Part shown: positions 1-64,000 of the stretch, one piece after another
Layout: every line of letters begins with the position of its first letter
Position numbering within the stretch: the first letter of the stretch is position 1
IMG/VR virus record: IMGVR_UViG_3300025154_001556
From: a virus
Lineage: Duplodnaviria > Caudoviricetes
DNA: 64,000 nt
Reading direction: 5' to 3' (one strand)
Notes under the pieces: model-generated
Seen by the model: only the letters and a program-made list of their open reading frames with translations
Told to the model about the DNA's origin: nothing
Databases searched by the model: none
Program-made: the position numbers and the translations under genes

Positions 1-985
1 AAGTAAGTTGATTCATAGCTGGGATATTATTAGTATCCATAGTGTTGGCTTCAAAAGCTGCCAACGCCAAGTCTTCATATTTAACTCCACGTAAGTTTAG
101 AAGCGCATCCAAAGCGGCTAACTGAACATCCGTAATGCCCCCTACCGGACCACCATAAGAAGGTTTAGTGCTCATTTGGGGTATATTAGAACTATCACTG
201 GTGGGTGACGGTATCTTAGGCATCACATCCATAACTTTTTTAACTTGATCAGGCACTTGTTCTTCTTTTAAATCAACCGGCGGCGTGGGAAACGTATTAG
301 GTGGAGCAGTCGGCTTTTTATTCTTACGTTCTGATAAAGATAATTGTACCACGGGTGGAGCCATTTCTTGTTTAACGGGTGGAGCTGTCTCTGGCCCAGA
401 AGAAAAAACTGTCGTGGGTGGCATAGTAAAAGTGCTTTCTGTAACTGGTGCCTCTTCTTCTTCCTCTGTCCTTGATAAACTAGGTGGCGCAAAAGTTGGA
501 GGTATATCGCCACTTTCTTTATATCTTTCTAAACTAGGCGGCATAATTGTGGCGTCTCCATCATCAGCAGAATTATATTCCTCATCTGTCCAATGATCAC
601 CTTCTAAATAAAGCCCTACACCATAACGTGTGCAGGCGTTTCTAATTGCTGTGGATAACGCACTTTTATATGAGTTGCCGATATCAATAATCTTGCCCTC
701 TTTGGGGCCACTACTAAATCTGGCTACGGCCGAACTACCATAACCTTCATGACAAAAACGTTCTCTGTCATTAGGTGCTACTTCCACCGTAACACGCACA
801 ACAATAGAATCTTCAACTATCTCACTCGATAAAACCCTAGTACTCCAACGACCTTTAAATACTTTATTCATTCTATCAATGACATCAGTGCTAGGTATAT
901 ATTTAAATTGTTGGTTACCAACACCTTTACGTGTTCTAAGCTCAAAACGCTCGTACAATTGTTTTAATACATTATCATCTACCAT
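1..985 (-). CDS. Rad52/Rad22-like single-strand annealing protein with Pro-rich linker; 3' end lies outside the window
   Basis: Hand-translated from ATG at 985 (SD AAGGAG upstream): MVDDNVLKQLYERFELRTRKGVGNQQFKYIPSTDVIDRMNKVFKGRWS...SALSTAIRNACTRYGVGLYL. Rad52/22-type motifs. Open to base 1 and absent from the ORF track. Confidence 0.8.
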   Translation of the reverse strand, partial: MVDDNVLKQLYERFELRTRKGVGNQQFKYIPSTDVIDRMNKVFKGRWSTRVLSSEIVEDSIVVRVTVEVAPNDRERFCHEGYGSSAVARFSSGPKEGKIIDIGNSYKSALSTAIRNACTRYGVGLYLEGDHWTDEEYNSADDGDATIMPPSLERYKESGDIPPTFAPPSLSRTEEEEEAPVTESTFTMPPTTVFSSGPETAPPVKQEMAPPVVQLSLSERKNKKPTAPPNTFPTPPVDLKEEQVPDQVKKVMDVMPKIPSPTSDSSNIPQMSTKPSYGGPVGGITDVQLAALDALLNLRGVKYEDLALAAFEANTMDTNNIPAMNQLT

Positions 986-1034
986 TACAAAATCTCCTTT
1001 ATCGTATAACTGCTTTTATTACTCACATGCTTAT

Positions 1035-1063
1035 AGTATATAACATTAATCAGTTTTCGTCAA
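1035..1063 (-). promoter_or_regulatory. sigma70-type promoter upstream of the SSAP gene
   Basis: TTGACG-N17-TATACT on the minus strand. Confidence 0.7.
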
Positions 1064-1214
1064 CAACTTTTATAACTGACTTGCATTTTTTGTCGCACTT
1101 GCATTCTTTAATGTATGGTACTTTGCCAGCTTCTCCTACTGAGTTTTCAATACCACCGTATTCACCTGAGATATGACAAGCACATTCATCACTACATTTA
1201 CACTCATCTGACAT
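1050..1214 (-). CDS. small Cys-rich protein (54 aa)
   Basis: Likely start is MSDECK at 1214 (SD GGAGG). The longer track ORF runs through the tRNA. 7 Cys in CxC/CxCH clusters. Confidence 0.55.
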   Translation of the reverse strand: MSDECKCSDECACHISGEYGGIENSVGEAGKVPYIKECKCDKKCKSVIKVVDEN

Positions 1215-1235
1215 ATTATTACCTCCAATATTTTT

Positions 1236-1306
1236 TGTCCCGTAGAGGAATTGAACCCCTTTAAGCGAGTTTAGAGTTCGCCGCAACGCCTGTCTGCCAA
1301 CGGGAC
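1236..1306 (-). tRNA. tRNA with CUA anticodon (amber suppressor); no encoded CCA
   Basis: GTCCCGT-TG-GCAG ACAGGCG TTGC-G-GCGAA CTCTAAA CTCGC-TTAA-AGGGG TTCAATT CCTCT-ACGGGAC-A: perfect 7-bp acceptor stem, D-loop GG, TTC T-loop, one A-C mismatch in the anticodon stem. Confidence 0.88.
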
Positions 1307-1307
1307 T

Positions 1308-1904
1308 TTATGCTGTAATATTTTTGATAGCACTATAATGGTTCCAGATTTCTAAATCAAGTTCGGCGACCGTTTTATTGTATTTATATGCTAGTTTAAC
1401 AAATTCTTGTTCTAATTGCAAGTATTTTCTTTTGGTAGGTGTTGCTTTTGGTGCATCAAACCCCATAAGGCGCATAAATTTAAGTATATGGGTATCTAAC
1501 CCAGCGCAGTTTGCGTTCTTTCTACTATGTATAATAAAACACCTGGCTGTTTTCATTCCTATGCCGTGTATTTTTTCTAAGTCTTCTACGGCGCACTTTT
1601 TTAAATCCAACCCACAACAAGCCAGAGCTATAAAAGTTTTGGCTTTATTGTTATAACAACCTATGCCACAAGATCGTAATAGGTTATCTATACCGTGGAG
1701 CGGGGTACCTACATTGTTAGCAGCATAAGTAAGTATAGCATTAAATGGGGTTTCATCATTATGTGTTATTTTATTGAGCAATGTTTCTAGGCAACGTGCT
1801 GCTGTCTTACCGTTCTTTCCAGCAGCACATACCCAGAATAGTAGGCTCTCTTGTAGTTGAGCCGTAGTTTGATTATAGTTTGTTATGTTGTTTGGATCAA
1901 TCAT
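1308..1904 (-). CDS. HhH-GPD DNA glycosylase/AP lyase (Ogg/EndoIII-like)
   Basis: HhH motif IHGIGMKTAR followed by LDTHILK with the catalytic Asp. Confidence 0.75.
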   Translation of the reverse strand: MIDPNNITNYNQTTAQLQESLLFWVCAAGKNGKTAARCLETLLNKITHNDETPFNAILTYAANNVGTPLHGIDNLLRSCGIGCYNNKAKTFIALACCGLDLKKCAVEDLEKIHGIGMKTARCFIIHSRKNANCAGLDTHILKFMRLMGFDAPKATPTKRKYLQLEQEFVKLAYKYNKTVAELDLEIWNHYSAIKNITA

Positions 1905-2191
1905 AATAGTTGTAACTTTTTAAAAACTTTATCTTCGGCTACTGCTGCTATGGCAGTTAATTCATAGTTCATATCAGGCTCCCTAAAACTCTTCCAGGCC
2001 ACGCCAATCAAATCTAACTTATCACCCCAGTATTTAAGTATATCTTCATTCTTGACTTGCAGATATATTAAAGTGCCGTTGGTCCAAGAGGTTTTATAAT
2101 TAAGTAAATATTCAGCTAAGGCGTGGCCTGCTTGTATGGCCTGTTGTATTTTAGTTAAATCTTTTCTAACAAGCACATACATCTTTTTCAT
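1901..2191 (-). CDS. peptidyl-tRNA hydrolase 2 (Pth2)-like protein
   Basis: MYVLVRKDL...QAGHA...FREPD...LTAIA motifs. Confidence 0.8.
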   Translation of the reverse strand: MKKMYVLVRKDLTKIQQAIQAGHALAEYLLNYKTSWTNGTLIYLQVKNEDILKYWGDKLDLIGVAWKSFREPDMNYELTAIAAVAEDKVFKKLQLL

Positions 2192-2474
2192 ATTGCTTCA
2201 TCACCTCCTCCAATAAATTACTATACGGCGGATTGTAATTAGGTGATCCTGGTACCTCTATTTTTTCCATAGGAGTACCATGTAATAAGCAATATACAAT
2301 ATGTTTATATCTAAACTTTTCTTTAAGTTTGTTTAAATAGCACAGCTCTAATGTGTATTTATTATATATATTAGCACGTTGTGCTTCTTTGTAGCTTAAC
2401 CTGGTTGATCGTATTGAGCTTGCCAATTGTTTAAGTTCTGCTTTAAGTAGCGGCAGTTTTGTTTTCCGTGACAT
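2166..2474 (-). CDS. hypothetical phage protein; first gene after the RAPP leader
   Basis: ORF with SD AAGGAG; RYKHIVYCLLHG motif. Confidence 0.7.
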   Translation of the reverse strand: MSRKTKLPLLKAELKQLASSIRSTRLSYKEAQRANIYNKYTLELCYLNKLKEKFRYKHIVYCLLHGTPMEKIEVPGSPNYNPPYSNLLEEVMKQYEKDVCAC

Positions 2475-2483
2475 AATTATTCT

Positions 2484-2533
2484 CCTTTAATTTGATTAAT
2501 AATAAATTAATTAGTTTAATATCAAATTAAAAG
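2484..2533 (-). promoter_or_regulatory. hairpin sequestering the Shine-Dalgarno site of ORF 2166..2474
   Basis: 5' arm CTTTTAATTTGAT (2533-2521) pairs with 3' arm ATCAAATTAAAGG (2496-2484): 13 bp with one GU, including AAGG of the SD. Confidence 0.7.
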
Positions 2534-2566
2534 TCACGGTGGTGCTCTGGCCTACGTCCAAATCAT
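2534..2566 (-). CDS. leader peptide MIWT-[TAG]-ARAPP (amber-interrupted arrest-type uORF)
   Basis: GGAGG SD (2577-2573), then ATG ATT TGG ACG TAG GCC AGA GCA CCA CCG TGA. Confidence 0.7.
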
Positions 2567-2581
2567 AGTTGTCCTCCTATA

Positions 2582-4003
2582 TTATAGGTCTATTGGAAAT
2601 TTTTTTAATGTTGTTGCTGTATACCCGCGCCAATCACCGGCGTATACTTGCCCATTATACTTCATGTATTCATACATATCAGTGCTATTTAATTTATTAA
2701 GTAATAATTCAGCGTCCACAGTAAACTCACTAAGAACTAAACCTGATCTAACAAGGCTATTATCTAATTCAGAGGTTAGAATAAAGTTAGGTTTATCGTT
2801 TAGAGCAGATGTAACTATACACCGCCCTCCAAAATTGCGCAAGCCTTGTTTTCTGCCAAATTCAAACCATTTATATCCCTTACTTTTACCCTTGTCCCTT
2901 TTTAAAAGTTCCTCCTTATGGTATAAAAGATATTTATATGTTTCAGGAAATCTTGTAGCAAATTTATTCTCATCCAAACAAGTTAAATCAGGTAGGTAAG
3001 GAAATATAATTTGATACTCTGTGTTTATTATGTCTGCTTCTGTTTTTACTACTGATAATTTTACAAGTTTTTTTACTGCTGTTTTTTCAATTTTAAAATT
3101 ATCTACATAAATATAAGTATTATCTACTTTATCTGGTTTTAAAACAAATATGTTGTCTCGTAAAGTGGCAATACCGCCTGTAATTTTACATACATCCCCT
3201 AATACTGCGTTTTTAGTGTTTTGTATTACTATACCATTGTCTACAAACATGTTTCTGTCTATGGCATAGTCATTACCATATAAATTATAGGTAAATGTCT
3301 TATCTATGCTAAACAAATCTTTATTTTTTACCATATAAAGTATGGCAGTATACGCGCCGCATGAAAACTGTTTAGTAGAACCATGGTCTTTTACATAAAA
3401 CACATAATTAGTTATATTATTTCTTAAATTACGGCCGGCCTTAGATCTAAGATATGATGATGGTGTTATTAATGCAACCACACCACCTGGTTTTACTAAC
3501 TCTAAAGCCCTTTGTATAAAAGCATAGTATATATCAGTTGCGCCATTAGCACAGACGGTATAATTATTTTTTAGTAAAGGCCTATATGAGTCATCTAAAT
3601 TTTGTAGTCTTATATAGGGCGGATTACCAATTACAATGTCATATGTATTTTTTAATAGTTTTTTTGTAAATAGGGCATCGCTTTCAAGTATTGTTGGGTG
3701 TATAGATAGATTTGAAAAAATATTTCTAGCCTCGATAACAAAAGTAGTGTCCTTCTCAACAAGTGTTACCAAATTAGCTGCTTCATCAAGAGGCATCCCG
3801 TATTTTGCTGACAACATACCAATAAAATAATAAGCAAACACACCAGTGCCTGCCGCCAAGTCTAAAATACTTGGGCACTTTTTTGTGTCTAATAAGTTCA
3901 AAGCGGTGGAGCACATTTCTTCTACAATATTTTCTGGCGTGAAATGTGCCCCGGATAACTTTCTAAACTCATCAGTTCTTAATATATCTTTGTAAAAATC
4001 CAT
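2582..4003 (-). CDS. N6-adenine DNA methyltransferase, gamma class (Eco57I/TaqI-like)
   Basis: Motif I ILDLAAGTGVF and motif IV GNPPY, followed by a C-terminal target-recognition region. Confidence 0.9.
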   Translation of the reverse strand: MDFYKDILRTDEFRKLSGAHFTPENIVEEMCSTALNLLDTKKCPSILDLAAGTGVFAYYFIGMLSAKYGMPLDEAANLVTLVEKDTTFVIEARNIFSNLSIHPTILESDALFTKKLLKNTYDIVIGNPPYIRLQNLDDSYRPLLKNNYTVCANGATDIYYAFIQRALELVKPGGVVALITPSSYLRSKAGRNLRNNITNYVFYVKDHGSTKQFSCGAYTAILYMVKNKDLFSIDKTFTYNLYGNDYAIDRNMFVDNGIVIQNTKNAVLGDVCKITGGIATLRDNIFVLKPDKVDNTYIYVDNFKIEKTAVKKLVKLSVVKTEADIINTEYQIIFPYLPDLTCLDENKFATRFPETYKYLLYHKEELLKRDKGKSKGYKWFEFGRKQGLRNFGGRCIVTSALNDKPNFILTSELDNSLVRSGLVLSEFTVDAELLLNKLNSTDMYEYMKYNGQVYAGDWRGYTATTLKKFPIDL

Positions 4004-4008
4004 ACCAG

Positions 4009-4683
4009 TTAAAGTGATTCAATATATGTAGTTAATGACACTGATCTGGGCACGTAAACACTTGTTGTATCGATATAAACAGAAGAGTCAAGTTGTCTAT
4101 AAGGAACAAGTACTACATTTACACCTTTACTTAACAGCGACAAATATCTAGCTCTAGAGTGCACGTGTTCTGGATCATTGAGATCCAGAAAAGCCATAAA
4201 AGTAAAGTAGTTTCCGACCACACCTGTTCTGTATTCCATAAGTTTATTATATTGTACATGCCTACCTAATATATCTCTAGCCATATTTGCACTATTTTTA
4301 GCGAGGCTTTGTGTTGCTGCTCTAATTTCTAAACCATGGATAGGAGCTATGTCTAAAAGATCATTATAGTAATCTTCTTTATTCATATAAGTGGCATCAA
4401 CAGTGATTGTATCTTGACTTACAAATCCACCGTAGTTAAACACGTGCTTAAAGGTTAAGTCTGCCTTAGAGGAGGTGCCCTCAGTATGCACACGGCGCTT
4501 ACCCTTAGCTAAGTACATATATCTACAAGCTTGATAAACTTTATATAATTTTGTATCACTTCGTTGCGCATTTTGCCCTGAATAATTTTCAAAAAATTCA
4601 AACATACCTTCTAACCCGCGCTCAAAATTGGCCACAAGGTCCTGTGTAGAAACTTCTTTTGCTATCGCTAATTCTCCAGTCAT
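4009..4683 (-). CDS. hypothetical protein; possible PD-(D/E)XK restriction endonuclease partner of the MTase
   Basis: Directly upstream of the MTase. KADL...LEIRAATQSLAKNSANMARDILG resembles REase D...ExK..S..N..N...E..G patterns. Confidence 0.35.
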   Translation of the reverse strand: MTGELAIAKEVSTQDLVANFERGLEGMFEFFENYSGQNAQRSDTKLYKVYQACRYMYLAKGKRRVHTEGTSSKADLTFKHVFNYGGFVSQDTITVDATYMNKEDYYNDLLDIAPIHGLEIRAATQSLAKNSANMARDILGRHVQYNKLMEYRTGVVGNYFTFMAFLDLNDPEHVHSRARYLSLLSKGVNVVLVPYRQLDSSVYIDTTSVYVPRSVSLTTYIESL

Positions 4684-4734
4684 GTTAAAAAACCTCCTGT
4701 CTAAAATTAATAATTCATTGCCTTAATTATGGGT

Positions 4735-4763
4735 AGTACAGCACATGTACAATACAATGTCAA
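4735..4763 (-). promoter_or_regulatory. sigma70-type promoter for the REase-like/MTase/leader run
   Basis: TTGACA-N17-TGTACT. Confidence 0.55.
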
Positions 4764-4772
4764 CAACTTTTA

Positions 4773-6563
4773 TTACACCCTTGTATTAATACTCCAACCT
4801 TTGTAGTGTTCTGCAGTCATCGTAGCACCCAGATCTGGATTTCTTATGTAATTACGCCATGTGGCATCTACCACACCATCTTTTGTGACATACCAGAAAT
4901 CTTCTACATAGTTGTAATTATCTTTAAGTGGTACTCTTTCATCTATTGCTAAGTCAGTGGCGTAGTATGAACCCTCTATCGGCACCCATTCACCATCGTC
5001 CCGTTTGAATGCTCCCCAACCATGTCCCGCTATGGAGCTACTTGACATAGCCCCTGTGCCGGCTTTAACTAAACCACCATACATTCTTAAACGTGAGGGG
5101 TCTACACCGGAATGTAATGCCAAACTTGTTATAAGGAAAGCCATATCCTCACAATTATGGCATATATGACCAAACTTACTTACGAACGTATGAGTATCAG
5201 CCACCATAAAGTCACGAGTATTGGTGCTGCCCATAGGTTTAACACTGTGTATGGACACTTCGCTTATACCGTCGTACCCGTAGTCCTTTGCAAAATAGCT
5301 ATTAGAGTTATAACTAAGTCGCCATATGGGTTTGTTGCCCACCCCTTTATGGTCTTTTTGTAACCACATATGAATAGGTATGCCCAACTGCATGTGCAGT
5401 CTCTGTAGGTCGTAAGCTAACTTGTACGAGCTAGTTGAATAGGTCTTTTCTTTGTTAGAGTTTTCAGCATATTTTGAGTAATGACCATCCCCAAGAAAGT
5501 GTCCATTTATTATAGCATATAGTTTATTCGCTGGCAAGTAAAATAGTTCTTCCGGTATATTAATATCAAAACTATTGACTTTACAAAGCCTTAAATACTG
5601 CTTCAACTTTGAGCTCAAAAAATTAAGGTAGGGCACACCACTGTTATTAGTAGTAATACTATATGGTATGTTATATTTATCCAAAATAGGTACTATACTT
5701 GTGGGTACATCATAACCACTTGTTCTAACGTGACTACGGTCTGTATCACCTTCAGCTAAAAAATGCCCTATAACAAAACATAAATCTTCGGTAAGCCAGT
5801 CAATGTCTTTAATTACATATGGTAGTTTTTTAACACAAGGTATTTTACGTTTCCACCACCTGCTAAGGTCTATATCACATAGCTTAGTTTTCTCATAGTC
5901 AGAATACTTTTGTACACGCCTAGTCCAGAAAGGGTGGTCCTCTGTCACGTCTATCCAGGTACCATTAGTAAATTTCACCCTAAAAATAGGTAGATTTCCC
6001 TTCTCCCATATTTTAAGCACAGGTTTATAACAATAACTTTTTTTGTTAAAGTCATAAGATAGAACTATGTCCCCTACTTGTAAAGCGCCTACTTCTTTGA
6101 GGCCATCCTTTGTCCAAATTTCCTCATAGTTAGCAGTACAATCCCCGTCCTTATGTAAAAGCGTCTCTGTTGGGTAAGCCCAGTACTCATCGGGGCCGTA
6201 GTTCATGTCATCAGTTTGATAAGTAATATTGCTATTTACCCATTGTTCAACAGCATACATTTTTTCAGTATCTGTTGTAGTGCCTTTGGTTATTTCTGCA
6301 GCGAGTTTAAATAATCTGGTATTGGGATATTCAAAGTATTTATTGTAGTCCAAATCTTGGCCGGCGGCTTTACCACTAACCGCACCATTAAAACGCAAAA
6401 GTGCCACATCAAGAGCTGATTTTGTGTTCATCAGGTCTTGTATAAAGGCACTTGCTGAGTTGGGTTCTGTTTTAAAACTATCCCAAATGGTGGCGGATTT
6501 CCAATTATTGATTTGAGGTAGTAACTCAGATATAAAATTAGATACGCTACTGATTGAAGACAT
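4773..6563 (-). CDS. transglutaminase-like cysteine protease domain protein containing an intein
   Basis: The spliced product reads YWAYPTETLLHKDGD/CEDMAFL...GHGW (transglutaminase GDCED motif plus catalytic His). Confidence 0.85.
   Translation of the reverse strand: MSSISSVSNFISELLPQINNWKSATIWDSFKTEPNSASAFIQDLMNTKSALDVALLRFNGAVSGKAAGQDLDYNKYFEYPNTRLFKLAAEITKGTTTDTEKMYAVEQWVNSNITYQTDDMNYGPDEYWAYPTETLLHKDGDCTANYEEIWTKDGLKEVGALQVGDIVLSYDFNKKSYCYKPVLKIWEKGNLPIFRVKFTNGTWIDVTEDHPFWTRRVQKYSDYEKTKLCDIDLSRWWKRKIPCVKKLPYVIKDIDWLTEDLCFVIGHFLAEGDTDRSHVRTSGYDVPTSIVPILDKYNIPYSITTNNSGVPYLNFLSSKLKQYLRLCKVNSFDINIPEELFYLPANKLYAIINGHFLGDGHYSKYAENSNKEKTYSTSSYKLAYDLQRLHMQLGIPIHMWLQKDHKGVGNKPIWRLSYNSNSYFAKDYGYDGISEVSIHSVKPMGSTNTRDFMVADTHTFVSKFGHICHNCEDMAFLITSLALHSGVDPSRLRMYGGLVKAGTGAMSSSSIAGHGWGAFKRDDGEWVPIEGSYYATDLAIDERVPLKDNYNYVEDFWYVTKDGVVDATWRNYIRNPDLGATMTAEHYKGWSINTRV
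5154..6140 (-). mobile_element. intein (329 aa) with LAGLIDADG homing endonuclease
   Basis: Block A CTANYEEIWTKDG, block B VTEDHPFW, LAGLIDADG helices VIGHFLAEGD and IINGHFLGDGH, block F/G DFMVADTHTFVSKFGHICHN followed by Cys+1. Confidence 0.92.
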
Positions 6564-6564
6564 A

Positions 6565-6732
6565 TTAAATCCTTATATCTAAGATAGTTCCTTTGTTTGT
6601 AGCAGTTGGACAGGCTTCTTTGGGGCCTTTCGAAAAAACTTTCGTAAGCTTCTTTTTATTTTTCTTTTCAATCTCTTTAAGTTCATCTACCGTCATTAAG
6701 GATGTTTTTTGCATTATTGGGGTTGTAAGCAT
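6565..6732 (-). CDS. small basic hypothetical protein (55 aa), absent from the ORF track
   Basis: Hand-translated MLTTPIMQKTSLMTVDELKEIEKKNKKKLTKVFSKGPKEACPTATNKGTILDIRI, with GGAGG upstream. Confidence 0.55.
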   Translation of the reverse strand: MLTTPIMQKTSLMTVDELKEIEKKNKKKLTKVFSKGPKEACPTATNKGTILDIRI

Positions 6733-6876
6733 TGTGCATCCTCCCTTTTGTAAGACAGGTGCGCATAGCTATTTGAAAGGCGGACCAGTCTTTTAACATA
6801 AAAATAGTGTGCTTACAATACGAAATTTCTTTATCTATAATCATTTATCTACCTTGTAGTTAAGTAAAGTCTATAC

Positions 6877-7536
6877 CTATTTAATTTTTCGTCCTCTAAC
6901 CCAACCCAAATTTTCCAACGTATTAAGTTCTTCTTTGTTTATGGACCTACTTTCATGAGTGTAAGGGCAGTAAATCCACACGGTACCATAGCGAGAATTA
7001 AGTTGTCCTGCTTGCTTTATTGAGTTTTTTCTACCAATTATATTCTTAGTTTCTTGTGTATGCTTTTTACCGTAAAAAGCGTTTTTAGTCCCTTTATGCT
7101 TACCGGTATGGGATTTACTAATTTTATCTTTATACTTTTCCCATCTGCCAGAAGCTATTAAAAGTGTCTTTAATTTATTACCACACACTAAATTTTCTTG
7201 CCCATAACCTTTTTGGCCATTTTTCCCATATAAATTTAATTTGAATTCATTTATGGTAGCTATATTTTTATAGCCGCCCTCAATTAAATTATATGTAAAT
7301 GGGTGTTTAACAAAGTCTTTGTTTACTAAGATTTCTTCAAGCTCCGACATGTCCTCGTGATTATCAAATACGGCCAGGATGTCTTTTTTAAAATTTTGTA
7401 TACCGTATTTTCGTTGAGCGGCTATAAGATGCCGCCCTGAACCCATATATGTGTCATCAACATGCGCAGTTCTATGGCAACCTATATAAATTTTATTATT
7501 AATGATGTTTGTTATTTTATATACAACATAAAACAT
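6877..7536 (-). CDS. free-standing GIY-YIG homing endonuclease with NUMOD3-like repeats
   Basis: VYKITNIINNKIYIGCH...YMGSG and HTQETKNII. Real start is probably MFYVVY at 7536, since the track start overlaps a tRNA. Confidence 0.88.
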   Translation of the reverse strand: MFYVVYKITNIINNKIYIGCHRTAHVDDTYMGSGRHLIAAQRKYGIQNFKKDILAVFDNHEDMSELEEILVNKDFVKHPFTYNLIEGGYKNIATINEFKLNLYGKNGQKGYGQENLVCGNKLKTLLIASGRWEKYKDKISKSHTGKHKGTKNAFYGKKHTQETKNIIGRKNSIKQAGQLNSRYGTVWIYCPYTHESRSINKEELNTLENLGWVRGRKIK

Positions 7537-7595
7537 ATAATAATTCCTGACACTTAAATAAAAAATTATTGTATTTGTATAAACATAATAATAAG

Positions 7596-7681
7596 TGGAG
7601 CCTAGAGAGGGATTCGAACCCCCGATGTGTTTTACCACGACAGCTTACAAAACTGCTGCTATACCCCTTAGCGATCTAGGC
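7596..7681 (-). tRNA. tRNA-Thr(UGU) with an atypical long variable arm; CCA encoded
   Basis: GCCTAGA/TCTAGGC acceptor, U73, CCA; anticodon arm GCAGT TTTGTAA GCTGT; 16-nt extra arm CGTGGTAAAACACATC; T-arm GGGGG TTCGAAT CCCTC. Confidence 0.8.
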
Positions 7682-7682
7682 C

Positions 7683-7703
7683 TATATATATATATATATA
7701 TAT
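7683..7703. repeat. (TA)n dinucleotide tract, about 10 units
   Basis: tatatatatatatatatatat between two tRNAs. Confidence 0.9.
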
Positions 7704-7719
7704 TAAAGTTAGTTAAAAT

Positions 7720-7794
7720 TGGTAGCGGCAGTAGGACTCGAACCTACATAACCAGGGATATGAACCCTGTGAGAAGCCTTTTCTCGATGCCGCG
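7720..7794 (-). tRNA. initiator-type tRNA-Met(CAU); CCA encoded
   Basis: Anticodon arm CAGGG TTCATAT CCCTG with three consecutive G-C pairs, and an unpaired C1 in the acceptor stem. Confidence 0.88.
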
Positions 7795-7804
7795 ACACAT
7801 TTTA

Positions 7805-8107
7805 TTATTTATTTCTTGTAAAAAATAAATGATTAAAAAACTCAAAGTTTATTTTTTGAAGATACTCTGAGGGTGATTCAATATCAAGACCAAGTTGTTT
7901 TACTATTTCACTGGTTACTTCCTCGTCTTGTAAATATTGTTGGTTAAAATTATAAAACTCATACAAATCTTCGTCAGATAAACCGTTCATGTGTTCCTTC
8001 CATGCTGCTTGACAAGTAGGGCAAACATAAGAAGAGTCTTCATTATTATTAATACAATTAGGATCTGAACATTCAGGGTGAAAATCTAAAAAGTCGGGTG
8101 CGAACAT
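7805..8107 (-). CDS. hypothetical protein (CxxxxC/CxxC)
   Basis: ORF track; same strand and tight packing. Confidence 0.6.
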   Translation of the reverse strand: MFAPDFLDFHPECSDPNCINNNEDSSYVCPTCQAAWKEHMNGLSDEDLYEFYNFNQQYLQDEEVTSEIVKQLGLDIESPSEYLQKINFEFFNHLFFTRNK

Positions 8108-8110
8108 GTA

Positions 8111-8383
8111 TTAATCCTCTATAATAGTACTGTTGGTATTATTAATTTGTTTACCATAAACTAACATATTTGGTAGTACTTCATCATTATTACTCATTGT
8201 GATTAAATCGTCTTCTAACGATTGTGTCCAATAAGGTTTACTTCGTAAATAAATTATTGCCGCTGCGTAATCTCGGCCAATCCCAAGTTCTTGTTCAACT
8301 TCTTTAATTCTACTAAAAAAAATTCTATGGTTACTAATAGCTGCTGAGTCTAATGTGTTTAGAGTTTCTTCTATTCTAGCCAT
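8111..8383 (-). CDS. hypothetical protein
   Basis: ORF track; SD GAGG upstream. Confidence 0.6.
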   Translation of the reverse strand: MARIEETLNTLDSAAISNHRIFFSRIKEVEQELGIGRDYAAAIIYLRSKPYWTQSLEDDLITMSNNDEVLPNMLVYGKQINNTNSTIIED

Positions 8384-8450
8384 GTCTGTAATTTCCTCGC
8401 TCCTATTTAGTTTTTAATAATTCTTATCCTTAACTACTAAACTTGTTAAT

Positions 8451-8479
8451 AGTATAACATGTATTAACTGAGTTGTCAC
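8451..8479 (-). promoter_or_regulatory. sigma70-type promoter
   Basis: GTGACA-N17-TATACT. Confidence 0.55.
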
Positions 8480-8482
8480 TAC

Positions 8483-8908
8483 TTATTTTATAGTTAGTTT
8501 AATACCCATAGTATTTAAATAAAATACATACTCATCCAAGCTGTTTAAATTGTTTAACAACTCGTTGTGCTTTTTACATTCTTTTATATGCTTGTAAGTA
8601 TCGTCGCAACGACAAGTTTTACCACATAGTTTACATCCACAATACTCCACGGGATAATTACCCTCTATACCCCAGCTACCACCATTATAGTATTCATACT
8701 TGGTTTCAGTATTTTCAAAAAGCAGTGTAGGTAATTTTCTAAAAGCTACACTATCTGGGTAATTATCAAACAACTTGTGTGACCAGTGTGGAACTAATGC
8801 TTCTATAATAGCAGCCTGGTTACTGTAAGATAAAGTGTCAAACAACAGCATTACTATATTTTTAAGTTCTGCTTGCTCAAACAATGTTTCTTTTGTGGGT
8901 ATGGCCAT
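8483..8908 (-). CDS. hypothetical protein with Cys cluster (CGCKLCGKTCRC)
   Basis: ORF track; SD GAGG. Confidence 0.6.
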   Translation of the reverse strand: MAIPTKETLFEQAELKNIVMLLFDTLSYSNQAAIIEALVPHWSHKLFDNYPDSVAFRKLPTLLFENTETKYEYYNGGSWGIEGNYPVEYCGCKLCGKTCRCDDTYKHIKECKKHNELLNNLNSLDEYVFYLNTMGIKLTIK

Positions 8909-8924
8909 AATTTACCTCAATTGT

Positions 8925-9176
8925 TTAGTACTCTACTGTGTAACTTTCAACAAATAATATTGATCTAACTGGTATTAACATTTTACCTACTTCTATAAAA
9001 GTGTTATCATTATTATGGTCAGCTATTACTTCTAATGGGTCACAATTTTGATTCCTGGATCTGCCCGAATCACGTGAAATAGACAAATAAGTACATGTAG
9101 TGCCTAGTAAATCTACTTCTAAACCATTAAGTAAAACCAATTTATAAGCATACATTCCATAGCTCCTTATTATCAA
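8925..9176 (-). CDS. hypothetical protein
   Basis: ORF track. Confidence 0.5.
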   Translation of the reverse strand: MIIRSYGMYAYKLVLLNGLEVDLLGTTCTYLSISRDSGRSRNQNCDPLEVIADHNNDNTFIEVGKMLIPVRSILFVESYTVEY

Positions 9177-9385
9177 ACTTTAATTAGATCTGGCTCTTTT
9201 AAACCCCAACATTCTAATTCGAACTCGTATAAATAGCCTATCACTTCTTCTGACTCGTTAGGATGTTCTAATTTAATTTCTTCTAATGTTTTAGGGCGAT
9301 ATTCTCCAGGCTTATCACCGTAAGTTTGTTTCATTAATGCTTCATCTCGTTCTTCACATAAACGCATAAACCAGTTTTTAAGCAT
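9173..9385 (-). CDS. hypothetical protein
   Basis: ORF track; SD AAGGAG. Confidence 0.6.
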   Translation of the reverse strand: MLKNWFMRLCEERDEALMKQTYGDKPGEYRPKTLEEIKLEHPNESEEVIGYLYEFELECWGLKEPDLIKV

Positions 9386-9405
9386 CTTGTCTCCTTTAAA
9401 GCGTC

Positions 9406-9490
9406 CCCTCTTCCAAAGTCTATCGAAGTCACTCGATGTTGCTCTGATGACTAGTCAGAACCGGGATGTTTATCCCGCTAAGGAAGAGGG
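9406..9490 (-). ncRNA. tRNA-like four-way-junction RNA (85 nt) of unknown function
   Basis: CCCTCTTCC/GGAAGAGGG closing stem plus hairpins CGGGAT-AAAC-ATCCCG, TCTGA-CTAGTCA-TCAGA and ATCGA-GTGACT-TCGAT. Confidence 0.55.
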
Positions 9491-9496
9491 TTGTTG

Positions 9497-9578
9497 TGGA
9501 GAGTGATGGAGTCGAACCACCCGAGCTTCCGCATCTGATTTACAGTCAGACCCGCTGCCATCTACGGTATAACTCTCC
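9497..9578 (-). tRNA. tRNA-Tyr(GUA); no CCA
   Basis: GGAGAGT/ACTCTCC acceptor; TCTGA CTGTAAA TCAGA; long variable arm; TTCGAC. Confidence 0.92.
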
Positions 9579-9610
9579 CTTTTATGCTTAGTATTATAGC
9601 ATAAAATTAT

Positions 9611-9898
9611 TTAACTGTCAATAGCTTCTTCTAATATTAAAGTTTCTAATAATGGAGGCAGTTGATTAAAAGAATTTAAAACTACCTCCCCAGTAGCTAC
9701 ATTTTTTGTTTCTATATACGTAGAATACGTAGTACCTCTATTAGAGCCCGCGTGTTTAATTGGGACAGAAAATGTTATTTTATCTCCAATTTTCAGATCT
9801 TTAAATAAACGGGCCTTAGTTTTACGTAGAATTTTTGCTACTACTAATATGTTGCTTTTTAATAGTATATCATTCATTTTATACTCCTTAATAAACAT
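9611..9898 (-). CDS. hypothetical protein
   Basis: ORF track; start may be MNDILL. Confidence 0.55.
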   Translation of the reverse strand: MFIKEYKMNDILLKSNILVVAKILRKTKARLFKDLKIGDKITFSVPIKHAGSNRGTTYSTYIETKNVATGEVVLNSFNQLPPLLETLILEEAIDS

Positions 9899-9925
9899 AT
9901 TACTTTATTGTGGTATATGTTTATT

Positions 9926-9954
9926 AGTATACCATACGCTGTAATCATTGTCAA
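9926..9954 (-). promoter_or_regulatory. sigma70-type promoter
   Basis: TTGACA-N17-TATACT. Confidence 0.75.
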
Positions 9955-9955
9955 C

Positions 9956-10459
9956 CTAAAATCTTTTTGGTATTAAATTAGAGTTGTCCGGTCTATTAGC
10001 CATTATCTCCGTAAGCTTGGTAAAAGATACGGGATAAAAATTATTGTTATCTACACCAACATCCCAACTCTTACCAATAGGAGGTAGTTTGCCATGACTG
10101 TGCCCGTAAAGATTCCAACTATTATAGTGACTCGCATTCCATACTCGTAAACTATAATGAGAACAAACTATCTTCTGTCCTTCAATAGTACGTTCCCAAA
10201 TATCACCATAGAATTTATCCTTTTTATGGTCGTGATTACCGCGAATAAAGACGTGGCTACCATTAAGTTGTCGCACATATTTCTCACGTGGCTGAAAGCT
10301 AAAATCACCGACGTGGATAACCACATCTCCATCCTTAACTACTTCATTGTGTCTACGTATAATTTCATCATTCATTTCTTGCGCTGTACTAAAAGGCCTC
10401 GCACAGTACCTAATGATATTGAAATGACCGTAATGACAATCCCCGCTAAAAAAATACAT
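9956..10459 (-). CDS. calcineurin-like metallophosphoesterase
   Basis: DCH, GDF, GNHD, HY and HGHSH motifs. Confidence 0.9.
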   Translation of the reverse strand: MYFFSGDCHYGHFNIIRYCARPFSTAQEMNDEIIRRHNEVVKDGDVVIHVGDFSFQPREKYVRQLNGSHVFIRGNHDHKKDKFYGDIWERTIEGQKIVCSHYSLRVWNASHYNSWNLYGHSHGKLPPIGKSWDVGVDNNNFYPVSFTKLTEIMANRPDNSNLIPKRF

Positions 10460-10462
10460 AGC

Positions 10463-11098
10463 TTAATACCTCATCCACTGTTTTTTCTTTTTTGTACAAT
10501 CTTTCCAACAAGTAGAATGAAAGTCACTTCTATATGTATCATCCCACGAATTAGCTAAATTCATTAAATTCCTACAAGCACGTACATAGGGAGCATGTCC
10601 ACAACTTAAACGCCGTTCTTGTGTTGTTTTAGGGCGTCTATAATAGTGGCTAAAATGCCATTTTCTTTTGCCTGTATAAGGGACAGGCCCATTACGGAAA
10701 CCTAACCACTCATACTCTTTAAACCTGTTACGTTTAGTATACTTTTTAGGCACGTAGTTGTCAAGATCTTTTTCTATTTGTTCTGTATTTATTACTCTAA
10801 AATTAGCATCCAGAAGTAGGAAATCAACGGTGCTTCTTATATCTTTACCTATCCAACTTCCTGTCTTTATAGGCTCAAAATAAATATAAGTGTCATTCCA
10901 GTTGTTGCCAATATTTTGTGATAACTCCTTAGCAATACTTTTTGGGCGAAAATATTCACGTAATGTTTTTCTGTTAGGATCACGCCATTGGCGTTTGCGG
11001 TATCTAGCTAATAAAAAGTCTGTGTAAGATTTGAACTCCTCATAGTTGTTATCCCTATCAACCAAATAAACTCTTTCATCTTTATTAATTGTGTGCAT
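10463..11098 (-). CDS. hypothetical phage protein (RRPKTTQERR...NSWDD...CWKD)
   Basis: ORF track; its SD is sequestered in a hairpin. Confidence 0.7.
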   Translation of the reverse strand: MHTINKDERVYLVDRDNNYEEFKSYTDFLLARYRKRQWRDPNRKTLREYFRPKSIAKELSQNIGNNWNDTYIYFEPIKTGSWIGKDIRSTVDFLLLDANFRVINTEQIEKDLDNYVPKKYTKRNRFKEYEWLGFRNGPVPYTGKRKWHFSHYYRRPKTTQERRLSCGHAPYVRACRNLMNLANSWDDTYRSDFHSTCWKDCTKKKKQWMRY

Positions 11099-11106
11099 TT
11101 AGATTC

Positions 11107-11137
11107 TCCTTTAAGTTAAATTAATAAACTTAAAGGA
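11107..11137 (-). promoter_or_regulatory. 11-bp hairpin covering the SD of ORF 10463..11098
   Basis: TCCTTTAAGTT-N9-AACTTAAAGGA(G). Confidence 0.65.
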
Positions 11138-11208
11138 TATCTTGTACGTAATAATATAATATTTTATATTTCATAATGTTAATTTATTTCCAGTGTAAAA
11201 TATTAGAT

Positions 11209-11302
<94 letters not shown>

Positions 11303-11318
11303 ATAGTCAATAAAATTG

Positions 11319-11401
11319 CGGAAAAGGTAGGATTCGAACCTACGGAACTTTCGCTCAACGGTTTTCAAGACCGCCGCCTTCAGCCACTCGGCCACTTTTC
11401 C
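11319..11401 (-). tRNA. tRNA-Ser(UGA); no CCA
   Basis: GGAAAAG...GCGGT CTTGAAA ACCGT, long variable arm, G73. Confidence 0.92.
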
Positions 11402-11406
11402 TATTT

Positions 11407-11460
11407 AATAAATAATAAGATGACCACAGTCTAACCACCACGGTCATCTTATTATTTATT
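11407..11460 (-). terminator. 19-bp perfect inverted repeat; probable terminator or processing hairpin
   Basis: aataaataataagatgacc-N16-ggtcatcttattatttatt after the cytochrome gene. Confidence 0.65.
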
Positions 11461-11476
11461 TTAATCTATGCTAATA

Positions 11477-12331
11477 CTATTTTAATGTATGACACTTAGT
11501 ACAAGCAATATTACGTTTTGCATGGGTATCATGAAGCCCACTATTCCAAGTTTTCCTACTGTGACAGGTGCTACATAAGTTTTGCCACGGAGTCATAATA
11601 AAACCAGTAGGGTCAACGGTACCTGTACCAGGAGTAGGGGTAGGGGTAGGGGTAGGGGTGGTGCCTGTGTCCCCGTCAACCCCATCTTTTACCTCACCTG
11701 AGCCCACTGTAACATGGCAGTCCAAGCAGCCCTGATGTATAAGGTATGTTTCTTTCCTAAAACCAGGTGTGGCATGTGGATAGTGGCACATTTTACATGT
11801 TATAATATCCCCTTTTAGCAGTACAGCGATCCCGCCCCCAGATACAATTTCATCACCACTCATAGGGTCTTTAACAAAACCCCCATTTCCGTCGGCTACC
11901 TTTCTACCGTTAAATACGAAATCGTATTGAGCGCAGATAAACTTGTCGAATGCAACCACTGAGTCCTTCCCATTATGACAGTCTCTGCATACACCAACAC
12001 CTTCACGCTTTACTCTCTCGCCATGATTTACTCCATGTGCGTTGCCGGGTGACGGTAAAAACTTAGTAACAGTGTCCGGACATTCTGGACAAACCGGGTC
12101 TGGACATTCTGGACAAACTTGATCTTTACATTCCTCGCACGAAGGACACTCTCTATCTTTACATTCCTCGCACGAAGGACACTCTTTATCTTTAACTTTC
12201 TTTTCTTGTTTGTAAGACTCTCTATCGCGTTTATGCTCATCATCCTTAGCAATAGATGTACCCGCTACCATAAAACTAAAACAGAGTAAGATTGTTATAA
12301 TACTTAACAATTTATTCATACATTCCTCCAT
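11477..12331 (-). CDS. secreted multiheme cytochrome c (5 CXXCH motifs)
   Basis: N-terminal signal peptide; CRDCH, CKMCH, CLDCH, CSTCH, CTKCH; CPxC repeats; (TP)n linker. Confidence 0.85.
   Translation of the reverse strand: MEECMNKLLSIITILLCFSFMVAGTSIAKDDEHKRDRESYKQEKKVKDKECPSCEECKDRECPSCEECKDQVCPECPDPVCPECPDTVTKFLPSPGNAHGVNHGERVKREGVGVCRDCHNGKDSVVAFDKFICAQYDFVFNGRKVADGNGGFVKDPMSGDEIVSGGGIAVLLKGDIITCKMCHYPHATPGFRKETYLIHQGCLDCHVTVGSGEVKDGVDGDTGTTPTPTPTPTPGTGTVDPTGFIMTPWQNLCSTCHSRKTWNSGLHDTHAKRNIACTKCHTLK
12078..12193 (-). repeat. coding tandem repeats (33-nt x2 and 24-nt x2) encoding ECPSCEECKD and VCPECPD
   Basis: atctttacattcctcgcacgaaggacactc is duplicated; ggacattctggacaaac is duplicated. 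Confidence 0.85.
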
Positions 12332-12430
12332 CGTTTTGTAGTGATTTAATCACTGTTTGTGTTAGGCCTACACACAACAATGGTTAGCTTGCTATGCGTA
12401 GGTATAAAATACTTAACTGTAATTAAGTAA

Positions 12431-12459
12431 AGTATAAGACATTAAATAAAGATTGTCAA
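12431..12459 (-). promoter_or_regulatory. sigma70-type promoter for the cytochrome gene
   Basis: TTGACA-N17-TATACT overlapping the TGA of the upstream gene. Confidence 0.75.
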
Positions 12460-13421
12460 TTACTTTTAAACTTTTTAAGTAAAAATTGTCCGCATGCAGC
12501 CTTTACTTCCGATCCGGTGGATACTTGATATTTTAATTTACTGATATTATCTGAAAGTGTTTTTACTATTGTATTAAAATTTGTTGTTTCTTTAAAAGCA
12601 GATCCATCACAAGTATTAAAACGTAAGATGCGTAATTCTTTGTTGTAATTACTTGGACTATCCATAAAAGAAATAAGTTCCTTAATCTCTTCCAAGGAGT
12701 CATTGCATGACTGTAAAAAAACTTGATGGTATAATACATCAATGCCTTCTAACGCAGAAAGAATATTTAAAGCAGATACAGCTTCTATTATAGGTAGAGT
12801 ACCTGGAATTAAACCACTGCGTGTTTTTTGAAAAGCAGAATGTAATGAGTAAAATAGTCTAAAAGGACTTCTACCATCAATATGTTCTGGATTAATATCA
12901 TATAATTCTAAGGCTGTATTTAATTCTATAAATTTATTAAAATAAATATTTTTTACATTAGGGTATACAGTGGATAAATCCACCCCATCCAAGCCTTTTG
13001 CATAACCGTTAGCAAAAACCCAATTAAGTACATTTATAGAAACTTGATATACAATATCCCCGTATGGTAATGCATCACCCATACCCATCCATGAAAATTT
13101 TATGTATTTGTCTTTAAGCTCAGGTTTGTGTGCTACTTCTGCTGCTATTGCATCTTTAACATTCTGCTCTATTTGTTTAGCGGATAATTTTGTATAACCA
13201 CACTTTTTCACTGTCAGATAACAAAAAGCACAACGCATTGCACACCCTGCTGATACAGAAACAAACACGGAGTATTTATTTCTAGCTGTTGTAGTTACAC
13301 CTACTGTGTTATTACAAGAACTTACAGTTTTTATGGCAGTCTCTGAACCATCGTTGTGTATATATTTAGCCACCTGGTTATCTTTTGTTCTATAAACTTC
13401 CATAATTAACCCCGCTTTCAA
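12456..13421 (-). CDS. RlmN/Cfr-like radical SAM protein
   Basis: CAMRCAFC, MGMGD (cf. MGMGEP), SLHS and C-terminal AACGQ. Confidence 0.82.
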   Translation of the reverse strand: MKAGLIMEVYRTKDNQVAKYIHNDGSETAIKTVSSCNNTVGVTTTARNKYSVFVSVSAGCAMRCAFCYLTVKKCGYTKLSAKQIEQNVKDAIAAEVAHKPELKDKYIKFSWMGMGDALPYGDIVYQVSINVLNWVFANGYAKGLDGVDLSTVYPNVKNIYFNKFIELNTALELYDINPEHIDGRSPFRLFYSLHSAFQKTRSGLIPGTLPIIEAVSALNILSALEGIDVLYHQVFLQSCNDSLEEIKELISFMDSPSNYNKELRILRFNTCDGSAFKETTNFNTIVKTLSDNISKLKYQVSTGSEVKAACGQFLLKKFKSN

Positions 13422-13423
13422 AA

Positions 13424-14194
13424 TTATACTACTTCTAATGTAGCTGGTGCTGCCCCTTCAAAAATAACTTCTTCTTTATTAGAAAGTTTTGATAATGGGG
13501 GAATAAGATATTCAGCTACAATGTGGCGATTTACAAATATATCATTTAACCTTGTAGCCTTTTTAATCAGCTGTCTTTTAACATAAGTACCACGTTTAAA
13601 GTGTGTAGGGTAATCGTTCCAATTTACACCTTTTCTCATAAGCATGTCTAACATCTCTTCCCTATTTTTAGAGTGCAGTTCTTTGTGTGCATAATGGAAT
13701 CTTGCTGCCATAGAGACACTGTTTTTAATTGCATCTAATTCACGCCATACAAGTGTGTTGACTGCCTCCATTTTAGTAGGAACCACCCAAGCACGACAAT
13801 CAAATAGACCAGCATCTTCACCTTTTTCAGGAATAACTTCTTTAAGATAAGAAGAAAACATAACTGATGCCGCTGAAGCCAATACAGAAACAATCTTCTG
13901 TATTTTTCCATCAAAATAAACTTGTTTATTATAACTATCGCTATATAAAATAAGGCTTATTTCATCACTTTGGGTGTAACCTATTATTGCGTTTGACATT
14001 GAAACTAACGCCCCAGTGACATTTATCATTAAATGACTTAAACGTTCATCATAAGGCCTTTTAAGGCCTTTTGTAAGTGTACTAAAACATTTACCATCCA
14101 ATCTTACACATATAGGTAGTAAAGGAGTAAATTGTCTGCCTGACTCATAACGCTCTAACAATTTCATCCTGTCACCCAGCGCATCTTTATTCAT
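13424..14194 (-). CDS. tRNA(His) guanylyltransferase Thg1-like protein
   Basis: RLDGKCFS, GYTQSDEISL, FDCR and FKRGT motifs. Confidence 0.9.
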   Translation of the reverse strand: MNKDALGDRMKLLERYESGRQFTPLLPICVRLDGKCFSTLTKGLKRPYDERLSHLMINVTGALVSMSNAIIGYTQSDEISLILYSDSYNKQVYFDGKIQKIVSVLASAASVMFSSYLKEVIPEKGEDAGLFDCRAWVVPTKMEAVNTLVWRELDAIKNSVSMAARFHYAHKELHSKNREEMLDMLMRKGVNWNDYPTHFKRGTYVKRQLIKKATRLNDIFVNRHIVAEYLIPPLSKLSNKEEVIFEGAAPATLEVV

Positions 14195-14228
14195 AGTTTC
14201 CTCCTAACAAATGCTTAATAAAAAAAAA

Positions 14229-14308
14229 CGGCAGAGAAAAGTGATTAAACTGTTTTTGAGTTCTGATTAATGGTCAGAATGAAGTAAGTGTAATCTGCAC
14301 TACTACCG
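14229..14308 (-). ncRNA. structured RNA or terminator-like element downstream of tRNA-Glu
   Basis: CGGTAG...CTGCCG closing stem, internal TTCTGA-CCATTAA-TCAGAA hairpin, followed by a T-run. Confidence 0.35.
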
Positions 14309-14312
14309 TTTG

Positions 14313-14386
14313 CGCTGTGTACAGGAGTCGAACCTGCGAATGCCGACTAGAAAGGTCGGTGTCTTAAACCACTTGACTAACACAGC
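14313..14386 (-). tRNA. tRNA-Glu(UUC); no CCA
   Basis: GCTGTGT/ACACAGC; CCGAC CTTTCTA GTCGG; GCAGG TTCGACT CCTGT. Confidence 0.9.
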
Positions 14387-14422
14387 GTAAATTGATTTTA
14401 GGGTTTTTTATTAATTTCTTTA

Positions 14423-14590
14423 TTACCCTTTTCTAATAAAAAATTTTATCCATAGGAAAGAAAATTTAAGCAGCTCTTTTAAAGTAATACGTTCACCAGC
14501 AAACCAAGTAGTAGCTAAACCAAAACCCACACCTATAACAATATAGATAGTAAATAATACAAAAACTATACAAAGTAAATCAAGTAGCAT
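14423..14590 (-). CDS. small membrane protein (55 aa), absent from the ORF track
   Basis: Hand-translated MLLDLLCIVFVLFTIYIVIGVGFGLATTWFAGE...; SD GAGGTG. Confidence 0.5.
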   Translation of the reverse strand: MLLDLLCIVFVLFTIYIVIGVGFGLATTWFAGERITLKELLKFSFLWIKFFIRKG

Positions 14591-14607
14591 ATGCCCACCT
14601 CATACAA

Positions 14608-15180
14608 CTAAGTTGTTTTAGAAATTAATTCTTTTGCATACTCAAAATGTTTAAGTACATCCTTAAATTTAGGACTTTTTTCCCCTCCTGTCCTTAGCAG
14701 ATAGGACGGATGATATGTAGGTATAGCATAAATGTCCTTAGCATATTCATACAAGCGTCCCTGCATTGCACTTAGTGTTTGCTTCGCATCCAAATTTAAC
14801 ATAGCTCCGGCAGCGTCTTTACCTAACAATAATATTACTTTTGGTTTAATTAAATTTACCTGTGTTATTATATAGGGTAAACAGGCGTCTATCCAATCTT
14901 TTTGGAGCGGTTGGCCAGCAGCTAAGTAACATTTAACTAAATTAGTGATGTATACATCTTCATAAGTTAAAGATGTTCTAGCTAAAATTACATCAAGTAG
15001 TTTACCGGCTCTACCAACAAAAGGTATACCGACTTTGTTCTCTTCGTCTGCTGGCACCATACCACATATAAGAAGTTTAGCAGTAGGATTCCCTTTATCA
15101 AAAACGGGAAGCAGACGTCCTTCGTGTAGTGAACAAGCAGTACATTCTGCTGCCATATAATATAAGGTGATTAAATCCAT
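14608..15180 (-). CDS. uracil-DNA glycosylase, family 4
   Basis: CTACSLH, GIPFVGRAG, TNLVKC and TYHPSY. Confidence 0.9.
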   Translation of the reverse strand: MDLITLYYMAAECTACSLHEGRLLPVFDKGNPTAKLLICGMVPADEENKVGIPFVGRAGKLLDVILARTSLTYEDVYITNLVKCYLAAGQPLQKDWIDACLPYIITQVNLIKPKVILLLGKDAAGAMLNLDAKQTLSAMQGRLYEYAKDIYAIPTYHPSYLLRTGGEKSPKFKDVLKHFEYAKELISKTT

Positions 15181-15202
15181 TCAGTTAAATCCTCAATTTT
15201 AG

Positions 15203-16677
15203 TTAAACACATTTCTTAGCGAGTACTAATTCCAACCCAGGGGTTTTAATGGACTGTTCTACCAAAGCCCGTGTCTCATTAAAAATCTCTAAACTGATTA
15301 TATCATTTATTTCCGCTTCAGTCAAGCCAATATCTGATTTTTCTTTCTTAATGCATCCCATTGTTTTACCTCTTCTGGTTATACACGCATGAATATTCTT
15401 CTTTGTGCTATCAGAAAATTTGCTTCTGTTTAATAATCTTAATGCTGCGGTATACAGACTGTTTACTCCCATTACTGGAAGGATCGGACTATACCACAAG
15501 TTTGAGTTTATCTAAAAAATATTCTTGACTTAGGTTCTCGTCATATCTAAACCTTATCATAGTTACTCCATTACTTGCACATAATTTGTTTTTTATAGTG
15601 TCAAGTGTCTGTCGGCGCTCAACATCTTTTTGAGTATCATAACCCAAACATGGGTAAAAATGCTGCTTTCCGTCATACTCTAATGCTATGGAGTGGTCGG
15701 GCAAAAAGATATCAAGAAATAGATTATGTCTGGTTTCTGGGTTTCTTAGCCAATCAAAAGTTTTTTCCAGTTCTATACTAATTCCTATATCTTTAAGCCA
15801 CAGTACCATATCTTTTATTTTGTATGAGCCCCTAACCCCGTACCGCAGGTAACATCTTTTTGAGCAGTAGTAATTAGGATCTCGTTTAGCTCTTGAAGGC
15901 CCCCTAGCAAAAATAATTCCACAACCTTTACAAGTAAACAGTGTCTTTTCTTTTAGCATACTTTTGTTGTGGCAGAGTTTAGAACAAAACTGCCCCCGCC
16001 CTTCACGTAATGCTGTACTTATAGAATCAAGTCTAAAGTCTTTACCACACTGAGCACAAGTATGTATAGGTATATTTACGTTATATTTATAATTACTTGT
16101 ACTAGAAATTTGGCGTCCTTGTAGTCTATGCCCGCATTCCGTGGAGCATGTTCGTATCTCTCTACGTTTTGGGGTAAATAAATTACTACAAATGGGGCAT
16201 ATAATTTCTTCTTTATTAAAAGACTTATGTTTTAAACCCTTCATAGTAATACTTCGCCATTGGGAGGCGCAGTTTTTACTACAAGTAGTTTGTTTACGTT
16301 TACTTATAAAGTAATTTTTACATATTGGACATTCTTTGTTCATACAATCCTCAAACTTCCCGGCGTATTATACACTCGTTGTGTATCTCGACTTTCGTCT
16401 CAGTCTCTGCGGGGTCAATTACGACTTCCCTCAGGATTGCCCTCAACTTAATTGGTAGGGGTTCCCTGATATGAGCCAGGTTTATTAACGTGCCCACCAT
16501 ACCTTAATAAGAAAAATGGGCACAATCATTAACTGGAAAACTTTTTCCAGGACCGCAAAAGGTTGATTTCTTTAACTTTTTTCTTTCCTTGGTAGTTAAT
16601 TTAGCGGCGTCTTCTTTACCAAGGGCAGTCCGTGCTCTTTTTAATAGTTGATCTAATGCATCTAAAAATTCACTCAT
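15203..16677 (-). CDS. intron-split 137-aa hypothetical protein, join(16516..16677,15203..15454)
   Basis: Spliced: MSEFLDAL...STFCGPGKSFPVNDCAH/YTAALRLLNRSKF...; frame is continuous and SD AAGGAG is upstream. The FPxxDxxHxxxAL pattern recalls DUF6582-like phage modules (recalled, not searched). Confidence 0.8.
15455..16515 (-). mobile_element. group I intron (1061 nt) carrying a homing endonuclease
   Basis: P1 GTGCCCAT/GTGGGCAC with U-G at the 5' splice site; P10 GGTATG/TATACC; P3 CCTGGC/GCCGGG; core ATCAGGGAA, AATCCTGAG, GCAGAGACT, GTATAGTCC; GNRA P9; terminal G. Confidence 0.9.
15489..16343 (-). CDS. intron-encoded endonuclease: Zn-ribbon repeats plus a Vsr/DUF559-like nuclease domain
   Basis: Repeated CPIC..F...CS..C modules; C-terminal LFLDIFLPDHSIALEYDGKQH; stop overlaps the intron S element. 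Confidence 0.82.
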   Translation of the reverse strand: MNKECPICKNYFISKRKQTTCSKNCASQWRSITMKGLKHKSFNKEEIICPICSNLFTPKRREIRTCSTECGHRLQGRQISSTSNYKYNVNIPIHTCAQCGKDFRLDSISTALREGRGQFCSKLCHNKSMLKEKTLFTCKGCGIIFARGPSRAKRDPNYYCSKRCYLRYGVRGSYKIKDMVLWLKDIGISIELEKTFDWLRNPETRHNLFLDIFLPDHSIALEYDGKQHFYPCLGYDTQKDVERRQTLDTIKNKLCASNGVTMIRFRYDENLSQEYFLDKLKLVV

Positions 16678-16688
16678 AATAGTTCTCC

Positions 16689-17330
16689 TTATCTAGATAA
16701 ACAAACTAGTTTATCATTTTGTATATACTCATTGAATAAAGCAAAAAATCTATTTGCGTATTCTATTGGGGTATATTTATCAAACCAGCACAAAATTGTG
16801 CCGTCTTTGGCTAAAACTCTTTTAGCTGCCAGCACCATATCTTCTATGGCGGGCAGAGTTTCTTCATCTATATGTGAATAAAAGTCAATGAATATAAAAT
16901 CGTACTTCCTGCTTGTTTGGTACATATAAGTAAGCCCATCGCTGTTTAATATTCTATGCTTACTTTCATCATAACGAAGCCACTTATTATCTCTGGAACC
17001 GTCATCTAACAAACACTGTATTTTTCTTTGTACATTTATGACGTCTGCATTCTTTTCAATAGTAGTTAAAGATATAACTTCGGGTTTGGTTAAAATACAT
17101 CTGGAGGCTATACCAAGACCTAGACCGATTTCCAAACAATTTCCTTTTGGAAAGCTCCATAATTGCTCTATGTAATCATTAACTTCACTTTCTAATGCCC
17201 AAAGAGTATGGCCATCACCAAGCTCTAAGTATAGCTCATTATTCATACTGTAAACTCTGGCAGTATTATGTGCCGCCACAAGTTCGCCATCTCTGAAATA
17301 AAGTAGTCCATCCATTTTGGCAACTCCCAT
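16689..17330 (-). CDS. class I SAM-dependent methyltransferase (spermidine synthase-like fold)
   Basis: CLEIGLGLG, TIEK and YDFIFIDFY. Confidence 0.75.
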   Translation of the reverse strand: MGVAKMDGLLYFRDGELVAAHNTARVYSMNNELYLELGDGHTLWALESEVNDYIEQLWSFPKGNCLEIGLGLGIASRCILTKPEVISLTTIEKNADVINVQRKIQCLLDDGSRDNKWLRYDESKHRILNSDGLTYMYQTSRKYDFIFIDFYSHIDEETLPAIEDMVLAAKRVLAKDGTILCWFDKYTPIEYANRFFALFNEYIQNDKLVCLSR

Positions 17331-17377
17331 GTATACGGTTGTAGTACAAAAACATGTTTTAGCCTATTAATACATAA

Positions 17378-17698
17378 TTATTCTTTGGGTATATCAAGGA
17401 CTCTATCAAACTCGAACACCAAATTTATACTTACCGCTTCCGCTTTTGTATTATCAAAGGCTACCGGAATGCCACTTTCATCTGTTGCTATAACAGGTTT
17501 TTTATAACGTATACCAACGTTGCCATTCTTGGCCACAGGTAGATAAATATCCAATAATGCTGCTATTTCAGATCTGACATAATCAGACCAACCAGTTGTT
17601 ACTTCTTTATCCAACAGATCATTAGTAGTTTCCATATAGTTAGTTCTCCACCAATTGTTTCTTATCTTTTGCGGCATCTTTATCTTGATCATAAACAA
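17378..17698 (-). CDS. hypothetical protein
   Basis: ORF track; start is probably METTND. Confidence 0.55.
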   Translation of the reverse strand: MFMIKIKMPQKIRNNWWRTNYMETTNDLLDKEVTTGWSDYVRSEIAALLDIYLPVAKNGNVGIRYKKPVIATDESGIPVAFDNTKAEAVSINLVFEFDRVLDIPKE

Positions 17699-18122
17699 GA
17701 CTTACTAAGGCTGTCAGATTACGTCCCCATTCAGGATCATCCGCATTTAATTCGAGTTCGATGTAAAAGTCGCTTATTTCATGATCCACTATTTTAGGTG
17801 TGCCTTTTTCATCGATGAATACATGACGCATTTCATGTGAAATAAGACGTTTTTTGTCTGCTTCTGACGCTAACCCCCACGCTTTGTGGTCAACAATTAT
17901 AATGTAATCATAACCTTCCAATGCTTTATCATCTTGTGTAAAAAACCTGATTTTAGGGGAAGCAAGCTCGATGCTGGCCAAACAAATTTTACCTCTGCTT
18001 ACACGTTTCTTTGTGTCATATATCAACCTAAAATTTAAATTAGCCAAATTTGGAAAACGCTCTTCAACAACATTAAGAAAAACCTCAACTAAATTTTCAT
18101 CACATTCAATATATCTGCTCAT
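17640..18122 (-). CDS. putative phage metallopeptidase
   Basis: LISHEMRH (HExxH) plus DHEISDF. Confidence 0.7.
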   Translation of the reverse strand: MSRYIECDENLVEVFLNVVEERFPNLANLNFRLIYDTKKRVSRGKICLASIELASPKIRFFTQDDKALEGYDYIIIVDHKAWGLASEADKKRLISHEMRHVFIDEKGTPKIVDHEISDFYIELELNADDPEWGRNLTALVSLVYDQDKDAAKDKKQLVEN

Positions 18123-18378
18123 ATTTTCCTTTAATCCTTTTAAAATTTAAAACAAGTTTAGCCTTTAATACTATAAAATAAGTTATTTCCTGCCATATTT
18201 TTTATCGTAGTGCTCTTTTAAGGCTGCTATATCCTTGCTAGTTGGTTTATTGTTACCACTTACCACACTTTGTTCTTTTGCTGTACTAACTTCTTGCATT
18301 TACTTTTTCTCCTTATAGATGATTTACTCATATATAATTTCTAATCAGTATAAACCATAATGGTTTATTAATCAACAA

Positions 18379-18579
18379 TTAATTTATTTTGGCTTCTAAT
18401 TTTTTACCACAGATTGGGCAATAATTTATATTTATGCCATAGGTATAGACACGTGTATGACTAATCTCATTAACTAGCTCTTTCCAGGAAAGAACCCAAC
18501 CATATGGTTCTACCCATTGAAAAACTAAGGGATTTTTTTCAGCAATGCTTCTGCCGTCCTCGCAGCTACAAAAAGTCAT
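18379..18579 (-). CDS. small Zn-finger protein (YCPICG)
   Basis: ORF track. Confidence 0.55.
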   Translation of the reverse strand: MTFCSCEDGRSIAEKNPLVFQWVEPYGWVLSWKELVNEISHTRVYTYGININYCPICGKKLEAKIN

Positions 18580-18651
18580 TAAGCACCTTAAATGTGTTTA
18601 CTTTGAAAAATACTGTGGGGCCTTAATGGCCCCATAGATAATTACTAATTA

Positions 18652-19161
18652 TTATACACGTGTGCCAGGAGCCACATAGCCAGCAGGGCCAGCGTTACGT
18701 GCACCAAAATAATGCCAACCTTCTGACGGATAAATACGTGGCGCAGCAAACCCAGAGGCATCAGCCTCCCTGGTATCCATAACGTCCATTGAAGGGGCAT
18801 TAGCACCCATGGGACGTCTACTACCAAGACCCATTATAGTAAACTCATCATTACGTACACGCTTTACAGTAGAGCCCCAAACAAAAGGATTCATGTTGTA
18901 CTCACCATCCTGAGCAAAAGAAGGAACAACAGGGTTCATGAGCTCATCTTTGGCTTGGTATGAAAGTACGGTCTTAGTATAGTCATCTGAATTTCTTAAG
19001 CCATAGTTTAAAGCACCGAAATTAGACATTTTGACACCAAACTGTCGGTACATCTGAGCACCTACACCGCCCGGTGTTACAACATCAGTTTCTGTGGGGC
19101 CTGTAGCTGCTACTTGAAAAAAATCAAAATTAAATGTGTCTGCCATGGTAATATCCTCCAA
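18652..19161 (-). CDS. hypothetical Gly/Pro-rich protein
   Basis: ORF track; GGAGG SD before MADTFN. Confidence 0.6.
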   Translation of the reverse strand: MEDITMADTFNFDFFQVAATGPTETDVVTPGGVGAQMYRQFGVKMSNFGALNYGLRNSDDYTKTVLSYQAKDELMNPVVPSFAQDGEYNMNPFVWGSTVKRVRNDEFTIMGLGSRRPMGANAPSMDVMDTREADASGFAAPRIYPSEGWHYFGARNAGPAGYVAPGTRV

Positions 19162-19263
19162 AAGTATTGTTAGTTTCCCTTCTATATATAAAGAAAGGTT
19201 AGATTATTTAATTCTTACTTATTATATAGTACAAGAAATCAATTATATACTTTTGAATTACTT

Positions 19264-20130
19264 TTATTTTTCCATAAAATCATAAAGGCGGATTGAAATA
19301 GTACTATGATCAAATAAATATTGTGCTGTATTATCGTAATACGCCAAACTTGAAACAACCACTTCTTTAATTCCAGCGTTTATTATTTTAACCGCACATT
19401 TACCACACGGCTGTCCGCATGTTAAGTAAAGAGAAGCATCTTTTGTAGCTATGCCCATACGAGCACAATTAACTATTGCTGATTCCTCAGCATGACTGGC
19501 CACACAGAGATCCATGCCTTCTCCTGATTTGTAACCAAGCACCTTTCTGGGACATTTACCTAACAAGTATTTAGAATTACGTTCCGGTCTATTAAATGAT
19601 TTATCTAGTACCCATCTAGTATCACAAGGAGGTACCCCTCTTGGAGGACTATTATATCCCGTGCCTAAAATACTATTATCTCTAACTAACACTGCACCAA
19701 TGCGTCTAGAAAAACATTTGGAATTTCTAGCTGCTTGTGCGGCTATACCATAAAAGTATTCATCCCAACTTTTAACTGGTGTCTCATATGAAGATACATA
19801 ATCATGGGAAACAACTGGGGTGTTATTATTTAATTCACCACAATGGGTTAACCACTTACTAACCAAAGCGGCTACCCCTGCGTCATCAATACATTTACGA
19901 GCAACAACAGAGTCTAACATGTCTAAAAAAGCTGCGTAAGAATAACCCAAGGTGTATGCTGTGCTTATAGCATTGTATATTTGTAATACCTCTGCTGCAA
20001 CAGTACTATCAGAATTTACGTATAATTCTATATTGTCGTAAGCTTCTTCTATTTTTTTATTGTCATTACCAAAATTAGCTTTAATGGCTGCTCTAAAATC
20101 AGCATCATTTATATTTGACATATTATTCAT
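19264..20130 (-). CDS. dCMP deaminase with an N-terminal domain of unknown function (about 115 aa)
   Basis: GTGYN, HAEESAI and PCGKC. Confidence 0.88.
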   Translation of the reverse strand: MNNMSNINDADFRAAIKANFGNDNKKIEEAYDNIELYVNSDSTVAAEVLQIYNAISTAYTLGYSYAAFLDMLDSVVARKCIDDAGVAALVSKWLTHCGELNNNTPVVSHDYVSSYETPVKSWDEYFYGIAAQAARNSKCFSRRIGAVLVRDNSILGTGYNSPPRGVPPCDTRWVLDKSFNRPERNSKYLLGKCPRKVLGYKSGEGMDLCVASHAEESAIVNCARMGIATKDASLYLTCGQPCGKCAVKIINAGIKEVVVSSLAYYDNTAQYLFDHSTISIRLYDFMEK

Positions 20131-20380
20131 CCTCTTTTAAATTTTCTAGCATATCCTCTACACCAAAAAACGGGTTATTTTTCTTTAACTCTTCTCTTTT
20201 ATATGTGTAAAGAGACAAGATATCTTCTAAATATAATAAAACAGTTTCCTCTAAATCTGGATTTATTTCCATATCTATTATATGCCTATTCATGTCTACT
20301 TCATATACTTTGCCGCCGAGGCTTTCAATAAAGTCTATTATCTCAGAAAGCATCTCTTTTTCAGAATACAGTCTATTCAT
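20123..20380 (-). CDS. hypothetical acidic protein
   Basis: ORF track. Confidence 0.55.
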   Translation of the reverse strand: MNRLYSEKEMLSEIIDFIESLGGKVYEVDMNRHIIDMEINPDLEETVLLYLEDILSLYTYKREELKKNNPFFGVEDMLENLKEDE

Positions 20381-20390
20381 TATATACCCC

Positions 20391-21155
20391 TTAGTTTAAA
20401 TGCGCTTGTAGCACAGACATAACCAGCTTTTCCACTTTAATATAATCGGGTTTTACTGGTAGTTTACTATGCTTAAAACTACATTCTATCTTTTTAAATA
20501 ACCTTTCAGCCTCAGCTTTTACTTGTATTAAAGACCATTTACCTGTTTTTATTTCAAGAAGTTCTTCAAAATCTTCTCTATGTATATTTAATTCACCAGA
20601 ATTAAGGTATTCATCACCCATCCTAAGTAATCTTATACAGTGGCTGGCATTTTTTGGGTCAAATCCATACTTATTAACTAACTCTTTTCTTTTGCTACCC
20701 ATATAACCCAATTTAATATTACTTTCCATATGTTTAAGTTGACCATAAGCATAGCCAACAAAAGAGTTGTAGGCCTCTTTTGATATAAATAGTTTTTTAT
20801 TATCTATTAATAGTTGTCCAGCAGGTGCTTTATTTAAGTAGTGCTCAGATTTCAACCATAGCATGCCTAATACATTAGGATTAGACTTTAATAGCAAATT
20901 TACAAATTTTCTAAATTCATAAGATACAACATCATATTTATCTTTAAAACATTCTATTGCCCTTTCATGTTTTCTTTCTAACCCTAAACCTATGTAGTAT
21001 TCCTTAGGTGCCATGTATACACCCATAAGATCTATATCGTCAATGGAGTTTGGATCTGTGTTGGGTATATACATTCCGTGGGCGATACTTCCACGATATG
21101 CTTCTATGATGGTGTTATCTGGGAATAATTCTTTACTTAATTCTGGTGTTAACAT
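20391..21155 (-). CDS. nucleotidyltransferase, DNA pol beta superfamily (RlaP/Nuc-transf-like)
   Basis: RGSIAHG, SIDDIDLMGV, NPNVLGMLW and HCIRLL. Confidence 0.85.
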   Translation of the reverse strand: MLTPELSKELFPDNTIIEAYRGSIAHGMYIPNTDPNSIDDIDLMGVYMAPKEYYIGLGLERKHERAIECFKDKYDVVSYEFRKFVNLLLKSNPNVLGMLWLKSEHYLNKAPAGQLLIDNKKLFISKEAYNSFVGYAYGQLKHMESNIKLGYMGSKRKELVNKYGFDPKNASHCIRLLRMGDEYLNSGELNIHREDFEELLEIKTGKWSLIQVKAEAERLFKKIECSFKHSKLPVKPDYIKVEKLVMSVLQAHLN

Positions 21156-21207
21156 TTCTTTACGATCCTTATTATTAGATAGATAGAGGGACGTTACTAA
21201 TTAATGT

Positions 21208-21624
21208 TTATTTTATATAATTACAAACTATATTCTCTATTGTTTTTCCATTATCATTTAATAAATATGCCCTTGAATCCAGCATAACTATAAATTCAGA
21301 ATCATTGTTACGCCAACAACTAATTACTGCCGTTACAGTACATTCCGTACAACCCACAGACATACCATTAATTGTTTCTCCTGGACAATTGCATTTAGTA
21401 CCTGCATGTACACTTGTAAATACTGCGTCAGGGGCTGGATAATTTAAATATGCGGCGGCGTTATTTGCATAATACATTATTTTTACTCTGGCTATGTTGT
21501 CATACAACCACCAAGCTACATCGTCTACTAAGGGTAAGTTAGTGTTTATTGTTGCTGTGTAGGCACGTAATGGTGCGCCATTAGCAGTTGTAACACGTGA
21601 ATAATCGGCTACTTTTAGTATCAT
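21208..21624 (-). CDS. hypothetical protein
   Basis: ORF track; SD AAGGAG. Confidence 0.6.
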   Translation of the reverse strand: MILKVADYSRVTTANGAPLRAYTATINTNLPLVDDVAWWLYDNIARVKIMYYANNAAAYLNYPAPDAVFTSVHAGTKCNCPGETINGMSVGCTECTVTAVISCWRNNDSEFIVMLDSRAYLLNDNGKTIENIVCNYIK

Positions 21625-21639
21625 ATCTTTAATCTCCTT

Positions 21640-21678
21640 TCTATCTGTTTATCTATCTATCTATCTATCTATCTAATA
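21640..21678. repeat. (CTAT)n tetranucleotide tract; its end is the inverted copy of 21173..21187
   Basis: ctatctgtttatctatctatctatctatctatctaata. Confidence 0.85.
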
Positions 21679-21728
21679 GTAAAACTAATTTTTATTTCTG
21701 TTACTCTTATTTTAAGTATTTATTTTAT

Positions 21729-22136
21729 TCACCAACTCACTTCAAAATAAGTATAATAAAGTTCCATGCCGTCAAAACAATCAGATCCTGATCTACAAAC
21801 ATCCTTTGTATCTACTATTTTTACCTTGTACCCAGCAGCCTTCAATCTATTAATAAATGGGATAAAAGCTTTGTCATTTAGACAACCAGATATTTTGTAA
21901 TCTTCCATAGGCTGTATTTTTACAACGTTTTCACCCGCATTTGCTGCCTTGGCTATAATGGAGTCGGTGGTTGCATTTAATATTTTAAGTGCTTCCGCTA
22001 TAACAGAAGCACGTCTCCTGTCTATTTCTTTTTGTTCTTTTTCTGCTTTGATACGGCGATTACGTGTGTCTAATTTAAGCTTGTTCTCAGCAATTTTTTT
22101 AGCTTCTGCAGCACTTATCATATTGTTATCCTCCAA
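21729..22136 (-). CDS. hypothetical protein
   Basis: ORF track. Confidence 0.6.
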   Translation of the reverse strand: MEDNNMISAAEAKKIAENKLKLDTRNRRIKAEKEQKEIDRRRASVIAEALKILNATTDSIIAKAANAGENVVKIQPMEDYKISGCLNDKAFIPFINRLKAAGYKVKIVDTKDVCRSGSDCFDGMELYYTYFEVSW

Positions 22137-22359
22137 AAGACATCATGTCTAATATAAAATTGCTACGAAAATCAAAAATCAGTGCGTGGTGTCTTATCTT
22201 AAAATGTATTATCCGGCCACTCCAAAATCTTTGCACATTTATCCATTGATTCCAACAGCCCTCACTGGCGGCCGGATAGGTTTTCCTAAAATTTACATAG
22301 CTAATACGAGGAATTAACCGACAGAGATTAACAAAATATGCAACGACTGTTTTATTCAT
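22126..22359 (-). CDS. hypothetical protein
   Basis: ORF track; ATGA overlap with its neighbour. Confidence 0.5.
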   Translation of the reverse strand: MNKTVVAYFVNLCRLIPRISYVNFRKTYPAASEGCWNQWINVQRFWSGRIIHFKIRHHALIFDFRSNFILDMMSFGG

Positions 22360-22679
22360 ACACAGTCCTCTGATAAAAATTCTAAATAATCATTTAGGTG
22401 ATCTCGTAGCTTGGTTACCTGATCAACCCACTCAGCCATAGACATTTCATAAGTCCTATGTAATCTCGCCCTCTCATGACAACTTGATATTTCAATAAAA
22501 TAAAGATCTTCTTCTGAGTCTTGTCTTGAACTCCATTTAATTTTCCCAGCCCATGAAACCACAGTACTAGTAGAGGGTTCATTCTCTGGGGTAAGAAACT
22601 CCTTTTTACACCATACAGCTTCCATTGATTTTCTCCTATAAAGTTCCGCGGCGGGTCTAGTGCTCGCTTGCACAGACAT
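22356..22679 (-). CDS. hypothetical protein
   Basis: ORF track. Confidence 0.55.
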   Translation of the reverse strand: MSVQASTRPAAELYRRKSMEAVWCKKEFLTPENEPSTSTVVSWAGKIKWSSRQDSEEDLYFIEISSCHERARLHRTYEMSMAEWVDQVTKLRDHLNDYLEFLSEDCV

Positions 22680-22875
22680 GTAGGCTTAAATATTAAATAC
22701 GCCAAAAATGATGGCTAGTGAAACGGCATGGAATTACCCCATGACTAACGTGTAAAATAGCCAACAACAGTTGCCTACCAGCTTCTCTAAGAGCACGGCC
22801 AGACACCATTATGTTCATATGCATATGTTTTAAATACTCTGTCACTTGTTATAACCTCGTCATCGTCAAAATTGG

Positions 22876-23214
22876 TCACGCCAAGAATCCTACCATTTTA
22901 GCAATTGTTTTATTTACCGTTTTTACTTTTACATGGCTTCTATGTAAAGTGTTTTCTATTTGTTTAGATACTGCCCAAGCAACTTGGTTGTCAATAGCGC
23001 CTTTGGAACACTCGTAGCCTAACAACAGCTCAAAAATTTTAGCCAGTTTTTCAAGTAGTCTGGCATACTTTTCACCTTTATCTGATGCTACAAGCTTTTT
23101 ACCTTTACGTACCACATTCACATTATACACACCTAATTCTTTTCGTAAAGTTGTGTATAATATTATTCTAAGCAACGGATTATTTTTCCAGTCTATCTGT
23201 CGGTATTTCTTCAT
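22876..23214 (-). CDS. hypothetical basic protein
   Basis: ORF track; SD GGAGG. Confidence 0.55.
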   Translation of the reverse strand: MKKYRQIDWKNNPLLRIILYTTLRKELGVYNVNVVRKGKKLVASDKGEKYARLLEKLAKIFELLLGYECSKGAIDNQVAWAVSKQIENTLHRSHVKVKTVNKTIAKMVGFLA

Positions 23215-23229
23215 ATGTAATCCTCCGAT

Positions 23230-23535
23230 TTATTTGTTGTGTGTTTTTTTATGACAATTACCACACAATGTAGTCAAATTAGCCATAGGTTCATTCCAAG
23301 GATACCTTTTAGTGTACTGTAAATGATGTACATGCAGTTCTGTTTCAGGGTCCTTACATCTTGTACAACGCCAGTTATCTCTTTGAAAAACCTTTAAACG
23401 TTTCTTCTGCCACTTAGGATGTTTAAGGGCTTTATGATACTCTTCTTTTGAAAGCCTGTCAACATTTTTTAGTTGTTTAATAACTTTTCCAGGTTTAACT
23501 ATTTTTTTAGCCTTTTTATGCGGTTTCTTTACCAT
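23230..23535 (-). CDS. HNH endonuclease
   Basis: WQKKRLKVFQRDNWRCTRC...LHVHH...NLTTLCGNCH. Confidence 0.9.
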   Translation of the reverse strand: MVKKPHKKAKKIVKPGKVIKQLKNVDRLSKEEYHKALKHPKWQKKRLKVFQRDNWRCTRCKDPETELHVHHLQYTKRYPWNEPMANLTTLCGNCHKKTHNK

Positions 23536-23553
23536 ATTAATTACACCATTAAA

Positions 23554-24009
23554 CTAAATACCAAAAGTTATTCTAAGTTCTGTAGGCTTGGCGTAATAAA
23601 CCAAGTCATCACCAGAGCCTGACCAATAATCGTCAGGCTTTACACGACTAATACGTATTTCTATATCAAATTTTTTCTTTAGCTTTGATAAATAGTTTTG
23701 AAATCCACTACTATGTGCATAAGGTATTAAACCCCAACTGTAAGTAAGCACGTAATAATCGTTCATATCAGCTATCACTTTAGCTACTTTTGTATTAGAG
23801 GAATTAATACTAAAAAAGCTTTTTTCAAAAACCTGTATAAGCTCTTCAGAGGCTTTACGTTCTAATGCTTGTTCTGCCAAAAGTTTGTCTTGTTTTTCTT
23901 TCACAATTTTTTGTTGTTTTTTATATTCATTTTCCTGTATAAGTTTTTTAGCAACACTCTTAACAGAAGGAGTAACAGGAGATCTATCTTTTTTTATTGT
24001 TTTTACCAT
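23554..24009 (-). CDS. hypothetical protein (TAG stop in frame with the downstream HNH gene)
   Basis: ORF track. Confidence 0.6.
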   Translation of the reverse strand: MVKTIKKDRSPVTPSVKSVAKKLIQENEYKKQQKIVKEKQDKLLAEQALERKASEELIQVFEKSFFSINSSNTKVAKVIADMNDYYVLTYSWGLIPYAHSSGFQNYLSKLKKKFDIEIRISRVKPDDYWSGSGDDLVYYAKPTELRITFGI

Positions 24010-24020
24010 GTAAGTTACTC

Positions 24021-24248
24021 CTAAAAAATATCCATACTTATAGAAGCACCATTAACGATGCCTTCATGTTTTTTATGTCCAATTTCACTTACGTATACCA
24101 TATCAATATAGATTGATTGATTAGTAAAGTATGAACTAGTGGCTGATTTAAAATCTTCAAATATTTTAGTAACCGCAACGGCTATGTCCATTTCCGCCTT
24201 TTCTTTTAGCTCTTTAAATTCTTTAACTGATAAATTTATAGCATCCAT
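24021..24248 (-). CDS. hypothetical protein
   Basis: ORF track. Confidence 0.55.
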   Translation of the reverse strand: MDAINLSVKEFKELKEKAEMDIAVAVTKIFEDFKSATSSYFTNQSIYIDMVYVSEIGHKKHEGIVNGASISMDIF

Positions 24249-24272
24249 TTTAATCCACCTATGCTTTTGCTA

Positions 24273-24893
24273 TTAGGCATATTCTTTGACCCCTTTAAAA
24301 GATTTTCTATGGTACTCACAGGGTCCGTAGGTGATTATAGCCTCTCTATGATCTTTTGTCAAGTACCCTTTGTTCTTTCTCCACTTATACAAAGGGAAAT
24401 TTTTATCATACTCATACATGAGATGATCTCTTACTACTTTAGCCACAATACTTGCCGCGGCTATGGATAGTACCTTAGAGTCTCCTTTAATAATTGGGCA
24501 CTGTGTAGCTGCTATACTTTTAAGCTTTATAGGACCGTCTATAAAAATATAATCGTAAGGGATATCTAAATCATATAACGCCACTTTCATTGCTAATTTG
24601 GTGGCTTCCAGTATATTAACGTCATCTATTATTTTTTGATCTATAACACCTACACCTATATCGCAAGTAGTGCTTAATTCCCTGGCTAACTCTACTCGCT
24701 TAGCCTCCGTTAGTTGTTTAGAGTCGGTGACTCTACCAATGAACTGGGCCATAGTATTAGGAGGTATATAAACAGCAGCAGCCACTACTGGTCCGGCGCC
24801 ACAGCCTCTCCCAACCTCGTCTATACCAACAGGGTGGGTGAAGCTGAGACTTAACGCCTCAGCTTCGTAAGTGTAATCAGGAAATGACTTCAT
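24273..24893 (-). CDS. rnhB: ribonuclease HII
   Basis: GIDEVGRG, DSKQL, IDG, KGDSK, IAAASIVAKV and KNKGY. Start is probably MKSF at 24893. Confidence 0.92.
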   Translation of the reverse strand: MKSFPDYTYEAEALSLSFTHPVGIDEVGRGCGAGPVVAAAVYIPPNTMAQFIGRVTDSKQLTEAKRVELARELSTTCDIGVGVIDQKIIDDVNILEATKLAMKVALYDLDIPYDYIFIDGPIKLKSIAATQCPIIKGDSKVLSIAAASIVAKVVRDHLMYEYDKNFPLYKWRKNKGYLTKDHREAIITYGPCEYHRKSFKGVKEYA

Positions 24894-25254
24894 CTGGGTC
24901 CACCGCAGTAGATCTAATATTAGCCAGACAGTCGGGTGCCACAATAGGCTCTTCTACAAGGTAGGTGTTTTTAGTAGTTTCGCCCACAGCAGAAGAAGCC
25001 ACTTGTTGTTCATGTAGTTTGGTCAATGCCTTCAATCTTTTTCTGCGGATGGCACCATCTATTACCCAAATAGGTGCATAGGTACTAACAGGTCTTGGCT
25101 TAATAACCACCTTAGTTATATCTAACTGGTAATGTAAACAAAATCGGTGTTTATTACTTTTAACTTTATCTTTTTTAATTAGACATCTTGTGCCAGCCTC
25201 ATTAAGATTTTTACAAGTATTACATTTAATTTTTTTAGTATTACTTTTTTGCAT
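24877..25254 (-). CDS. hypothetical protein (Cys-containing N-terminus)
   Basis: ORF track. Confidence 0.55.
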   Translation of the reverse strand: MQKSNTKKIKCNTCKNLNEAGTRCLIKKDKVKSNKHRFCLHYQLDITKVVIKPRPVSTYAPIWVIDGAIRRKRLKALTKLHEQQVASSAVGETTKNTYLVEEPIVAPDCLANIRSTAVDPDEVIS

Positions 25255-25264
25255 TTAAATCTCC

Positions 25265-25417
25265 TTATAAACCTAATTCATCGTCTTCGTCGTCGTCGTC
25301 TTCTTCTTTAAGTTTTAAATAGGCACTTAATTCATCAATGTCATTAAAAAACTTATCTGTGTCCATATCTATATCTACTAGTCCTTCAATAAACTCATCC
25401 ACATCGTCGTCTGCCAT
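25265..25417 (-). CDS. highly acidic 50-aa microprotein, absent from the ORF track
   Basis: MADDDVDEFIEGLVDIDMDTDKFFNDIDELSAYLKLKEEDDDDEDDELGL; SD AAGGAGG. Confidence 0.7.
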   Translation of the reverse strand: MADDDVDEFIEGLVDIDMDTDKFFNDIDELSAYLKLKEEDDDDEDDELGL

Positions 25418-25441
25418 ATTTTCCTCCTTATTGTGCTATAA

Positions 25442-26029
25442 CTAAGCTGCTATTTCTTTATCTATGTATTTAAATATATCTTGTAATTTACTTATTCTTA
25501 TAACTTTACTATTAATATACCATTTATTATATGGCCTGTCAATTAAAAAATTTACTGCTTTGGTGTGCTCTAACATGGATTCTATATTTACTGCATGGTC
25601 ATCTATATAAACGTTCAAACCTAACTGTCTACCCAAAAGTCCTTTATTACTACCATGCCCTAGGGCGTGTAATGAAGTATAAGGTATAGCATGAGTATCA
25701 AACCATTTTTGCGTAGCAAGTAGGGCAGCCTCAGGACGTGCTGTTATGAAATGCACATCATGTCCAAACGCAAATAATTTTTTTATCGTTTCCGATACCC
25801 CATAGTAGGGTGGTGCATTATATAAATAAGCGGTATCATTAACCCAAGCTATAATATCTTCTGCTATACTTTTATTTGTTTCATCACACTCTGTATAGTT
25901 ATTTGAAAAAAAATTATACTCCGCAAAAGTAGAAATTGTGTTTTTAACTCCCCACTTTAAATGTATGGAATCCAGTATTGATGATAATAAATCACACACA
26001 ACTTCATCAACGTCTATGCCAATGTTCAT
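25442..26029 (-). CDS. 5'(3')-deoxyribonucleotidase, HAD family
   Basis: GIDVDEV, FITAR, YIDD and RPYN. Confidence 0.85.
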   Translation of the reverse strand: MNIGIDVDEVVCDLLSSILDSIHLKWGVKNTISTFAEYNFFSNNYTECDETNKSIAEDIIAWVNDTAYLYNAPPYYGVSETIKKLFAFGHDVHFITARPEAALLATQKWFDTHAIPYTSLHALGHGSNKGLLGRQLGLNVYIDDHAVNIESMLEHTKAVNFLIDRPYNKWYINSKVIRISKLQDIFKYIDKEIAA

Positions 26030-26403
26030 ATTATGGTTTCCTTAGTAAAGTCATTAAAATGAATAGTATCTTCTTTACCTAAATAACTGCCTTTTTGTAT
26101 TTTTATAATTTCCAATGGTATTTTACCAGGATTTTCTAAGCTATGCCATTCTGTCATAGGTATATAAATACTTTGATTTTCAAAAAGTAACGTATTATTA
26201 TCACCACAAGTTACTGAGGCGGTGCCGCTAAGTACAACCCAATACTCTAAGCTATGGTAATGCATTTGTAAGGGTAGTTTTTTACCTACATCTATGGAAA
26301 GCAGCTCAACTTTAAAAGTATTCTGTTCTTTTAATAGAGTGGAAGTACCCCAGAATTGTTTTAGGCTGTCAGCACAATCTATGTTATTAATGGCCATACT
26401 CAT
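26026..26403 (-). CDS. cupin, type II mannose-6-phosphate isomerase C-terminal-like
   Basis: LQMHYHSLEYWVV...HSLENPGKIPLEIIKIQKGSYLG. Confidence 0.85.
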   Translation of the reverse strand: MSMAINNIDCADSLKQFWGTSTLLKEQNTFKVELLSIDVGKKLPLQMHYHSLEYWVVLSGTASVTCGDNNTLLFENQSIYIPMTEWHSLENPGKIPLEIIKIQKGSYLGKEDTIHFNDFTKETII

Positions 26404-26612
26404 TTTGTATACTTCAAATAAAAGTTCATTGCTTCTATGGCTATTACCAATTCGTATTCCGTTAAAGATAAAGTACCTGGGTTATTCACGTCACTTATAG
26501 AAGCAAGGGATAACTTCATTTTATTTCCTATTAAACTAGCAGTGCTTAAACGTTTTACATGAAACTCTTCGCAGTATTGTTTATAGCCCTCGACCGTTGT
26601 TGTATCTACCAT
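26400..26612 (-). CDS. hypothetical protein
   Basis: ORF track. Confidence 0.5.
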   Translation of the reverse strand: MVDTTTVEGYKQYCEEFHVKRLSTASLIGNKMKLSLASISDVNNPGTLSLTEYELVIAIEAMNFYLKYTK

Positions 26613-26652
26613 ACTTATATTCCTTAGTAAATGTTAGTTAAACAGTATTAAA

Positions 26653-26699
26653 CAGGGTATTATGCTTTATATAATATCACATAATACCCTGCTTGTCAA
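26653..26699 (-). promoter_or_regulatory. promoter (TTGACA-N17-TATTAT) overlapped by a 12-bp inverted repeat (operator or terminator)
   Basis: CAGGGTATTATG-N15-CATAATACCCTG encloses the -10 box. Confidence 0.6.
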
Positions 26700-26719
26700 C
26701 AATTAATTATATTGTATAA

Positions 26720-29236
26720 TTAGTCACAACGAGAATAGGCGCAATTAGTACATTTAATACAACTTTCTGATCTAATTAAAGCTACTTCTCCGCATTCTGG
26801 ACATACATTAGAACTCTTTTCATATTTATATTGTTTTATATATGAACCCAGTACTCTTGCCACTACTGCGCTAAAATCAGTTATTTCGCCATTGGCTTTA
26901 CGTAACTGTTGTTGAATAAATTCTAACGGGGTACCGTGTCTTAATGCCAAACTAAGAAGACGTGTCAAAGCTCTTTGATTCGACGTCATTAAAACATGAG
27001 CTAAGTCTTTATACTCCACTTCTGCTTGCCTAATAGTTATTTCTAAGGAGTACTTACCACCCCCCTTCTTAACTATTTTACCAGCTTTACATGTTTTAGG
27101 TACATATAGCCCTTCTTCTACCTCGCCGGCAAAAATTTCATAAGGGTCACCATCCATGAGACCTATAATAACAAGCCATGGAATACCTTTAACAGAACAG
27201 TGATGTATACTGCATTCCAAAGAGTCTGGCCTTTTGGGGGCACAAACAGGCATTATACGAGTGGGCCTGTTTTCTGGGGAGCACAGTGATTGAGTTGGCT
27301 TACTATCAAATTTATTCTTATTTGTTATTGGATCTTCAAAAAGAAGAATACCTTCCCTTGAACCATCAACATAAACAGAAACAGCCCTAACTCCGTTATC
27401 ATAAGCAGACATATAAATGTTTTCTACATCTGCCACAGTAGCAGAACTTGGTAAATTATATGTACAACTAATAGAAGCGTCAAGCCACTTATACACCGCG
27501 GACATAAGTTTTATTTTACGTTGTGGATCTATCTCATGTGCTGGTTTAAAGAAGCCCTCTGGCACGTATTTTTTAATTATATCTATAATTGCCAACCCGT
27601 ATTTGCCATCTTCATCCAATGTGGCGCCGCCAAAAGAAACAAACCTTTCGTAATCATTAGATTCTGGGTCCATTTTGGACATGACGTACTCTCTCAATCT
27701 ATCTGGCATCATAAAGTAGTGTGTATAATTTCCTTTATCAATAGCCCTGGTACGTCGCCAATAATACAATCCCATTACAGGTTCAATACCAGAAGATATA
27801 CAAGGTGATGGAAATGTGCTGGAAAGTGAACCAGCGGGGGCTATACTCATATGAGCCATATTGCGCATATGTCTTACCTTAGTGGCGTCCCCATCAAAAA
27901 ACTCATTAACCATATTATTAAAATACGTTGTATTCATATAAAGATTTTTATCCTCAATGAGCCTAAACGCAGCAGCATCTCCTTTCTCTTCACCTAATTC
28001 CATAGAAGCTTTAAAAACTTGGTGCGCGTAACACTTCATAAACTTTTCTACTGCTACTATTGCCTCTTCTGAGTCGTACGCTAAATTTTGTTTTAATAGC
28101 CAGCCATGTAAATTTGTTATACCCATACCAATTTCACGTAGTTGCTCTACAATCCAGCGTTGTTGTGGTACTGGACTTAAATTATTACATAGCTCATAGT
28201 CAATAACATTATCTGCCATACGTACCATTAAAGGCACTATTACTTCCAATTCTTTTGTATAACCCTCTTCGATGATGGAAAAATTCTCCATGTTACAAGA
28301 AGAAAGGTTACAAACAGAATAAGGGGCCATAAATTTTTCCGAACATGCGTTCGAAGAATGAGGTAAAAATCTTTCATCTCCTATGTGATCATAAATGGCT
28401 TTATACATAATACTATTTTGTAAAAGATTTCTATACTGTATACCAGGTTCGGCTGTTTTCCAAGCGCGTGTTGCTATGTCACTAAATAATTTTTTAGCAT
28501 TGACTGTTTTAGTTACTACTTCACCGGTACCTTTTACTTCAAAACGTAATTCCCATTCTTTATCTGCTTTAACAGCAGCCATGAAATCATTAGTAATCTG
28601 TACAGATATATTAGCATTATTTATTTTTTTAAGATCATCTTTACAAGAAATAAATTCTTCGATGTCTGGATGGCTAACAATTAGTGACTCCAAAAGAGCT
28701 GGTTTACGTCCCTGTTGTCCCACATAATCACCGACCCTGTTTATTTTATCCATCCACGATACCACGCCAGTTGATTCACAGGCAGCATTATTAAGTTTGC
28801 TACCACGAGGTCGTAGGTTAGAAAAGTCGATGCCTATACCTTGTCTGTAAGCGGCACATTTCATAACATCATATTCGCATTGAGCTATTGATTCTAGGGT
28901 ATCTTCATACAAAGGAATTGTAGTACAATTACACATTGAACTCTTTCTATTAGAACCAATGCTAGACATAACACTACCACCAGGACGAAACCACCCTTCC
29001 CACATCAAGGAGAACCAAACATCTTTATAATAGGAGGCTTTAACTAAATTCTTTTCCATATTTGCCAAACTATTAGCAATACGAAAAAAAACCTCAGCGG
29101 GCGTTTCTTTTGTGCCATCCTCTTTATACATTGCATACTTAGCATTAAAAATGTCAACAGAATAAGAGTTATTGGCAAAGTATTCTTCAACAGAAATATT
29201 TTTTACTTCATCGAATTGCACAGTTGGTTTGTACAT
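26720..29236 (-). CDS. nrdJ: class II (B12-dependent) ribonucleotide reductase with C-terminal TSCPD domain
   Basis: NCTTI, GIGIDFS, SNACSE, CNL, APAGS, SGIEP, C-terminal CxxC...CxxC; no small subunit in the window. Confidence 0.88.
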   Translation of the reverse strand: MYKPTVQFDEVKNISVEEYFANNSYSVDIFNAKYAMYKEDGTKETPAEVFFRIANSLANMEKNLVKASYYKDVWFSLMWEGWFRPGGSVMSSIGSNRKSSMCNCTTIPLYEDTLESIAQCEYDVMKCAAYRQGIGIDFSNLRPRGSKLNNAACESTGVVSWMDKINRVGDYVGQQGRKPALLESLIVSHPDIEEFISCKDDLKKINNANISVQITNDFMAAVKADKEWELRFEVKGTGEVVTKTVNAKKLFSDIATRAWKTAEPGIQYRNLLQNSIMYKAIYDHIGDERFLPHSSNACSEKFMAPYSVCNLSSCNMENFSIIEEGYTKELEVIVPLMVRMADNVIDYELCNNLSPVPQQRWIVEQLREIGMGITNLHGWLLKQNLAYDSEEAIVAVEKFMKCYAHQVFKASMELGEEKGDAAAFRLIEDKNLYMNTTYFNNMVNEFFDGDATKVRHMRNMAHMSIAPAGSLSSTFPSPCISSGIEPVMGLYYWRRTRAIDKGNYTHYFMMPDRLREYVMSKMDPESNDYERFVSFGGATLDEDGKYGLAIIDIIKKYVPEGFFKPAHEIDPQRKIKLMSAVYKWLDASISCTYNLPSSATVADVENIYMSAYDNGVRAVSVYVDGSREGILLFEDPITNKNKFDSKPTQSLCSPENRPTRIMPVCAPKRPDSLECSIHHCSVKGIPWLVIIGLMDGDPYEIFAGEVEEGLYVPKTCKAGKIVKKGGGKYSLEITIRQAEVEYKDLAHVLMTSNQRALTRLLSLALRHGTPLEFIQQQLRKANGEITDFSAVVARVLGSYIKQYKYEKSSNVCPECGEVALIRSESCIKCTNCAYSRCD

Positions 29237-29241
29237 AAGTA

Positions 29242-29730
29242 TTATTGCTCCTCAAAAAGAGTAGTATCAAAAACGTTTGTGCCAGTAGACCCAAAACCAC
29301 CTCTTTCACCATCTTCTAGCGCATCTACAATCTCAAATACCAATTTAGGTTGAATCTTGCTTAGCCTAAATTGACAAATTCTATCATTCATTTTTATGGT
29401 AGTATCTCTTATAGCGTAAGCCATAAAACGCCAAATATCTTTATCACCTGAATAGGTATTATCAACAATACCGTAGTGGTTTGCTTGCAGTATGCCAAAT
29501 TTAGCGGCGGTGGAACTTCTAGGCACTATATTAGCTTCGTAGCCCGCAGGAAGTTTCATACTAACACCAAGGGAGATTAGTTTTAAATCCCCTTGTTCAA
29601 GTGTTATATCTTCGGCCGCACGTAAGTCAATCCAATCCCCTATATCAATTTTAGTTATGGGTATTAAATCTTTTACATGGTATTTAACTTTAATCACTAA
29701 TTCTTTATCATTACATTTACAAGCTGCCAT
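29242..29730 (-). CDS. dut: trimeric dUTPase
   Basis: PRSS, GIVDNTYSG and RGGFGSTG. Confidence 0.92.
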   Translation of the reverse strand: MAACKCNDKELVIKVKYHVKDLIPITKIDIGDWIDLRAAEDITLEQGDLKLISLGVSMKLPAGYEANIVPRSSTAAKFGILQANHYGIVDNTYSGDKDIWRFMAYAIRDTTIKMNDRICQFRLSKIQPKLVFEIVDALEDGERGGFGSTGTNVFDTTLFEEQ

Positions 29731-29938
29731 TATATACCTCCGTGTTATTAATTAATTCATCTTCTAAAACATCGTGACCGATGCCAGTAGATAAGTCTAT
29801 TACCTTATATATTGTTGTATTATTTAAATACTTACCAGTAACAATAAAAACCGGTAATATATTATTTCCTTTAACTATTGGTTTATTACAACAAAGTGTG
29901 TTTATATCAGATAATGTTATACGTTTTTTATTAAACAT
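29717..29938 (-). CDS. hypothetical protein
   Basis: ORF track; in frame with polA across TAG-TGT. Confidence 0.5.
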   Translation of the reverse strand: MFNKKRITLSDINTLCCNKPIVKGNNILPVFIVTGKYLNNTTIYKVIDLSTGIGHDVLEDELINNTEVYNGSL

Positions 29939-29941
29939 ACA

Positions 29942-31858
29942 CTACTGTTCCTTATCACAATTAGAACAAACCAAACGTTGTCCGTATTTACCACCATCAG
30001 CAAATTTAAATTCTTGGCCACCACAGCCGCCTTTGTCTTTATCACATGTACCCTTCATCCAGCAAGCAGATATAAGAGCATCCGTTTCCATTGGAATAAT
30101 TTTAAAGTACATATTAAAACCATCCTTTATTGCTTGTTCAACTATCTTTGCTACTTCATATCTGTGTTCATAGTCGCATTCAACAATTAATTCATCATGC
30201 ACAGTTAAAAGCAACTTAACATAATAGGGCAATACTTCTAAGCGCTCTACAAGAAAAATCATGGCCTGTTTAATGGTATCAGCATTCGAACCTTGAATGG
30301 GTGCGTTTTTAGCCTGCCTTTTAACGCCATTAATTATGAACTTTCTATCTGGTGAATCATATTTAGGTATGTCATAGAAGCGTCTACGTCCTATAATAGT
30401 TTCACTGTATCCTTTTCTTACAGCTTCATTGGATAAATCCTCTAACCACTGCTTAATTTTAGGAAACATCGTAAAGTAATTAAGCATCAACCGCTCTGCC
30501 TTCTTTTCTGATATCTTTAATCTACGAGCCAAACCAAACTTAGAAAGACCATATGCTAAACCGAAAGTTATTGCTTTTGAAGCTTTACGTTGTTCCTTAG
30601 ACACCTTATCATATTCTACATTAAAAACACCGGCAGCTGATTTGGTGTGTAAATCGATTCCTTCCAAATAACAAGAAACAAATACAGGGTCTTGGGACAT
30701 ATTGCCTATAATACGTAACTCAGCTCCTGACATATCTGCCGTTATTAAAGCACATCCTTCTTTTGCTATAAAACAGCTTCTATATATTTGTTTACCTGGT
30801 ATATTTTGTAAATTAGGATGGGAACTACTTAATCTACCAGTCTGTATTAATTGTTTAAAATCTGTATGTAATCTTCCTGTGGCTGGATGTATTTTATCCA
30901 ATAAGGGTTGTCCGTAAGTTGAAATAAGCTTTTCAGCTTTTCTATAAGCCAGAATATTATCAATTACAGGAACGCCCGCATATTTTTCAAGTTCATCGAC
31001 AGCAGTACCTTCAACCTCTACCCCATATTTTTTAAGTGCCTCTTTAAGTTGCTTAGGACTATCTATATTTATCAGGGATACTCCAAATAAAGTTGATTGG
31101 TTTTCGGTAGCATCAAGTATTTTTGTAATTTGTACATGGAGCTCTTCTTTCTTTTTAGCCACTTCCTGCATAATTGAAAGCCAGCGCTCGGTATTAATTG
31201 TTATGCCATTTAACTCCATTTCAGCCATCGGCTTTACGAAATCGAATTCTAATTGACACACTCGCTCTAATTTATGTTTAGCCACTGATAATAGTTGTGC
31301 ATCACGTATTACGCCTAAGGTACAAACGTCTAATGCCGCGTATTCAAGTTGATACTTTTGAAATTCTTGTTCGTAGTCTGAAAAAGTACCTCGTGGCTCT
31401 TTGTCCATTGACAAGCCTAGATATTTTTGTACCAACACAGATAAAGAAGATCTAACATAGGGTCTGCCTAAATTTAGCAACTGTTCAGTCAGCATTGTAT
31501 CATATATATTGTTTATATAGAAACTATAATGATGTTTAATCATTTTAACATCATATAAAGCATTTTGAAGTACTTTTAATTTGGTTTTATCTTCTAAAAG
31601 ATCTTTAAACAACAAAACATCAAATTCACTTTTACCTATGTCTTTTCTAACATCAAAAACAAAAGGCTGTCCCTGCACACCTAATTGTAACAAAACTAAT
31701 TTTCCATCAAAAGGTGACAGGGAAGTGCCTTCCGTATCCACCTCTATCATATCAAATTGGTTTATATAGTCTAAGGCTGCCTTAGCGTCGGCAAGTTTAT
31801 TAATATATGTATATTTAGGGGCAGGTAATTTAGCAATATTCTTATCAAAAACACCCAT
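29942..31858 (-). CDS. polA: family A DNA polymerase (3'-5' exonuclease plus polymerase) with a C-terminal Cys cluster
   Basis: DTE exonuclease motif; ADMSGAELR, RKASKAITFGLAYG, NAPIQGS and VHDEL. Confidence 0.93.
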   Translation of the reverse strand: MGVFDKNIAKLPAPKYTYINKLADAKAALDYINQFDMIEVDTEGTSLSPFDGKLVLLQLGVQGQPFVFDVRKDIGKSEFDVLLFKDLLEDKTKLKVLQNALYDVKMIKHHYSFYINNIYDTMLTEQLLNLGRPYVRSSLSVLVQKYLGLSMDKEPRGTFSDYEQEFQKYQLEYAALDVCTLGVIRDAQLLSVAKHKLERVCQLEFDFVKPMAEMELNGITINTERWLSIMQEVAKKKEELHVQITKILDATENQSTLFGVSLINIDSPKQLKEALKKYGVEVEGTAVDELEKYAGVPVIDNILAYRKAEKLISTYGQPLLDKIHPATGRLHTDFKQLIQTGRLSSSHPNLQNIPGKQIYRSCFIAKEGCALITADMSGAELRIIGNMSQDPVFVSCYLEGIDLHTKSAAGVFNVEYDKVSKEQRKASKAITFGLAYGLSKFGLARRLKISEKKAERLMLNYFTMFPKIKQWLEDLSNEAVRKGYSETIIGRRRFYDIPKYDSPDRKFIINGVKRQAKNAPIQGSNADTIKQAMIFLVERLEVLPYYVKLLLTVHDELIVECDYEHRYEVAKIVEQAIKDGFNMYFKIIPMETDALISACWMKGTCDKDKGGCGGQEFKFADGGKYGQRLVCSNCDKEQ

Positions 31859-31861
31859 AAT

Positions 31862-32941
31862 TTATCCTTTAAACTCTTTTATTAAATTAACTATTTTAAA
31901 CATTTTGTGATAAAATATTTGTTCCCCAGGTTTGCCTGTTGTATATATAGGATCTATAATTACATCTAATATTGTAGAAAATTTACGTGCTTCGGCAAAC
32001 TTACTACTACGTTTCAGACAGCCTACAAAGTAACCGCATATAGCTATCCGTATACGTTCGATAGATACCGTTTTAGCTAAAACCTCATAATGTTTACAAG
32101 ATTCTAACCATTTACCTGCTAGCAAAGACTTGCTCAACTCAATTATAGCAGGAGTATTTTCTGCTGCTATACCTCCTAAAATAGCACTTGCGGAATCTAG
32201 CGTCCAGGAGCCTTCAGTAATAATAGAATCCAAAGCCACAAGAGCATCCCTGGGAATGCCCTTTGTTTCAGATATGATGAAGTTTAAAACTTCCTCATTA
32301 TAAACAGTTCCCTCAAATTCTAAAACATTTGTTAAAATAGCATATAATTGATCTTGTGGTAAAGCATCAAAAGCCACTTTTGTACAACGACTTAAAAAGG
32401 CATTACCACCTTCTTTCTTACTTTGTAATTCTTCTGGTCTGTTTGTACAGAATATAAAATAAATATATGAGTAGCCATCTTCAGCATCCTTTAATAACAA
32501 ATCTTTTGCCGCGGCAGTAAGCATGTGCGCTTCATCAAAAATGATAACCTTGTTTCTTGAATTAAAAGGTGCGAATGGTAAAGTATCCACGATATCACTC
32601 ATGTCTGATTTACCACCATCCTTTCCTACGTTATGCTCTGTAACATCCATGCTACTGCCATTAAATATAGAAAGACATGAATTACACTTTAAACAAGGCT
32701 GAGATGTAGAGGAGGCTACTGACTCACAATTTAACCCCATAGCTACTATACGGGCTGCTGTGGTTTTACCTGTACCCGCCGGACCACTAAACAGTAAAGT
32801 GTGGGGTAATTTACTATTATCCAGGTAGTTTTTTAGTATTGTTTTACTGATGTTGTTGCCCACAAATTCATCGATAGTACAGGGTCTATATGCTGTTTGT
32901 AAGCTATTACTTCTATTTTTTGATATTCTCTTTATTAACAT
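31862..32941 (-). CDS. dnaX: clamp-loader AAA+ subunit (DnaX gamma/tau-like)
   Basis: YRP, GPAGTGKT, Zn module, DEAH, SRC and RDAL. Confidence 0.88.
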   Translation of the reverse strand: MLIKRISKNRSNSLQTAYRPCTIDEFVGNNISKTILKNYLDNSKLPHTLLFSGPAGTGKTTAARIVAMGLNCESVASSTSQPCLKCNSCLSIFNGSSMDVTEHNVGKDGGKSDMSDIVDTLPFAPFNSRNKVIIFDEAHMLTAAAKDLLLKDAEDGYSYIYFIFCTNRPEELQSKKEGGNAFLSRCTKVAFDALPQDQLYAILTNVLEFEGTVYNEEVLNFIISETKGIPRDALVALDSIITEGSWTLDSASAILGGIAAENTPAIIELSKSLLAGKWLESCKHYEVLAKTVSIERIRIAICGYFVGCLKRSSKFAEARKFSTILDVIIDPIYTTGKPGEQIFYHKMFKIVNLIKEFKG

Positions 32942-33435
32942 AGACGTCTCCGGTCAATTTCGTTTTTAAGTAATTCATAAACTTCATATAAAACACCATC
33001 GCCAGAAGAAGTATTCAAGCAAACGGCTACTTTGTTTTTAACCTCTTTATTAGCATTACTTGGACACATAGAAAAAGGTATTCTATTAATGCATGGTACG
33101 TCACTATACCCAAAACCAATATAAAGTATTTCATCTAATGTTACTTCATAACGATGTAGTATCTTAGTAACAAATTCCACTTTTTCTTTTTCTGCCCAGT
33201 AAAAAGGAATATTCTTGCGTCTGAATAAGTTGTAATTTACATACTGATCTTTGGCTAAAAAAGTAAATTTAAAGGTTTTCTTTAACTCATTTACAATATC
33301 TAAATCTTGCATATTGAATGATTTAAATGGTACATTACCAAGTTCATCATAAGTGATTAACCCGTCCGTTATTACACCATCGACCTCACTCACTATAACT
33401 TTCAATTTAACTAAGTATTCATCTATGTTAATCAT
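32935..33435 (-). CDS. KdsC-like HAD phosphatase; first catalytic Asp appears as Glu
   Basis: SEVDGVITDG (cf. DVDGVLTDG). Confidence 0.75.
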   Translation of the reverse strand: MINIDEYLVKLKVIVSEVDGVITDGLITYDELGNVPFKSFNMQDLDIVNELKKTFKFTFLAKDQYVNYNLFRRKNIPFYWAEKEKVEFVTKILHRYEVTLDEILYIGFGYSDVPCINRIPFSMCPSNANKEVKNKVAVCLNTSSGDGVLYEVYELLKNEIDRRRLC

Positions 33436-33446
33436 ATCTAATCCTA

Positions 33447-34106
33447 TTAATTATAAGAAAACTTTAATTTAATCATTGTATCTTCTGCGCGGCCCCAGAA
33501 ATACTCTAAGTCTTTTTGACCAAAAACTAAACGCCACACACCCACATCTTTAAACAATGGTTTATACAAAGTTAGATCTTCCAAAGGCTCTATGAGTTTA
33601 TTTCTTGGTTCTAATTTAAAGTAATCTCCAATGTGCATTAACATAGCAGCGCCATCAATAAGCATCATATCGTAGTTAACAAAGTACATCTTTTCTAAGT
33701 TACTATTAATAAACCCTTGCACATGATCTACCCAGTACTGTACTGGGTCCGAAAACATTCTTGGATCTAGGGGATTTTTAGTTTCAGCAGTTTTTTCAAA
33801 TAAATCCTTATCACTATAAGCCTCTATATATCCCATAATGTACTGTCTAAAAGTTTTACCTTCGAAATGTTTTTTTGTGCCAGGTTGTTGCTTCCAATAT
33901 TCATAGCAATCATATAACACGTCTCTGCCATCCCTTACAACATATAGAGCTATGTCACTATCCGCAATAGCTTTCACCATACTATCTGAAAAATGCCAGT
34001 GATTTTTGTCGAAATCATTACAATAGTAATTAGCCATTATACTTCTAACAACATAAGAGGCGCCTGATTTTCTATGACAAAAAACTCTATTTATGTTCTT
34101 ACTCAT
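33447..34106 (-). CDS. sulfotransferase-domain protein
   Basis: PAPS-binding-like HRKSGASY and YVVRDGRDV. Confidence 0.72.
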   Translation of the reverse strand: MSKNINRVFCHRKSGASYVVRSIMANYYCNDFDKNHWHFSDSMVKAIADSDIALYVVRDGRDVLYDCYEYWKQQPGTKKHFEGKTFRQYIMGYIEAYSDKDLFEKTAETKNPLDPRMFSDPVQYWVDHVQGFINSNLEKMYFVNYDMMLIDGAAMLMHIGDYFKLEPRNKLIEPLEDLTLYKPLFKDVGVWRLVFGQKDLEYFWGRAEDTMIKLKFSYN

Positions 34107-35272
34107 TTTTTATGCTCCCATAATATCTTTGGCATAACAACTGATTTCAACTCTTTTGGTACTATGTCTTTAATAGTGACCATTGTATATTCTATCTCTT
34201 GTTTTATACTTCTTGTAGGAGTATAACCTAAACTAGGTAAAATGTCAACAACATAGTTGTAGTAATGTTCTCCTGTATACTCATTTCTTGGAGAAGGGAT
34301 ATGCTGTGTAGAGCTGGGTATCCCTAATTTAGTAGCTACTTCTTCTACAAATTTAGTTATATCAATTATTGAATGCCACTCAGATAACTGATTCCATACC
34401 TGTACTTTGCCCGCCGCTGGTGGATTGTTTACAGCTATCTCTAATGCCTGCACACTATCATTTAATGATATAAACCCTCTTTGGTGTAGCCCCTCTCCAT
34501 AAACAGTCATTGGGATACCTAACAGTGTTTGTACAATAAAGCGATTAATGACAGTGCCTCCTGCTTCGTCGCTATCAAGTCTACTATATACCTTAGTTTT
34601 ATCTATTTCATCCGTATACGATCCGAAAACAACAGACTGTTGTACGTCGGTGCATCTCAACCCCCAAGTGCGCGTTAAAAAATCTATTATATAAGTAGAA
34701 GCGGTTTTTGAACAATGATATAATGATCCCGGCCTTCTAGGGTAAATCATTTCATTGGACATCCTGCCCTTATGATTAATCTTAATGTAACCCTCTTCGA
34801 TATCTATATTACTATAATGATCATATTCACCTGTTGTTCCTATGGTAATATAATGCGCATCTGGTGTATGTGCCTTCATATACCACAACAAATTATTTGT
34901 AGGTATTATATTATTCCTCAAAGTAAATTCAGCCTTCTCTTGTGAGATCTGACTGAATGGGGCAGAGGGTATGTGTGCCAAATTAATGATAGTGTCTGGT
35001 TTATACGTAACAAACAGTTCCTCTACTTTGTTACTATCTTGTAATAAGTCAATAGCATAAAATATAAAATCTCCCAAAACACTAAATTTACTAATCTTTT
35101 CTACCATGGGTAAAACAGGTGTAGCAGACTTAGAGGTCATTAGATCTTGTATCCAATATCTTCGTAAAAAGTTATCTACACCAATTACTTTAAATCCCTT
35201 ATTTAACAAACGTTGTGTTAAAGCATTGCCAATGTAACCATCGCACCCTAAAAGTAAAACTGTGTTATTCAT
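34103..35272 (-). CDS. sqdB: UDP-sulfoquinovose synthase (SqdB/SQD1/Agl3-like SDR)
   Basis: GCDGYIG, VDNFLRR, PSAPFS, GTTGEY, YHCSK, WGLRCTD, GTVINRF and GLHQRGF. Confidence 0.88.
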   Translation of the reverse strand: MNNTVLLLGCDGYIGNALTQRLLNKGFKVIGVDNFLRRYWIQDLMTSKSATPVLPMVEKISKFSVLGDFIFYAIDLLQDSNKVEELFVTYKPDTIINLAHIPSAPFSQISQEKAEFTLRNNIIPTNNLLWYMKAHTPDAHYITIGTTGEYDHYSNIDIEEGYIKINHKGRMSNEMIYPRRPGSLYHCSKTASTYIIDFLTRTWGLRCTDVQQSVVFGSYTDEIDKTKVYSRLDSDEAGGTVINRFIVQTLLGIPMTVYGEGLHQRGFISLNDSVQALEIAVNNPPAAGKVQVWNQLSEWHSIIDITKFVEEVATKLGIPSSTQHIPSPRNEYTGEHYYNYVVDILPSLGYTPTRSIKQEIEYTMVTIKDIVPKELKSVVMPKILWEHKK

Positions 35273-35273
35273 A

Positions 35274-36011
35274 TTAAACCCCCAAAGAAATCCTAAAAAG
35301 CTGCGATATCACCGTGGTATCTTTTAAAATAATTTCCTTATTTTGCTGTTTAAACCATTCTGGAAATACTTTATTATACAGCTGGTAACACCAAACCGTT
35401 TTATCGTGCTCATACAGAACATTAGTAAAGTATTGTTGCCAATGTGAAAAAGGTATAGAACCAACTAATCCAAGTGATTGGGTTATGGCAGAATGTTTAC
35501 GCACCAATGGTGTGAGTATACGTGAGCCATTTTCCCCCCAACTTAATGTTTTTTTAGTATCGATAAGTGTATCTTGTTGTTCTATATACTCATTGATTAA
35601 TACACCGTTAGGTATGCTTGCCATTACACCTACTGATGCAAGGCCTTCATGCTGGGTTCTATATAAAAAATCTTTTCTATTTAATAAAGGTACAAGTTCA
35701 TCGGGAGAACGCATAACAATTGTATCAGCATCGAGCCATATACCGCCATACTTTTGTAAAAGTTTAGCTCTAATATAATCCGCTTTAATACTAATGTTCT
35801 CTCTGGGATTATTGGACACTTTTAATTTATTTAAATCTGTTCTTAATTCAGGTATTAAGTCGTGTATATTTAAGTTATCTACAAGTTTAAATACAAAGTT
35901 ATCTGTATTACAATATTTATCCATAGAATCAAAACATAATTCTAAGTATGATGGTGTTTTTAAGCCGGCGGGGTTTTCCCAATAAGTCCAAACAGTAATA
36001 GGAATTTGCAT
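35274..36011 (-). CDS. capsular polysaccharide synthesis-type glycosyltransferase (DxD)
   Basis: WTYW, ADYIRAKLLQKYGGIWLDAD. Confidence 0.85.
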   Translation of the reverse strand: MQIPITVWTYWENPAGLKTPSYLELCFDSMDKYCNTDNFVFKLVDNLNIHDLIPELRTDLNKLKVSNNPRENISIKADYIRAKLLQKYGGIWLDADTIVMRSPDELVPLLNRKDFLYRTQHEGLASVGVMASIPNGVLINEYIEQQDTLIDTKKTLSWGENGSRILTPLVRKHSAITQSLGLVGSIPFSHWQQYFTNVLYEHDKTVWCYQLYNKVFPEWFKQQNKEIILKDTTVISQLFRISLGV

Positions 36012-36623
36012 TTAAAGCCTCCATAAACCAAAAATCCGTTTAAACCCGGACTCTTCAATAAAAGTTAGTGGAGCTGATAAATTAAATGGATCTTTTTCTA
36101 AATTAATTTCTCTAAACCCATATTCAGATGTGTATAGTGATCGCTTGCTCGTAAATTTTTCAGAGGATGTCGGTGTATTGCTGATCACATTTCTATATGA
36201 GGTGGTCATTAAATAAGGTGAACCACTGGCTTTAAATAATTTTAAAGCTTTAATTACAGAAGCATCAGGTAAATGAAATAAACAATCTCTACAAATAATT
36301 AAATCAGTCCTAGGTAATGGCTGATTAACTAAATCAAATTCAATAAAAGAAACCTTAGGATATTTTGTTTTATTGACATCTAACATTTCTTTGTTTATAT
36401 CGTAACCTACATATGTAGCAGTACCTAAATCTACTAAGTTCATCCAAGCAAAATCCCCACAACCGGCGTCACTAATGCTTCTAATATTATAATTTTTTAG
36501 TTGGTCTCCGATAAATTCCCTAATTTTAGTAGTAACACTAACTGCAGATCCAATACCGCAAGGTAAATTAATCTTGCAATTATCTTTCCACAATGCCGTA
36601 GCTATTTTTTTATTTGCGTTCAT
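36012..36623 (-). CDS. class I SAM-dependent methyltransferase
   Basis: CGIGS, DAGCGDFAW and DLIICRDCLFHL. Confidence 0.85.
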   Translation of the reverse strand: MNANKKIATALWKDNCKINLPCGIGSAVSVTTKIREFIGDQLKNYNIRSISDAGCGDFAWMNLVDLGTATYVGYDINKEMLDVNKTKYPKVSFIEFDLVNQPLPRTDLIICRDCLFHLPDASVIKALKLFKASGSPYLMTTSYRNVISNTPTSSEKFTSKRSLYTSEYGFREINLEKDPFNLSAPLTFIEESGFKRIFGLWRL

Positions 36624-37171
36624 TTTACAATCTCCAATAGATTAACAAAATTATTAAATGTGGTTACTTTACCCCAAGCCTTCAAATCTTCTGTACTCCA
36701 ACCATAAACATGTTGTTCATAAGGGTTACCCGCAACACCACCACGTTTTTGAAATCTATTTAAAGTAGGGGTAGTTATAAAGGCATTCTTACATTTATCC
36801 CGGACCAGATTCATCATTTTAATGCCATCTTCTTTTTCAAAATGCTCTACAACATCGCAAAAAGTAATTAAATCATAGTTACCTAATGTAGGTAATATAT
36901 CAAGTGCATTGCCAATAAAAATTTTATTGTATATTTGTCTATGTATTTCAGTGATGTACTCTTCATATACTTCTATGCCATGTATAACAGTCTCAGGTTT
37001 TCTAAAACGATTGTTCCAAATATCTGTGTATTCTCTGGCTAAGAAACCATATTTTCCAAACCCAATCCCTATGTCTAATACGGTTTTTGGTTGTAAGTCG
37101 ATGATTCTGGAAGCTATGTGTGCTATGGGGTAGGGTCTCGATGTTGGCATGTTATGCTCCTTTATTTTCAT
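36620..37171 (-). CDS. class I SAM-dependent methyltransferase
   Basis: VLDIGIGFGKYG and YDLITFCDVVEH. Confidence 0.85.
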   Translation of the reverse strand: MKIKEHNMPTSRPYPIAHIASRIIDLQPKTVLDIGIGFGKYGFLAREYTDIWNNRFRKPETVIHGIEVYEEYITEIHRQIYNKIFIGNALDILPTLGNYDLITFCDVVEHFEKEDGIKMMNLVRDKCKNAFITTPTLNRFQKRGGVAGNPYEQHVYGWSTEDLKAWGKVTTFNNFVNLLEIVK

Positions 37172-37796
37172 TTATTTGGGTATTAATAACTCTATTGGAC
37201 AAAGGTATATTTAAAAAAGTTAATAACTTAGATTGTGTGGTTTCATCATTCAATACTTCTTCCGTATTAAATAACATAAAATTGTCTTTAAACGCTGCAG
37301 CATATTCTGCTGCTAAATTATAATAGTCGTCCCAATATTGTTCTATTGCATCTATTTTTGGTAGATTATATTTTGGATAACAATTATCATAAATTGGATC
37401 AAGGCGCCACAAGTTACTGTCCCAATAAATACTATCCCTAGCTGTCCAATGGTTTCGTTCTTTTAGCCCTGTTTTAGTGTTAGCAGCGGTCTTTTTAATA
37501 TAGCTAGCAACAGTGTCTTTTTTAGTTCGTTTAAGACAAATAAATTTTGAGTTTGGGAATTTATCCAATATGTATATAACATAAGGTAAATGCCAAAAAG
37601 ATACATCACATGACGAAAAGCCCCAGGGCCTATTTTGCATATACGCAATGGTTTTATCTATGTGTCCTTTGCTAAACTGCCATGGAGTTATTACTAACTC
37701 ATGAGTTGAAGTAAAGTCGTTCTGCAGACCTAACAATTCTTTAAGAGATACAGTACCGCATCTACCTGTACCAAGACCAAAAATAAGTTGTTTCAT
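37152..37796 (-). CDS. sulfotransferase-family protein
   Basis: GLGTGRCGTVSL and KFICLKR..KDTVAS. Confidence 0.72.
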   Translation of the reverse strand: MKQLIFGLGTGRCGTVSLKELLGLQNDFTSTHELVITPWQFSKGHIDKTIAYMQNRPWGFSSCDVSFWHLPYVIYILDKFPNSKFICLKRTKKDTVASYIKKTAANTKTGLKERNHWTARDSIYWDSNLWRLDPIYDNCYPKYNLPKIDAIEQYWDDYYNLAAEYAAAFKDNFMLFNTEEVLNDETTQSKLLTFLNIPLSNRVINTQINENKGA

Positions 37797-38569
37797 TAAA
37801 GCACCTCATAGTATTTTTTGTATTTTTCTATGACCCCTTCATTTATTACACGTTGGGTCCAACCTCTATGTGGGGCCTCAGCCAAAGCGTCCATAGTAAC
37901 ACCTATATCAATTAAACTTTTGTTTCTTATATTATGATCTTTCCATAAGCGTTTGGCTAATACACGTGTAGCCATACCTATTACAGGAAGAATTATATCA
38001 CAAGTTTGTAGTTTGTCAAGTATTTCTTCCATTTTACGATCTAAGGCATAATAAGCATTGTCCACCCCTGTAAAAGATACTGTGTGTTTAATATTAAACA
38101 TCTTTTCTATAAGGTTACTATTACACAAAGGTTCGCCGGCTACCAATAATACTTTTTTATCATAGAACATAGTATCAATAAATTTTACAAACCACTCTAA
38201 TTTATGTTCAAAAGCATATTGAAATATTAACGCATGATAACCTTCGTCTGGGTTACCTCGTAGTAACTTCCAAATATGTCTAAGCTGCCCATCCAGAATT
38301 TGCTGCTGTACTCTATTTTTTATCCAAAAATAACTACCGCTCCCATCTTCAAAGGAACCGGCAGTACTAGCTACTACATAATTTAGATCGAATATTTGTA
38401 AAGCTTCCCTTAATTCCTGTCGTAGTTTAACACTATTTCTATGCCTTTGTTCATTAGGTGCTCCTTGTATAAGAGTTAAATCTCCATCACCAAACCTTAC
38501 AAAGTAAAATGGGGAACCCCCATTTATCAATGTGTCTAAATGATTACTTGTTTGTTCTATTGTTTTCAA
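37796..38569 (-). CDS. GT-D fold (DUF1792-like) glycosyltransferase
   Basis: YFVRFGDGD, GMATRVLA and IDIG..MD. Confidence 0.72.
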   Translation of the reverse strand: MKTIEQTSNHLDTLINGGSPFYFVRFGDGDLTLIQGAPNEQRHRNSVKLRQELREALQIFDLNYVVASTAGSFEDGSGSYFWIKNRVQQQILDGQLRHIWKLLRGNPDEGYHALIFQYAFEHKLEWFVKFIDTMFYDKKVLLVAGEPLCNSNLIEKMFNIKHTVSFTGVDNAYYALDRKMEEILDKLQTCDIILPVIGMATRVLAKRLWKDHNIRNKSLIDIGVTMDALAEAPHRGWTQRVINEGVIEKYKKYYEVL

Positions 38570-38581
38570 TTAAATTACTCC

Positions 38582-39472
38582 TTATATTAAGGTAAGTTCC
38601 CCAGACCAAGCGTCTAATTGCGATGCAAAATCTACATAATCTTTATAGTTAGGATCTAATTGCATCATTTTGGCTGCGTTTAATGCAGTATCTCTCAAAG
38701 CCTCGACACGATCTGCGAACTCCGGGTGCTTAAAAGGTAGTTTACCAATCCTGTTTTGACCATAAAATCCTATGTGTATTTGTCTGTCGCACATAGGAGA
38801 ATAAGATCTTAAACCTTCTTCAATAAAAGCAGTATCTATTAGTCTATTAACAAGACCGTCCCAACCAATATGCTGAAATAAATTTTTACGCTCCGCCCTG
38901 TATTTAGATCTTTTGTCATCCCCATTGCGTTTATTAACCAAATGGATGATGGTCTCTCTATTAGTATAATAATCATATGTGGCATAAGGCCTTACATACT
39001 TATTAAAAAAATATCCGTTCATTAAACAGGCCGGCGCTTCAAATAGGTTTGTAGCTTGCACACCAGTTATACTTGTATTAGGCACTAATCTACGACTAGC
39101 ATTAATAACAGAAAATTTATTACCCTTTAATAAGTTTAATGCTGTATTCATATATGTAAAGTAAGTTTCATGCAGCAAACAATCATCTTCTATGTTTAAT
39201 ACATAATCTGCGCCTTCAAAAAAAGCCTGCTTAAACCCTTCTAAAATATTACCCCAACCAAAATGCCTAAATGATCTTGTAACAACTGTTTTTTCAAAAG
39301 GATAATAATCTTGAATTAGCTCAACACATTTAGGATCAGCGTTGTGTTCTAATGCAAATAAAGTACTATAATTGTCTGTACTTAGTTGCTTACGTGCTTT
39401 TATTTCATACTCCATAGACAGATAAAGCATCTCTGGTCTATTATATACAGCCCTTAATATACACCCATTCAT
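38582..39472 (-). CDS. GT-A fold glycosyltransferase
   Basis: RAVYNRPEML and IEDD. Confidence 0.65.
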   Translation of the reverse strand: MNGCILRAVYNRPEMLYLSMEYEIKARKQLSTDNYSTLFALEHNADPKCVELIQDYYPFEKTVVTRSFRHFGWGNILEGFKQAFFEGADYVLNIEDDCLLHETYFTYMNTALNLLKGNKFSVINASRRLVPNTSITGVQATNLFEAPACLMNGYFFNKYVRPYATYDYYTNRETIIHLVNKRNGDDKRSKYRAERKNLFQHIGWDGLVNRLIDTAFIEEGLRSYSPMCDRQIHIGFYGQNRIGKLPFKHPEFADRVEALRDTALNAAKMMQLDPNYKDYVDFASQLDAWSGELTLI

Positions 39473-39481
39473 CTACTTACC

Positions 39482-39964
39482 TCATTTTTTATATACTTCC
39501 AATATAAAATTAGATCCTTCAAAGCTATGATTTGAAGGTATTAAATTAGCAGCTATACATAAATTAGATAGCCATTTGACATCAAACATAACAAAGTGAA
39601 AGTTACCTGGGTAATCTTGTCCACCAAACATATGGTAAGAAACAAACTTAGCATCACCTGTTTGTCTATAATATTCCACAGCCCATTGCATATTTGGTGT
39701 ACGAATTTCCATTACACCGCCATGCTTTAATAATCTGGCCCATTCTTTAAGTAGACCAATAGTTTTGCTTATTGGGAAATGTTCTATTATATCGCTCGCA
39801 AGTATATAATCAAACTGCTCATTGGGCAGGTCTACTGCCTCAACATTACCTACTATATCAACACCTTCTAAGGGGCGTATATCTAAGTTTACACACGTAT
39901 ACCCTTTGGGATATTCTTTATATATGCGGTTGCCACAACCAATGTTTAAAGTTTTTTTAGTCAT
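39482..39964 (-). CDS. SAM-dependent methyltransferase (type 11)
   Basis: LNIGCG and DIIEHF. Confidence 0.85.
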   Translation of the reverse strand: MTKKTLNIGCGNRIYKEYPKGYTCVNLDIRPLEGVDIVGNVEAVDLPNEQFDYILASDIIEHFPISKTIGLLKEWARLLKHGGVMEIRTPNMQWAVEYYRQTGDAKFVSYHMFGGQDYPGNFHFVMFDVKWLSNLCIAANLIPSNHSFEGSNFILEVYKK

Positions 39965-39970
39965 AATATA

Positions 39971-41089
39971 TTATTTTAATTCAAGTTCTTTAAGTAATTT
40001 TGTACCAATGGTGGTTAAAGAAAAATTAGTATTTATATACTGCTTTAATCTTTGCCCTGTTGTTTTGGCGGCCTCTTTATTGTCATAAACAAACTTCATT
40101 AAGTCAGCGCCATTTTTCACATCAGGCTCTGCCCAAAGTTGATCACCTCTATACCATGGACTCCATGGCATACCATAAACGGGTGTTAGTGTGTAATTTA
40201 CTAAATAGCTATTATCTTGTTTGGCATATTCTGTCACGCCGCCAAACCCTGTAACTACTATGGGATTACCAAAAGCTCCGGCCATAAAAGGCCCAATACC
40301 AAAACCCTCACCGCGGTCTAATGAGGCGTAACAATCACCTCTTTTATGTAATCCATTAACTTCATCTTCTGTTAGCATGTCTGGTAATAAATAAATGGGT
40401 GGATATTTGTCCATAGGAGTAATAGCTTTTAGTTTTCTTATGGTAATTCTTATGGCATCTTTTTCTTCCTCGCTGTAATCACTACGATAAGTTTTTAATA
40501 CAAGAGCCACATCTTCATTATTCTGAAACGCATGCCAGTATGCCTTTATTAATGCTGTCGGATGTTTTCTTTCAGTCCATTGAAATATAGCATAAAACAT
40601 ATAGGTATCTTTGGATACTCCTTTTACATCAAAAGGAGTAGATGTGGCTACATGACTTAAATCCATACAATGAGGCACTACACCAATAGGGATTGTAACA
40701 CCACTGTGTTTAAACACCTCTTTGTTCCATTCACAACCAACTAAAACTTTATCAACAGTACTATTAATGTAGCTCTTCCAGTCTGGATGCAATAGATCTG
40801 TTTCCCATATAGTGTAACCAACATTTTTCTTGTCTTTTTCTCTGTATCTAGACCAGAATTCAGGTGTCGTGTGTATAATTACTGTATCGTAGTCCACCTT
40901 AGCATCCATTAACTTTGTTAAAAGAACCCCATCAGCACCTAAGTCTGGTTTTGACTTTTCAAAAGAAATTGGATCTAACGTTATAGGTACACCAAGTGAA
41001 TGGAGTGCCAGAATATTACCACGACAGGCTTTTGCATAACCTGAATTGTCTAGAATTGGCCCTATATATTTTATACCTTTAATTGTCAT
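39971..41089 (-). CDS. GT-B (GT4-like) glycosyltransferase
   Basis: SGY, WET, RKHP and RGEGFGIGPFMA. Confidence 0.88.
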   Translation of the reverse strand: MTIKGIKYIGPILDNSGYAKACRGNILALHSLGVPITLDPISFEKSKPDLGADGVLLTKLMDAKVDYDTVIIHTTPEFWSRYREKDKKNVGYTIWETDLLHPDWKSYINSTVDKVLVGCEWNKEVFKHSGVTIPIGVVPHCMDLSHVATSTPFDVKGVSKDTYMFYAIFQWTERKHPTALIKAYWHAFQNNEDVALVLKTYRSDYSEEEKDAIRITIRKLKAITPMDKYPPIYLLPDMLTEDEVNGLHKRGDCYASLDRGEGFGIGPFMAGAFGNPIVVTGFGGVTEYAKQDNSYLVNYTLTPVYGMPWSPWYRGDQLWAEPDVKNGADLMKFVYDNKEAAKTTGQRLKQYINTNFSLTTIGTKLLKELELK

Positions 41090-41169
41090 TTCTAAACCTT
41101 ATAGAAAAGTGCCTAATCCTGGTAGACACTATTAAATACAATATGATTCCAGGAAACCTGTTTTTATAC

Positions 41170-41433
41170 TTACATTTGTGGACCAGAGGGCATAGGACCA
41201 CTAGCGCTATCGGGACTAACATCAAAGGATACTCTTGCAGTCTCTGATTTAACCAAACGACTCTCATCCAGCCATGTCCAGTCAGGGATACTTCCATCCG
41301 TGTTTATTCTCTGTGGCTGCAGTCCATAATGAATACAACCAGTAGAATAGAAGGCTACAACCATTGCAACACCATCTAAACCTGTTACTTTGTCTTTTAA
41401 TAAATCACCGTTAGTAAACTTAGCTTCTCTCAT
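41170..41433 (-). CDS. hypothetical protein
   Basis: ORF track; SD GGAG. Confidence 0.65.
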   Translation of the reverse strand: MREAKFTNGDLLKDKVTGLDGVAMVVAFYSTGCIHYGLQPQRINTDGSIPDWTWLDESRLVKSETARVSFDVSPDSASGPMPSGPQM

Positions 41434-41487
41434 AATAATGCTCCTGTAAATCTAATTGTTAATGTTTTACATACAACTCTGATTATT

Positions 41488-41763
41488 TTACTTCCATGTG
41501 TCTTCTTTTATATCCTCTTTCCAAAGATGATAAGTAAGGGGTGTTCTATTTTCTCGGGCAGAATAATGGTTATATTCATCTTTGGTGTCCTTTATGAATT
41601 GTAAATACGCGTGATATTTACAACAAGCAAAACACCTATACTCACTTTCTAAAATTGTCCATGCGCCTATTGATGTTAAGTAGATAACAACATATGGGCG
41701 TACAAAATATGTCTTAGTGTTAGTAAAAAGCTTATTAAATAATTTAATAATTTTATCAAACAT
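41488..41763 (-). CDS. hypothetical protein
   Basis: ORF track. Confidence 0.5.
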   Translation of the reverse strand: MFDKIIKLFNKLFTNTKTYFVRPYVVIYLTSIGAWTILESEYRCFACCKYHAYLQFIKDTKDEYNHYSARENRTPLTYHLWKEDIKEDTWK

Positions 41764-41796
41764 AATAATCCCCCATTTAAATACTGCTATAATATA

Positions 41797-42048
41797 TTAT
41801 AGTGCTAAGCGGACGGTGGTTATATCTAACAAAATTTCACCATCGGAACCGCTGGTTTGTAATTCTTCACCAGTAACTTTGTATATTATAGCAAAATAAT
41901 TGCACAAAGTCAATATCTCTTTTGAAACAGATAACCCAATCTCCACTTTACCTGTTAAATGATTTATAGATGGCTTTATATTACCTGAGGCTATTATGTT
42001 TGGCTCGTGTGGATTATTAGTTCCACGATAGTATGTTTCAAACATCAT
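41797..42048 (-). CDS. hypothetical protein
   Basis: ORF track. Confidence 0.5.
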   Translation of the reverse strand: MMFETYYRGTNNPHEPNIIASGNIKPSINHLTGKVEIGLSVSKEILTLCNYFAIIYKVTGEELQTSGSDGEILLDITTVRLAL

Positions 42049-42062
42049 TGTATCTCGTTGAC

Positions 42063-42239
42063 TTAATACATACAGTAACAGCTCATATAAGAGTAGTTGT
42101 GCCTTTTAACAACAGATTTAGGTTTAGGACGATCGTAGATGCGTTCTTTCCAATGATCTTCATCACCACAAACAGGACAAACTGCATGATGAAATAGATA
42201 CCAATAAAGTCTATTTTGCTTTTTTTTACTATTCTTCAT
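42063..42239 (-). CDS. small Zn-ribbon protein (CPVC)
   Basis: Likely start is MKNSKK, overlapping the thyX end. Confidence 0.5.
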   Translation of the reverse strand: MKNSKKKQNRLYWYLFHHAVCPVCGDEDHWKERIYDRPKPKSVVKRHNYSYMSCYCMY

Positions 42240-43023
42240 CTTGTTTCTCCAAAGAAGTTTTCCACATAGTGTAACCAGCGAGGACCTCCTCTTTGGTGGG
42301 GTATTTACCACAACTACGTGCTTTATTTTCTGAACAGTAGCCGGCTTGTTGACATTTAGGACCAACATTTTTAAAAACTACTGGTAGTGCTTCCTTACAT
42401 AAAGCCAGCATCTCATTGGCTACATTACGAATTTCCCATTGCGCTAATGTACAGCAGCGTAAACCGAAAAAATGTATTAAGCTCACACAATTTTTAGTTG
42501 TCACTAATCTTGTGATAGCAGCATTAGGCATAAGGTAACGCGCATCCTCACTCTTGATGCTCAATTCTTTGAGTTCATTATATGCTTGCTGTATATACTC
42601 CAAGGCATCGATATAAATTTGCTTAGCAACAGCATGCTTATTTATAGAGGGTGGAATGACAAAATTATTGATATCAAACTCTCCACCATTAGCCACATAC
42701 CGTTGGGACTGCTGGGAATAGCTAGCCATGCGGTGACGTACATGTTGATGGCTATCCGCGCGGGATATACCGTCAATAGCAAATGTAAATTTTACATGTT
42801 CGAGAACACTTGTGTGACCTGATTTAAATAAGTGGTTTATCAACCCCTCTATTTCTTTGTCCGTACACAAATGACCATCTTTGTTATCTGTAATAGACAC
42901 AAAGCCGTCCTCGTCTTCTTGCCAGGAGTCTCCTACCCATCCTTCGGAGTAACACTGTCTACCGGCAGCAAATAGTAATTTCTCAGCATTAGCTGAAACA
43001 TCTAGTAGTTTAACTCTTAACAT
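42229..43023 (-). CDS. thyX: flavin-dependent thymidylate synthase
   Basis: GHTSVLEH and RHRMASYSQQSQRY. Confidence 0.93.
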   Translation of the reverse strand: MLRVKLLDVSANAEKLLFAAGRQCYSEGWVGDSWQEDEDGFVSITDNKDGHLCTDKEIEGLINHLFKSGHTSVLEHVKFTFAIDGISRADSHQHVRHRMASYSQQSQRYVANGGEFDINNFVIPPSINKHAVAKQIYIDALEYIQQAYNELKELSIKSEDARYLMPNAAITRLVTTKNCVSLIHFFGLRCCTLAQWEIRNVANEMLALCKEALPVVFKNVGPKCQQAGYCSENKARSCGKYPTKEEVLAGYTMWKTSLEKQDEE

Positions 43024-43033
43024 AGTGTCACCT

Positions 43034-43195
43034 CTATCCACCAAAACCACAGAATGGGCAAAATTTTAAACTTTTAGAATATAGTCTTTTACAAAGATCA
43101 CACGCGTACTCTACGGTTGTGTTGCTATATGCTTCTTCTATTTCTTTTTCATCAATTTGTACTTGCTCCGGTTTAAGTATAAGCATTTCTTCCAT
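43034..43195 (-). CDS. small Zn-ribbon protein (CDLC...CPFC)
   Basis: ORF track; start is probably MEEM. Confidence 0.55.
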   Translation of the reverse strand: MEEMLILKPEQVQIDEKEIEEAYSNTTVEYACDLCKRLYSKSLKFCPFCGFGG

Positions 43196-43220
43196 TTTAC
43201 TATCCTTATAGCTAAGCAGC

Positions 43221-43244
43221 AAAAAGGGGACTAAGCCCCTCTTT
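43221..43244 (-). terminator. rho-independent terminator
   Basis: AGAGGGG-CTTAGT-CCCCT followed by TTTT. Confidence 0.65.
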
Positions 43245-43248
43245 GTTA

Positions 43249-44799
43249 TTAAAAAGTTTCTGAGTTTATGACGTTGGTGGTCTGTGTTGCTAACATTTCT
43301 GCCACTTTACTTTTTTGTTCAAGCATTGATTTAGATACAGCGTCAAAAGTTTTAACCCAAGTATTACCAACTGCTGTTTGCCAATCTAGGGTACCTGTAA
43401 CAAATTTATACGCCTGCTCGGCCTTAGTCATGGCCTCTTCATAATTATTATACACATGTAGCATCTTGTCGATTAGATCTTCTACATCAACTAATGGGCG
43501 TCTTACTTCGTTGTCATAAGGAAGTACTGTCCATAGACTGGGGTTAGTACCGCTTTTTACAAGGTAGCCCACATCCTCAGTAATATTTTCTATCATTGCT
43601 GTGTTTCTGGGCATAATAACGGGTGTTTTAGCGGCCATTGCTTCTATCCATGAAAGCCCCCACCCTTCACCAAGACTTGCGCTAACAACGCAATCAACAC
43701 AGTTATACAGCATATTAACTATTTCTCTCGGATAGCCTTGATTAGGCCCAAAATTTTGAGGAAATATGACGTCATCGGTTAAACTAAAATCATACGCTCT
43801 ACATACTTCTGGCAGATTCCATCCCTGATCTTGTTTAGCCATATGCAGATATAATAAAGTATTTGGTTCTTTTTTACGTAACTCATGGAATGCTTGGATA
43901 GTCCTAGGAATATCCTTACGTTGCTGATTTCTATTTAGGTTCATGTAAATAAATTTATCAGCATGACGACCAAAGTAACGTTTTCTAAAATCAGCTACTT
44001 CATCCTTAGGTAATGGTTTGTATTCATTGATATTAACCCCATGAGGAATTACAGACATATCACCCACAATTGGGTATGTTTCCTGACATAGCTTTCTACC
44101 AAAGTTAGCGAAAGTAATTACTTCATCACAGAAACTAACATTTTTTATCCACTCTGGCTTAGGTGTACCATCAATGGGAAAATACACCACGGATTTAAAC
44201 GGCGTCTCCCTATTCTTTTTAAGATGTGGAATCAACTCAGGTAAAAAATCCAAAATAAAACTGTCCTGCATAAAAAATAGAATATCAAAATCCATTTTAG
44301 GAATCATATTAACTATCTTTTTACGACCGTAGGGATCTCTTTCCGCATTATTACCTACCGGCCAAATCTTATATGGAAAATCATGTGGATCTCCCCAGTA
44401 ATTTATACCCAACACTTCGATGTCATATCTACCCGTTTTATACAACGCTTCTAAAACATTACGGCTGACTGTTGCAAAACCTGTTGCCAAATATCTTCAT
44501 ATAAGAACGCTACTTCTTATACCGCTTCTTGGGCTGCTGCATGTTTCCATGCAAGTTGAGACTATATCATCATCCACTTGGGATGCTACGTGCTTCCACC
44601 CGCTTGGGTGTACTTCCTTATATGGAATAGTCGTTGCACCTTCCTCTATAAAGAGGCTTGGCTCAGGATTGTCCTCGACTTGACGTTAGGAGTTCCCCTG
44701 AATTCTCGTAGTTATTCGGTACATATTGCTATGTAAAGCTGCACATTATTTACAGGAGGGGGTGTCCATATAACATAAAATTTTAATCTTTTTTCCCAT
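43249..44799 (-). CDS. intron-split GT4-like glycosyltransferase, 428 aa, join(44752..44799,43249..44487)
   Basis: Spliced N-terminus MGKKIKILCYMDTPSC/ATGFATVSRNV; RNQQRK and GEGWGL motifs; SD AAGGAG before the exon 1 ATG. Confidence 0.88.
44488..44751 (-). mobile_element. group I intron (264 nt) without an ORF
   Basis: P1 CTGT|A with TGCAG (U-G at the splice site); P3 CTACG/CGTAG; core GAATTCAGGGGAA, AATCCTGAGCC, GGTGCAACGACTA, GATATAGTC; P9 TGCATG-GAAA-CATGCA; terminal G. Confidence 0.9.
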
Positions 44800-44808
44800 A
44801 GAAACTCC

Positions 44809-45160
44809 TTAATTGTTTAGTAATCTTCCACGATTACGCATTAAAATTGAATACCAGTTCTCGTGCCAAATTCTATCAGTATTAGCACGAGAATTACAAC
44901 TTCTACATAGAGTTATTAAATTAATAGGTCTGCAATCCTCCTTGTCATAATTTATATGATGGATAGTTAACTCCTTAGTTATACCAAAACAGTAAGGATT
45001 TCTACAAACGTTATTATCTCTATATTTTATCGATTCTTTATAAATCTTATCTTTCCAGGCACCACAATTTAGTGCTTGCGTTTATATAAATGTCATCAAT
45101 AAGTGTGTAACCATACTTTTCAAACTGTGCTTTTATAAAGTCAATTGTATGTCTTTTCAT
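44809..45160 (-). pseudogene. HNH homing endonuclease remnant (internal deletion or frameshift)
   Basis: The frame from ATG 45160 (MKRHTIDFIKAQFEKYGYTLIDDIYINASTKLWCLER) stops early. Another frame with no start encodes CGAWKDKIYKESIKYRDNNVCRNPYC...TIHHINYDK...NLITLCRSCNS. Confidence 0.8.
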
Positions 45161-46317
45161 TTATTTTTTATTTTACGTACATCTAAAAAAGGTGTTGTAA
45201 AATTCACAGTCATGCTATCTACTATTTTAGCCTTGGCTGCGGGGTTCTTATCCATATATTTTTCAATATCTGATTTATTTAAAGATACCATATTCAATAG
45301 ATACTCTTGTGGTACTATTTGTTTAACCGCGCTAATATCGTAAGTTGCTCTACTATTTTGTCTAACATAAACTTCTTTGTCGTCTACTTGTACATTTATA
45401 CCAGTAGTTTTTATACGATCCATAAGAAGTAAAGATAGTTCTTTCTCGCGCATTTCATATATTTTTTTCATCTTTTTAACTTGTTGCCACTCATCGACCA
45501 AAGCACTGTTATCTAAACGATACGCTTCTTGAAATTTGCCGTTCGAATTTGTATATGCCTCTTTATACGCATTACAATATTCTCTAAAATCACACCAAGG
45601 ACAAAATGTGTTTATTGTGGCTTTTACATCCTGCTCTTTCAAGGAAAGCATGGAATCGTACACTAATCTAAGATATTCAGAAAAAGCAGCCCGTTCTTCT
45701 GGTGTACGATAAGAATATAACATCTCATGTTTTAACAAGTCAAGGCTAACTATAATACGCTTTCCAGGCCACAATATACTGGCTACCAAATCATACATAG
45801 ACAACTGTTTGTCTGTTTTTAGTTGATCCGGTGTAGGTGCAGTTTTAGATGTTTTATAGTCCACAATTAGAATGGTGTCTTCATCTACCTGTAATACTTT
45901 ATCAATAGCGCCCAACAACGGCACACCTTCTTTGGTGATTACATCTACACCACCTTTATAACCAAAGGGAGTTTCTAAGCTTATTATTTTGTGCCCTTCA
46001 TGTATAAAATCATTTATTCTATTAGTTACTAATTCTATACCTGTTTGGTGTACGGAAAAATCATCAATTCCTTCTTTTACAGAGACTTCTTTAAACTTAT
46101 TAATAATAGTTTCTTTATCTTTTTTAGTGAACTTCTCTTTTTCCCGCCAGATATTTCCAGCCAACTCCAAGGCAATGTGAACAGCTGTACCTAATTTAAA
46201 TACCGGATTATCTATTTTAGGTAATTTATCATAATAGTTAAACCAGTATTTCTGCTTACATTGCAAAAAAGTACTTATGCGTGTAGCACTTATTTTAATG
46301 CCCTCATTATTTACCAT
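45157..46317 (-). CDS. PD-(D/E)XK nuclease (RecB/Cas4-like exonuclease)
   Basis: SATRISTFLQC, GAID, VDYKT, Q..Y and C..C. Confidence 0.85.
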   Translation of the reverse strand: MVNNEGIKISATRISTFLQCKQKYWFNYYDKLPKIDNPVFKLGTAVHIALELAGNIWREKEKFTKKDKETIINKFKEVSVKEGIDDFSVHQTGIELVTNRINDFIHEGHKIISLETPFGYKGGVDVITKEGVPLLGAIDKVLQVDEDTILIVDYKTSKTAPTPDQLKTDKQLSMYDLVASILWPGKRIIVSLDLLKHEMLYSYRTPEERAAFSEYLRLVYDSMLSLKEQDVKATINTFCPWCDFREYCNAYKEAYTNSNGKFQEAYRLDNSALVDEWQQVKKMKKIYEMREKELSLLLMDRIKTTGINVQVDDKEVYVRQNSRATYDISAVKQIVPQEYLLNMVSLNKSDIEKYMDKNPAAKAKIVDSMTVNFTTPFLDVRKIKNK

Positions 46318-46856
46318 TATACACCCCGAATTAAATGATTGTGAAGAGGATCTTCAATTTTATAAAAATAACCATACTCTTCCGTAAATCTAAATGCTTT
46401 AAGATTAAGTACTATATCAGTATAGCATATGACTTGTGCTAAGGCATCTACTATGTCATTATAGTGTTTATATTCCCAATGCTGTTCTAAAATATCCAGC
46501 ATAAAATTAAAAATCATTTCTTTCTTTTTAGCTTTATAGTAGGCTTTTACCGTATTGGTACTTATTATGTATGGTACTATATTAACCACCTCTTTACATG
46601 TAAGTTTAGCAACACCGGCAAATTCAGCAAGCACTTTTATAGTAGAAGCATTAAGTCCTACAAATATGTCTTCAATAACTATGTTTGTAGGTTTATACGT
46701 TTTTAATATTTTACACAATTCTGTTTTAAATGTCAACAATCTTTCTGTATTTTGCAATTTAGCGTTTGTTTTTATGACCCCAAAATATATACCTGTGTCC
46801 TGCAATACACACCAACCAGTGGAGGCGGCGGAAACATCCAAGCTTAGTATATTCAT
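46317..46856 (-). CDS. RuvC-like Holliday junction resolvase
   Basis: [16 protein letters not shown] and DIVDAL. Confidence 0.82.
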
Positions 46857-47602
46857 ATAGATCTAAGAACCTCCTCTTGTTCTGCCGTCAGCGTTTCTTT
46901 GCTTGGCAGTTTCATCCGCAGCTGAATAAAGATATTGCCAGCAGGCCCTCCAAAAGTGCCTTTTGGTCCTTGCCCATATAATTTTACAATATCTTTATCT
47001 TTGGCGCCGGGTGGTACAACAAAAGGGATATCAACATTATCCACCATCGTCATACCAAGGCCATCACAAGTTACACATTGATCTTTAATAATTCTACCTT
47101 TACCACGGCAGTGATTACATGTAGTAGTTGAATGCATTCTCATACCTTGAGCTTCTTGTATTTTAGTTAAACGCCCAGCCCCATTACAAGGAGTACATGT
47201 AGCAAAACTAGCGGCCCCTGTACCATTACACGCAGGGCAAGGATCAGGGTAGGATACTTGTATGGATCTTTCCGCTCCTAATATAAAAGCATACAAGGGT
47301 ATATCAACGACATATCTTAAATCTTGCCCTTGTGTAGGCCTGTCTGGCTGAGGACGTGCGTTTCTAAACAGCATATCAAAAGCATTAGTATATCCATTAA
47401 GGGAATTGTCGTAATTACGTCGTTTATTTTCATCTGATAAAATCTCATAAGCTTCGTTTATACGCTTAAAATTTTCCTCTGCTGTGGGGTCATTTTGATT
47501 CTTATCAGGATGATGTAACTTAGCTAATTTACGGTAGGCTTTTTTAATTTCATCCGTAGTCGCTCCATTAGAAACACCTAATATTTTGTAATGATTAGAC
47601 AC
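46853..47602 (-). CDS. dnaJ: DnaJ-like co-chaperone
   Basis: J domain with HPD; four CxxCxGxG repeats. Confidence 0.9.
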
Positions 47603-47963
47603 CTGCTAATACCTCCCATTCAGTAGAGCAAACAGGACATTTATATTTATTTTCAGTCATTTTATAAGAAACAGAATTACATTTTACACAACGAGTTATA
47701 CAATCCGCCATGGTGTTGGTTGGGATATCTTCATCTAATCCTAAAAGGGTTTCAATACCTTCTATTGCCAGCATCATGTCTCTTAATTCGACATCAGCAA
47801 TAATGTCAACCTCATCTAAAAGAGTGTCGCCGCAATTACGCCAGAAACTACCACATTCCGGACATATATTGTAGTCAACAATAACAGTATCACCACATTT
47901 ACACGGATACTCCTCTTTAAAAAAAACTGTTTCTCCTGTATAATTGCATTTAACACAACTCAT
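47595..47963 (-). CDS. multi-Zn-finger hypothetical protein
   Basis: Several CxxC pairs. Confidence 0.6.
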
Positions 47964-48358
47964 AATTGATCCCCTCCTGTAGGTGCTAACATACTGATAA
48001 TTTGCCCATAAATATCCACGGTGCTCTCATTAAATTTTAAAGCTATTGGCGCAAACAATTCACCTTCTTTTAGATCGGGATATTGTGCCGTAGCAAAAAG
48101 GACTTTTGATATCGCTGGTAGATACATAACAGCGTTTTTTTCATCCAATAAATTAAATTCCCCATCAGATTCAGAAAAAAAATCTGGTGCTAATTCATAA
48201 TAACTGCCTTTACGTGGTATGGTTATTTTATGCTTACCATAAACTTTGAAATAGTAATTTCTTGCCGGTAATAAAGCTATTGTAGGCGTACCCACTTGTT
48301 TTGATTCTACCGCCCAATCTACCAAAGATATGGGATCTACATCTAATCTATTTACCAT
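47960..48358 (-). CDS. hypothetical protein
   Basis: ORF track. Confidence 0.6.
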   Translation of the reverse strand: MVNRLDVDPISLVDWAVESKQVGTPTIALLPARNYYFKVYGKHKITIPRKGSYYELAPDFFSESDGEFNLLDEKNAVMYLPAISKVLFATAQYPDLKEGELFAPIALKFNESTVDIYGQIISMLAPTGGDQL

Positions 48359-48359
48359 A

Positions 48360-48689
48360 TTAATCTCCTTTTAATACTATAAAATTATCTACTATAACTT
48401 CTGTCCAATACTTCTTGTCAAAACCACCACAATGCCTACATTGTCCATTATAACTACTTTCTTCAATGTGACCATGTATCTTTACAAACGTTTTTGGCAC
48501 TACTTCATTTAAAGCCTCAGCCATGCTACCCCAAGCACAGATTTTTATATACTGATAACCTGGGCTATCCGCTGCTGGTAGTGCCAAAGAGGCTTTAAAC
48601 ATAAAGTTATTATTGTCTAATTCTTTAAAATTAGGTTTAGTTATCTTACCCACCAAACTAACAAAATTTTCCCCAATATAAGCATCCAT
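48360..48689 (-). CDS. ssb: single-stranded DNA-binding protein (OB fold)
   Basis: NFVSLVGKI...ICAWG..AE...KIHGHI...WTEVIVDNF. Confidence 0.75.
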   Translation of the reverse strand: MDAYIGENFVSLVGKITKPNFKELDNNNFMFKASLALPAADSPGYQYIKICAWGSMAEALNEVVPKTFVKIHGHIEESSYNGQCRHCGGFDKKYWTEVIVDNFIVLKGD

Positions 48690-49732
48690 TAAAATAACCC
48701 ATTTAAATAAGTGTGTACTTGTTCTTTTGTAAGATCTGATGGATCTAACCCTTTACCTTTTTCGTCAATTTCTGTTATAAATTGAGGGATGACTTTTATT
48801 TTACCATTTAAATCTTCACAGGCCTTAGAAGTACATAGAATACCCGCAGGGTCATTATCAAAAAATAACACGCAGCCTTGGTAAGCAAAAGACATAATAA
48901 GATTTAATTGACCAATAGTAACGCTAGATCCTATAACAGCGGCTACATTATGAATACCATACTCATACAGACGCCAAACACTTTTGAAACCTTCAACCAG
49001 TATTAAAGGTTTAATTAACAATAAATCTTTAATATTGTTTAAATTATATAAAACACTGTCCTTATCAAAGTCTGGTGTTAACCTATATTTTTTCTTATTG
49101 TCGCTAACGTCATCACGTATATCTCTAAGACTATAAGCTACAAGGTAACCATCAGAATCTCTGATAGGAATTATGTCTCTTATATACGGATCATTCTTAT
49201 CAGTATAGCCACCTGCTATTTCAAAATAATCCAATGTTTCTTGTTTAAAACCGTCTTTTATGAAACGATCAGATCTGAATTGTTTAAATTTTAATAAGTT
49301 ACTTTCGGATACAATAGCAGGCACATGTCTTTCTGGAAAAAAAGTTGCTGTGTGATCTTCTCGCTGCTTACGGTATTTATAAGCAACTATTTTAGTATCA
49401 AAGTCATCAATACCACCAACCATATTTTTTAAATACTCTACCGCGGCCATAAAATTACAGCCGTTGGTTGCTTTAATTAAGCCTATAATATCATTACCAT
49501 AAATATCATGACATTTATGACTAAAACATACCCAGGTACGTGTTTCCAGATTAAATCTAAAAGAAGTTTCATTGTCCCCACCATGGACTTTACAGGCACA
49601 GCGTAGCTCATGTCTATTTTTATTAAATACTTTAAATCCTAAATGTTCTAATAAAAATTGTGGATCAACTGTTGCTTTAATATACTGCAATTTATCTTTA
49701 AAACTATTTTCAAACGAGTGTGTCGTCGTCAT
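48689..49732 (-). CDS. DNA primase (CHC2 Zn finger plus TOPRIM)
   Basis: CACKVHGGD...VCF..C, LVEG and FFDND. Confidence 0.88.
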   Translation of the reverse strand: MTTTHSFENSFKDKLQYIKATVDPQFLLEHLGFKVFNKNRHELRCACKVHGGDNETSFRFNLETRTWVCFSHKCHDIYGNDIIGLIKATNGCNFMAAVEYLKNMVGGIDDFDTKIVAYKYRKQREDHTATFFPERHVPAIVSESNLLKFKQFRSDRFIKDGFKQETLDYFEIAGGYTDKNDPYIRDIIPIRDSDGYLVAYSLRDIRDDVSDNKKKYRLTPDFDKDSVLYNLNNIKDLLLIKPLILVEGFKSVWRLYEYGIHNVAAVIGSSVTIGQLNLIMSFAYQGCVLFFDNDPAGILCTSKACEDLNGKIKVIPQFITEIDEKGKGLDPSDLTKEQVHTYLNGLF

Positions 49733-51149
49733 TTATATTTCCTGTGGTGGTTGAACCAAAGTTAACTATATTTTTTGTGTAGTCTACTGGCTGCATAGGA
49801 GCTAAGGTCTCTGTAATTACAAGATTTTGTTTTTTAAAGAAGTATGTTATACCTTCATCAGGGGTGGCGCCGCCTCTTCGCGTATCTTTAATGACCAATT
49901 TAAAATTACCACGAGTTTTGTCTTCGCCAAATTCAATTTTTTCCTGTTCTAATATTTTTTGATCCCTCATGTCCCAATAGGCTACAATATCGGCGTAACG
50001 TGCTATTTTATCACTGTCTGCTATATCGGCAGCTCTGTTTAATTGCACTGCGGTTAACACTGGTATGTTAAGCTGCCCGGCCATATCCTTTAATTTGGTT
50101 GTTACATCACCAAGTATTTGATACTCTTTACGCTCCCCATTAACGCTTTTTAAGTCAGGTTCTTTTATGTAGTCAAAAATTGCCAGAGCTATATTGTGCT
50201 TTAATTTAAATTTTTTATATAAGGCTATAAGCTTATCAACGCTATACCCAGGCATGTATACATGAAATAATTTATTCTTTTCCATGATACGACCAGCTTT
50301 GTCCAATAACATGCCTTCCGAGTCATTCCAACTACCATGTTTTATTTTACGCTCTTCCACCCTTGAAAGCCCTGCTATATTACGTGTACGCCATTCTTCA
50401 AAAGATAACTCCGTGTCCACATATAAGACAGGTAATTTTAAAGTAAAAGCAACATATCTGGCTATGGCGGCTAAAAAAGCACTTTTACCCATCTTCTTTC
50501 TAGCCGCGATCACATGCAGAGCACCATTAGTTAAACCATCGATCTGTCTATCCAAAATGGGAAAGCCTGTACTTAAACCAGTTTGAGTTACAGGATTTTC
50601 TTTACGATCTGCTAGGAAATCTACCACACCTTCGGCTAAATCATGTGGTTCATTTAATGAAGGACCTGTTACTAAGTCTAAAATATCAGCCTCAATTTTA
50701 GCTACAAGATCTACAGCCAGAGAATTATTAGCCATCAGTAAATCGTTAGCATGACATACACTGCTATATAGTTTGTATTTACCGCTAGCGTCTAGAACTT
50801 TTTCTATATGCGCATTTAAATTCTGAGGATTTAAAGCCATACTATGTAACGCATATAAGTATTTACTACCACCAAGCATGTCTAATGCTTGATTATTTTT
50901 AGCACAATCAATGACAGCAGGAATATCAAAGGATTTTATATCCATACTACTAACCATATATCTTAATATAGTGTATAGGGTAGAATGTTCAGGACTAAGA
51001 AAATCTGTTTTATCTAAACGGGACTCTAATGTATATAAACAGTCTATGTTGTTCATAGCCAATGACAATAAAATGCGCTCATCCATATAAGAACAAAAAT
51101 GTTCTTTGGCGGCGTGTAAACTCATCATCTTTCCTTGCGTGTCTGCCAT
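49710..51149 (-). CDS. dnaB: replicative DNA helicase (DnaB-like)
   Basis: AARKKMGKS, DTE, FDYI and QLNR. Confidence 0.9.
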   Translation of the reverse strand: MADTQGKMMSLHAAKEHFCSYMDERILLSLAMNNIDCLYTLESRLDKTDFLSPEHSTLYTILRYMVSSMDIKSFDIPAVIDCAKNNQALDMLGGSKYLYALHSMALNPQNLNAHIEKVLDASGKYKLYSSVCHANDLLMANNSLAVDLVAKIEADILDLVTGPSLNEPHDLAEGVVDFLADRKENPVTQTGLSTGFPILDRQIDGLTNGALHVIAARKKMGKSAFLAAIARYVAFTLKLPVLYVDTELSFEEWRTRNIAGLSRVEERKIKHGSWNDSEGMLLDKAGRIMEKNKLFHVYMPGYSVDKLIALYKKFKLKHNIALAIFDYIKEPDLKSVNGERKEYQILGDVTTKLKDMAGQLNIPVLTAVQLNRAADIADSDKIARYADIVAYWDMRDQKILEQEKIEFGEDKTRGNFKLVIKDTRRGGATPDEGITYFFKKQNLVITETLAPMQPVDYTKNIVNFGSTTTGNINDDDTLV

Positions 51150-51580
51150 TGTTCGTTCTCCCGACGGGTTAGTTCTCTTTTGAATGAAGCTATTAATTCA
51201 GATATTGTTTTATCAACACCATCCAATAAAAATTCTTGATCTTTAAGATCATCCATTTCAACCTGTATTTTATATAAATTTTCGGTGTTATCTATTAAAT
51301 AAGCGGAGGCATCTTTCTTAGTCTTGTATTCTTTTATTAATTCCTTTGTTAAGAGCTGATTAATAGTGTTATCAATAAAACGCTGCTTTCGGCGAATCTC
51401 AACTTTATTTTCATTTAGTTTGCTTTTAAAATATATTAAGTATTGTGACAAAGCTATAACATATTGACTTAATATAAGACTATCAGTAATTTCTAAATTA
51501 CGTACATTATAGGCAAAAATACTATCTATAAAATCTTTATCTACATTAATATGGGTTGAGGCATTTAAATCTTTTTGCAT
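51125..51580 (-). CDS. coiled-coil hypothetical protein
   Basis: ORF track; heptad-like composition. Confidence 0.6.
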   Translation of the reverse strand: MQKDLNASTHINVDKDFIDSIFAYNVRNLEITDSLILSQYVIALSQYLIYFKSKLNENKVEIRRKQRFIDNTINQLLTKELIKEYKTKKDASAYLIDNTENLYKIQVEMDDLKDQEFLLDGVDKTISELIASFKRELTRRENEQWQTRKER

Positions 51581-51597
51581 AAAAGAATTATCCTAAG

Positions 51598-51861
51598 TTA
51601 TTTTGCAAGTTCATCTGGGTCCATTTCACCCATTTTATGATATATCCCTTGACATAGGTAATCAATAGAAGTTACTTTGCCTGATTTCAAATCTACTATC
51701 TCAGCTCGATCAGACTTCATACCAATTTGTCTACAATCAAAACTTTTATCACAGTATTTGGCATCCCCTGAACGACTACCGTCATCTAGAGGTACGAAGT
51801 CTTCACAGTCTTTACCACGTTTTAATGGATTTACATCTCCTGGGATTATAATATTACTCAT
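51598..51861 (-). CDS. hypothetical protein
   Basis: ORF track. Confidence 0.55.
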   Translation of the reverse strand: MSNIIIPGDVNPLKRGKDCEDFVPLDDGSRSGDAKYCDKSFDCRQIGMKSDRAEIVDLKSGKVTSIDYLCQGIYHKMGEMDPDELAK

Positions 51862-52223
51862 TTAGTTACCCCCTGCTGTGCTTTATATATACGTTGCATT
51901 ACTAACTCTTTTGTTATTTTATCCAGTTTATCATAAAAGTATACTAATGTCAAGGGCGGTGTGTTGGCTACGTACTCTAATTTAAGATTATCTCTACGCT
52001 TCTGCTCCCTAAACATTTCAACACTACCATGAAAATGGCGTATGTATTTAGTGTGCTGTGCGCCCTGAACTTCAAATAATATACTTAGTTTCCTTAAATA
52101 AAAATCAAAAAATAAGCGTGTTCCCTTATAATAGACATAATGTTCAGACACCACATCATCATAAGGGAACAATTGTTTGAGCACACTATGTACGTCGTCA
52201 GCTATTTTGCTCATAGTACACAT
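51858..52223 (-). CDS. small PD-(D/E)XK/DUF559-like endonuclease
   Basis: RLFFDFY...FEVQGAQH...RD..K. Confidence 0.7.
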   Translation of the reverse strand: MCTMSKIADDVHSVLKQLFPYDDVVSEHYVYYKGTRLFFDFYLRKLSILFEVQGAQHTKYIRHFHGSVEMFREQKRRDNLKLEYVANTPPLTLVYFYDKLDKITKELVMQRIYKAQQGVTK

Positions 52224-53238
52224 TTAACCCTAACGCAATTATAATGCAATCACGTATTTCATTAAACACAATTTCATTTTCTCTTAAAAAAGCCAAAGCA
52301 TTTATTTCACCTTGACCAATATTGTTGCCATTATACTTATACCATGCGCCGGCCCGTTCTAAAATACCTAAATCTAATGCTAAATTTAGACACTCCCAAT
52401 ATATGTCATAACCAACTCCATAGATTAAAGGAACCATTGCCTTTCTATAAGGCTTACCAAACTTATTCTTTTTTATTAAAAAAGAAGTGTGGTGACCTAT
52501 AACTTCCCCGGAGGCATCTTCTATACGAGATGATTTTGCTTCACCGCCAGAAACCTTTATTCTACCGGTGGCACTAAAATCTAATGCTACACCACCTGTT
52601 GTAGTCTCAGGATCACCGTATGCCCCGATCTTATTCCTAACTTGATTGATAAATATCAATAAAGTATCTGTTTCGCCGGCCAGGGGAACGAACTTGCGCA
52701 TGGCCTTACTCATAAGACGCGCTAATAAACCCATAAACTGATCTTCCATATCCGCGGTAGCCTCCGCTTTGGGTATTAGGGCAGAAACACTGTCTACCAC
52801 CGCTACGTCTATCTCACCGGTTCTAATTAGACTTTCTAAAACATCTAAATTTTCATCACCAGTAAAGGCCTCAACAACAATTAACTTATTTATGTCTACC
52901 CCCATAGCTTTAAATAGCTTAGGATCTGCTGCTCTTTCCGCGTCTACAAAACAACAAGTCATACCACGTTTTTGTGCCTGAGCAATTATGCTCATAGTCA
53001 AGGTAGTTTTGCCGCCCGACGGATGACCATAGACTTCATACACACGTCCTTTAACAAACCCGCCACAACCCAAAGCACTGTCTAAACCTAAACTACCGGT
53101 AGAAATTGTAGGGGGAGGGGCATCACTTTTTTCACCCATAGTTGTTATTACATCACCATATTTTTTCTGTATAGCTTTTCTAGCTACGTCTAAGGAACTT
53201 GGTGTTTTTTCCTCTACAACTGCTTTTTTACTTGCCAT
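52198..53238 (-). CDS. recA: RecA recombinase
   Basis: GHPSGGKTT, VDAE, DSVSALIP, FINQVR and TTGG. Confidence 0.95.
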   Translation of the reverse strand: MASKKAVVEEKTPSSLDVARKAIQKKYGDVITTMGEKSDAPPPTISTGSLGLDSALGCGGFVKGRVYEVYGHPSGGKTTLTMSIIAQAQKRGMTCCFVDAERAADPKLFKAMGVDINKLIVVEAFTGDENLDVLESLIRTGEIDVAVVDSVSALIPKAEATADMEDQFMGLLARLMSKAMRKFVPLAGETDTLLIFINQVRNKIGAYGDPETTTGGVALDFSATGRIKVSGGEAKSSRIEDASGEVIGHHTSFLIKKNKFGKPYRKAMVPLIYGVGYDIYWECLNLALDLGILERAGAWYKYNGNNIGQGEINALAFLRENEIVFNEIRDCIIIALGLNVYYEQNS

Positions 53239-53250
53239 AAATATATCTCC

Positions 53251-53838
53251 TTAATCAGCATCAGCCAATAAAGCATCCAGATCTAATAAACCGCTGCCTT
53301 GTTCATAAGAATTACCAACAGAATCTACTAAACGCATGTACTCATCAGCACTTGTTTTCATTACTTTGTTGTTTATAATACCAAGCACTTTATCTATAAT
53401 CCATGAACATTTTGCATTATCAAAAATTGATACGCTTGGTGGGGTTTTGAAATTAAACTCATTTAGATTATCAAAAAGAACTTCTATTATTAGAGCGCAC
53501 TCTTGTTTAGCAGCTTTAAGACTTAAACCTGTTGTTTTCATGCGTTTATTAATAAAATTCTTTATAGGTCCAGCTATATGTCTATCATTTCTATAATATA
53601 CAAACTCTGGACCATAGTGTATAGCTACCAGATTATTAAAATATTGCAGTAAATCTTTGTAAGTACTAATTTTTAAGTCTTTTTTTAACTCTGGTGATGC
53701 TACTTTATACCCATTAGCACGGAGCAGCGCAATGCAACAGTTCAATATTTTGTCTAGCTTAATTTCAGTTGATGATAAAAAATCATTTTGAGCATAGTCA
53801 ATTAAAGAATTATTTAGATTATTAAGTAGCTCGTCCAT
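53251..53838 (-). CDS. hypothetical protein
   Basis: ORF track. Confidence 0.65.
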   Translation of the reverse strand: MDELLNNLNNSLIDYAQNDFLSSTEIKLDKILNCCIALLRANGYKVASPELKKDLKISTYKDLLQYFNNLVAIHYGPEFVYYRNDRHIAGPIKNFINKRMKTTGLSLKAAKQECALIIEVLFDNLNEFNFKTPPSVSIFDNAKCSWIIDKVLGIINNKVMKTSADEYMRLVDSVGNSYEQGSGLLDLDALLADAD

Positions 53839-53840
53839 AA

Positions 53841-54977
53841 TTAAGTCCTTTTTTCTATATAAGTAACTAAGGATTTCTGATCCCCAAAAGTACCGCCATC
53901 TATAATTAACGACCCCTTAGCATTTGAAAATTTTAGCAGCAACTTATCATCATTTATAGCATCTATGGTTTGTGCTATAAACACACCATTTAAATCTATT
54001 GATAAATTAGCGTCTACCTCTAATTCTTCTGCGCAAACAAAATTGGCGTAGTCATTATATAAAGTTAATTTATGATCATTAATATCTAAGGTTAACCTGT
54101 TGTGATCTTCAGCATTTAAGATTCCCATGAAAGGTCGTAAACTATTCATGAGAACTTCTTTATTTATAAGCAATGTATGGTTAAATTTTGCAAATTCTTT
54201 TTCATATATTGGATAATCGTGTCCTATTATTAGTTTGCCCCAATATGTTATGTTATCGAACTTAGTTGCTATTTTACCATCATTAATTGCAAAAGCTATA
54301 TGTGTTTCTTCTGAAAGAAGGCGTCTGATGCCCATAATATAATCATGGCTTATTATATAAGTGCCTTCTGAAATTTTAGTTGTGTTATCAGTTATATATT
54401 CTGACAATCGCATACCATCTGTACCAGCAAAAGCAATTTTATTGTCGCTGAATGTAAGGCACATACCACGTAAAGGTATTCTGCTTTCTGCGGGATTTAT
54501 TGAGTACAATACTTTACCAATTGCTGTTTTTAGCATATTAGAATTTAGTGTAAAAGTTGCATCGTTAAATGCCGCTGGTTTAGCAATTGTATATGTTTGA
54601 AACGTATCAAATTTGATTCTACCAGAGGAGGCCTTACCACCGATGTGTACAGTCTTAACTTTGACAATTAAGTCAGACCCGGTTAATTTAAATTGAAAAC
54701 CTTTTGTTCCTGTTTCACCGTCCCATGAAATAAAAGGGTTTATAGAAGACTTCAATTTACTATAAAGAAGTGCTACCGATCCTTCTTCCATGATGTCTAC
54801 TTTCTCGGCGACAATAGTTAGTGACGTGGACGGGCCGACCACTGTGAATAAAACACCCTCAGACTTTGACACTTCCACTAAAATCCTTCCAGAGTTATCA
54901 GTGGCGTTTGCTTTTGCAGATACACCTAATTGGTTAACTATCTTTTGTAGTTCCTGTGTTTCAATAAAAAATTCCAT
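53841..54977 (-). CDS. dnaN: DNA polymerase III beta-type sliding clamp
   Basis: 378 aa; LRGM...AGTDGMRLS, YP and LN..F..Q; first gene after strong promoters. Confidence 0.85.
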   Translation of the reverse strand: MEFFIETQELQKIVNQLGVSAKANATDNSGRILVEVSKSEGVLFTVVGPSTSLTIVAEKVDIMEEGSVALLYSKLKSSINPFISWDGETGTKGFQFKLTGSDLIVKVKTVHIGGKASSGRIKFDTFQTYTIAKPAAFNDATFTLNSNMLKTAIGKVLYSINPAESRIPLRGMCLTFSDNKIAFAGTDGMRLSEYITDNTTKISEGTYIISHDYIMGIRRLLSEETHIAFAINDGKIATKFDNITYWGKLIIGHDYPIYEKEFAKFNHTLLINKEVLMNSLRPFMGILNAEDHNRLTLDINDHKLTLYNDYANFVCAEELEVDANLSIDLNGVFIAQTIDAINDDKLLLKFSNAKGSLIIDGGTFGDQKSLVTYIEKRT

Positions 54978-55034
54978 AACTTCTCCTTTAATTCTATTGT
55001 TTAATTCTTGTTACCCCATAATTATAGTAATGAC

Positions 55035-55063
55035 ACTATAACAATTAAAACCGTCATTGTCAA
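55035..55063 (-). promoter_or_regulatory. sigma70-type promoter of the replication block; a second candidate lies at 55101..55129
   Basis: TTGACA-N17-TATAGT; upstream TTGACA-N17-TATATT. Confidence 0.72.
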
Positions 55064-55158
55064 CAAAAATAATTTTTAGTTTTAGGTATTAATTATTGTA
55101 AATATACCACTATTATTATTTTATGTCAATAATTTTATATAAAGTAATTAATGTGCTG

Positions 55159-56478
55159 TTAATTTGCTATTATATTACTATTGAGATTTTTTGTCCAGGT
55201 ATATTTTACTATGGGGTGGATTTCTGAGGTCAACTCAGCGTGTACCGGTAGAATTCCTGTTATGGAAGTATTTAAATTAGTTACGCGTGGTTCTGCGACT
55301 CTGGACATCATGTCTTTTATGGCTTGATCCATTGAACTATATTTACTTAAATTAAATATAAATTTACGTTTAATATTTATGCGCTCTACCATATTATCAG
55401 GGTCTTTGTCATAGCCTGTTACCCACAAGGTCCATTGCTGATTCTTATCTACTTTATATATTTTTTCATCGCCCGCAACGTAAAAATAATAATGTTCACC
55501 GTTAATGCCAGAACCAAACATTAAATCAACAAATCGCTGCCAACGTTGTTCAAACCGTGTTAAATTTATAAACACCTCTGTTGTTTTGGGTTTAATCCAT
55601 TCAGGGGTTGGATTAAAATTAGATTGTACTTGGGCATTAATATATGAGCTTAGATTTTTAGAAGTTGGGTGACCATAAATAGATGCACCTAATGTAGCAT
55701 ATGCTTTATTTGAGAAAGCGGCCGTCAAAATGTCAATAACTTTATACAGGGTTTTATTTGGATTTACTACTAAGTTTAATTGTGTATGGGGCTTCTCCAC
55801 ATTAAAATGAATATCTAATGTATCTATTACAAAAGCACTTCCAGCATTTATATAAGACTTCAAATCTCTAATATTTTTAGCGTAGTCACCGAACCATCCT
55901 ATGATGTAACTCTGTAAGTCCAGTTTCATTAATGCATATAGATTGGAATTTAAATCACTATAACCAGATTGTCTACAACCACAATTTATGAATGAAGGTA
56001 ACTCTTTATATTCAAGCAAGGACACATTAAATACCTTGCTCATTAGTATGGTCATAGGTATTATAGAAGATCTCAGATCAGTTGTTTTACCAATAGAATT
56101 TATATATGAATTTAAATCTTTGGGTATAATAGGTTTTATTGTACTTGTTAAATTAAAGGTATAGTAACCTTCTATCACAGAGTGCAAATTATAGGTAGCA
56201 TTCAGTGCTTTAAATCCAGAAATACTACTTTTTAGATCTAAGGAGGGTATTGGGTTTATTGTGGATTGTATGTCGTTGGGACCATAAACAGCATTAATTG
56301 TTGCTGGTAAATCTCTTATATCAAAACCATGTATTACTGAGTTTAGATTAGTGGGTATTATAGCATTTACATAGGCTGGCAAATCCTTTGTAATACCAAA
56401 GTACCCCGCATTTATAGCGCTGTATAGATCCCTTGTAACGTTGGGTCTTATTATAGAGTTTAAATCCAAATTTGCCAT
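55159..56478 (-). CDS. repeat-rich hypothetical protein, probably virion-associated
   Basis: About 12-residue (D/N)LxSxI repeats. Confidence 0.65.
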   Translation of the reverse strand: MANLDLNSIIRPNVTRDLYSAINAGYFGITKDLPAYVNAIIPTNLNSVIHGFDIRDLPATINAVYGPNDIQSTINPIPSLDLKSSISGFKALNATYNLHSVIEGYYTFNLTSTIKPIIPKDLNSYINSIGKTTDLRSSIIPMTILMSKVFNVSLLEYKELPSFINCGCRQSGYSDLNSNLYALMKLDLQSYIIGWFGDYAKNIRDLKSYINAGSAFVIDTLDIHFNVEKPHTQLNLVVNPNKTLYKVIDILTAAFSNKAYATLGASIYGHPTSKNLSSYINAQVQSNFNPTPEWIKPKTTEVFINLTRFEQRWQRFVDLMFGSGINGEHYYFYVAGDEKIYKVDKNQQWTLWVTGYDKDPDNMVERINIKRKFIFNLSKYSSMDQAIKDMMSRVAEPRVTNLNTSITGILPVHAELTSEIHPIVKYTWTKNLNSNIIAN

Positions 56479-56493
56479 TAGAGCCCTATATAT

Positions 56494-59400
56494 TTATTCT
56501 TGTATATCCCACCAAGTTTTGAGTTTGGCTGAATAGTCGTCCAATACAGCATCACTTGGAATGGTTGTTTTAATATACATATCTTGCCCACTATTTGGTT
56601 GTATACTGGATATCTTTATAGGTTTTTGCATACTAATAGAATTGACCTTAGCATTTATTGCCGAATAGTTGGATTGTAAGGTCAGTCTTGCTTGATGGTA
56701 CCTACTTTTTGGTAAAAAATAACCATTTTTTGGTACTTCCGTCCAAGCCAATGTTGACCAAACAGGATCAGCAGTTTGTGGTATTAATATAGATCCTTGA
56801 CTCTCAAAGTTTGTCTGTGATGAAGCTAAGTCGCACCAAAATATATCTGGATAACTGACATAATTGGAGGTTAAACTATATGTTCTTAATATACTGCTTG
56901 TAGCCAGATCAACATACTTTATTGTTTTAGATGTATCGAAATATAAAACACAACCGTAAGGACACCCCTTCATACCACTAACGGCAAATTGTGCCGTTAT
57001 ATGCATATCCATAGCACCATCTGCTGCATAGTGGTATATATCGCCTTCTGAACTTTCGGCGGCAGCAAAAAAACCACCCCGATAATCACGCGTCATTTCA
57101 TACAAAGGCTTAGGAGTAGTAACTGTTTTTAATATAGCACCGTTTGTGTCCAACAAATGAACTTTTGAAGTACCTATATCTGATGCCCAAGCAGTGCCGC
57201 CGGTAGATGAGGCTACTTGATAGGGTGTTGTAAGAGTATAAACAGATGCAAGCTGCGCGTGACTGCCCGATAAATGTATAACTCTGGATAAATCATCATC
57301 GACGTACCACACTCCTGTCCCATCATACTCAGCAGATAAACTTATTATGTTTGCAACAGCTGTATGTAGTAGTATATTAAGGGAATAAGGTGAATAATTG
57401 ATAGACAAGTGAGCTAAGTAATTACCGCCAGTATACCCCCAAAGTTTATCATCGTAAGTAAATTCTACTAATTTACTAAAATGACTATTTGTATAATCCG
57501 CGAAACCATCAGAAGTTGTGTAAAGTGTCACATTGTTAATACTAACTAGCGCCAGCAGATTGTCGTACGTGACGGTGAGGTTTCTATCAATGGACAAATA
57601 TTTATTGCCCTTTATAGGATTAACAGCTAATGCTTTGGATGTCACTGAAGGAGTTGTTGTGGTAATAGTAAAGGTGCTTACTGTATTTGCTACTATGTCA
57701 TACTCATTAAAACGTGTTGAATAGTACCCATCTATATTATGTGGCCAATATATTTTTATTATTGGTTTAGGCGCAATATCACTGCTTCTAACTTCTATTG
57801 TACCATTAGCAACTGATTCATCTTTGGATATAAAGGACATACCTTCAACAGTAGTTTCGTCTACTATAAAATAACTGGAATTATCTTTATTCTCCACATC
57901 AAAAATAGGCGTTGTATAATAACCTATATTGTCTTCTAAAATACTCATAGAAGAATCAACATTATAGCCGTAAAGACCCAATATATCCCCTGATATATTA
58001 CTTAAAAATAATGTTACTTCTGGATCAAGAGGCCTTTGTGGCGGAATAGCTATTATATTAGGATCTTCTGTGGTAGCCATTGTATAGCCTGTACTTATAT
58101 GATCTACTGTGTCTGTTGTAATGTCATACGTGTAGATAATATTACCATAACTGTTTTCCGCAAAGTATAACTTATTATTATAGTATGTCATATTCAAGTA
58201 ATTAAAAATAGTGCCCAACCTATTATAATGATCAAACCATGTAGTATTCCAAAAATTGATTGCTATATCGTAACGCTGTACGTATTGCCCGATGGTACCT
58301 CTGCCAGTTAAAAAGTATAAACAATTTCTTGTTGAATCCAACAATAAAGTAGCTCTTATATTACCGGAGGCAGAAAAGTAAGGTAAGGGGGCAGCAAGTT
58401 GAGTCCACGTGTTGGAAGCTATTGAGTAGCTAAGTAAATAACTTACTGAATAGGCACCACCAACACCAAAGTATATAAATCCATTTTCACCGTAAACCAT
58501 ACTTACTCCGCCTGCTTGTAATACCATAACAACAGGAGAGGAAGCAAGCCAGGTAAAATTACCTTGAGCCCCTGTTAGATCGTATCTACCAAACCAATTA
58601 ACATTGCTATAATTAGCAGAAAAAGTAAGATATATATAATTAGCTGCTTTGGCCATTGTAACTAAATTTACATTAAACCCGAGGCTATATGTTGGTAGCC
58701 AGCTTATGTAGGTCCAACTATATGTATTTAAATCATATTTGTATAGCTTAAGTGTTCCATCGTAATGTATAGAGTATATCACATTAGCTGTGTTGTCGTA
58801 TAGCCAAGGGGTGCCGCTTGTTCCTACAAACACTGCTGGAATATCACCTAATTTACCAGGTGTGCCTACTATTGAATCTATCTGTATATAGTCATTGTTA
58901 ACAATTTCTATATTACTTAATGTTCCTTGTGACCAACGGTATTTAGAAGAGGTGTTATCATCTGTTAATATAAACCCATCAGTTATATCATAATAGGGCC
59001 CGTTTTCTGTTTCAGATATTTTTACGTAATAGTCTGATGCGTTACCTGTATAGTCTATTATAACATAAGCATCAGCTGGATATTGTATTGTTGAATTATT
59101 AAATATAGTTACAGGGTATGCAGCACTGTCTTCTCCTACGGGTGCGCTGTCTAAATATACAGCTGAGGCTGAACCATCATCACCAAAACCTATAATGTAG
59201 TCGTCGTTATAAACAATGTACTCATGTAGTGTAGCATCCATACCACTGATTGTGGTTAAAACATACCTTGGCGCCGATAATCCCGGTATTGTAGCATAGT
59301 AATAGTCTGTTGTAACCCCTTTACTACAAACAGTGTAAGAATCTTCTGTTGTGTTTTTATAGTAAAAATCGATATCGTTTAACGCGGTTAAATCATCGGC

Positions 59401-59607
59401 ATACAACCTAATTTCATCTGTCTTTATTCTTGCGGATAAATCCGCTTCTAAATAAAGTACGTCTGTGGAAGTTAGAATTACGCCACCAGAAGTAGTTGTA
59501 CCATCTATTAGTGTGGCTAATTGACTGTTTGTTAACACTTTATTACCGGTACCAGCTCCGGTTAATGTGTATACTATACCATTATTTATTAAATTATACT
59601 TTGCCAT
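56494..59607 (-). CDS. large putative virion protein with Kelch/beta-propeller repeats
   Basis: Repeated Y.I..N.WT and G.W..D motifs; 1037 aa. Confidence 0.65.
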   Translation of the reverse strand: MAKYNLINNGIVYTLTGAGTGNKVLTNSQLATLIDGTTTSGGVILTSTDVLYLEADLSARIKTDEIRLYADDLTALNDIDFYYKNTTEDSYTVCSKGVTTDYYYATIPGLSAPRYVLTTISGMDATLHEYIVYNDDYIIGFGDDGSASAVYLDSAPVGEDSAAYPVTIFNNSTIQYPADAYVIIDYTGNASDYYVKISETENGPYYDITDGFILTDDNTSSKYRWSQGTLSNIEIVNNDYIQIDSIVGTPGKLGDIPAVFVGTSGTPWLYDNTANVIYSIHYDGTLKLYKYDLNTYSWTYISWLPTYSLGFNVNLVTMAKAANYIYLTFSANYSNVNWFGRYDLTGAQGNFTWLASSPVVMVLQAGGVSMVYGENGFIYFGVGGAYSVSYLLSYSIASNTWTQLAAPLPYFSASGNIRATLLLDSTRNCLYFLTGRGTIGQYVQRYDIAINFWNTTWFDHYNRLGTIFNYLNMTYYNNKLYFAENSYGNIIYTYDITTDTVDHISTGYTMATTEDPNIIAIPPQRPLDPEVTLFLSNISGDILGLYGYNVDSSMSILEDNIGYYTTPIFDVENKDNSSYFIVDETTVEGMSFISKDESVANGTIEVRSSDIAPKPIIKIYWPHNIDGYYSTRFNEYDIVANTVSTFTITTTTPSVTSKALAVNPIKGNKYLSIDRNLTVTYDNLLALVSINNVTLYTTSDGFADYTNSHFSKLVEFTYDDKLWGYTGGNYLAHLSINYSPYSLNILLHTAVANIISLSAEYDGTGVWYVDDDLSRVIHLSGSHAQLASVYTLTTPYQVASSTGGTAWASDIGTSKVHLLDTNGAILKTVTTPKPLYEMTRDYRGGFFAAAESSEGDIYHYAADGAMDMHITAQFAVSGMKGCPYGCVLYFDTSKTIKYVDLATSSILRTYSLTSNYVSYPDIFWCDLASSQTNFESQGSILIPQTADPVWSTLAWTEVPKNGYFLPKSRYHQARLTLQSNYSAINAKVNSISMQKPIKISSIQPNSGQDMYIKTTIPSDAVLDDYSAKLKTWWDIQE

Positions 59608-59616
59608 TTATGTTTC

Positions 59617-62600
59617 TTACACCGTGGTTAGCCAAGATATTAATAATTGTCCTGTCTTTCCGCTATTATTAAAATTGCCTTTTGTTTTATTGGCTCTTAT
59701 ATAAATAGCCCTTTTCTCGCCGACAGGCACCTGAGTAAAAGTTATGGGTAGTTCGGCACTACCTATATTATAGAAGGTTATATTATCGGAGGATATCTCC
59801 ATGTAGTCGTTTGGATCATAAGCTATATCCGTACTTATATCCTGTTTATTTATATCAAAAGTTGTTTTACAATAATTATAAAGTTTAAGGTTCTCGTACA
59901 CACCCCCGCCAGAAGGGGAATCATAGTTATAAGCTAAGGGCGTGTTACCACCAGCCAAACGTATAATTAAATCCTTTGTATCCTTGATTTCCCACGTGGT
60001 TTTACCACTGTATATAAGAACATTATTAATATATAATCTAATGGTATCGTTATTATCAGTAGTAATACCGTTGTTATCCCATACAACAGCCACGTGCATT
60101 AAAGTATTAATATCGAAGTAGCCTGATAGAGCAAAGGAAGCATCTGCATTAACTAAATTTATATTACGTCTGATATGCCCCGCGGCAAGCTCAAACCAAT
60201 GTCCTGATTTAATACCAAGGGATACTATGTTATTATCATTGTTTACTATTGAAAATAGTGTTCTTGAATGCAATTTATCAAATATGTCTCTACCATAGGA
60301 GTCATAATAAGTTTTAAGCCAAAATTCAATTGTACCCTTAGTTAAATTAAGACCACTAACTGGTATCTGTAAAAAATCCCTGTTGTTTAAATAAAGCCCA
60401 TTATTAAACTTAACTACGTCATCAAAACAATTTCGTTCTATTTTTAGCGAGGTCATATAAAGTGTTACAGCTTGCCCGGTGCCTCTATATCTAAGCATAA
60501 CATAATTAAATCCTTCCTCCGCGTATGCAAAATTAAGATCTTGATTTATTAGGTTATAAAAAGAGTTATCGTTCAATGGGTATAATGAACTGTAATCCTC
60601 AAATTTAAGTCTTATACTATTCCATCCTGTTACTAAGGTAATGTCATTTAAAGACCATCTATAATAGTTTTCTTTATTTGTATTAGCTATACCTAATGTT
60701 ATATCACCAAAAGAGCTATCTATTTTGCTTGCGTCCGAAACATATAATTGAAAAGTAAATAAGTCTTTAATGGACCATTTATCATCAATACCAAGGTTAT
60801 CCCCAGGGATAAACACCACAGTATCCTCCTCAGTAGAAGCAGGATATGCAATTTTTAGTGACTTATTAGAATCTTTTACAAACTGTAAATCATTACTTAA
60901 TGTGCTAATGGTGGATGTCCACCACCAGGAGTACGCAGTAGGGGCATAAGAACCTTCGCCATACACTTTTATTAGGCTAAGTGTATCTACACCCTCTTCG
61001 GAAGTAATATTGTCGTAGGCGTAATTTGTGGCCGTATCACGGGTAATAGCCAACCATCTTGAATAATCTGATATTCTGTATATACCTACATTTCTAATAC
61101 CCCAACTTTCATCGGTATTTATGAACTGATATCCCTTTACTGTATAGTAGCCACTGTCGAGTATTGTTATTGACACTTCTTGATCTACCCATATAGCAAC
61201 ACCTGTGTTAGCGCCAGGAGCATCAATTACGCTGTTACCTTCCAAACGTACACCACTTTCTCCTTCGGAGGTCAAATCATATCCCTGCCATCGTACAACA
61301 TAAGGTCCTTTATCTAAGTATAAAGAGCTCTCTAATAAGTACTCCAATGAACCTGCTTGATCTCCAGAGTCTTCTGCAGTATAGTATATAAGAGTATAAT
61401 CGCCGTCTAAATTAAAAGATACTTTTTTAGGGTCATCTGACAAACTTTCAGAGTATTTAAAAAACTCATTTGAATTATTCCATGCTATATCTAAATTATT
61501 AGGATCGTTGCTGATTAATTCATGCCCTATTACGGTGAAACTGTCTTTTAAATTCATACAAACTATGGGAAAGCGCTCACTATCGATGTAAGTAGTTTGC
61601 ATGGCAGTGTAAATTTCAATTTCTCTTAAAAAACTACCAGTAAAATAGGAGCCATCCCCTAAATAAATAGGTGTATTAGTATAAGAGTCTATCACAAGTC
61701 TAAATCTACGTGCAGTAACAGGATCAAAATAGTGGGTGGTTTCATTGGACATATTACTGGATGTATTAAATACCTGTATAAAATTTTCTCCTGAAATTGT
61801 TGTAGATATATAACCAGTAAAAGCACTATTTATAAAATTGGAATCATCCACACTAAATGAGTGGTGTATTCTTGCTTTATTTACTACATAATCATTATTA
61901 AATAATATATCTATGTGCGGACTTATTCCATCAAAAGCCCAACAATCCTCTGTATTACCAGAAGAGTATTTACCATCTACTGCTTTATCAGGGGTCATGT
62001 AATCTATATAATTAGTTGCTTCAACAGATGATCCATATGCTACATTACTGGGTAAACTATAATCAGAAAGTGTAGTCCCAAGAGAAGACCATTCACAATT
62101 ATAGCCACCATCTATACAATAGGTCGCTGCTATATTAGGATATATACCCAATTTATCTATAACCTTTAATGTGGTATCTGACGCGGATATATTAATTCGT
62201 ACCCAACGAGCATCTGTTTTATTACTATTATTAAAAGTAACATTAGTTGGGAGTGTGGTATTAGTATTAGCATAATCTACATTTAAATCAGTTGATAAAA
62301 ATAACTTATTATCTAACACACCATAATTACGTATTATGTTTAAATTATGTCTTTTTAATAAATCTATTGCTAAATGCACAGAATGGTTTGACGTGGTGCT
62401 TGTATAGTTGCCTATTGTGAAATAATTAATATTATTATAGCTAATAAGCAATTCTGGGTTTTGTAACGTTGATGCACCATGTACTAATTTTATTTTATTA
62501 ATAGGATCATTGGTTATAGTTTTAAACCCCAAAGCATAATTAGAAGAATATATTAAAGCCGGATAAAGTATATTTGTGGCCGTTAAAATAAAATTATCAA

Positions 62601-64000
62601 ATGTAACTACTACATTAGGAAATGCTAGTAATATATGAGTATAGAGTTCAATTTTTAATCTATCATTAGTAAAACCGTCATAATTATAGCCAGAAGATAG
62701 AGTAGTCCAAGTGGATACACCCGTGGTTCTAAAATAACAAGATATCAATGTTCCAACTTTTGTTATTTTTAAGTCAAAGTTTAATATAGCATTGTAAATG
62801 TAATTTACAGAACTATACCAAGCATCTTTATCGAAATTATAGTACCTTCCTGAACTACTGTATATATGCTTTCTTATACCGACAAAGCCCCCACGTTCTC
62901 CTCTAATACCTAGGCCTACACTAAGTCTGTCTGCTTGACTTGGAAAAGATATAAGTACACTCACTTCCGCCGAAAAATCTGAGTCTATTATAGGTATATA
63001 ATTAAGCACGTAAGTGCCATCCTCAGAAGTAGTCAGATTCAACTGTAATTTATTACTAACTATATGGCAGTAAGAGGCTGAATCATCAAAAAGCATATTA
63101 TCCTGCCATAGATAAGTATTATAGTTAGCCCCGTCTATACCGTCAAAGGTGTCATTACCAGTTACGAGTGTTGGTACATCAATATCTACACCATTACTTA
63201 ATAGCGCATTAGTCATGGAGGTAGTACCAATGGTTTGATTTAAATAAACAAGTTCTATTGGTACACGGACATCATCATAAAAAGCTAATATATCCTTTAA
63301 AATACAGTCTTTACTAATAGAGTCTAATTGTAATTTCCAATAAGTAGCGGAGACTTCTGGAACGGTTATTTCAGTAATTTGAGTATTTAAATAACCATCT
63401 AAATTAAAGTTTAAACTTGTACCCGAAATTAGAGTGTCATACGAAAACCAATCGTGTTCATTACAGGAGTAGTAAGCTTCTTTATTATTAATTAGATTAT
63501 TCAAACCATAACACGGAGTATTAATAGCACATTGTCCACTATCAGTGTTTAATATAAAATCTTCTGCTTTTCTTAATATGGCCGGCGGCCCAATATCAGG
63601 ATTATCGATATCCTCTTGTTTGTTTAATTTACTCCAAAATACTATACCAGAAGTATCTACATTGGTTGTTTTTGGTATATCAACTATAAGATCAAAAGGC
63701 CTATCATAAATATTTTCTACATAGTAAAGTTTACTATTATTAACAACACCATTTTTAGCATCGTCCAATAATATGCTGTCATCACATTTTGAAGTTTTTA
63801 CTTGATCCCCTGTTTTACAAAAAAGTTCATTAACACTAAAAGAAGTGGTGGTTTGTAATGATAGCTTCATGTATCTTGGGGCGCCACCTATAAAAGCACT
63901 TATTATGTCTGCTTCTTCTACATTAAATACAGCATCTTTCCATTCTTCACCATAAGTAGAATAAATAAGTGACACATTATCAATTATTGACGGTTCAAAG
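59617..64000 (-). CDS. very large putative virion/adhesin protein (F5/8-type and LamG/ConA-like domains); 5' end outside the window
   Basis: ARRFRLVI...LREIEIY and GTIEFW...MHVAVVWD; frame stays open upstream of the track start to the window edge. Confidence 0.7.
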   Translation of the reverse strand, partial: FEPSIIDNVSLIYSTYGEEWKDAVFNVEEADIISAFIGGAPRYMKLSLQTTTSFSVNELFCKTGDQVKTSKCDDSILLDDAKNGVVNNSKLYYVENIYDRPFDLIVDIPKTTNVDTSGIVFWSKLNKQEDIDNPDIGPPAILRKAEDFILNTDSGQCAINTPCYGLNNLINNKEAYYSCNEHDWFSYDTLISGTSLNFNLDGYLNTQITEITVPEVSATYWKLQLDSISKDCILKDILAFYDDVRVPIELVYLNQTIGTTSMTNALLSNGVDIDVPTLVTGNDTFDGIDGANYNTYLWQDNMLFDDSASYCHIVSNKLQLNLTTSEDGTYVLNYIPIIDSDFSAEVSVLISFPSQADRLSVGLGIRGERGGFVGIRKHIYSSSGRYYNFDKDAWYSSVNYIYNAILNFDLKITKVGTLISCYFRTTGVSTWTTLSSGYNYDGFTNDRLKIELYTHILLAFPNVVVTFDNFILTATNILYPALIYSSNYALGFKTITNDPINKIKLVHGASTLQNPELLISYNNINYFTIGNYTSTTSNHSVHLAIDLLKRHNLNIIRNYGVLDNKLFLSTDLNVDYANTNTTLPTNVTFNNSNKTDARWVRINISASDTTLKVIDKLGIYPNIAATYCIDGGYNCEWSSLGTTLSDYSLPSNVAYGSSVEATNYIDYMTPDKAVDGKYSSGNTEDCWAFDGISPHIDILFNNDYVVNKARIHHSFSVDDSNFINSAFTGYISTTISGENFIQVFNTSSNMSNETTHYFDPVTARRFRLVIDSYTNTPIYLGDGSYFTGSFLREIEIYTAMQTTYIDSERFPIVCMNLKDSFTVIGHELISNDPNNLDIAWNNSNEFFKYSESLSDDPKKVSFNLDGDYTLIYYTAEDSGDQAGSLEYLLESSLYLDKGPYVVRWQGYDLTSEGESGVRLEGNSVIDAPGANTGVAIWVDQEVSITILDSGYYTVKGYQFINTDESWGIRNVGIYRISDYSRWLAITRDTATNYAYDNITSEEGVDTLSLIKVYGEGSYAPTAYSWWWTSTISTLSNDLQFVKDSNKSLKIAYPASTEEDTVVFIPGDNLGIDDKWSIKDLFTFQLYVSDASKIDSSFGDITLGIANTNKENYYRWSLNDITLVTGWNSIRLKFEDYSSLYPLNDNSFYNLINQDLNFAYAEEGFNYVMLRYRGTGQAVTLYMTSLKIERNCFDDVVKFNNGLYLNNRDFLQIPVSGLNLTKGTIEFWLKTYYDSYGRDIFDKLHSRTLFSIVNNDNNIVSLGIKSGHWFELAAGHIRRNINLVNADASFALSGYFDINTLMHVAVVWDNNGITTDNNDTIRLYINNVLIYSGKTTWEIKDTKDLIIRLAGGNTPLAYNYDSPSGGGVYENLKLYNYCKTTFDINKQDISTDIAYDPNDYMEISSDNITFYNIGSAELPITFTQVPVGEKRAIYIRANKTKGNFNNSGKTGQLLISWLTTV

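Follow-up and report, generated by a model that had tools for sequence, protein, structure and literature searches.

What is an RNA with the size and outline of a tRNA doing directly behind a tRNA gene if it is not itself a tRNA? The question is raised by positions 9406–9490 of a 64,000-nt stretch of DNA (IMG/VR record IMGVR_UViG_3300025154_001556; Duplodnaviria, Caudoviricetes), hereafter the window, the source of which is a large uncultured groundwater jumbo phage. A first-pass annotation had described a cloverleaf RNA at this position and read it either as a tRNA mimic, for example a decoy for host anticodon nucleases or uncharged-tRNA sensors, or as a cis-regulator of the ORF at 9173–9385. 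Here we follow up the cloverleaf, which we refer to as the element, by computational means.

The element separates tRNA-Tyr from the first ORF of one operon

The features of the locus, all on the minus strand, are the following.

9593–9621: sigma-70-type promoter, TTGACA-17-TATAAT with an extended -10 TG; 12/12 consensus match
9496–9578: tRNA-Tyr(GUA), called by ARAGORN; 33.6 bits with the Rfam tRNA model, 37.2 bits with the tRNA-Sec model
9491–9496: spacer CAACAA, 6 nt from the tRNA-Tyr discriminator to the element; read from the sequence
9406–9490: the element, an 85-nt four-way-junction RNA, supported by minimum free energy (MFE) folding, a single copy per genome with covariance model R1 and pair-preserving substitutions
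9482–9490, pairing with 9406–9414: closing stem, 9 bp (CCCUCUUCC/GGAAGAGGG), with pair changes among three variants
9462–9477: hairpin 1, 6-bp stem CGGGAU/AUCCCG with tetraloop AAAC, inside a 30-nt block invariant in all variants
9441–9461: hairpin 2, 7-bp stem including UCUGA/UCAGA, with 7-nt loop CUAGUCA (window) or UUACAUA (L002 type)
9422–9437: hairpin 3, 6-bp stem AUCGAG/UUCGAU with loop UGAC; register shift in the L002-type variant
9391–9396: Shine-Dalgarno (SD) sequence AAGGAG of p70, read from the sequence; unpaired in the centroid fold
9173–9385: p70, a 70-aa acidic ORF from the ORF list, the first after the tRNA slot; ATG at 9383–9385

The promoter is predicted to drive tRNA-Tyr, the element and the downstream ORFs. 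There are no terminator-like sites between 8400 and 10000, and the sequence downstream of the closing stem, GACGCUUUAAAGG, carries no U-tract terminator. Since a perfect promoter lies upstream and no terminator precedes the ORFs, the element is a spacer between tRNA-Tyr and the first ORF within one operon. The tRNA-Tyr gene is irregular: its D arm is weak, CCA is not encoded and the discriminator is the A at 9497. The spacing of 6 nt between tRNA and element reported by the first-pass annotation is correct, and the first three nucleotides of the spacer (CAA) are likewise found behind tRNA-Tyr in relatives. The SD sequence noted right after the element is there as well, 9 nt past it, and is followed by the ATG of the ORF at 9173–9385. 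For the element together with its leader neither SD sequestration nor a riboswitch-like alternative fold is predicted.

Homologs of p70 share 40–100% identity with it in relatives, mostly immediately behind a tRNA, and p70 matches no Pfam or PHROG family. As a side observation, the p70 proteins (homologs P0001–P0015) are strongly acidic, and in four lineages no other ORF stands between p70 and a tRNA transcribed from a consensus promoter; one of the homologs, the 2037-aa protein P0014, holds three p70-like stretches. The neighbouring proteins p70, p83, p141 and p95, considered as possible partners of the element, belong to no informative family.

The minus-strand RNA folds into a stable four-way junction

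Read 5' to 3' on the minus strand, with hairpins in parentheses, the element is CCCUCUUCC-UUAG-(CGGGAU-AAAC-AUCCCG)-(GUUCUGA-CUAGUCA-UCAGAGC)-AAC-(AUCGAG-UGAC-UUCGAU)-AGACUUU-GGAAGAGGG. The 9-bp closing stem and three hairpins seen initially by eye are recovered as the MFE structure at -37.1 kcal/mol (z = -5.55), with none of 200 dinucleotide shuffles equally stable, and the fold is unchanged inside a 241-nt context. Two further pairs, A12-U74 and G13-C73 in element numbering, are added past a tandem U.U internal loop. The stems are more perfect than those of the neighbouring tRNA-Tyr, which reaches z = -1.8 compared with -5.5 for the element.

The 5-bp stem of the middle hairpin, UCUGA-CUAGUCA-UCAGA, is identical to that of the tRNA-Tyr anticodon arm, as had been noticed, and the full stem extends to 7 bp through G30-C50 and U31.G49. 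The 7-nt loop ascribed to this hairpin is found in the window type; in the L002 type, one of three sequence variants described below, the loop is able to close to 5 nt. In the third arm of the L002 type an alternative helix, 51–56/71–76, is preferred. Because the third arm shifts register and the middle loop can close in this variant, the modelled folds suggest that the conserved core of the element consists of the closing stem and hairpins 1 and 2.

The plus strand of the element folds nearly as well (z = -5.2), and it is the wobble pairs that tell the strands apart. G.U pairs on the minus strand are U31.G49 and G59.U64 in the window type, U5.G81 and U55.G68 in the L002 type, and U6.G80 in the L030 variant. 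Each of these would be an A-C mismatch on the plus strand. Plus-strand and DNA-level readings, such as a cruciform or a TCTGA-N7-TCAGA operator, were rejected, as wobble pairs and wobble-type substitutions fit the minus-strand RNA only. A kissing interaction between loop 2 (GUCA) and loop 3 (UGAC) was discarded too: the window type shows it, the L002 type does not.

The element is neither a tRNA nor a member of a known RNA family

ARAGORN calls seven tRNAs in the window and none at the element. Its bacterial mode is negative on the element, and the permissive metazoan-mitochondrial mode calls the L002 variant only, not the window variant. Manual inspection in the 7/5, 8/4 and 9/3 registers found no T arm with a T-loop (UUCRANY) stacked on the acceptor stem: the third hairpin is capped by the 4-nt loop UGAC, 7 nt separate it from the closing stem, and the string UUCGAU is present but paired, forming the 3' strand of hairpin 3. 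There is no D-loop GG, the loop of hairpin 1 being AAAC. The 'anticodon' is inconsistent between close variants (AGU in loop CUAGUCA, ACA in loop UUACAUA), and the tRNA-equivalent position 37 is C or U, a pyrimidine and not a purine. The missing T arm in any register, the inconsistent 'anticodon' and the negative detectors rule out an unusual real tRNA. The first-pass description of a tRNA-sized cloverleaf that is not a tRNA, lacking both the T-loop and the D-loop GG, thus withstands the ARAGORN, Rfam, T-arm and D-loop tests.

The proposed Rfam/Infernal check returned no known family. No Rfam family matches the element at gathering thresholds, and on the 96-nt stretch alone there is no tRNA-clan match to E ≤ 10. 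Across Rfam 15, including riboswitches, ribozymes, Y RNA/YrlA, RtT and tmRNA, the best scores are 9–18 bits compared with thresholds of 40–75 bits. These sub-threshold matches are to unrelated eukaryotic families, snoRNAs, lncRNAs and twister fragments; being spurious and far under threshold, they rule out a known RNA family at both gathering and E ≤ 10 cut-offs. An intrinsic terminator, that is, a GC-rich hairpin followed by a U tract, is not present at the element either.

What, then, does the element resemble? With tRNAs (RF00005) and phage pseudo-tRNAs it shares its size, a four-helix cloverleaf and a 7-nt middle loop with U in second position, and like phage tRNAs it sits inside a phage tRNA array, directly behind tRNA-Tyr. 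Unlike tRNAs, it has no T arm, T-loop or D-loop GG, its closing stem is 9 bp long and a 7-nt gap separates that stem from the third arm. Spacer RNAs of tRNA operons are known from E. coli, namely RtT RNA downstream of tyrT (RF00391) and the 3'ETS of leuZ, both of them functional or stable RNAs made from transcribed sequence immediately 3' of a tRNA. RtT, like the element, lies behind a tRNA-Tyr, but the fold of the element differs from those of RtT and the 3'ETS, translated ORFs follow it and it has no Rfam match.

A structural parallel is offered by the allo-tRNAs, which are tRNA-Sec-like molecules with 8/4 or 9/3 acceptor branches (Mukai et al., PMC5389517), some of which have been proposed to be non-translating regulatory RNAs (PMC5389517). 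They share with the element a 9-bp acceptor-like stem, a long D-type stem capped by a tetraloop, an anticodon-type stem of more than 5 bp, a hairpin in the position of the variable arm, a G after the closing stem and diverse 'anticodons', and, like it, they occur in soil or sediment metagenomes and in phages (PMC5389517). Hairpins 1 and 3, each with a 6-bp stem and a 4-nt loop, indeed provide the long D stem with tetraloop and the long variable arm, features that are insufficient to define the allo-tRNA family. Allo-tRNAs have a 3–4-bp T stem with a T-loop and a 12-bp acceptor branch; the element has no T arm in any register and hence, without a T stem, no 12–13-bp acceptor branch (8/4, 9/3 or 9/4). 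The tRNA-Sec model RF01852 finds nothing at the element and matches only the neighbouring tRNA-Tyr.

Plant mitochondrial t-elements are tRNA-like structures that mark mRNA ends for RNase P and RNase Z (Forner et al. 2007, PMC1920247). Like the element they are non-canonical tRNA-like cloverleaves in mRNA precursors, near mRNA 5' or 3' ends, but they are organellar, have mapped mRNA ends and are identified by the T-arm motif GGTTCRANYCC, which is absent from 9406–9490; the element is of phage origin and known from its sequence. Phage T4 makes RNAC and RNAD, two small non-tRNA RNAs from its tRNA region with no known role (PMC3014915, PMC9697503). They too are non-tRNA RNAs within a phage tRNA transcription unit; they are discrete small RNAs, and the element bears no similarity to any GenBank phage record. 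The sequence and fold of the element are undescribed; what is known in outline is its kind, that is, non-tRNA RNAs inside tRNA transcription units.

The element is confined to one sub-lineage and occupies a tRNA slot

Among 50,697 GenBank phage records there is no near match to the window, and blastn with the element alone finds none at E ≤ 1. The closest relative of the window phage is G001, a 234-kb IMG/VR contig. Identical copies are present on many ENA, JGI and Logan contigs, several of them labelled groundwater metagenome; Logan and ENA assemblies account for most copies of the phage, and the PRJNA268031 series is one set of groundwater samples that carry it. The element is known in just three sequence variants, all within one sub-lineage of groundwater jumbo phages: the window type (window, L023–L028, L044 and L045), the L030 element, which is 2 positions off the window type, and the L002/L018 type (G001, L018–L021 and L034–L043).

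Covariance model R1, applied to every fetched locus and to five contigs of related phages, finds one element per genome. A MITE-like repeat is not indicated: there is one copy in the window and one in G001, and no flanking direct repeat is visible. Wider searches used exact and degenerate DNA patterns in which either the stems were left free with loops and junctions fixed, or the reverse; these patterns yielded no other members in IMG/VR, JGI metagenomes or GTDB genomes. Five chance 16-mer matches were dismissed, since they fold unlike the element.

What stands upstream of p70 varies among relatives. In L022 and L031, with p70 about 87% identical, tRNA-Tyr is followed by an SD sequence within ~13 nt and the element is absent. 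In L016 and L029 (p70 69%) the slot holds tRNA-Tyr, Phe, Lys and Asp, in L053 (65%) tRNA-Asn, and in L052 (49%) no tRNA at all. From this variation we conclude that the element is an occupant of a slot where tRNA genes come and go, and, as the SD of L022 and L031 sits just behind tRNA-Tyr with no structured spacer between, that the element is dispensable in that setting. The tree of p70, a short protein, has no well-supported branch bearing on whether the element was gained or lost.

The tRNA-Tyr(GUA) gene itself is exchanged at this site. Two unrelated genes swap (window 9496–9578, L002 3322–3409, L018 138–220, L022 64–151), one being the irregular gene with the weak D arm (33.6 bits, with a better score on the tRNA-Sec model) and the other a canonical class II gene. 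In L018 the window-type tRNA-Tyr is accompanied by the L002-type element, and L002 has the canonical class II tRNA-Tyr. As the swap is independent of the type of element, it suggests cassette-like recombination.

Two other features of tRNA regions deserve mention. In L053, a more distant phage, an 89-nt tRNA-Asn(GUU) with an unusually long extra arm (1390–1478) lies directly upstream of the p70 homolog. In the window, the ORF at 6877–7638 (minus strand) carries NUMOD3 and SegE-like GIY-YIG signatures and either overlaps tRNA-Thr or lies directly next to it; like SegB of the T4 tRNA cluster (PMC2330249), it may be a free-standing homing endonuclease residing among tRNA genes.

Substitutions preserve the pairs

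Thirteen of the 85 positions distinguish the window type from the L002 type. This 85% identity equals that of four-fold degenerate sites in five flanking genes (145 of 171 identical, 85%), and the element as a whole is therefore not conserved above the neutral level. The distribution of the changes is less even. Seven of the 13 differences fall in stems, and 27 of 28 pairs are kept with one broken; simulating 13 random substitutions, we obtain a probability of 0.001–0.013, depending on transition bias, of breaking at most one pair. Two pairs are altered on both sides between the two types. Pair 6-80 passes from U-A (window) through U-G (L030) to C-G (L002), and pair 54-69 is A-U or G-C. Wobble changes are seen at pair 5-81 (C-G or U-G) and pair 55-68 (U-A or U-G), and pair 58-65 is the one broken in the L002 type.

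Positions 7–36, a 30-nt block towards the 5' end that spans the junction UUAG, hairpin 1 and its AAAC loop, are invariant where ~4.5 changes are expected (P about 0.002–0.008, post hoc). In the middle loop 4 of 7 bases differ between the window and L002 types (P = 0.009, post hoc). The covariation check proposed at the outset gives a divided answer: the substitutions keep the pairs, but a formal shuffle test on the three available sequences is not significant, with 115 of 500 shuffles reaching the observed score. Taken together, the sequence comparison supports selection on the fold and a pattern of change that is not neutral.

A hairpin shared with tRNA-Tyr recurs behind tRNA-Glu

Four matches to TCTGA-N7-TCAGA are present in the window, compared with 0.02 expected: in the anticodon arm of tRNA-Tyr, in the element, in the spacer behind tRNA-Glu (14222–14311) and inside one long ORF. 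Aligned to 12 tRNAs, the element has its best local alignment with the adjacent tRNA-Tyr (score 21–23; 14–44 of 5000 shuffles). The similarity covers the anticodon arm only, with p between 0.003 and 0.07 according to the scoring scheme, and 3' of hairpin 2 it is not significant for the window type. It is plausible, as judged from this alignment, that the element descended partly from tRNA-Tyr anticodon-arm sequence. An origin from the tRNA-Phe, Lys or Asp of the L016 slot was rejected for want of similarity.

The tRNA-Glu(UUC) spacer is a second structured spacer immediately behind a tRNA (window 14222–14311, minus strand; L046 ~1480–1610; L016 1168–1245). It has a 9–11-bp closing stem around ~65 nt, then a U9 run and then the SD sequence of the next ORF, and its closing and inner stems covary across the window, G001 and L016. 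Its cap in the window and in G001 is UUCUGA-CYAUUAA-UCAGAA, with the stem found in the tRNA-Tyr anticodon arm and in hairpin 2; the spacer of the more distant L016 has a different cap hairpin. G001 thus has the UCUGA-N7-UCAGA hairpin at both spacer sites, yet the anticodon stem of its own tRNA-Tyr differs. Elsewhere in the window, the spacer between tRNA-Ser(GCU) and the ORF at 10463–11098 (11099–11209, minus strand; z-score -3.2) has at its end an 11-bp hairpin in which part of the SD region (AAAGG) is paired.

Near the tRNA genes are also found a Thg1-family protein (tRNA-His guanylyltransferase/3'-5' polymerase; 13424–14194, minus strand; PF04446, E = 4.7e-28) and an RlaP 'RNA repair pathway' nucleotidyltransferase (20391–21155, minus strand; PF10127, E = 3e-18). 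We rejected the idea that the recurring hairpin is tied to the Thg1-like gene, as G001 and L016 have no Thg1 homolog behind the tRNA-Glu spacer. The window further encodes an amber-suppressor tRNA(CUA) at 1236–1306. Its G001 counterpart (L051 ~1500–1600) keeps the acceptor stem and the CUA loop, has lost 12 nt from the T-arm region and escapes detection by ARAGORN; by its sequence it appears to be a truncated or T-arm-less copy.

What the element may do

Our best explanation, to which we assign a probability of about 40% on the grounds of position and fold, is that the element is a spacer RNA specific to this lineage, tRNA-shaped but non-decoding, through which the 5' end of the p70 mRNA is processed, insulated or stabilised. 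A strong early promoter would give one precursor with tRNA-Tyr, the element and p70, from which RNase P and a 3' nuclease would excise tRNA-Tyr. The cloverleaf, 6 nt past the cut, would then become the tightly paired 5' end of the p70 mRNA, where it could shield the monophosphorylated end from 5'-end-dependent decay and would space the ribosome-binding site ~100 nt from the tRNA-processing site. The T arm is the feature that RNase Z and the S-domain of RNase P normally use; that the element lacks a T arm and holds its third arm 7 nt from the closing stem counts against processing by tRNA enzymes in this scheme. Alternatively, the same tRNA-processing enzymes might cut the element out as a stable by-product, as for plant mitochondrial t-elements (PMC1920247). 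A passive role in cis, be it processing, insulation or 5'-end protection, seems to us the most economical reading, but stabilisation by itself leaves the invariant 30-nt block, the hypervariable middle loop and the second UCUGA-N7-UCAGA hairpin behind tRNA-Glu unaccounted for.

A rival reading is a decoy. If the UCUGA-N7-UCAGA hairpin of the element and the tRNA-Glu spacer mimicked a tRNA arm, it could titrate a tRNA nuclease, modification or repair enzyme. The same 5-bp stem with a 7-nt loop in tRNA-Tyr and both spacers, far above chance expectation, would fit, as would its presence at both sites in G001, the differing L016 cap, implying that the hairpin was acquired there in the window lineage, a middle loop that changes faster than neutral (4 of 7 bases, P = 0.009) and the Thg1-like and RlaP genes nearby as RNA-repair-type functions; phage tRNAs are known to counter tRNA-cleaving defences (PMC10264068, PMC11464382, PMC11555353). 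We nevertheless think a decoy unlikely, and the proposal of the first-pass annotation finds no support in its particulars: no loop keeps the Tyr anticodon or any common sequence past Y-Y-A...A (CUAGUCA and UUACAUA compared with CUGUAAA in tRNA-Tyr), the L002-type loop can close to 5 nt, the tRNA-Tyr of G001 has a different anticodon stem, close sister phages do without the element and no partner is apparent. Local duplication or gene conversion may be enough to account for the shared stem. Another reading, which we hold to be quite improbable, is that the element is a functionless relic, a decaying tRNA-gene duplicate, possibly of tRNA-Tyr, that folds by inheritance and is heading for loss. 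Overall identity at the neutral level, the very narrow distribution with absence in sisters, a slot with tRNA gain and loss, the adjacent tRNA-Tyr as the best match (score 21–23, 14–44 of 5000 shuffles) and another decaying tRNA in the same phage group, the G001 tRNA(CUA) counterpart with its 12-nt deletion, are all consistent with decay. The pairing kept by substitutions (P = 0.001–0.013) is not, and stems more perfect than those of tRNA-Tyr (z -5.5 versus -1.8) are the opposite of it; the similarity to tRNA-Tyr is limited to the anticodon arm, slips to p about 0.06–0.07 under other scoring and is not significant in the 3' part.

Regulation in cis, by a ligand or protein acting on a riboswitch-like structure or translational operator of the p70 operon, would account for an element 9 nt upstream of the SD, for the invariant block (UUAG, hairpin 1, AAAC) and for the conserved tandem U.U internal loop. 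The position claimed for a cis-regulator of the ORF at 9173–9385 is real, since the element is in the 5' leader on the transcribed strand, but a switch-like mode finds no support: the SD is unpaired in the centroid fold, and no terminator, anti-terminator or SD-sequestering alternative pairing is predicted. Moreover, p70 homologs in four other lineages lack the element, no Rfam family matches and acidic p70 is an unlikely RNA binder, so that we regard such regulation as very unlikely. We are just as sceptical of a trans-acting sRNA freed from the tRNA precursor, comparable to the leuZ 3'ETS or T4 RNAC and RNAD, with the variable middle loop as seed. A tRNA 3' processing site flanks the element, the structure is stable and closed with a single exposed, fast-changing 7-nt loop, and RNAC and RNAD do arise from the T4 tRNA region (PMC3014915, PMC9697503); against this, there is no 3' end signal or terminator behind the element, a 7-mer seed is not assignable to a target by sequence alone and the GUCA/UGAC complementarity of loops 2 and 3 is not kept in the L002 type. 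A long shot, finally, is that the cloverleaf is a working RNA, tRNA-shaped and non-decoding, with the fast-changing middle loop serving as its programmable recognition site in an arms race centred on tRNAs. In one version the loop would display a codon or act as a decoy, so that the element could detect or sequester a tRNA or an enzyme acting on tRNAs. In the window phage the amber-suppressor tRNA(CUA) is intact and the loop of the element contains UAG, G001 has the truncated suppressor copy and the Tyr codon UAC in the loop, and the twin hairpin on the tRNA-Glu spacer lies just upstream of the phage Thg1-like gene.

Implications

The reach of the element is limited, as it is seen in one narrow lineage of uncultured phages only. 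Within that lineage it is a clean study case, with one copy, one promoter, natural relatives without the element and a fold that appears to be selected. Phage tRNA arrays are now regarded as a front line against host defences that cleave tRNAs, and the non-tRNA RNAs they contain have received almost no study. The element could be used to test whether tRNA-shaped spacers set or protect phage mRNA ends or bind tRNA-acting factors; the programmable-loop reading, if true, would make it a new class of phage regulatory or counter-defence RNA.

Follow-up and report, generated by a model that had tools for sequence, protein, structure and literature searches.

The cytochrome gene and its surroundings

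The stretch of DNA analysed here, called the window below, comprises 64,000 nucleotides of a virus assigned to the Caudoviricetes (IMG/VR record IMGVR_UViG_3300025154_001556). On its minus strand, positions 11477-12319 hold a coding gene whose 280-residue product, P0001, carries five CXXCH motifs. The features of this unit, in the direction of transcription, are the following:

12431..12459, minus strand: sigma70-type promoter TTGACA-17-TATACT, 11 of 12 consensus bases (promoter scan; kept in orthologues)
12320..12430, minus strand: 5' leader with the Shine-Dalgarno sequence GGAGGA at 12329-12324 (sequence and alignment with the orthologue L006)
12248..12319, minus strand: start codon and Sec-type signal peptide, residues 1-24, likely cut after SIA (translation; cleavage site read from sequence)
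12182..12247, minus strand: charged Lys/Asp/Glu/Arg segment, residues 25-46, sublineage-specific (alignments)
12074..12181, minus strand: Cys-Pro tandem repeat, residues 47-82, with 10 Cys and six CxxC motifs, variable in copy number (Tandem Repeats Finder)
11675..12067, minus strand: three-heme core domain, residues 85-215 (family alignments)
11612..11674, minus strand: Gly/Asp/Thr-Pro linker with (TP)5 (6-nt repeat, 5 copies)
11480..11611, minus strand: two-heme C-terminal domain, residues 237-280, with conserved H263 and H266 (alignment)
11477..11479, minus strand: stop codon TAA (sequence)
11407..11460, minus strand: terminator-like hairpin followed by a U-rich run (fold)

The gene had initially been placed at 11477-12331, as in the open reading frame list (minus strand, 284 aa). 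Its end at 11477 was retained, while the start was moved to the second ATG, at 12319. In the orthologue L006, 85% identical to P0001, the upstream ATG reads AAG, and the alignment shows that both the second ATG and the GGAGGA sequence are kept; furthermore, the first four codons of the 284-aa reading frame overlap this ribosome-binding site. Judged from the alignment, the ATG at 12319 is the true start. A comparison of the leader with Rfam matched no family.

The promoter falls just at the end of the upstream gene and would place the start of transcription near 12424. A similar one (TTGACA-16-TATACT, 11/12) precedes the gene in L006, and in the more distant orthologue L001 it is perfect (TTGACA-17-TATAAT, 12/12) and still present although the upstream neighbour gene differs. 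Near-consensus sigma70-type sites (at least 11/12) are frequent in the window, with 20 on the coding strand, three of them perfect (12/12), and one on the other strand, against 1.7 expected. The phage thus seems to use host-type promoters and to rely heavily on the host RNA polymerase. Examples of minus-strand sigma70-type promoters elsewhere in the window are found at 38019, 24362 and 9621.

At the other end of the gene, the hairpin has a folding energy of -28 kcal/mol (z -5.93), and none of 200 shuffled sequences folds as well. It was missed by a simple terminator scan because its stem and loop exceed the limits of that scan. Two tRNA-Ser genes, confirmed by Rfam, follow directly (11210-11401). 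tRNA genes are found on both sides of the cytochrome gene, and seven tRNAs were counted in the window. The view of the first-pass annotation, that the gene has its own promoter and terminator and forms a stand-alone unit in a tRNA region, therefore held.

Directly upstream, and likewise between tRNA genes, lie genes for a radical SAM protein (a sub-threshold Pfam match) and a Thg1-like tRNA-His guanylyltransferase (12456-14194, minus strand). These two genes and the tRNAs may constitute one block of tRNA-related genes, with the cytochrome gene inserted into it. A tRNA of the amber-suppressor type (anticodon CTA) occurs in the window (1236-1306, minus strand) and in two of the related phages (L001, 15557-15628; L008, 12421-12497); the cytochrome gene itself contains no in-frame TAG. 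In the 264-kb relative, the gene that immediately precedes the cytochrome is of the caspase family (Peptidase_C14; L001, 7052-7933; L007, 4932-5813); no such gene is found at this position in the window.

The translation confirmed the architecture originally proposed, namely a signal peptide, a charged segment, a Cys repeat, a three-heme domain, a (TP)n linker and a two-heme domain, in that order. The earlier count of 12 extra Cys was also correct: P0001 has 22 Cys, 10 of which are in CXXCH motifs; the tandem repeat accounts for another 10, and the last two are C129, which is conserved, and a Cys of the signal peptide. A hydrophobic N-terminus is present in every complete family member, and the N-terminal sequence of P0001 suggests export by the Sec pathway. 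Anchoring as a lipoprotein was considered and rejected: Cys13 is conserved in the jumbo-phage clade, but the residues preceding it do not fit a lipobox when read from the sequence.

The region between signal peptide and core is the least constant part of the protein. The charged segment is missing from P0002, P0003 and other family members, as seen in the alignments. The Cys-Pro segment is encoded by tandem DNA repeats of 33 nt (2.2 copies) and 24 nt (2.3 copies), as identified by Tandem Repeats Finder, which also detected the 6-nt repeat (5 copies) underlying the TP run of the linker. Cys-Pro-rich spacers that differ in sequence are found at the same place in most family members, and the N-terminal spacer of this cytochrome family is very plastic; the Cys-Pro repeat could provide disulfide hinges or metal sites. 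In P0014 and P0015 (L033), the signal peptide is followed by an extended stretch of VEVPGPEV-like repeats and then by the three-heme core.

The five CXXCH motifs of P0001 start at residues 111, 175, 198, 249 and 273. In 200,000 residue shuffles of the protein the count of such motifs never exceeded three, and a chance origin of the five is excluded. P0001 is the sole reading frame in the window with more than one CXXCH, and the same holds for its counterpart in the 234-kb relative. Of the 12 His of P0001, 11 are conserved in position: each CXXCH motif contributes its proximal His, and the six others (95, 99, 182, 195, 263 and 266) are enough to offer each of the five hemes a second His ligand. 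Covalent attachment of five hemes is thus predicted, all of them probably bis-His coordinated. Such a His pattern would suit a low-spin electron-transfer cytochrome rather than an enzyme with an open heme site.

Phage origin and the cytochrome family

The cytochrome is a genuine phage gene, as the first-pass annotation had claimed. The window also encodes a UvsX-like recombinase, a DnaB-like helicase, a primase, a clamp and an exonuclease, and almost every open reading frame of 100 aa or more is found on a single strand. Exactly the same protein occurs on 27 contigs, which reach a length of up to 236,830 bases. Phage contigs from IMG/VR and ENA, 234, 264 and 228 kb long, encode relatives 85%, 64% and 34% identical to it, respectively, and in all three the gene is located just upstream of a tRNA array. 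This synteny beside the tRNA array is shared by four related jumbo-phage loci, at 34-85% identity.

One explanation weighed against these data was that host DNA had been mis-assembled into a phage contig, a scenario in line with the GC content of the gene, 43% as compared to 35% for the window. The excess is accounted for by the Cys, Gly and Pro codons, and GC3 (0.35) is inside the range of the window, at its upper end. Furthermore, independently assembled related phages have the gene at this position too, the promoter type is shared with neighbouring genes and tRNA genes are present on both flanks. In view of these data and of the 27 contigs, we consider the chance of a chimera at this locus to be negligible.

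Comparison with the 85% orthologue L006 over 261 codons yielded a dN of 0.030, a dS of 0.40 and a dN/dS ratio of 0.075. Against the 64% orthologue, synonymous sites are saturated, pointing to a long residence of the gene in phages. The heme domains hardly change across nine natural variants from the 90% cluster. What distinguishes these variants is mainly the in-frame gain or loss of entire repeat units, namely a Cys unit of 13 residues and three TP units; the TP linker is shorter in P0027 and P0024.

The homologue search and phylogeny that had been suggested as a check were carried out, and delineated a family of about 18 clusters, known to date from phages alone. An exhaustive HMMER search of 1.84 billion cluster representatives returned 22 hits at E ≤0.001, about 18 of which share the three-heme core; they are mostly exported proteins of 170-300 aa. 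Two further hits, P0004 (5,830 aa, no Cys; E 3e-36) and P0023 (1,674 aa, 3 Cys; E 3e-4), were rejected as repeat-driven matches devoid of CXXCH, and call for caution in automated counts of the family. Another, P0019, is a cellular cytochrome with 13 CXXCH motifs that matches the two-heme tail only. Every readable context of the family is a phage.

In an alignment of 18 core sequences the order of elements is an H-x3-H motif, heme 1, a beta-rich insert and the paired CXXCH motifs of hemes 2 and 3. H95, H99, the three CXXCH motifs (C111/C114/H115, C175/C178/H179 and C198/C201/H202), G138 and D151 are invariant, and H195 and G197 are nearly so. Relatives with five or seven hemes retain all five CXXCH motifs, and every sequence with the core domain retains the three core motifs. 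In the core tree, the five- and seven-heme forms group together with the three-heme protein of the jumbo phage L008 in one clade (support 92/92). It seems from this grouping that the two-heme tail was added within this clade, was doubled in P0006, and was lost or never gained in L008.

A search of 50,697 GenBank phage records returned no match; PHROG offered nothing convincing for P0001 (a 19-residue match, E 0.007) and nothing for P0007 and P0002; no family was matched in PADLOC, and no true member of the three-heme core family was found in Pfam.

Relation to known multiheme cytochromes

The conserved CXXCH motifs, the distal His and the sequence-derived export signal are those of a c-type multiheme cytochrome (class III-like). 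P0001 itself scored 18 bits against Pfam Cytochrome_C7 (PF14522; cut-off 24.8), and its two-heme tail matched the decaheme models DmsE and GSU2203 weakly (17-20 bits). Against the MtrA/DmsE model TIGR03508 it scored 17.5 bits (cut-off 192), and with five hemes rather than ten it falls outside that family. Several homologues surpassed the cut-off (20.6) of Paired_CXXCH_1 (PF09699), namely P0006 (42.5 bits), P0007 (31.0), L009 (27.1) and L008 (23.1), with matches covering hemes 2-3. The same two hemes were the only ones aligned when the family profile was compared to 6r2q_A (E 1.7e-5), the structure that we take to be the MtrCAB complex of Shewanella, with MtrA as its chain A. This chain is labelled 'Cystathionine beta-synthase' in the PDB table, probably by a naming slip in the source; the aligned sequence carries repeated CxxCH. 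Neighbours retrieved with a protein language model were all clusters of c3, c7, paired-CXXCH or NrfB-type cytochromes.

P0001 resembles MtrA and DmsE in being a predicted exported protein of the bis-His type with paired CXXCH modules (C-x2-CH-x-PH ... H-x2-C-x2-CH). It differs from them in that the N-terminal half of its core (H-x3-H, heme 1 and the beta-rich insert) has no counterpart there, and in that no gene for a porin or outer-membrane partner accompanies it. With the PpcA-type triheme Cytochrome_C7 proteins of Geobacter and with Paired_CXXCH_1 proteins it shares the predicted plan of a small periplasmic multiheme carrier with His-His ligation. c7 proteins, however, use about 70 residues for three hemes, whereas the core of P0001 has 44 residues per heme, with hemes 1 and 2 separated by an insert of some 60 residues. 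NrfB, the pentaheme electron carrier of nitrite reductase, is similarly soluble and periplasmic and has the same number of hemes. NrfB clusters were among the language-model neighbours with a score of 0.84, to be taken as a lead only; NrfB structures gave no sequence match at E <1, and neither nrfA nor another reductase gene was found nearby. Taken together, these comparisons identify the tail and the segment with hemes 2-3 as paired-CXXCH modules of the ordinary kind; for the N-terminal half of the core, with its H-x3-H motif, heme 1 and insert of about 60 residues, no counterpart has been described.

These comparisons also bear on the possibility that P0001 is not a heme protein, and that it is instead a secreted Cys/His-rich protein, metal-binding or disulfide-rich, that uses its CXXCH motifs otherwise. 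The ten extra Cys in CxxC repeats do look metallothionein- or hinge-like, and P0001 stays under the Pfam cut-offs. Nevertheless, close relatives have a differing Cys repeat or none at all, whereas the five CXXCH motifs and six further His are conserved; the family profile matches the heme modules of MtrA, and homologues pass the Paired_CXXCH_1 threshold. We therefore regard a non-heme protein as very improbable.

Structure prediction yielded an AlphaFold2 model with a pLDDT of 60 for the full-length protein, below 50 in the linker, and of 76.8 for the core modelled separately. Searches with these heme-free models returned nothing usable from the PDB or AFDB clusters (Foldseek), no alignment with Z ≥2 among 48,161 chains (VIA-align) and a TM score of at most 0.35 in the ESM Atlas. 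Such an outcome is to be anticipated when a fold packed with hemes is modelled without them, and says nothing about the novelty of the fold.

Cellular genomes were searched by sampling and by pattern-limited scans, and the results are accordingly worded as 'not found'. Three pattern scans of 185,579 species-representative genomes in GTDB uncovered no true member of the family; two weak hits were rejected, both being actinobacterial cytochromes that exceed 1,000 aa and are unrelated to it. When the profile was run against 401 genomes of Thermodesulfobacteriota, the phylum in which such proteins are most abundant, it gave partial matches only (positions 79-129), inside larger proteins, and a profile search of three further genomes gave the same partial matches only. 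The closest cellular module to the two-heme tail remains that of P0019, of which a 97%-identical genomic copy exists in a metagenome-assembled genome (MAG) of Desulfocapsaceae.

Multiheme cytochromes have been described on other large mobile elements. [quoted passage not shown] That gene groups with the homologues of its hosts as a host-like copy, whereas cellular members of the P0001 family were not found in the searches made. Borgs, giant elements of Methanoperedens from groundwater and sediment, also carry multiheme cytochromes (PMC9605863); they are archaeal non-viral elements with host-type cytochrome copies, as opposed to the tailed bacteriophages that harbour the P0001 gene.

The amoC-phage precedent makes it conceivable that P0001 is a classical host-derived auxiliary metabolic gene, that is, a host cytochrome copied recently and serving to enhance one defined pathway, for instance the respiration of nitrite, iron or sulfur, and the resemblance of the two-heme tail to the P0019 module with its near-identical Desulfocapsaceae copy is in agreement with such an origin. 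For a recent copy, however, a cellular homologue would be looked for, and none of full length was found in the 185,579 species genomes or the 401 Thermodesulfobacteriota. In addition, the roughly 18 clusters detected among the 1.84 billion representatives are phage-borne wherever their context is readable, and the saturated synonymous sites speak for long residence in phages. A recent host origin is accordingly held to be distinctly improbable.

Carriers, host and proposed role

The family is carried by phages of very different kinds, whose DNA spans 34-65% GC. The jumbo-phage carriers are represented by L001, L006, L007 and L008, and the related phages are about 230-265 kb in size. A temperate contig of 57% GC (L009) encodes a three-heme member in a region (4406-8110) where the gene follows the tail genes, is flanked by those for a GH108 endolysin and a membrane protein (phrog_1544), and has an integrase as its neighbour. 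In L011 (1-2405) and L014 (87-3136), of 57-65% GC, the cytochrome gene comes directly after that for the portal, whose stop it overlaps by 4 nt in L014. In L011 it is succeeded by a scaffold-like gene (a weak match) and a capsid gene; the genes beyond it in L014 have no assignment. These two head modules have no other detectable gene in common. Acidovorax phage AP1, whose capsid shares 72% identity with that of L011, has no cytochrome gene after its portal, indicating that the cytochrome in L011 is an insertion. Other carriers are contigs with PHROG-only neighbours and an 18-kb contig with SbcCD-like genes. An all-against-all comparison of neighbourhoods identified no conserved neighbour gene across carriers, the cytochrome being the sole gene common to the jumbo, temperate and podophage-like ones.

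The 234-kb and 228-kb relatives (89% and 86% complete according to CheckV) contain no CcmC/CcmF/CcsA, ResB or CcdA/DsbD and no Redoxin-type thiol reductase, nor do they contain a second multiheme gene. Since related phages do not bring maturation genes, heme supply and attachment must come from the host, in agreement with the original remark that host cytochrome c maturation is needed. This constrains the host to organisms capable of both Sec export and cytochrome c maturation, and the strong GGAGG site and the TTGACA/TATAAT promoters would also argue against hosts with very different signals.

As a clue to the host the gene is weak, and it does not single out a metal or sulfate reducer: a family with no cellular members in the searches indicates no donor lineage, and the carriers, with their wide range of GC content, resemble phages of Betaproteobacteria and Alphaproteobacteria, the only lineage hints available for carriers other than the present phage. 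The Desulfocapsaceae MAG, as the closest cellular relative of the two-heme tail, is a lead only. The terminase of the 234-kb relative is about 27% identical to terminases of Bacillus, Clostridium and Microcystis phages, and the RecA-like gene was uninformative on the host.

The gene has its own promoter and hairpin, is absent from AP1 at the spot it occupies in L011, and has no linked partner genes, as would be the case for a moron. Our preferred interpretation, to which we assign a probability of about 60%, is that it is a self-contained phage moron encoding a five-heme periplasmic electron carrier that depends on the maturation system and redox partners of the host. According to this model, the single-gene accessory cassette would be transcribed by the host sigma70 RNA polymerase and its product exported by Sec to the periplasm, where the host cytochrome c maturation system would attach five hemes, probably all bis-His. 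The mature protein would be a short electron wire, made of a three-heme domain, a flexible Thr-Pro linker and a two-heme domain, and would most likely pass electrons between periplasmic or membrane redox proteins of the host, so that respiratory electron flow could be kept or redirected during infection. No redox partner could be identified from the carrier neighbourhoods. We infer both the electron-carrier role and its benefit to the phage; that the cytochrome alters host electron transfer, as initially put forward, may reasonably be supposed.

The positions of the gene in the small phages raise an additional scenario. There, the cytochrome resides in late modules, after the portal or in a lysis cassette, with no obvious fit to early energy support, and a metabolic helper gene would not usually be confined to phages; both observations may point to a phage-specific role instead. 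The main rival to the electron-carrier moron is thus a phage-specific periplasmic function, for instance the draining or short-circuiting of the respiratory chain for lysis timing, phage exclusion or lysogenic conversion. It would be in accord with the restriction of the family to phages in the searches made, with the location between endolysin and membrane protein next to an integrase in L009, and with that directly after the portal in the late head modules of L011 and L014. Accessory phage genes are nonetheless common at such positions without taking part in lysis, no homology to lysis, exclusion or defence families was detected, and in the jumbo phages the gene is preceded by a promoter of host type, as are 19 further genes of the window. 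We consider this alternative rather unlikely.

The electron-carrier moron thus remains the reading that we favour. A broader and bolder proposition, which we advance only tentatively, is that of a phage-only cytochrome family that spreads between unrelated backbones as a one-gene cassette and performs a phage-specific periplasmic job, as opposed to a borrowed host enzyme. If true, it would represent a viral wire that taps or discharges the host respiratory chain, for example by holding the membrane potential until assembly is done or by setting the timing of lysis. The protein is small and soluble, and could be examined by standard co-expression with ccm genes. The gene can also serve as a marker for phages whose hosts mature c-type cytochromes.

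Multiheme cytochromes drive the cycling of iron, sulfur, nitrogen and methane in groundwater and sediments, and to our knowledge almost nothing is known of viral influence on the electron chains involved. The combination of purifying selection, varied carriers and the lack of a cellular counterpart in the searches made suggests that phages own a tool for acting on the respiration of their hosts.

Follow-up and report, generated by a model that had tools for sequence, protein, structure and literature searches.

An island of glycan genes sits in the DNA-replication operon of an uncultured phage (about 237 kb) from groundwater; it lies within the window, the 64,000-nucleotide stretch of DNA analysed here. 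Its core consists of 12 genes (32935-41089), all on the minus strand and abutting or overlapping (gaps of -20 to +12 nt), whose content includes a UDP-sulfoquinovose synthase (SQD1) homologue, two sulfotransferases, three class I methyltransferases, four glycosyltransferases (two GT-A, one GT-D and one GT-B) and a KdsC-fold protein (Table 1). The block continues into dnaX, which the HAD gene overlaps by 7 nt. DnaX, PolA, dUTPase and RNR are encoded on one flank and a PD-(D/E)XK nuclease, RuvC, DnaJ, DnaG, DnaB, RecA and beta clamp on the opposite one, gene calls which bear out the first-pass annotation in placing the island within a replication block, between dnaX and the nuclease genes. All the gene classes listed there were found at their positions on the minus strand, including five glycosyltransferases of three folds (2 GT-A, 1 GT-D, 2 GT-B). 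On the other hand, its estimate of about 12 kb was too generous: the contiguous core spans only 8.2 kb, and about 2.1 kb of small ORFs without known function and then a canonical ThyX, which breaks into the island without being one of its glycan genes, precede the fifth glycosyltransferase, GT-B2. The earlier end coordinate of 44799 arose because GT-B2 lies beyond ThyX, split by a group I intron. The phosphomannose isomerase lies outside the island and is a possible sugar supply.

Table 1. Features of the glycan island and associated loci.
Feature	Position	Strand	Evidence
Stand-alone type II phosphomannose isomerase (cupin)	26026..26403	-	NCBIfam GMP_PMI C-terminal region E 6.9e-37; Pfam MannoseP_isomer
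KdsC/YrbI-fold HAD protein	32935..33435	-	PDB KdsC-family matches E 5e-13 to 1e-8
Sulfotransferase ST1	33447..34106	-	Sulfotransfer_1 18.5 bits (gathering score 22)
UDP-sulfoquinovose synthase homologue (SQD1/SqdB/Agl3 type SDR)	34103..35272	-	PDB 1i24/1qrr match
Variable cassette	35273..36839		only place in the island where 82-86% DNA collinearity with G001 is lost (blastn)
GT-A glycosyltransferase, GT32-like, DAD motif	35274..36011	-	Caps_synth 41 bits, Gly_transf_sug 34 bits
Class I SAM methyltransferase MT1	36012..36623	-	Methyltransf_25 and Methyltransf_11 over gathering score
Class I SAM methyltransferase MT2	36620..37171	-	Methyltransf_23 21.7 bits (sub-threshold); VLDIGIGFG SAM motif
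Sulfotransferase ST2	37152..37796	-	Sulfotransfer_3 35.5 bits (gathering score 27)
GT-D fold glycosyltransferase	37796..38569	-	Pfam GT-D 43.3 bits; GT-D-like 28.5 bits
Second GT-A fold glycosyltransferase (GNT-I/MGAT2/GT2-like), 296 aa, EDD motif	38582..39472	-	Atlas structure
Class I SAM methyltransferase MT3	39482..39964	-	Methyltransf_23 37 bits, Methyltransf_11 35.5 bits
GT-B1 glycosyltransferase	39971..41089	-	phrog_2170 E 1.7e-19; weak Glycos_transf_1
Small ORFs (72-101 aa), not assignable to pathway	41079..42368	-	no family matches
Canonical ThyX thymidylate synthase	42229..43050	-	Thy1 208 bits, full length; RHRxxSxxxxSxR motif
GT-B2 whole gene (GT4 family)	43249..44799	-	two exons and intron
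GT-B2 exon 2	43249..44487	-	Glycos_transf_1 48 bits; phrog_2170 E 4e-48
Group I intron, 264 nt, no ORF	44488..44751	-	Rfam RF00028 83 bits (gathering score 50), E 1.3e-19
GT-B2 exon 1, 16 codons	44752..44799	-	joined sequence matches TJE1 N-terminus

Enzymes of the island

The SQD1 homologue aligns with Arabidopsis SQD1 (PDB 1i24) over its full length (residues 4-386, E 1.3e-74) and retains the GxxGxxG NAD motif, the GTTGEY catalytic Thr and YHxSK, with Y185, H186, S188 and K189 invariant in 28 homologues. Its NCBIfam UDPsulfquin_syn score of 354 bits stands far above the next family (49 bits) but under the equivalog cut-off (575 bits), and the GEQRS segment of the plant enzyme reads AHIPS in its clade, two points that count against the pathway proposed below. 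This clade is large and metagenome-only, and the long contigs examined were all phage-like. ST1, whose 4-nt overlap with the SQD1 gene indicates translational coupling, retains HRxSGA and VRDGRDV motifs (HR-SGA and RDGRDV invariant in 8 homologues). Its AlphaFold model (pLDDT 71) had 53 Foldseek matches in the PDB at E<=1e-3, of which all 50 that were listed are PAP(S) sulfotransferases, and in the Atlas its structure lies beside sulfotransferase clusters (TM 0.72-0.74). Counting against the proposed pathway, ST1 seems to have Asp/Asn/Glu where the SULT motif RNPKDVAVS has the Ser contacting the PAPS 3'-phosphate. ST2 carries the motifs GTGRCGT and LKRTKKDTVAS. As for the KdsC-like HAD of the first-pass annotation, the fold stands, with a sub-threshold match to the NCBIfam KdsC/KDN-9-P phosphatase family, but the implied activity as a sugar-phosphate phosphatase probably does not: motif I (DxDGV) reads SEVDGV in the window and in the relative G001 and CEVEGV in the relative L060, and motif IV (GDD) has become GFG or GSN. 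Without the HAD nucleophile and Mg-binding acids it is therefore probably a pseudo-phosphatase, more likely a sugar binder or scaffold than an enzyme of phosphate removal.

Among the glycosyltransferases, the GT32-like GT-A gene abuts the start of SQD1, and the Atlas model of its product (pTM 0.90) has mostly viral Gly_transf_sug clusters as neighbours, giant viruses among them. The second GT-A has no Pfam or PHROG match and was recognised by structure (Atlas feature score 0.99; TM 0.67-0.80 to GT2/GNT-I/MGAT2 clusters); a 36% homologue adjoins SQD1 in another phage lineage (L015). The GT-D product weakly matches the NCBIfam SP_1767 family, and homologues of GT-B1 at about 25% identity are annotated glycosyltransferases of Streptomyces phages and rudiviruses. 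The intron of GT-B2 is also found in G001 (RF00028, 83.5 bits). The last nucleotide is T in exon 1 and G in the intron. When exon 1 (MGKKIKILCYMDTPSC) is fused to exon 2 (ATGF...), the result agrees with the Tetrasphaera phage TJE1 glycosyltransferase, whose N-terminus (KRILWYSDTPTCATGF) is uninterrupted; the spliced product has 428 aa, and the part encoded by exon 2 is 38.5% identical to the TJE1 enzyme. No membrane-spanning segments were found in the proteins encoded at 29.9-51 kb, bar one doubtful 72-aa ORF; all island enzymes are thus predicted to be soluble and the route cytoplasmic.

Conservation and the exchanged cassette

Two relatives were compared: G001 (234 kb, collinear, 89% complete; SQD1 86% identical) and L060 (SQD1 75%). 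The first-pass annotation had named scattered genes, not conserved in relatives, as grounds for refuting its reading; the block is conserved, and gene order is the same in both genomes. The island is under strong purifying selection (dN/dS against G001 of 0.007-0.17, similar to adjoining replication genes), ST1 being the most constrained gene at 97% identity and saturated dS (dN/dS 0.007), with 0.064 for ST2 and 0.075 for the KdsC-fold gene. The small ORFs are kept in G001 under weaker constraint (0.14-0.45). From the tight gaps, kept order and constraint we infer that the island genes act as one functional unit. Within it, the variable cassette comprises the GT32-like GT-A, MT1 and the C-terminal half of MT2, collinearity with G001 breaking at 36839 within MT2. 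Identity of the GT-A falls to 34% in G001 and 31% in L060, both versions still belonging to one family, MT2 is 48% identical in both, MT1 has no homologue in G001, and L060 holds a third, different content at the site. Beyond these relatives, other lineages of large phages (L032-L034, L059, L009, L013, L015) also have sulfotransferase, methyltransferase, GT1/GT4 and GT-D-like genes no more than a few kb from SQD1, and some of these lineages add an APS kinase; SQD1 is the only gene orthologous between them and the window.

Proposed pathway and its acceptor

Judged from its sequence, the island probably makes a sulfoquinovose-containing glycoconjugate of some kind. More tentatively, and with somewhat less than an even chance of being right in full, we propose a phage-encoded, wholly cytoplasmic glycosylation pathway with virion proteins as acceptor. 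Homology suggests that the SQD1 homologue would turn host UDP-glucose and sulfite into UDP-6-sulfoquinovose. With UDP-sulfoquinovose and nucleotide sugars of the host as donors, the five soluble glycosyltransferases might then build a short oligosaccharide, and the phage phosphomannose isomerase may supplement the sugar supply; among the five, the GT32-like GT-A whose gene abuts SQD1 is the likeliest sulfoquinovosyl transferase. ST1 and ST2 would attach O-sulfate from PAPS, presumably of host origin because the phage lacks PAPS and sulfite synthesis genes. The first-pass annotation had already seen no gene for PAPS synthesis, consistent with the absence of APS kinase and PAPS reductase from the collinear G001. 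O-methylation of the sugars may be carried out by up to three SAM methyltransferases. The resulting glycan would be strongly anionic and partly methylated, in line with the sulfonated, sulfated and methylated oligosaccharide proposed earlier; the enzyme inventory does predict a sulfonated (sulfoquinovose), O-sulfated and O-methylated chain. Its fine structure would vary among close relatives because the GT-A and methyltransferase cassette is exchanged in each. No phage has been shown to make a sulfur-bearing, methylated, negatively charged sugar chain. In agreement with the first-pass annotation, the literature yielded no phage pathway of this kind that has been characterised, and the only paper found with a virus-encoded UDP-sulfoquinovose synthase calls the gene putative auxiliary (PMC7785012).

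The acceptor is the weakest step. The phage's own structural proteins, glycosylated in the manner of mycobacteriophages and giant viruses, seem the most plausible choice, one we hold with reserve. The Synechococcus phage S-CBS4 carries a GT-B2 homologue in the interval from the portal gene to the head-protease gene, accompanied by another glycosyltransferase and a methyltransferase, while that of TJE1 comes shortly before the terminase genes and has a nucleotide-sugar epimerase and a methyltransferase beside it; by analogy, this placement would count for a virion acceptor. The characterised GT-D enzymes known to us extend protein O-glycans (serine-rich-repeat adhesins), a background which, together with the weak SP_1767 match, may favour a protein. 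The mostly viral GT-A family, giant viruses included, also counts for the virion, and the exchange of the cassette among close relatives points to diversifying pressure on an exposed structure. The glycosylation reported for mycobacteriophage capsid and tail-tube proteins is a precedent (Freeman 2023, as cited in PMC12619734). Against this, the genes sit in a replication operon rather than a morphogenesis module, and no Ser/Thr-rich tails or tracts like those reported in other phages were found among ORFs of at least 80 aa in the window and G001.

Of the three acceptors offered earlier, the host surface remains a candidate alongside virion proteins, though we consider it rather unlikely. On the cytoplasmic side of the inner membrane, the soluble enzymes would then modify a host lipid-linked intermediate (lipid A-core, undecaprenyl-linked O-unit, capsule precursor or glycolipid), and host MsbA, Wzx or ABC exporters would move the glycan, now sulfonated and sulfated, to the cell surface, where it would mask receptors, causing superinfection exclusion or keeping progeny from sticking to debris. 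Co-transcription with early/middle replication genes suits remodelling of the cell before lysis. The LPS core is typically assembled by soluble glycosyltransferases, and such enzymes fit the building of LPS core or O-unit no less well than virion glycosylation. Since those for LPS core and O-unit are soluble and dependent on host export, the missing flippase and polymerase are weaker evidence than the first-pass annotation implied. Cassette exchange resembles O-antigen locus diversity, and the KdsC fold hints at ulosonic-acid chemistry. In a second large-phage lineage, the SQD1 island has a GT9 gene (the heptosyltransferase family), with KdsA-like and KdsB-like genes nearby; a GT9 gene also occurs in L015. 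However, no GT9, KdsA or KdsB was found in the window's lineage, the KdsC-fold protein lacks catalytic residues, and no membrane-anchored or polyprenol-phosphate priming enzyme is encoded at 29.9-51 kb. We know of no phage-targeted host LPS or capsule that bears sulfoquinovose.

DNA is the least supported of the three. T4 glucosyl-hmC is a precedent for phage DNA glycosylation, and a sulfo-glycan on a modified base could guard against restriction and CRISPR; the island indeed lies in a replication and nucleotide-metabolism block with ThyX inside, other-lineage SQD1 islands adjoin nucleotide genes (QueC, dCMP deaminase, MazG, dGTP_diPhyd), and GT-B2 has a weak GT4-conflict match. In RB69 and DLP3, whose DNA bears poly-arabinosyl-5hoC, nucleotide-sugar gene clusters and several glycosyltransferases can act on DNA (PMC13326640), and phage glycosyltransferase/sulfotransferase systems for nucleotide modification are said to be reported (PMC10829341). 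Yet ThyX looks canonical, and the 89%-complete G001 has no ThyA-family hydroxymethylase/hydroxylase, TGT/DpdA or QueC and therefore encodes no known base handle. Avoidance of restriction sites is complete and strain-specific (GGATCC: 0 against 19.5 expected in G001 and 0 against 6.2 in the window; CTATAG: 0 against 25.1 in the window and 95 against 126 in G001), which implies DNA exposed to type II restriction. This acceptor is very improbable. No sulfated DNA glycan is known to us. Similarly slim are the chances that SQD1, the committed enzyme of SQDG synthesis, and one GT-B make sulfoquinovosyl-diacylglycerol in place of phospholipid, freeing phosphate for phage DNA synthesis. The lipid transferases SQD2 and SqdX are GT4 GT-B enzymes, as is GT-B2, which weakly matches diacylglycerol glycosyltransferases (27-35 bits). 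These scores are, however, more than tenfold below curated cut-offs and mark a generic GT4, and 8 kb with a terminator-like hairpin lie between GT-B2 and SQD1. SQDG synthesis does not call for the remaining four glycosyltransferases, the two sulfotransferases or the three methyltransferases, and in minimal viral modules (L004 type) SQD1 pairs not with a GT4 but with a 226-aa protein that is GT-A-like by motifs and matches no Pfam or NCBIfam family.

Comparison with known systems

With plant SQD1, SqdB and Agl3 the phage homologue shares the full-length SDR alignment, NAD motif, catalytic Thr and Tyr-His-x-x-Lys, whereas its sub-equivalog score and AHIPS in place of GEQRS set it apart. No SQD2/SqdX-type partner was identified, and its neighbours are instead sulfotransferases, methyltransferases and glycosyltransferases of several folds. 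T4, RB69 and DLP3 likewise combine nucleotide-sugar synthesis with several soluble glycosyltransferases among early/replication genes; unlike them, G001 lacks a ThyA-homologue hydroxylase/hydroxymethylase and shows site avoidance. In Sulfolobus, Agl3 provides sulfoquinovose that is built into a protein-linked glycan (S-layer, archaellin) rather than a lipid, but that N-glycan pathway is dolichol-linked and uses a membrane oligosaccharyltransferase, components which the window's island does not have.

The closest parallels to the favoured virion acceptor come from other phages. The cassettes of S-CBS4 and TJE1, themselves uncharacterised, hold glycosyltransferases 33-38% identical to GT-B2 with an adjoining methyltransferase, joined by a second glycosyltransferase in the former and a nucleotide-sugar epimerase in the latter; they differ in lying in or next to the head-packaging module and in lacking SQD1 and sulfotransferases. 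Mycobacteriophages of the Che8/Corndog type likewise carry a cassette of soluble glycosyltransferases and methyltransferases with no export machinery, a likeness of gene content. Compared with them, no Ser/Thr-rich acceptor tails were found in ORFs of at least 80 aa in the window and G001, and the window's island, about three times larger and set in a replication operon, adds a sulfo-sugar synthase and two sulfotransferases.

Setting, extent and conservation of the island

The window, with 74 of its 76 ORFs on the minus strand, a GC content of about 35% and seven tRNAs (one with a CUA anticodon), belongs to a larger phage-like genome. An exact copy of its SQD1 protein, a homologue of UDP-sulfoquinovose synthase, occurs in 102 blocks of public assemblies, the largest carrier measuring 236.8 kb, and the island is present at 100% of sampled words in 18 sequencing runs from 10 studies (16 labelled groundwater, two soil metagenome). 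Against GenBank phages, the island gave zero megablast matches, and two of its glycosyltransferases, GT-D and the second GT-A, gave none by tblastn.

Genes on both flanks bear out the position assigned to the island by the first-pass annotation, and all of the gene classes named there were recovered by profile, motif or structure evidence. Its extent of about 12 kb, on the other hand, has to be reduced: the contiguous glycan block covers 8.2 kb, and small ORFs and a canonical ThyX come before GT-B2. Stops and starts had been described as mostly overlapping; the core genes lie -20 to +12 nt from one another, and the block overlaps dnaX by 7 nt. A terminator-like hairpin follows GT-B2, a sigma-70 promoter scan returned counts no different from shuffles, and membrane segments were found in none of the island enzymes.

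Features of the island and its surroundings (window coordinates unless a contig is named)
Feature	Coordinates	Description
tRNA(CUA)	1236-1306	Amber suppressor type
Cupin	26026-26403	Stand-alone, 125 aa, between RNR and NT5C; the phosphomannose isomerase of that flank
PolA insertion site	30289	In-frame 1.28-kb insertion in the relative G001 (14976-16254 of its piece L001)
One flank		DnaX, PolA, dUTPase/DCD, RNR, phosphomannose isomerase, NT5C, RNase HII
Contiguous glycan block	32935-41089	12 core genes
SQD1	34103-35272	UDP-sulfoquinovose synthase homologue; full-length match to Arabidopsis SQD1, E 1.3e-74
Collinearity break	35273-36839	Methyltransferases MT2 and MT1, GT-A
GT-A		GT32-like, DAD motif
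GT-D		Pfam match
Second GT-A		296 aa, without Pfam match; GNT-I/MGAT2-kind GT-A fold, EDD motif
GT-B1		GT-B glycosyltransferase
Low-dS tract	39482-42048	Methyltransferase MT3, GT-B1, small ORFs
GT-B2	exon 1 44799-44752, joined to 44487	GT-B glycosyltransferase
HNH-endonuclease-like remnant	44809-45160 (minus)	HH..N...LC..CN motif, without clean ORF
Opposite flank		PD-(D/E)XK nuclease, RuvC, DnaJ, DnaG, DnaB, RecA, beta clamp
Contig L015	2934-4895	Dam-type N6-adenine methyltransferase with intein-like splicing domain
Streptomyces phage Annadreamy (L056)	4145-7664	Two tandem glycosyltransferases

Island order is kept in two relatives, and the genes are not scattered. One, G001, is a 234-kb IMG/VR contig that runs parallel to the window in gene order, with 79-89% identity at the DNA level; the other, L060, is a more distant 119-kb scaffold with the same gene order (SQD1 75% and the sulfotransferase ST1 79% identical). 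Relative to G001, island genes have dN/dS values of 0.007-0.17, with dS largely saturated, and in this resemble RNR, DnaX and ThyX. The strongest constraint in the region falls on ST1, which is 97% identical to its G001 counterpart (dN/dS 0.007). Collinearity with G001 is broken only once, at MT2, MT1 and GT-A, where G001 carries a diverged MT2 and a same-family GT-A of 34% identity, and L060 has a GT-A of 31% identity next to an MT2 homologue and another, different methyltransferase-like protein (230 aa). This segment looks like a serotype-style variable cassette within a conserved pathway. Elsewhere, dS to G001 drops to 0.1-0.5 across the tract of MT3, GT-B1 and small ORFs, compared with 1.1-2.0 in neighbouring genes, which suggests a recent recombination tract.

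GT-B2 itself is split by a group I intron (RF00028) of 264 nt that carries no ORF and scores 83 bits in Rfam against a gathering threshold of 50. Joining the two exons restores an N-terminus like that of the uninterrupted glycosyltransferase of Tetrasphaera phage TJE1, and the intron is also present in G001. The HNH-endonuclease-like remnant directly upstream of GT-B2 may be a decayed homing endonuclease.

Several further observations concern the replication genes nearby. The PolA ORF is 638 aa long in the window and 1064 aa in G001, and the insertion responsible may be an intein or other mobile insert. TAG ends both PolA and ThyX; recoding of TAG as glutamine, suggested by the tRNA(CUA), was rejected, as it merges no island ORFs and TAG is the stop codon of none of the 12 core genes. 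The small cupin matches the phosphomannose-isomerase domain of GMP-PMI (E 6.9e-37) and may feed the island's sugar supply.

Predicted enzymology

SQD1 is an extended SDR protein whose residues 4-386 align with 13-393 of structure 1i24. Its N-terminal GxxGxxG NAD site is present as GCDGYIG, and its GTTGEY and YHCSK pair in the alignment with GTMGEY and YHLSK of 1i24. These stretches hold what we take to be the catalytic Thr145, Tyr182 and Lys186 and the SQD1-specific His183 (1qrr numbering); across 28 homologues the T is nearly invariant and the Y, H, S and K fully so. With the NCBIfam model for UDP-sulfoquinovose synthase, NF041015, the protein scores 354 bits, under the equivalog cut-off of 575 bits and far ahead of the runner-up family at 49 bits. 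We regard it as a predicted maker of UDP-sulfoquinovose from UDP-glucose and sulfite.

Both sulfotransferases are predicted to be PAPS-dependent, with a 5'-phosphosulfate loop and a 3'-phosphate motif. ST2 passes the Pfam gathering threshold for Sulfotransfer_3 (35.5 against 27 bits) and carries the motifs GTGRCGT and RTKKDTVAS. ST1 falls short of its Pfam gathering score (18.5 against 22 bits); its P-loop-like HRxSGA and its RDGRDV are invariant in all eight known homologues, it is grouped with sulfotransferase folds in the Atlas, and a Foldseek search with its AlphaFold model (pLDDT 71) matched 53 PDB chains of PAP(S) sulfotransferases, the best 50 matches containing nothing else. The ST1 position that we equate, by hand alignment to the SULT motif, with the 3'-phosphate-motif Ser is D, N or E in the eight homologues, so that the sulfate donor could differ.

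Among the methyltransferases, MT1 and MT3 exceed Pfam class I thresholds, while MT2 stays below threshold yet shows an obvious SAM motif. Most of the GT-A family is viral, giant viruses included. The KdsC-like HAD of the first-pass annotation is upheld as a fold, with 21 PDB matches to the KdsC/KDN-9-P phosphatase family (best E 5e-13; all NCBIfam matches sub-threshold), but probably not as an enzyme of that chemistry. Its motif I reads SEVDGV in the window and G001 and CEVEGV in L060, compared with D(I/V)DGV in solved enzymes, so that the nucleophile Asp is replaced by Glu in the first two and both Asp residues are replaced by Glu in the third. The Mg-binding acids of motif IV are likewise missing (GFG in the window and G001 or GSN in L060, against GDD in solved enzymes). 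Purifying selection still acts on the gene (dN/dS 0.075), and dnaX always directly follows it.

SQD1 islands in other large phages

Close SQD1 homologues were found on 21 IMG/VR viral contigs, whose CheckV completeness implies genomes of about 200-250 kb, and metagenomes hold about 2,700 more. A search of MAG contigs returned only short ones, binned to unrelated taxa (Parcubacteria, WOR-3, Woesearchaeota), which we suspect to be mis-binned phage DNA and which point to no host. The contexts of SQD1 vary. In one type, exemplified by contig L004, its sole partner is a conserved protein of 226 aa, and the two are flanked by a primase-like (Toprim/DnaG) gene and a gp5-like baseplate hub; this partner has zero Pfam or NCBIfam matches, is unrelated to the window's GT-A, second GT-A and ST1 by hhalign, and by its motifs looks like a candidate GT-A. 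On seven contigs of other lineages (L032-L034, L059, L009, L013 and L015), one or two sulfotransferases, methyltransferases, GT1/GT4 and GT-D-like genes lie within a few kb of SQD1, and some of these islands also contain GT9 genes and some APS kinase or KdsA/KdsB-like genes. SQD1 is the sole orthologue shared by the window and the second-lineage islands in phmmer comparisons. The association is between enzyme classes, like that in cellular glycan loci. This recurrence in several large-phage lineages marks the module as a widespread trait rather than a one-off.

APS kinase, PAPS reductase, KdsA and KdsB were all missing from the window's lineage, in line with the earlier remark that no PAPS-synthesis gene is visible, so that the host has to supply both sulfite and PAPS.

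Other neighbours in these lineages are worth recording. The islands of L032-L034 and L059 include a papain-like C1 peptidase and adjoin QueC, MazG, dCMP deaminase, KdsA-like, radical-SAM/SPASM and dGTP_diPhyd genes, a context that may include 7-deazaguanine DNA chemistry. The Dam-type methyltransferase of L015 lies within its SQD1, sulfotransferase and GT9 island. The tandem glycosyltransferases of Annadreamy, distant kin of GT-B1, stand beside three tRNA-Thr genes, ThyX and RNR.

The acceptor and the place of the island among phage glycosylation systems

An important question is what the glycan would be attached to. We rank a virion protein first, as a possible acceptor that still falls short of probable. 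It is favoured by GT-D (to our knowledge, the characterised enzymes of this fold all act on proteins), by the largely viral GT-A family, by mycobacteriophage precedent and by the settings of GT-B2 homologues in isolated phages, which are accompanied by a methyltransferase and another sugar enzyme and lie in or beside modules for the head and packaging. The island's location within a replication operon counts against a virion acceptor, and no convincing Ser/Thr-rich acceptor tails were found among the ORFs of the window and G001 (maximum 55-60% S+T per 20 residues). The same early-operon context speaks for a lipid-linked glycoconjugate of the host envelope, as do the KdsC fold of the HAD protein and the GT9 and Kdo genes of sister lineages; we place this acceptor after the virion.

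Phage DNA, which the first-pass annotation had listed as an option, emerges as the least likely acceptor. Glycosylation of phage DNA is known from T-even phages. Genome-wide absences were scored in the collinear contig G001 (89% complete), which has no ThyA-family enzymes, TGT/DpdA or QueC, and characterised phage DNA glycosylation always begins from a handle of such kind (PMC13326640). Enzymes that would create this handle are a ThyA-homologue hydroxymethylase or hydroxylase, or a methyltransferase paired with TET/JBP. Two 6-bp palindromes are avoided as well: GGATCC occurs in neither G001 (19.5 expected) nor the window (6.2 expected), and CTATAG is missing from the window, where 25.1 copies are expected, but found 95 times in G001 (126 expected). 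Such total, strain-specific avoidance fits type II restriction selection on unprotected DNA and suggests that the two phages are under different restriction pressures. Synthesis of the sulfolipid SQDG would account for SQD1 but leaves 11 of the 13 enzymes unexplained, and no SqdX-like transferase is identifiable; GT-B1 and GT-B2 have only generic GT4 matches, far under lipid-transferase cut-offs.

Judged by its genes, the island is a phage-encoded glycosylation cassette with a predicted sulfo-chemistry. We know of no phage for which synthesis of sulfonated or sulfated sugars has been demonstrated, and the literature yielded no characterised phage pathway for such glycans, as the first-pass annotation had supposed; a putative UDP-sulfoquinovose synthase has been described in a Mu-like virus by a metagenomic study (PMC7785012). 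Returning to the virion as acceptor, a fuller and rather doubtful reading is that the phage would autonomously cover its virion in a polyanionic glycan bearing C-sulfonate (sulfoquinovose), O-sulfate esters and O-methyls, with the variable cassette tuning this coat from strain to strain and the dead KdsC-fold protein and ST1 serving as dedicated components. Such self-coating, if true, would be the first phage-made sulfated glycoconjugate. If the predicted sulfo-chemistry is real, large environmental phages would channel sulfite and PAPS taken from the host into a charged glycan, with a bearing on virion surface chemistry (how particles adsorb to minerals or cells and are recognised by defences or grazers), on superinfection exclusion and on groundwater organosulfur cycling. 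Among known systems, the island can be compared with virion glycosylation of the mycobacteriophage type (Freeman 2023, as cited in PMC12619734), which it resembles in being a cassette of soluble glycosyltransferases and methyltransferases without export genes.

What the first reader, a model, noticed from the sequence alone, without database searches (positions are those of the whole stretch)
43249..44799. ORF-less group I intron in a glycosyltransferase gene
Seen: a 264-nt intron after codon 16 with P1, P3, P7, P9 and a terminal G. Splicing restores the N-terminal strand and loop (ILCYMDTPSC/ATGF) that the track ORF lacks. A glycosyltransferase is an unusual intron host. Its invasion suggests the gene is conserved and important, and makes glycan synthesis depend on splicing.
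Basis: partly seen in the sequence, partly recalled or inferred. Interest (0 to 1): 0.7.

Follow-up and report, generated by a model that had tools for sequence, protein, structure and literature searches.

The report
Self-splicing intron in phage glycosyltransferase gene
A 264-base self-splicing (group I) intron really does split a highly conserved sugar-transferase gene of an uncultured groundwater jumbo phage, next to the wreck of a selfish nuclease gene; it is a well-supported new example of a known kind of element, not a new mechanism.

Summary
Rfam's group I model matches window 44537-44761 (-) at 83 bits (E 1e-19). The intron is 264 nt (44751-44488). It follows codon 16 (TGT), starts after a U.G pair in P1 and ends in G.

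Splicing joins MGKKIKILCYMDTPSC to ATGFATVSRN. 116 of the 120 best homologues read this motif without a break. Two diverged orthologues (L001, L006) have the same intron at the same site. All 66 hand-drawn pairs (P1-P9.1, including the P7 pseudoknot) hold in all three copies, and 11 are kept through changes on both sides. Exon 1 has its own Shine-Dalgarno site and encodes strand beta1 of the GT-B fold, so the TTG-start ORF is a gene-calling artefact.

It is a decayed free-standing HNH homing-endonuclease gene, intact in L001 and L006. Relatives show four states: empty site, HNH only, HNH plus intron, and dead HNH plus intron. The layout resembles collaborative or trans homing (S-PM2 psbA/F-CphI; T4 mobE/nrdB). 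However, the 40 closest HNH loci scanned (out of the 80 fetched) have no intron nearby, so the partnership is not shown.

No RNA data exist. This scan had already reported the same intron on other DNA records. Verdict: new member of a known kind.

The parts
44805..44810 (-). Shine-Dalgarno AAGGAG, 5 nt upstream of the exon 1 ATG
   Evidence: Read from the sequence. Equivalent AGGAG sites precede exon 1 in L001 and L006. Nothing comparable precedes the TTG at 44490.
44752..44799 (-). Exon 1 of the glycosyltransferase gene, 16 codons (MGKKIKILCYMDTPSC). The last four bases, CUGU, form the exon strand of P1.
   Evidence: The peptide is conserved in L001 and L006 despite synonymous changes. It matches the N-termini of intron-less homologues. 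It forms beta1 plus loop in the AlphaFold model of orthologue P0003.
44488..44751 (-). ORF-less group I intron, 264 nt, subgroup-IA-like (P7.1 and P7.2 present). The internal guide GCAG lies at 44742..44739, the terminal G at 44488, and an in-frame TAA two codons into the intron.
   Evidence: Rfam 83 bits, E 1e-19. 66 pairs are 100 % paired in three copies, with 11 compensatory pairs and at most 1 in slid controls. The same intron sits at the same site in L001 (106 bits) and L006 (83.5 bits).
43249..44487 (-). Exon 2 of the glycosyltransferase gene (412 codons plus stop). The spliced product is 428 aa, a GT-B fold enzyme of the GT4 type.
   Evidence: Pfam Glycos_transf_1 1.2e-12. phrog_2170 glycosyltransferase 4e-48. 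Foldseek best match is chlorovirus NY-2A B736L, 3oy2, TM 0.72. 771 homologues.
44809..45160 (-). Decayed free-standing HNH homing-endonuclease gene. It consists of a 38-codon N-terminal fragment (45160..45044, its ATG overlapping the upstream gene's TGA) and an out-of-frame C-terminal HNH domain (about 45075..44809) with no start codon.
   Evidence: Three-frame translation. tblastn with L001's intact 298-aa HNH gives 59 % identity, E 1e-28. DNA alignment to L006's intact 229-aa gene shows the last ~270 nt about 88 % identical and the DNA-binding repeats deleted.
43227..43239 (-). Terminator-like hairpin followed by a T-run, just after the GT stop codon
   Evidence: Consensus scan only.

Best explanation
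The gene at 43249-44799 (-) encodes a 428-aa GT4-type glycosyltransferase. It is interrupted after codon 16 by a 264-nt ORF-less group I intron of the phage subgroup-IA type.

**How it works.** The pre-mRNA folds into the ribozyme. Exon 1's CUGU pairs with the guide GCAG (P1, U.G at the cleavage site). Guanosine attack releases exon 1, and the exon 1 3'-OH then attacks after the terminal G (44488). The first exon 2 bases, GCA, can pair with UGU of the guide (P10). This joins TGT to GCA. Only spliced mRNA gives a full enzyme. Unspliced RNA gives a 17-residue peptide, because a TAA stop lies two codons into the intron.

**What is shown.** Shown: the ribozyme signature, structure conservation with covariation, the exact junction, and the need for exon 1. 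Inferred: splicing itself.

**Origin (about 45 % likely).** The intron entered and spread with the help of the free-standing HNH endonuclease gene directly upstream. That enzyme would cut intron-less alleles, so the intron is copied in by repair and may protect its own genome from cutting. In this phage the HNH gene has since decayed, leaving a fixed intron kept only by selection for splicing.
For: **Ribozyme and structure**
- Rfam 83 bits, E 1e-19, full model length.
- Orthologous introns at the same codon in L001 (GT 70 % identical) and L006 (90 %).
- 66 pairs in 13 helices, 198 of 198 cells paired, 11 pairs changed on both sides; 0 of 500 shuffles reach this and slid registers give at most 1.

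**Junction and exon 1**
- 116 of 120 homologues read the motif uninterrupted, and the spliced product matches them across the junction.
- All 3 intron-bearing alleles have C at the wobble base of codon 15, which extends P1. None of 10 intron-less alleles does.
- Exon 1 has an AAGGAG site and the TTG has none.
- Exon 1 forms beta1 and its loop in a pLDDT-86 model.

**HNH gene**
- Intact in L001 (298 aa) and L006 (229 aa), decayed in the window.
- The intron is found only in genomes that have or had this HNH gene (3 of 3). Alleles lacking both exist: L003 and L005.
- An intron-less relative is present in the same sample.

**Precedents**
- Collaborative or trans homing is established for S-PM2 psbA/F-CphI and T4 mobE/nrdB (PMC6083498, PMC2790892, PMC3984707).
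Against: - No RNA evidence: no RNA run holds the locus, and no joined form was seen (reported only as tried).
- Only three intron copies exist and they form one clade, so the intron-HNH co-occurrence may reflect a single ancestry.
- The HNH gene also sits upstream of GT genes that are uninterrupted at codon 16/17 in L009, L061 and L065.
- None of the 40 closest loci of this abundant HNH family (at least 502 loci) has a group I intron within 2.5 kb. The family is mostly intron-independent.
- Exon flanks at the junction are as diverged at synonymous sites as the rest of the gene, so there is no visible co-conversion tract.
- The HNH cleavage site is unknown.
Confidence: 0.85

Rival explanations
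1. The intron is real and splices, but its neighbour is a coincidence. The HNH gene is an ordinary free-standing homing endonuclease that spreads on its own (intronless homing) into the PD-(D/E)XK/GT intergenic slot. The intron was acquired once and inherited vertically in one small clade.
For: - HNH occurs without the intron at the same slot in L009, L061 and L065.
- 40 of 40 closest HNH loci lack introns.
- A different nuclease with the same repeats occupies the slot in L007.
- There is no co-conversion tract.
- The three intron-bearing alleles are each other's closest relatives.
Against: - The intron is never seen without the HNH gene or its remnant (3 of 3).
- The intron is 85 % identical between the window and L001, while four-fold sites of the flanking genes are saturated at 33-49 %. 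This fits later lateral spread, though ribozyme constraint could also explain it.
- Any double-strand break made near the GT 5' end would co-convert an element only 57 nt away.
Confidence: 0.4
2. The intron is a dead relic that no longer splices. The 413-aa TTG-start protein is the functional product, or the gene is a pseudogene.
For: Gene callers predict the TTG or ATG-start truncated ORF in all three intron-bearing records. No RNA data exist.
Against: - 11 compensatory pairs and 100 % pairing across copies whose neutral sites are saturated.
- The exon 1 peptide, its Shine-Dalgarno site and P1 complementarity are all maintained.
- The truncated form would lack beta1 and the invariant Y-D-P-C residues.
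- There is no ribosome-binding site before the TTG.
Confidence: 0.04
3. The intron has been co-opted as a regulator. Splicing efficiency, responding for example to GTP level, temperature or translation, would time expression of the glycan-synthesis gene cluster that this GT heads.
For: The GT lies at the 5' end of a run of sugar-modifying genes: a second GT, GT-D, a DXD GT, a sulfotransferase, methyltransferases and an epimerase/dehydratase. It is the only group I intron in the related 234-kb genome.
Against: - No extra sensor domain: the intron is a minimal core.
- Most relatives manage without it (116 of 120).
- The distribution is that of a selfish element sitting beside a homing endonuclease gene.
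Confidence: 0.05

Closest known systems
Cyanophage S-PM2 psbA group I intron with the adjacent free-standing endonuclease F-CphI ('collaborative homing'; Zeng, Bonocora and Shub 2009, as described in PMC6083498 and PMC3984707)
   Same: [quoted passage not shown] Intron-less alleles exist in related phages.
   Different: - The nuclease here is an HNH enzyme with repeated CapR-like zinc modules, not an Endo VII-type enzyme.
- Its cleavage site is unknown.
- It is decayed in this window.
- Its family occurs mostly without introns.
- The host gene is a glycosyltransferase.
Phage T4 nrdB intron with defunct I-TevIII, mobilised in trans by the neighbouring free-standing HNH endonuclease MobE (PMC2790892)
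   Same: An HNH-family free-standing endonuclease lies beside a gene whose intron cannot move by itself, so the intron could spread by co-conversion after a nearby break.
   Different: - In T4 the intron still holds a broken endonuclease ORF and MobE is intact.
- Here the intron has no ORF at all, and it is the free-standing gene that is broken in this phage.
Subgroup IA2 phage introns such as those of Staphylococcus phage Twort and its relatives (classification from my own knowledge; sequence similarity)
   Same: Core sequence is 70-78 % identical. The best blastn hits are in Twort-like Staphylococcus phages. The introns share a compact size, P7.1 and P7.2 between P7 and P3', and a short P2.
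   Different: The host gene, insertion site and phage lineage all differ. Formal subgroup assignment was not run.
Short ORF-less group I introns plus many stand-alone HNH genes in gut 'Jug' jumbo phages (PMC12880540)
   Same: Both are jumbo phages with small ORF-less introns in conserved genes, alongside stand-alone HNH genes and inteins.
   Different: - Jug phages carry about 18 introns per genome, in terL, nrdD and DNA polymerase genes.
- This lineage has a single intron in 234 kb, and it sits in a glycosyltransferase.

Membership tests
Group I intron (Rfam RF00028) | Covariance-model match above the curated threshold over the whole core | tested here: met
   83 bits against a gathering score of 50, E 1.3e-19, model positions 1-253.
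Group I intron (Rfam RF00028) | P1 helix between the 5' exon end and the internal guide, with a U.G wobble at the 5' splice site | tested here: met
   CUGU pairs with GCAG. The U.G pair is present in all three copies (columns 10 and 20). The codon-15 wobble C that extends P1 is found only in intron-bearing alleles.
Group I intron (Rfam RF00028) | Conserved P3-P9 core including the P3/P7 pseudoknot, supported by covariation | tested here: met
   13 helices with 100 % of cells paired. 11 pairs changed on both sides in P2, P6, P6a, P7.2, P8, P9 and P9.1. P3, P4, P5, P7 and P7.1 have no compensatory change: P3 varies on one side only and the other four never vary.
Group I intron (Rfam RF00028) | Terminal G at the 3' splice site and restoration of the reading frame | tested here: met
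   G at 44488. It is the only in-frame junction after the TGA at 44499. The spliced protein matches intron-less homologues residue for residue.
Group I intron (Rfam RF00028) | Self-splicing with a guanosine cofactor | not testable with these tools
   No RNA run holds the locus. An in vitro transcription and splicing assay is needed.
Subgroup IA (IA2-like) phage introns | Extra helices P7.1 and P7.2 between P7 and the 3' strand of P3 | tested here: met
   UUCC/GGAA and CACCC/GGGUG hairpins sit at that position. P7.2 has one compensatory pair. The class features are named in PMC3984707.
Subgroup IA (IA2-like) phage introns | Formal assignment with subgroup-specific models | not tested
   Subgroup covariance models are not available here. 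The only support is blastn similarity to introns of Twort-like phages.
Collaborative / trans homing pair | ORF-less intron with a free-standing homing-endonuclease gene adjacent | tested here: met
   The HNH gene is intact in L001 and L006 and decayed in the window. Its stop codon overlaps the Shine-Dalgarno site of exon 1.
Collaborative / trans homing pair | [quoted passage not shown] | not testable with these tools
   This needs an enzyme assay on L003 or L005-type and window-type DNA.
Collaborative / trans homing pair | Intron and endonuclease gene are distributed together among relatives | tested here: inconclusive
   The intron always comes with the HNH gene (3 of 3). The HNH gene is also found without the intron in L009, L061 and L065. 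40 of 40 paralogous HNH loci lack introns.
GT4 / GT-B glycosyltransferase (host gene) | Glycos_transf_1 domain and a two-Rossmann GT-B fold | tested here: met
   Pfam PF00534 1.2e-12. The AlphaFold model has pLDDT 86, and Foldseek TM scores are 0.65-0.72 to 3oy2, BshA, MshA and PimB'.

The most novel reading that the evidence does not exclude
The GT locus of this jumbo-phage lineage preserves, in living genomes, every stage of the proposed route to mobile introns: empty site (L003, L005), free-standing HNH alone (L009, L061, L065), HNH plus ORF-less intron (L001, L006), and dead HNH plus fixed intron (this window). In this reading the HNH enzyme cuts the conserved C-ATGF motif DNA, and the intron serves as the genome's immunity to its own nuclease. 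That would make it a third natural collaborative-homing system and the first built on an HNH enzyme in a glycan-synthesis gene.
Probability: 0.3. Interest if true: 0.5.

Novelty: new member of a known kind. Interest (0 to 1): 0.35.

Why it matters
**Annotation.** The deposited 413-aa ORF is a truncated artefact. The real product is 428 aa and needs splicing. The same correction applies to two related metagenomic phages.

**Biology.**
- A glycosyltransferase is added to the short list of phage genes known to host group I introns.
- An intron in some phages and an intein in another mark this enzyme as a conserved, probably indispensable part of the lineage's glycan-synthesis cluster.
- The locus offers a natural series of alleles on which the collaborative-homing model could be tested with a simple cleavage assay.
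- The mechanism itself is not new.

Tried and rejected
- **Whole-genome search:** no genome is held for this window.
- **Metagenome scan with the intron's invariant 20-mer:** it returned 17 loci, 15 from one assembly.
- **RNA evidence:** no RNA holder is listed for the locus. The one possible RNA run only holds cores of other, related introns, and no joints were seen.
- **General intron-HNH link:** 40 loci of the closest HNH relatives were scanned with Rfam, with no intron found. blastn of the intron against all 80 HNH loci also found nothing.
- **Co-conversion tract:** exon flanks next to the junction differ at synonymous sites as much as distal parts do, so recent homing cannot be shown this way.
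- **RNAalifold on its own:** it pairs the exon 1 end with exon 2 instead of the guide and cannot draw P7. It was replaced by a hand-drawn canonical structure.
- **Deposited phages:** none shares the GT exons at DNA level, and the DNA polymerase is at most 34 % identical. The host and taxon remain unknown.

Full report
**1. Observation**

Rfam's Intron_gpI model matches window 44537..44761 on the minus strand at 83 bits (gathering score 50), E 1.3e-19, over the whole model. It is the only group I match in the 64-kb window.

The minus strand reads AAGGAG-tttct-ATG GGA ... TCC TGT | AAA TAA TGT GCA GC ... ATA TTT G | GCA ACA GGT TTT. The coordinates follow from that:
- Exon 1 is 44799..44752 (16 codons).
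- The intron is 44751..44488 (264 nt, last base G).
- Exon 2 starts at 44487.

After the in-frame TGA at 44499, position 44488 is the only G that is followed by an in-frame exon start. The junction is therefore unambiguous. Two DNA runs from different studies hold the stretch, intron included, with no differences.

**2. Is the junction right?**

The TTG-start ORF (413 aa) has 771 homologues.
- Of the best 120, 116 carry an uninterrupted ...(K)IKVLAYCDSPTC-ATGFGTVSRN... near the N-terminus.
- Only the window's own protein and P0004 are cut exactly at ATGF.
- The spliced product, MGKKIKILCYMDTPSC|ATGFATVSRN, matches the homologues across the junction.
- In 35 aligned homologues Y10, D12, P14, C16, A17, T18, G19 and F20 are invariant. 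The intron thus sits in the most conserved N-terminal motif.

An AlphaFold model of the intron-less orthologue P0003 (74 % identical, same numbering, pLDDT 86) places strand beta1 at residues 5-12 and helix alpha1 from residue 19. Exon 1 therefore supplies the first core strand and most of the beta1-alpha1 loop of the N-terminal Rossmann-like domain.

The fold is GT-B of the GT4 type. The best structural match is chlorovirus NY-2A B736L (3oy2, TM 0.72), followed by BshA, MshA and PimB'. Exon 1 has a Shine-Dalgarno site and the TTG has none.

**3. Is the RNA under selection?**

The contig of P0004 (L001; GT 70 % identical) and an IMG/VR 234-kb contig (L006; 90 %) carry the same intron at the same codon (Rfam 106 and 83.5 bits). 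L003 and L005 (76 and 74 %) lack it.

I drew the canonical structure by hand: P1, P2, P3, P4, P5, P6, P6a, P7 as a pseudoknot, P7.1, P7.2, P8, P9 and P9.1.
- All 198 cells of its 66 pairs are standard pairs.
- 11 pairs are kept through changes on both sides.
- None of 500 shuffles reaches this, and slid registers give at most 1 such pair.

Four-fold synonymous sites of the flanking genes are saturated between the window and L001 (33-49 % identical), whereas the intron is 85 % identical.

All three intron-bearing alleles end exon 1 in CCTGT. The C at the wobble position of codon 15 extends P1 and is absent from all 10 intron-less alleles. The first exon 2 bases, GCA, can pair with UGU just 5' of the guide (P10; read from the sequence).

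P7.1 and P7.2 mark the intron as subgroup-IA-like. The best blastn hits are introns of Twort-like Staphylococcus phages at 70-78 % over the core.

**4.

The 357 nt between the upstream PD-(D/E)XK nuclease gene (45157-46317) and exon 1 are not empty. They hold two pieces:
- a 38-codon fragment (45160..45044) resembling the first DNA-binding repeat of an endonuclease;
- in another frame and without a start codon, a C-terminal HNH domain (...HHINYDKEDC...NLITLCRSCNSRAN...) ending in a TAA that overlaps exon 1's Shine-Dalgarno site.

L001 has an intact 298-aa gene at this place, with three CapR-like zinc modules plus HNH (phrog_559/681). L006 has an intact 229-aa one. Against L006, the window keeps the last ~270 nt at about 88 % identity and has lost the repeats. 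This is a dead free-standing homing-endonuclease gene.

**5. Distribution among relatives**

| State | Loci |
|---|---|
| Neither element | L003, L005 (slot checked directly); L008 and L010-L014 have an uninterrupted GT and no HNH match in the upstream flank |
| HNH upstream of a GT uninterrupted at codon 16/17 | L009 (=L078), L061, L065 |
| Different nuclease (same repeats, MTES_1575-like domain) in the slot | L007 |
| HNH plus intron | L001, L006 |
| Dead HNH plus intron | window |

- The intron is therefore nested within the HNH-bearing genomes.
- The layout matches collaborative homing (S-PM2 psbA/F-CphI) and trans homing (T4 MobE/nrdB) as described in PMC6083498, PMC2790892 and PMC3984707.

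**6. Limits on the mobility reading**

- The three intron copies form one clade.
- The HNH family is very abundant (at least 502 loci in IMG/VR, several per contig). None of its 40 closest loci has a group I intron within 2.5 kb.
- No co-conversion tract is visible.
- The cleavage site is unknown.

I put the partnership at about 45 % and mere neighbourhood at about 40 %.

**7. Context**

- The phage is an uncultured groundwater jumbo phage. Earlier notes give about 237 kb. Holders are groundwater and soil metagenomes. No cultured relative exists.
- The related 234-kb genome has this one group I intron only.
- Downstream on the same strand, after ThyX, lie a second GT, GT-D, a DXD GT, a sulfotransferase, methyltransferases and an epimerase/dehydratase. 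The split gene thus heads a glycan-modifying cluster. Its acceptor is unknown.
- In L065 the same GT carries a LAGLIDADG intein, and in L001 ThyX does. This fits a conserved, probably essential target.
- The nearest intron relatives interrupt head protein, DNA polymerase, exonuclease and RNA polymerase genes. A GT is therefore an uncommon host, and no paper reporting one in a phage was found.
- Short ORF-less introns with stand-alone HNH genes are already documented by the thousand in Jug jumbo phages (PMC12880540).

**8. Verdict**

- The mechanism is ordinary group I self-splicing, which restores an essential N-terminal strand.
- The element is a new member of a known kind, with a decayed neighbouring HNH gene as the likely relic of its mobility.
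- Splicing itself and the nuclease's target remain untested.
- This scan had already reported the same intron on another record of this sequence and on the 234-kb relative. I reached the same reading independently before seeing those notes.

Noticed in passing
L065:3351-5852 (+): The orthologous glycosyltransferase of another phage is one 834-aa frame containing a LAGLIDADG intein (Hint, LAGLIDADG_3 and Intein_splicing domains, residues about 247-658). The same gene has therefore been invaded by a protein-level selfish element at a second site.
   Followed up: partly
L001:4282-6156 (+): ThyX next to the intron-bearing GT is 624 aa and holds a LAGLIDADG domain between two Thy1 halves, probably an intein. 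The window's ThyX (42229-43050) is uninterrupted.
   Followed up: partly
L007:1338-2405 (+): The same intergenic slot holds a 355-aa protein with the same CapR-like DNA-binding repeats but a different C-terminal nuclease-like domain (MTES_1575 / Vsr-like). The catalytic domain seems to have been swapped on a shared binding scaffold.
   Followed up: no
window 44371-44406 and 44782-44800 (run X13, record 5): A 10.6-kb contig in one soil metagenome that also holds the window matches both exon flanks, with a spacing exactly 264 nt shorter. An intron-less relative therefore co-occurs with the intron-bearing phage.
   Followed up: no
window 33447-41089 (-): There is a run of sugar-modifying genes downstream of the split GT and ThyX: epimerase/dehydratase, a DXD glycosyltransferase, three methyltransferase-like genes, a sulfotransferase, GT-D and a second GT-B-like gene.
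   Followed up: partly
window 44756-44752 with 44483-44479 (-): The exon 1 end, CCUGU, is complementary to ACAGG at bases 5-9 of exon 2 in all three intron-bearing alleles (one U-A becomes U-G). RNAalifold prefers this pairing to P1. It may be chance, or it may help bring the exons together.
   Followed up: no
L017:9887-10759 (-): An endonuclease of the same PHROG families (681/559) lies directly upstream of a related group I intron core in an exonuclease gene of another viral contig. This is another possible intron-nuclease neighbour pair.
   Followed up: no
L039-L053, L055 (assembly JAESGT01): The 20-mer AAATAATGTGCAGCTTTACA occurs on 14 different contigs of one assembly without any group I intron, so it belongs to an unrelated dispersed repeat there.
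   Followed up: no
window 1236-14386 (-): Seven tRNA genes pass the Rfam threshold in the first 15 kb of the window.
   Followed up: no
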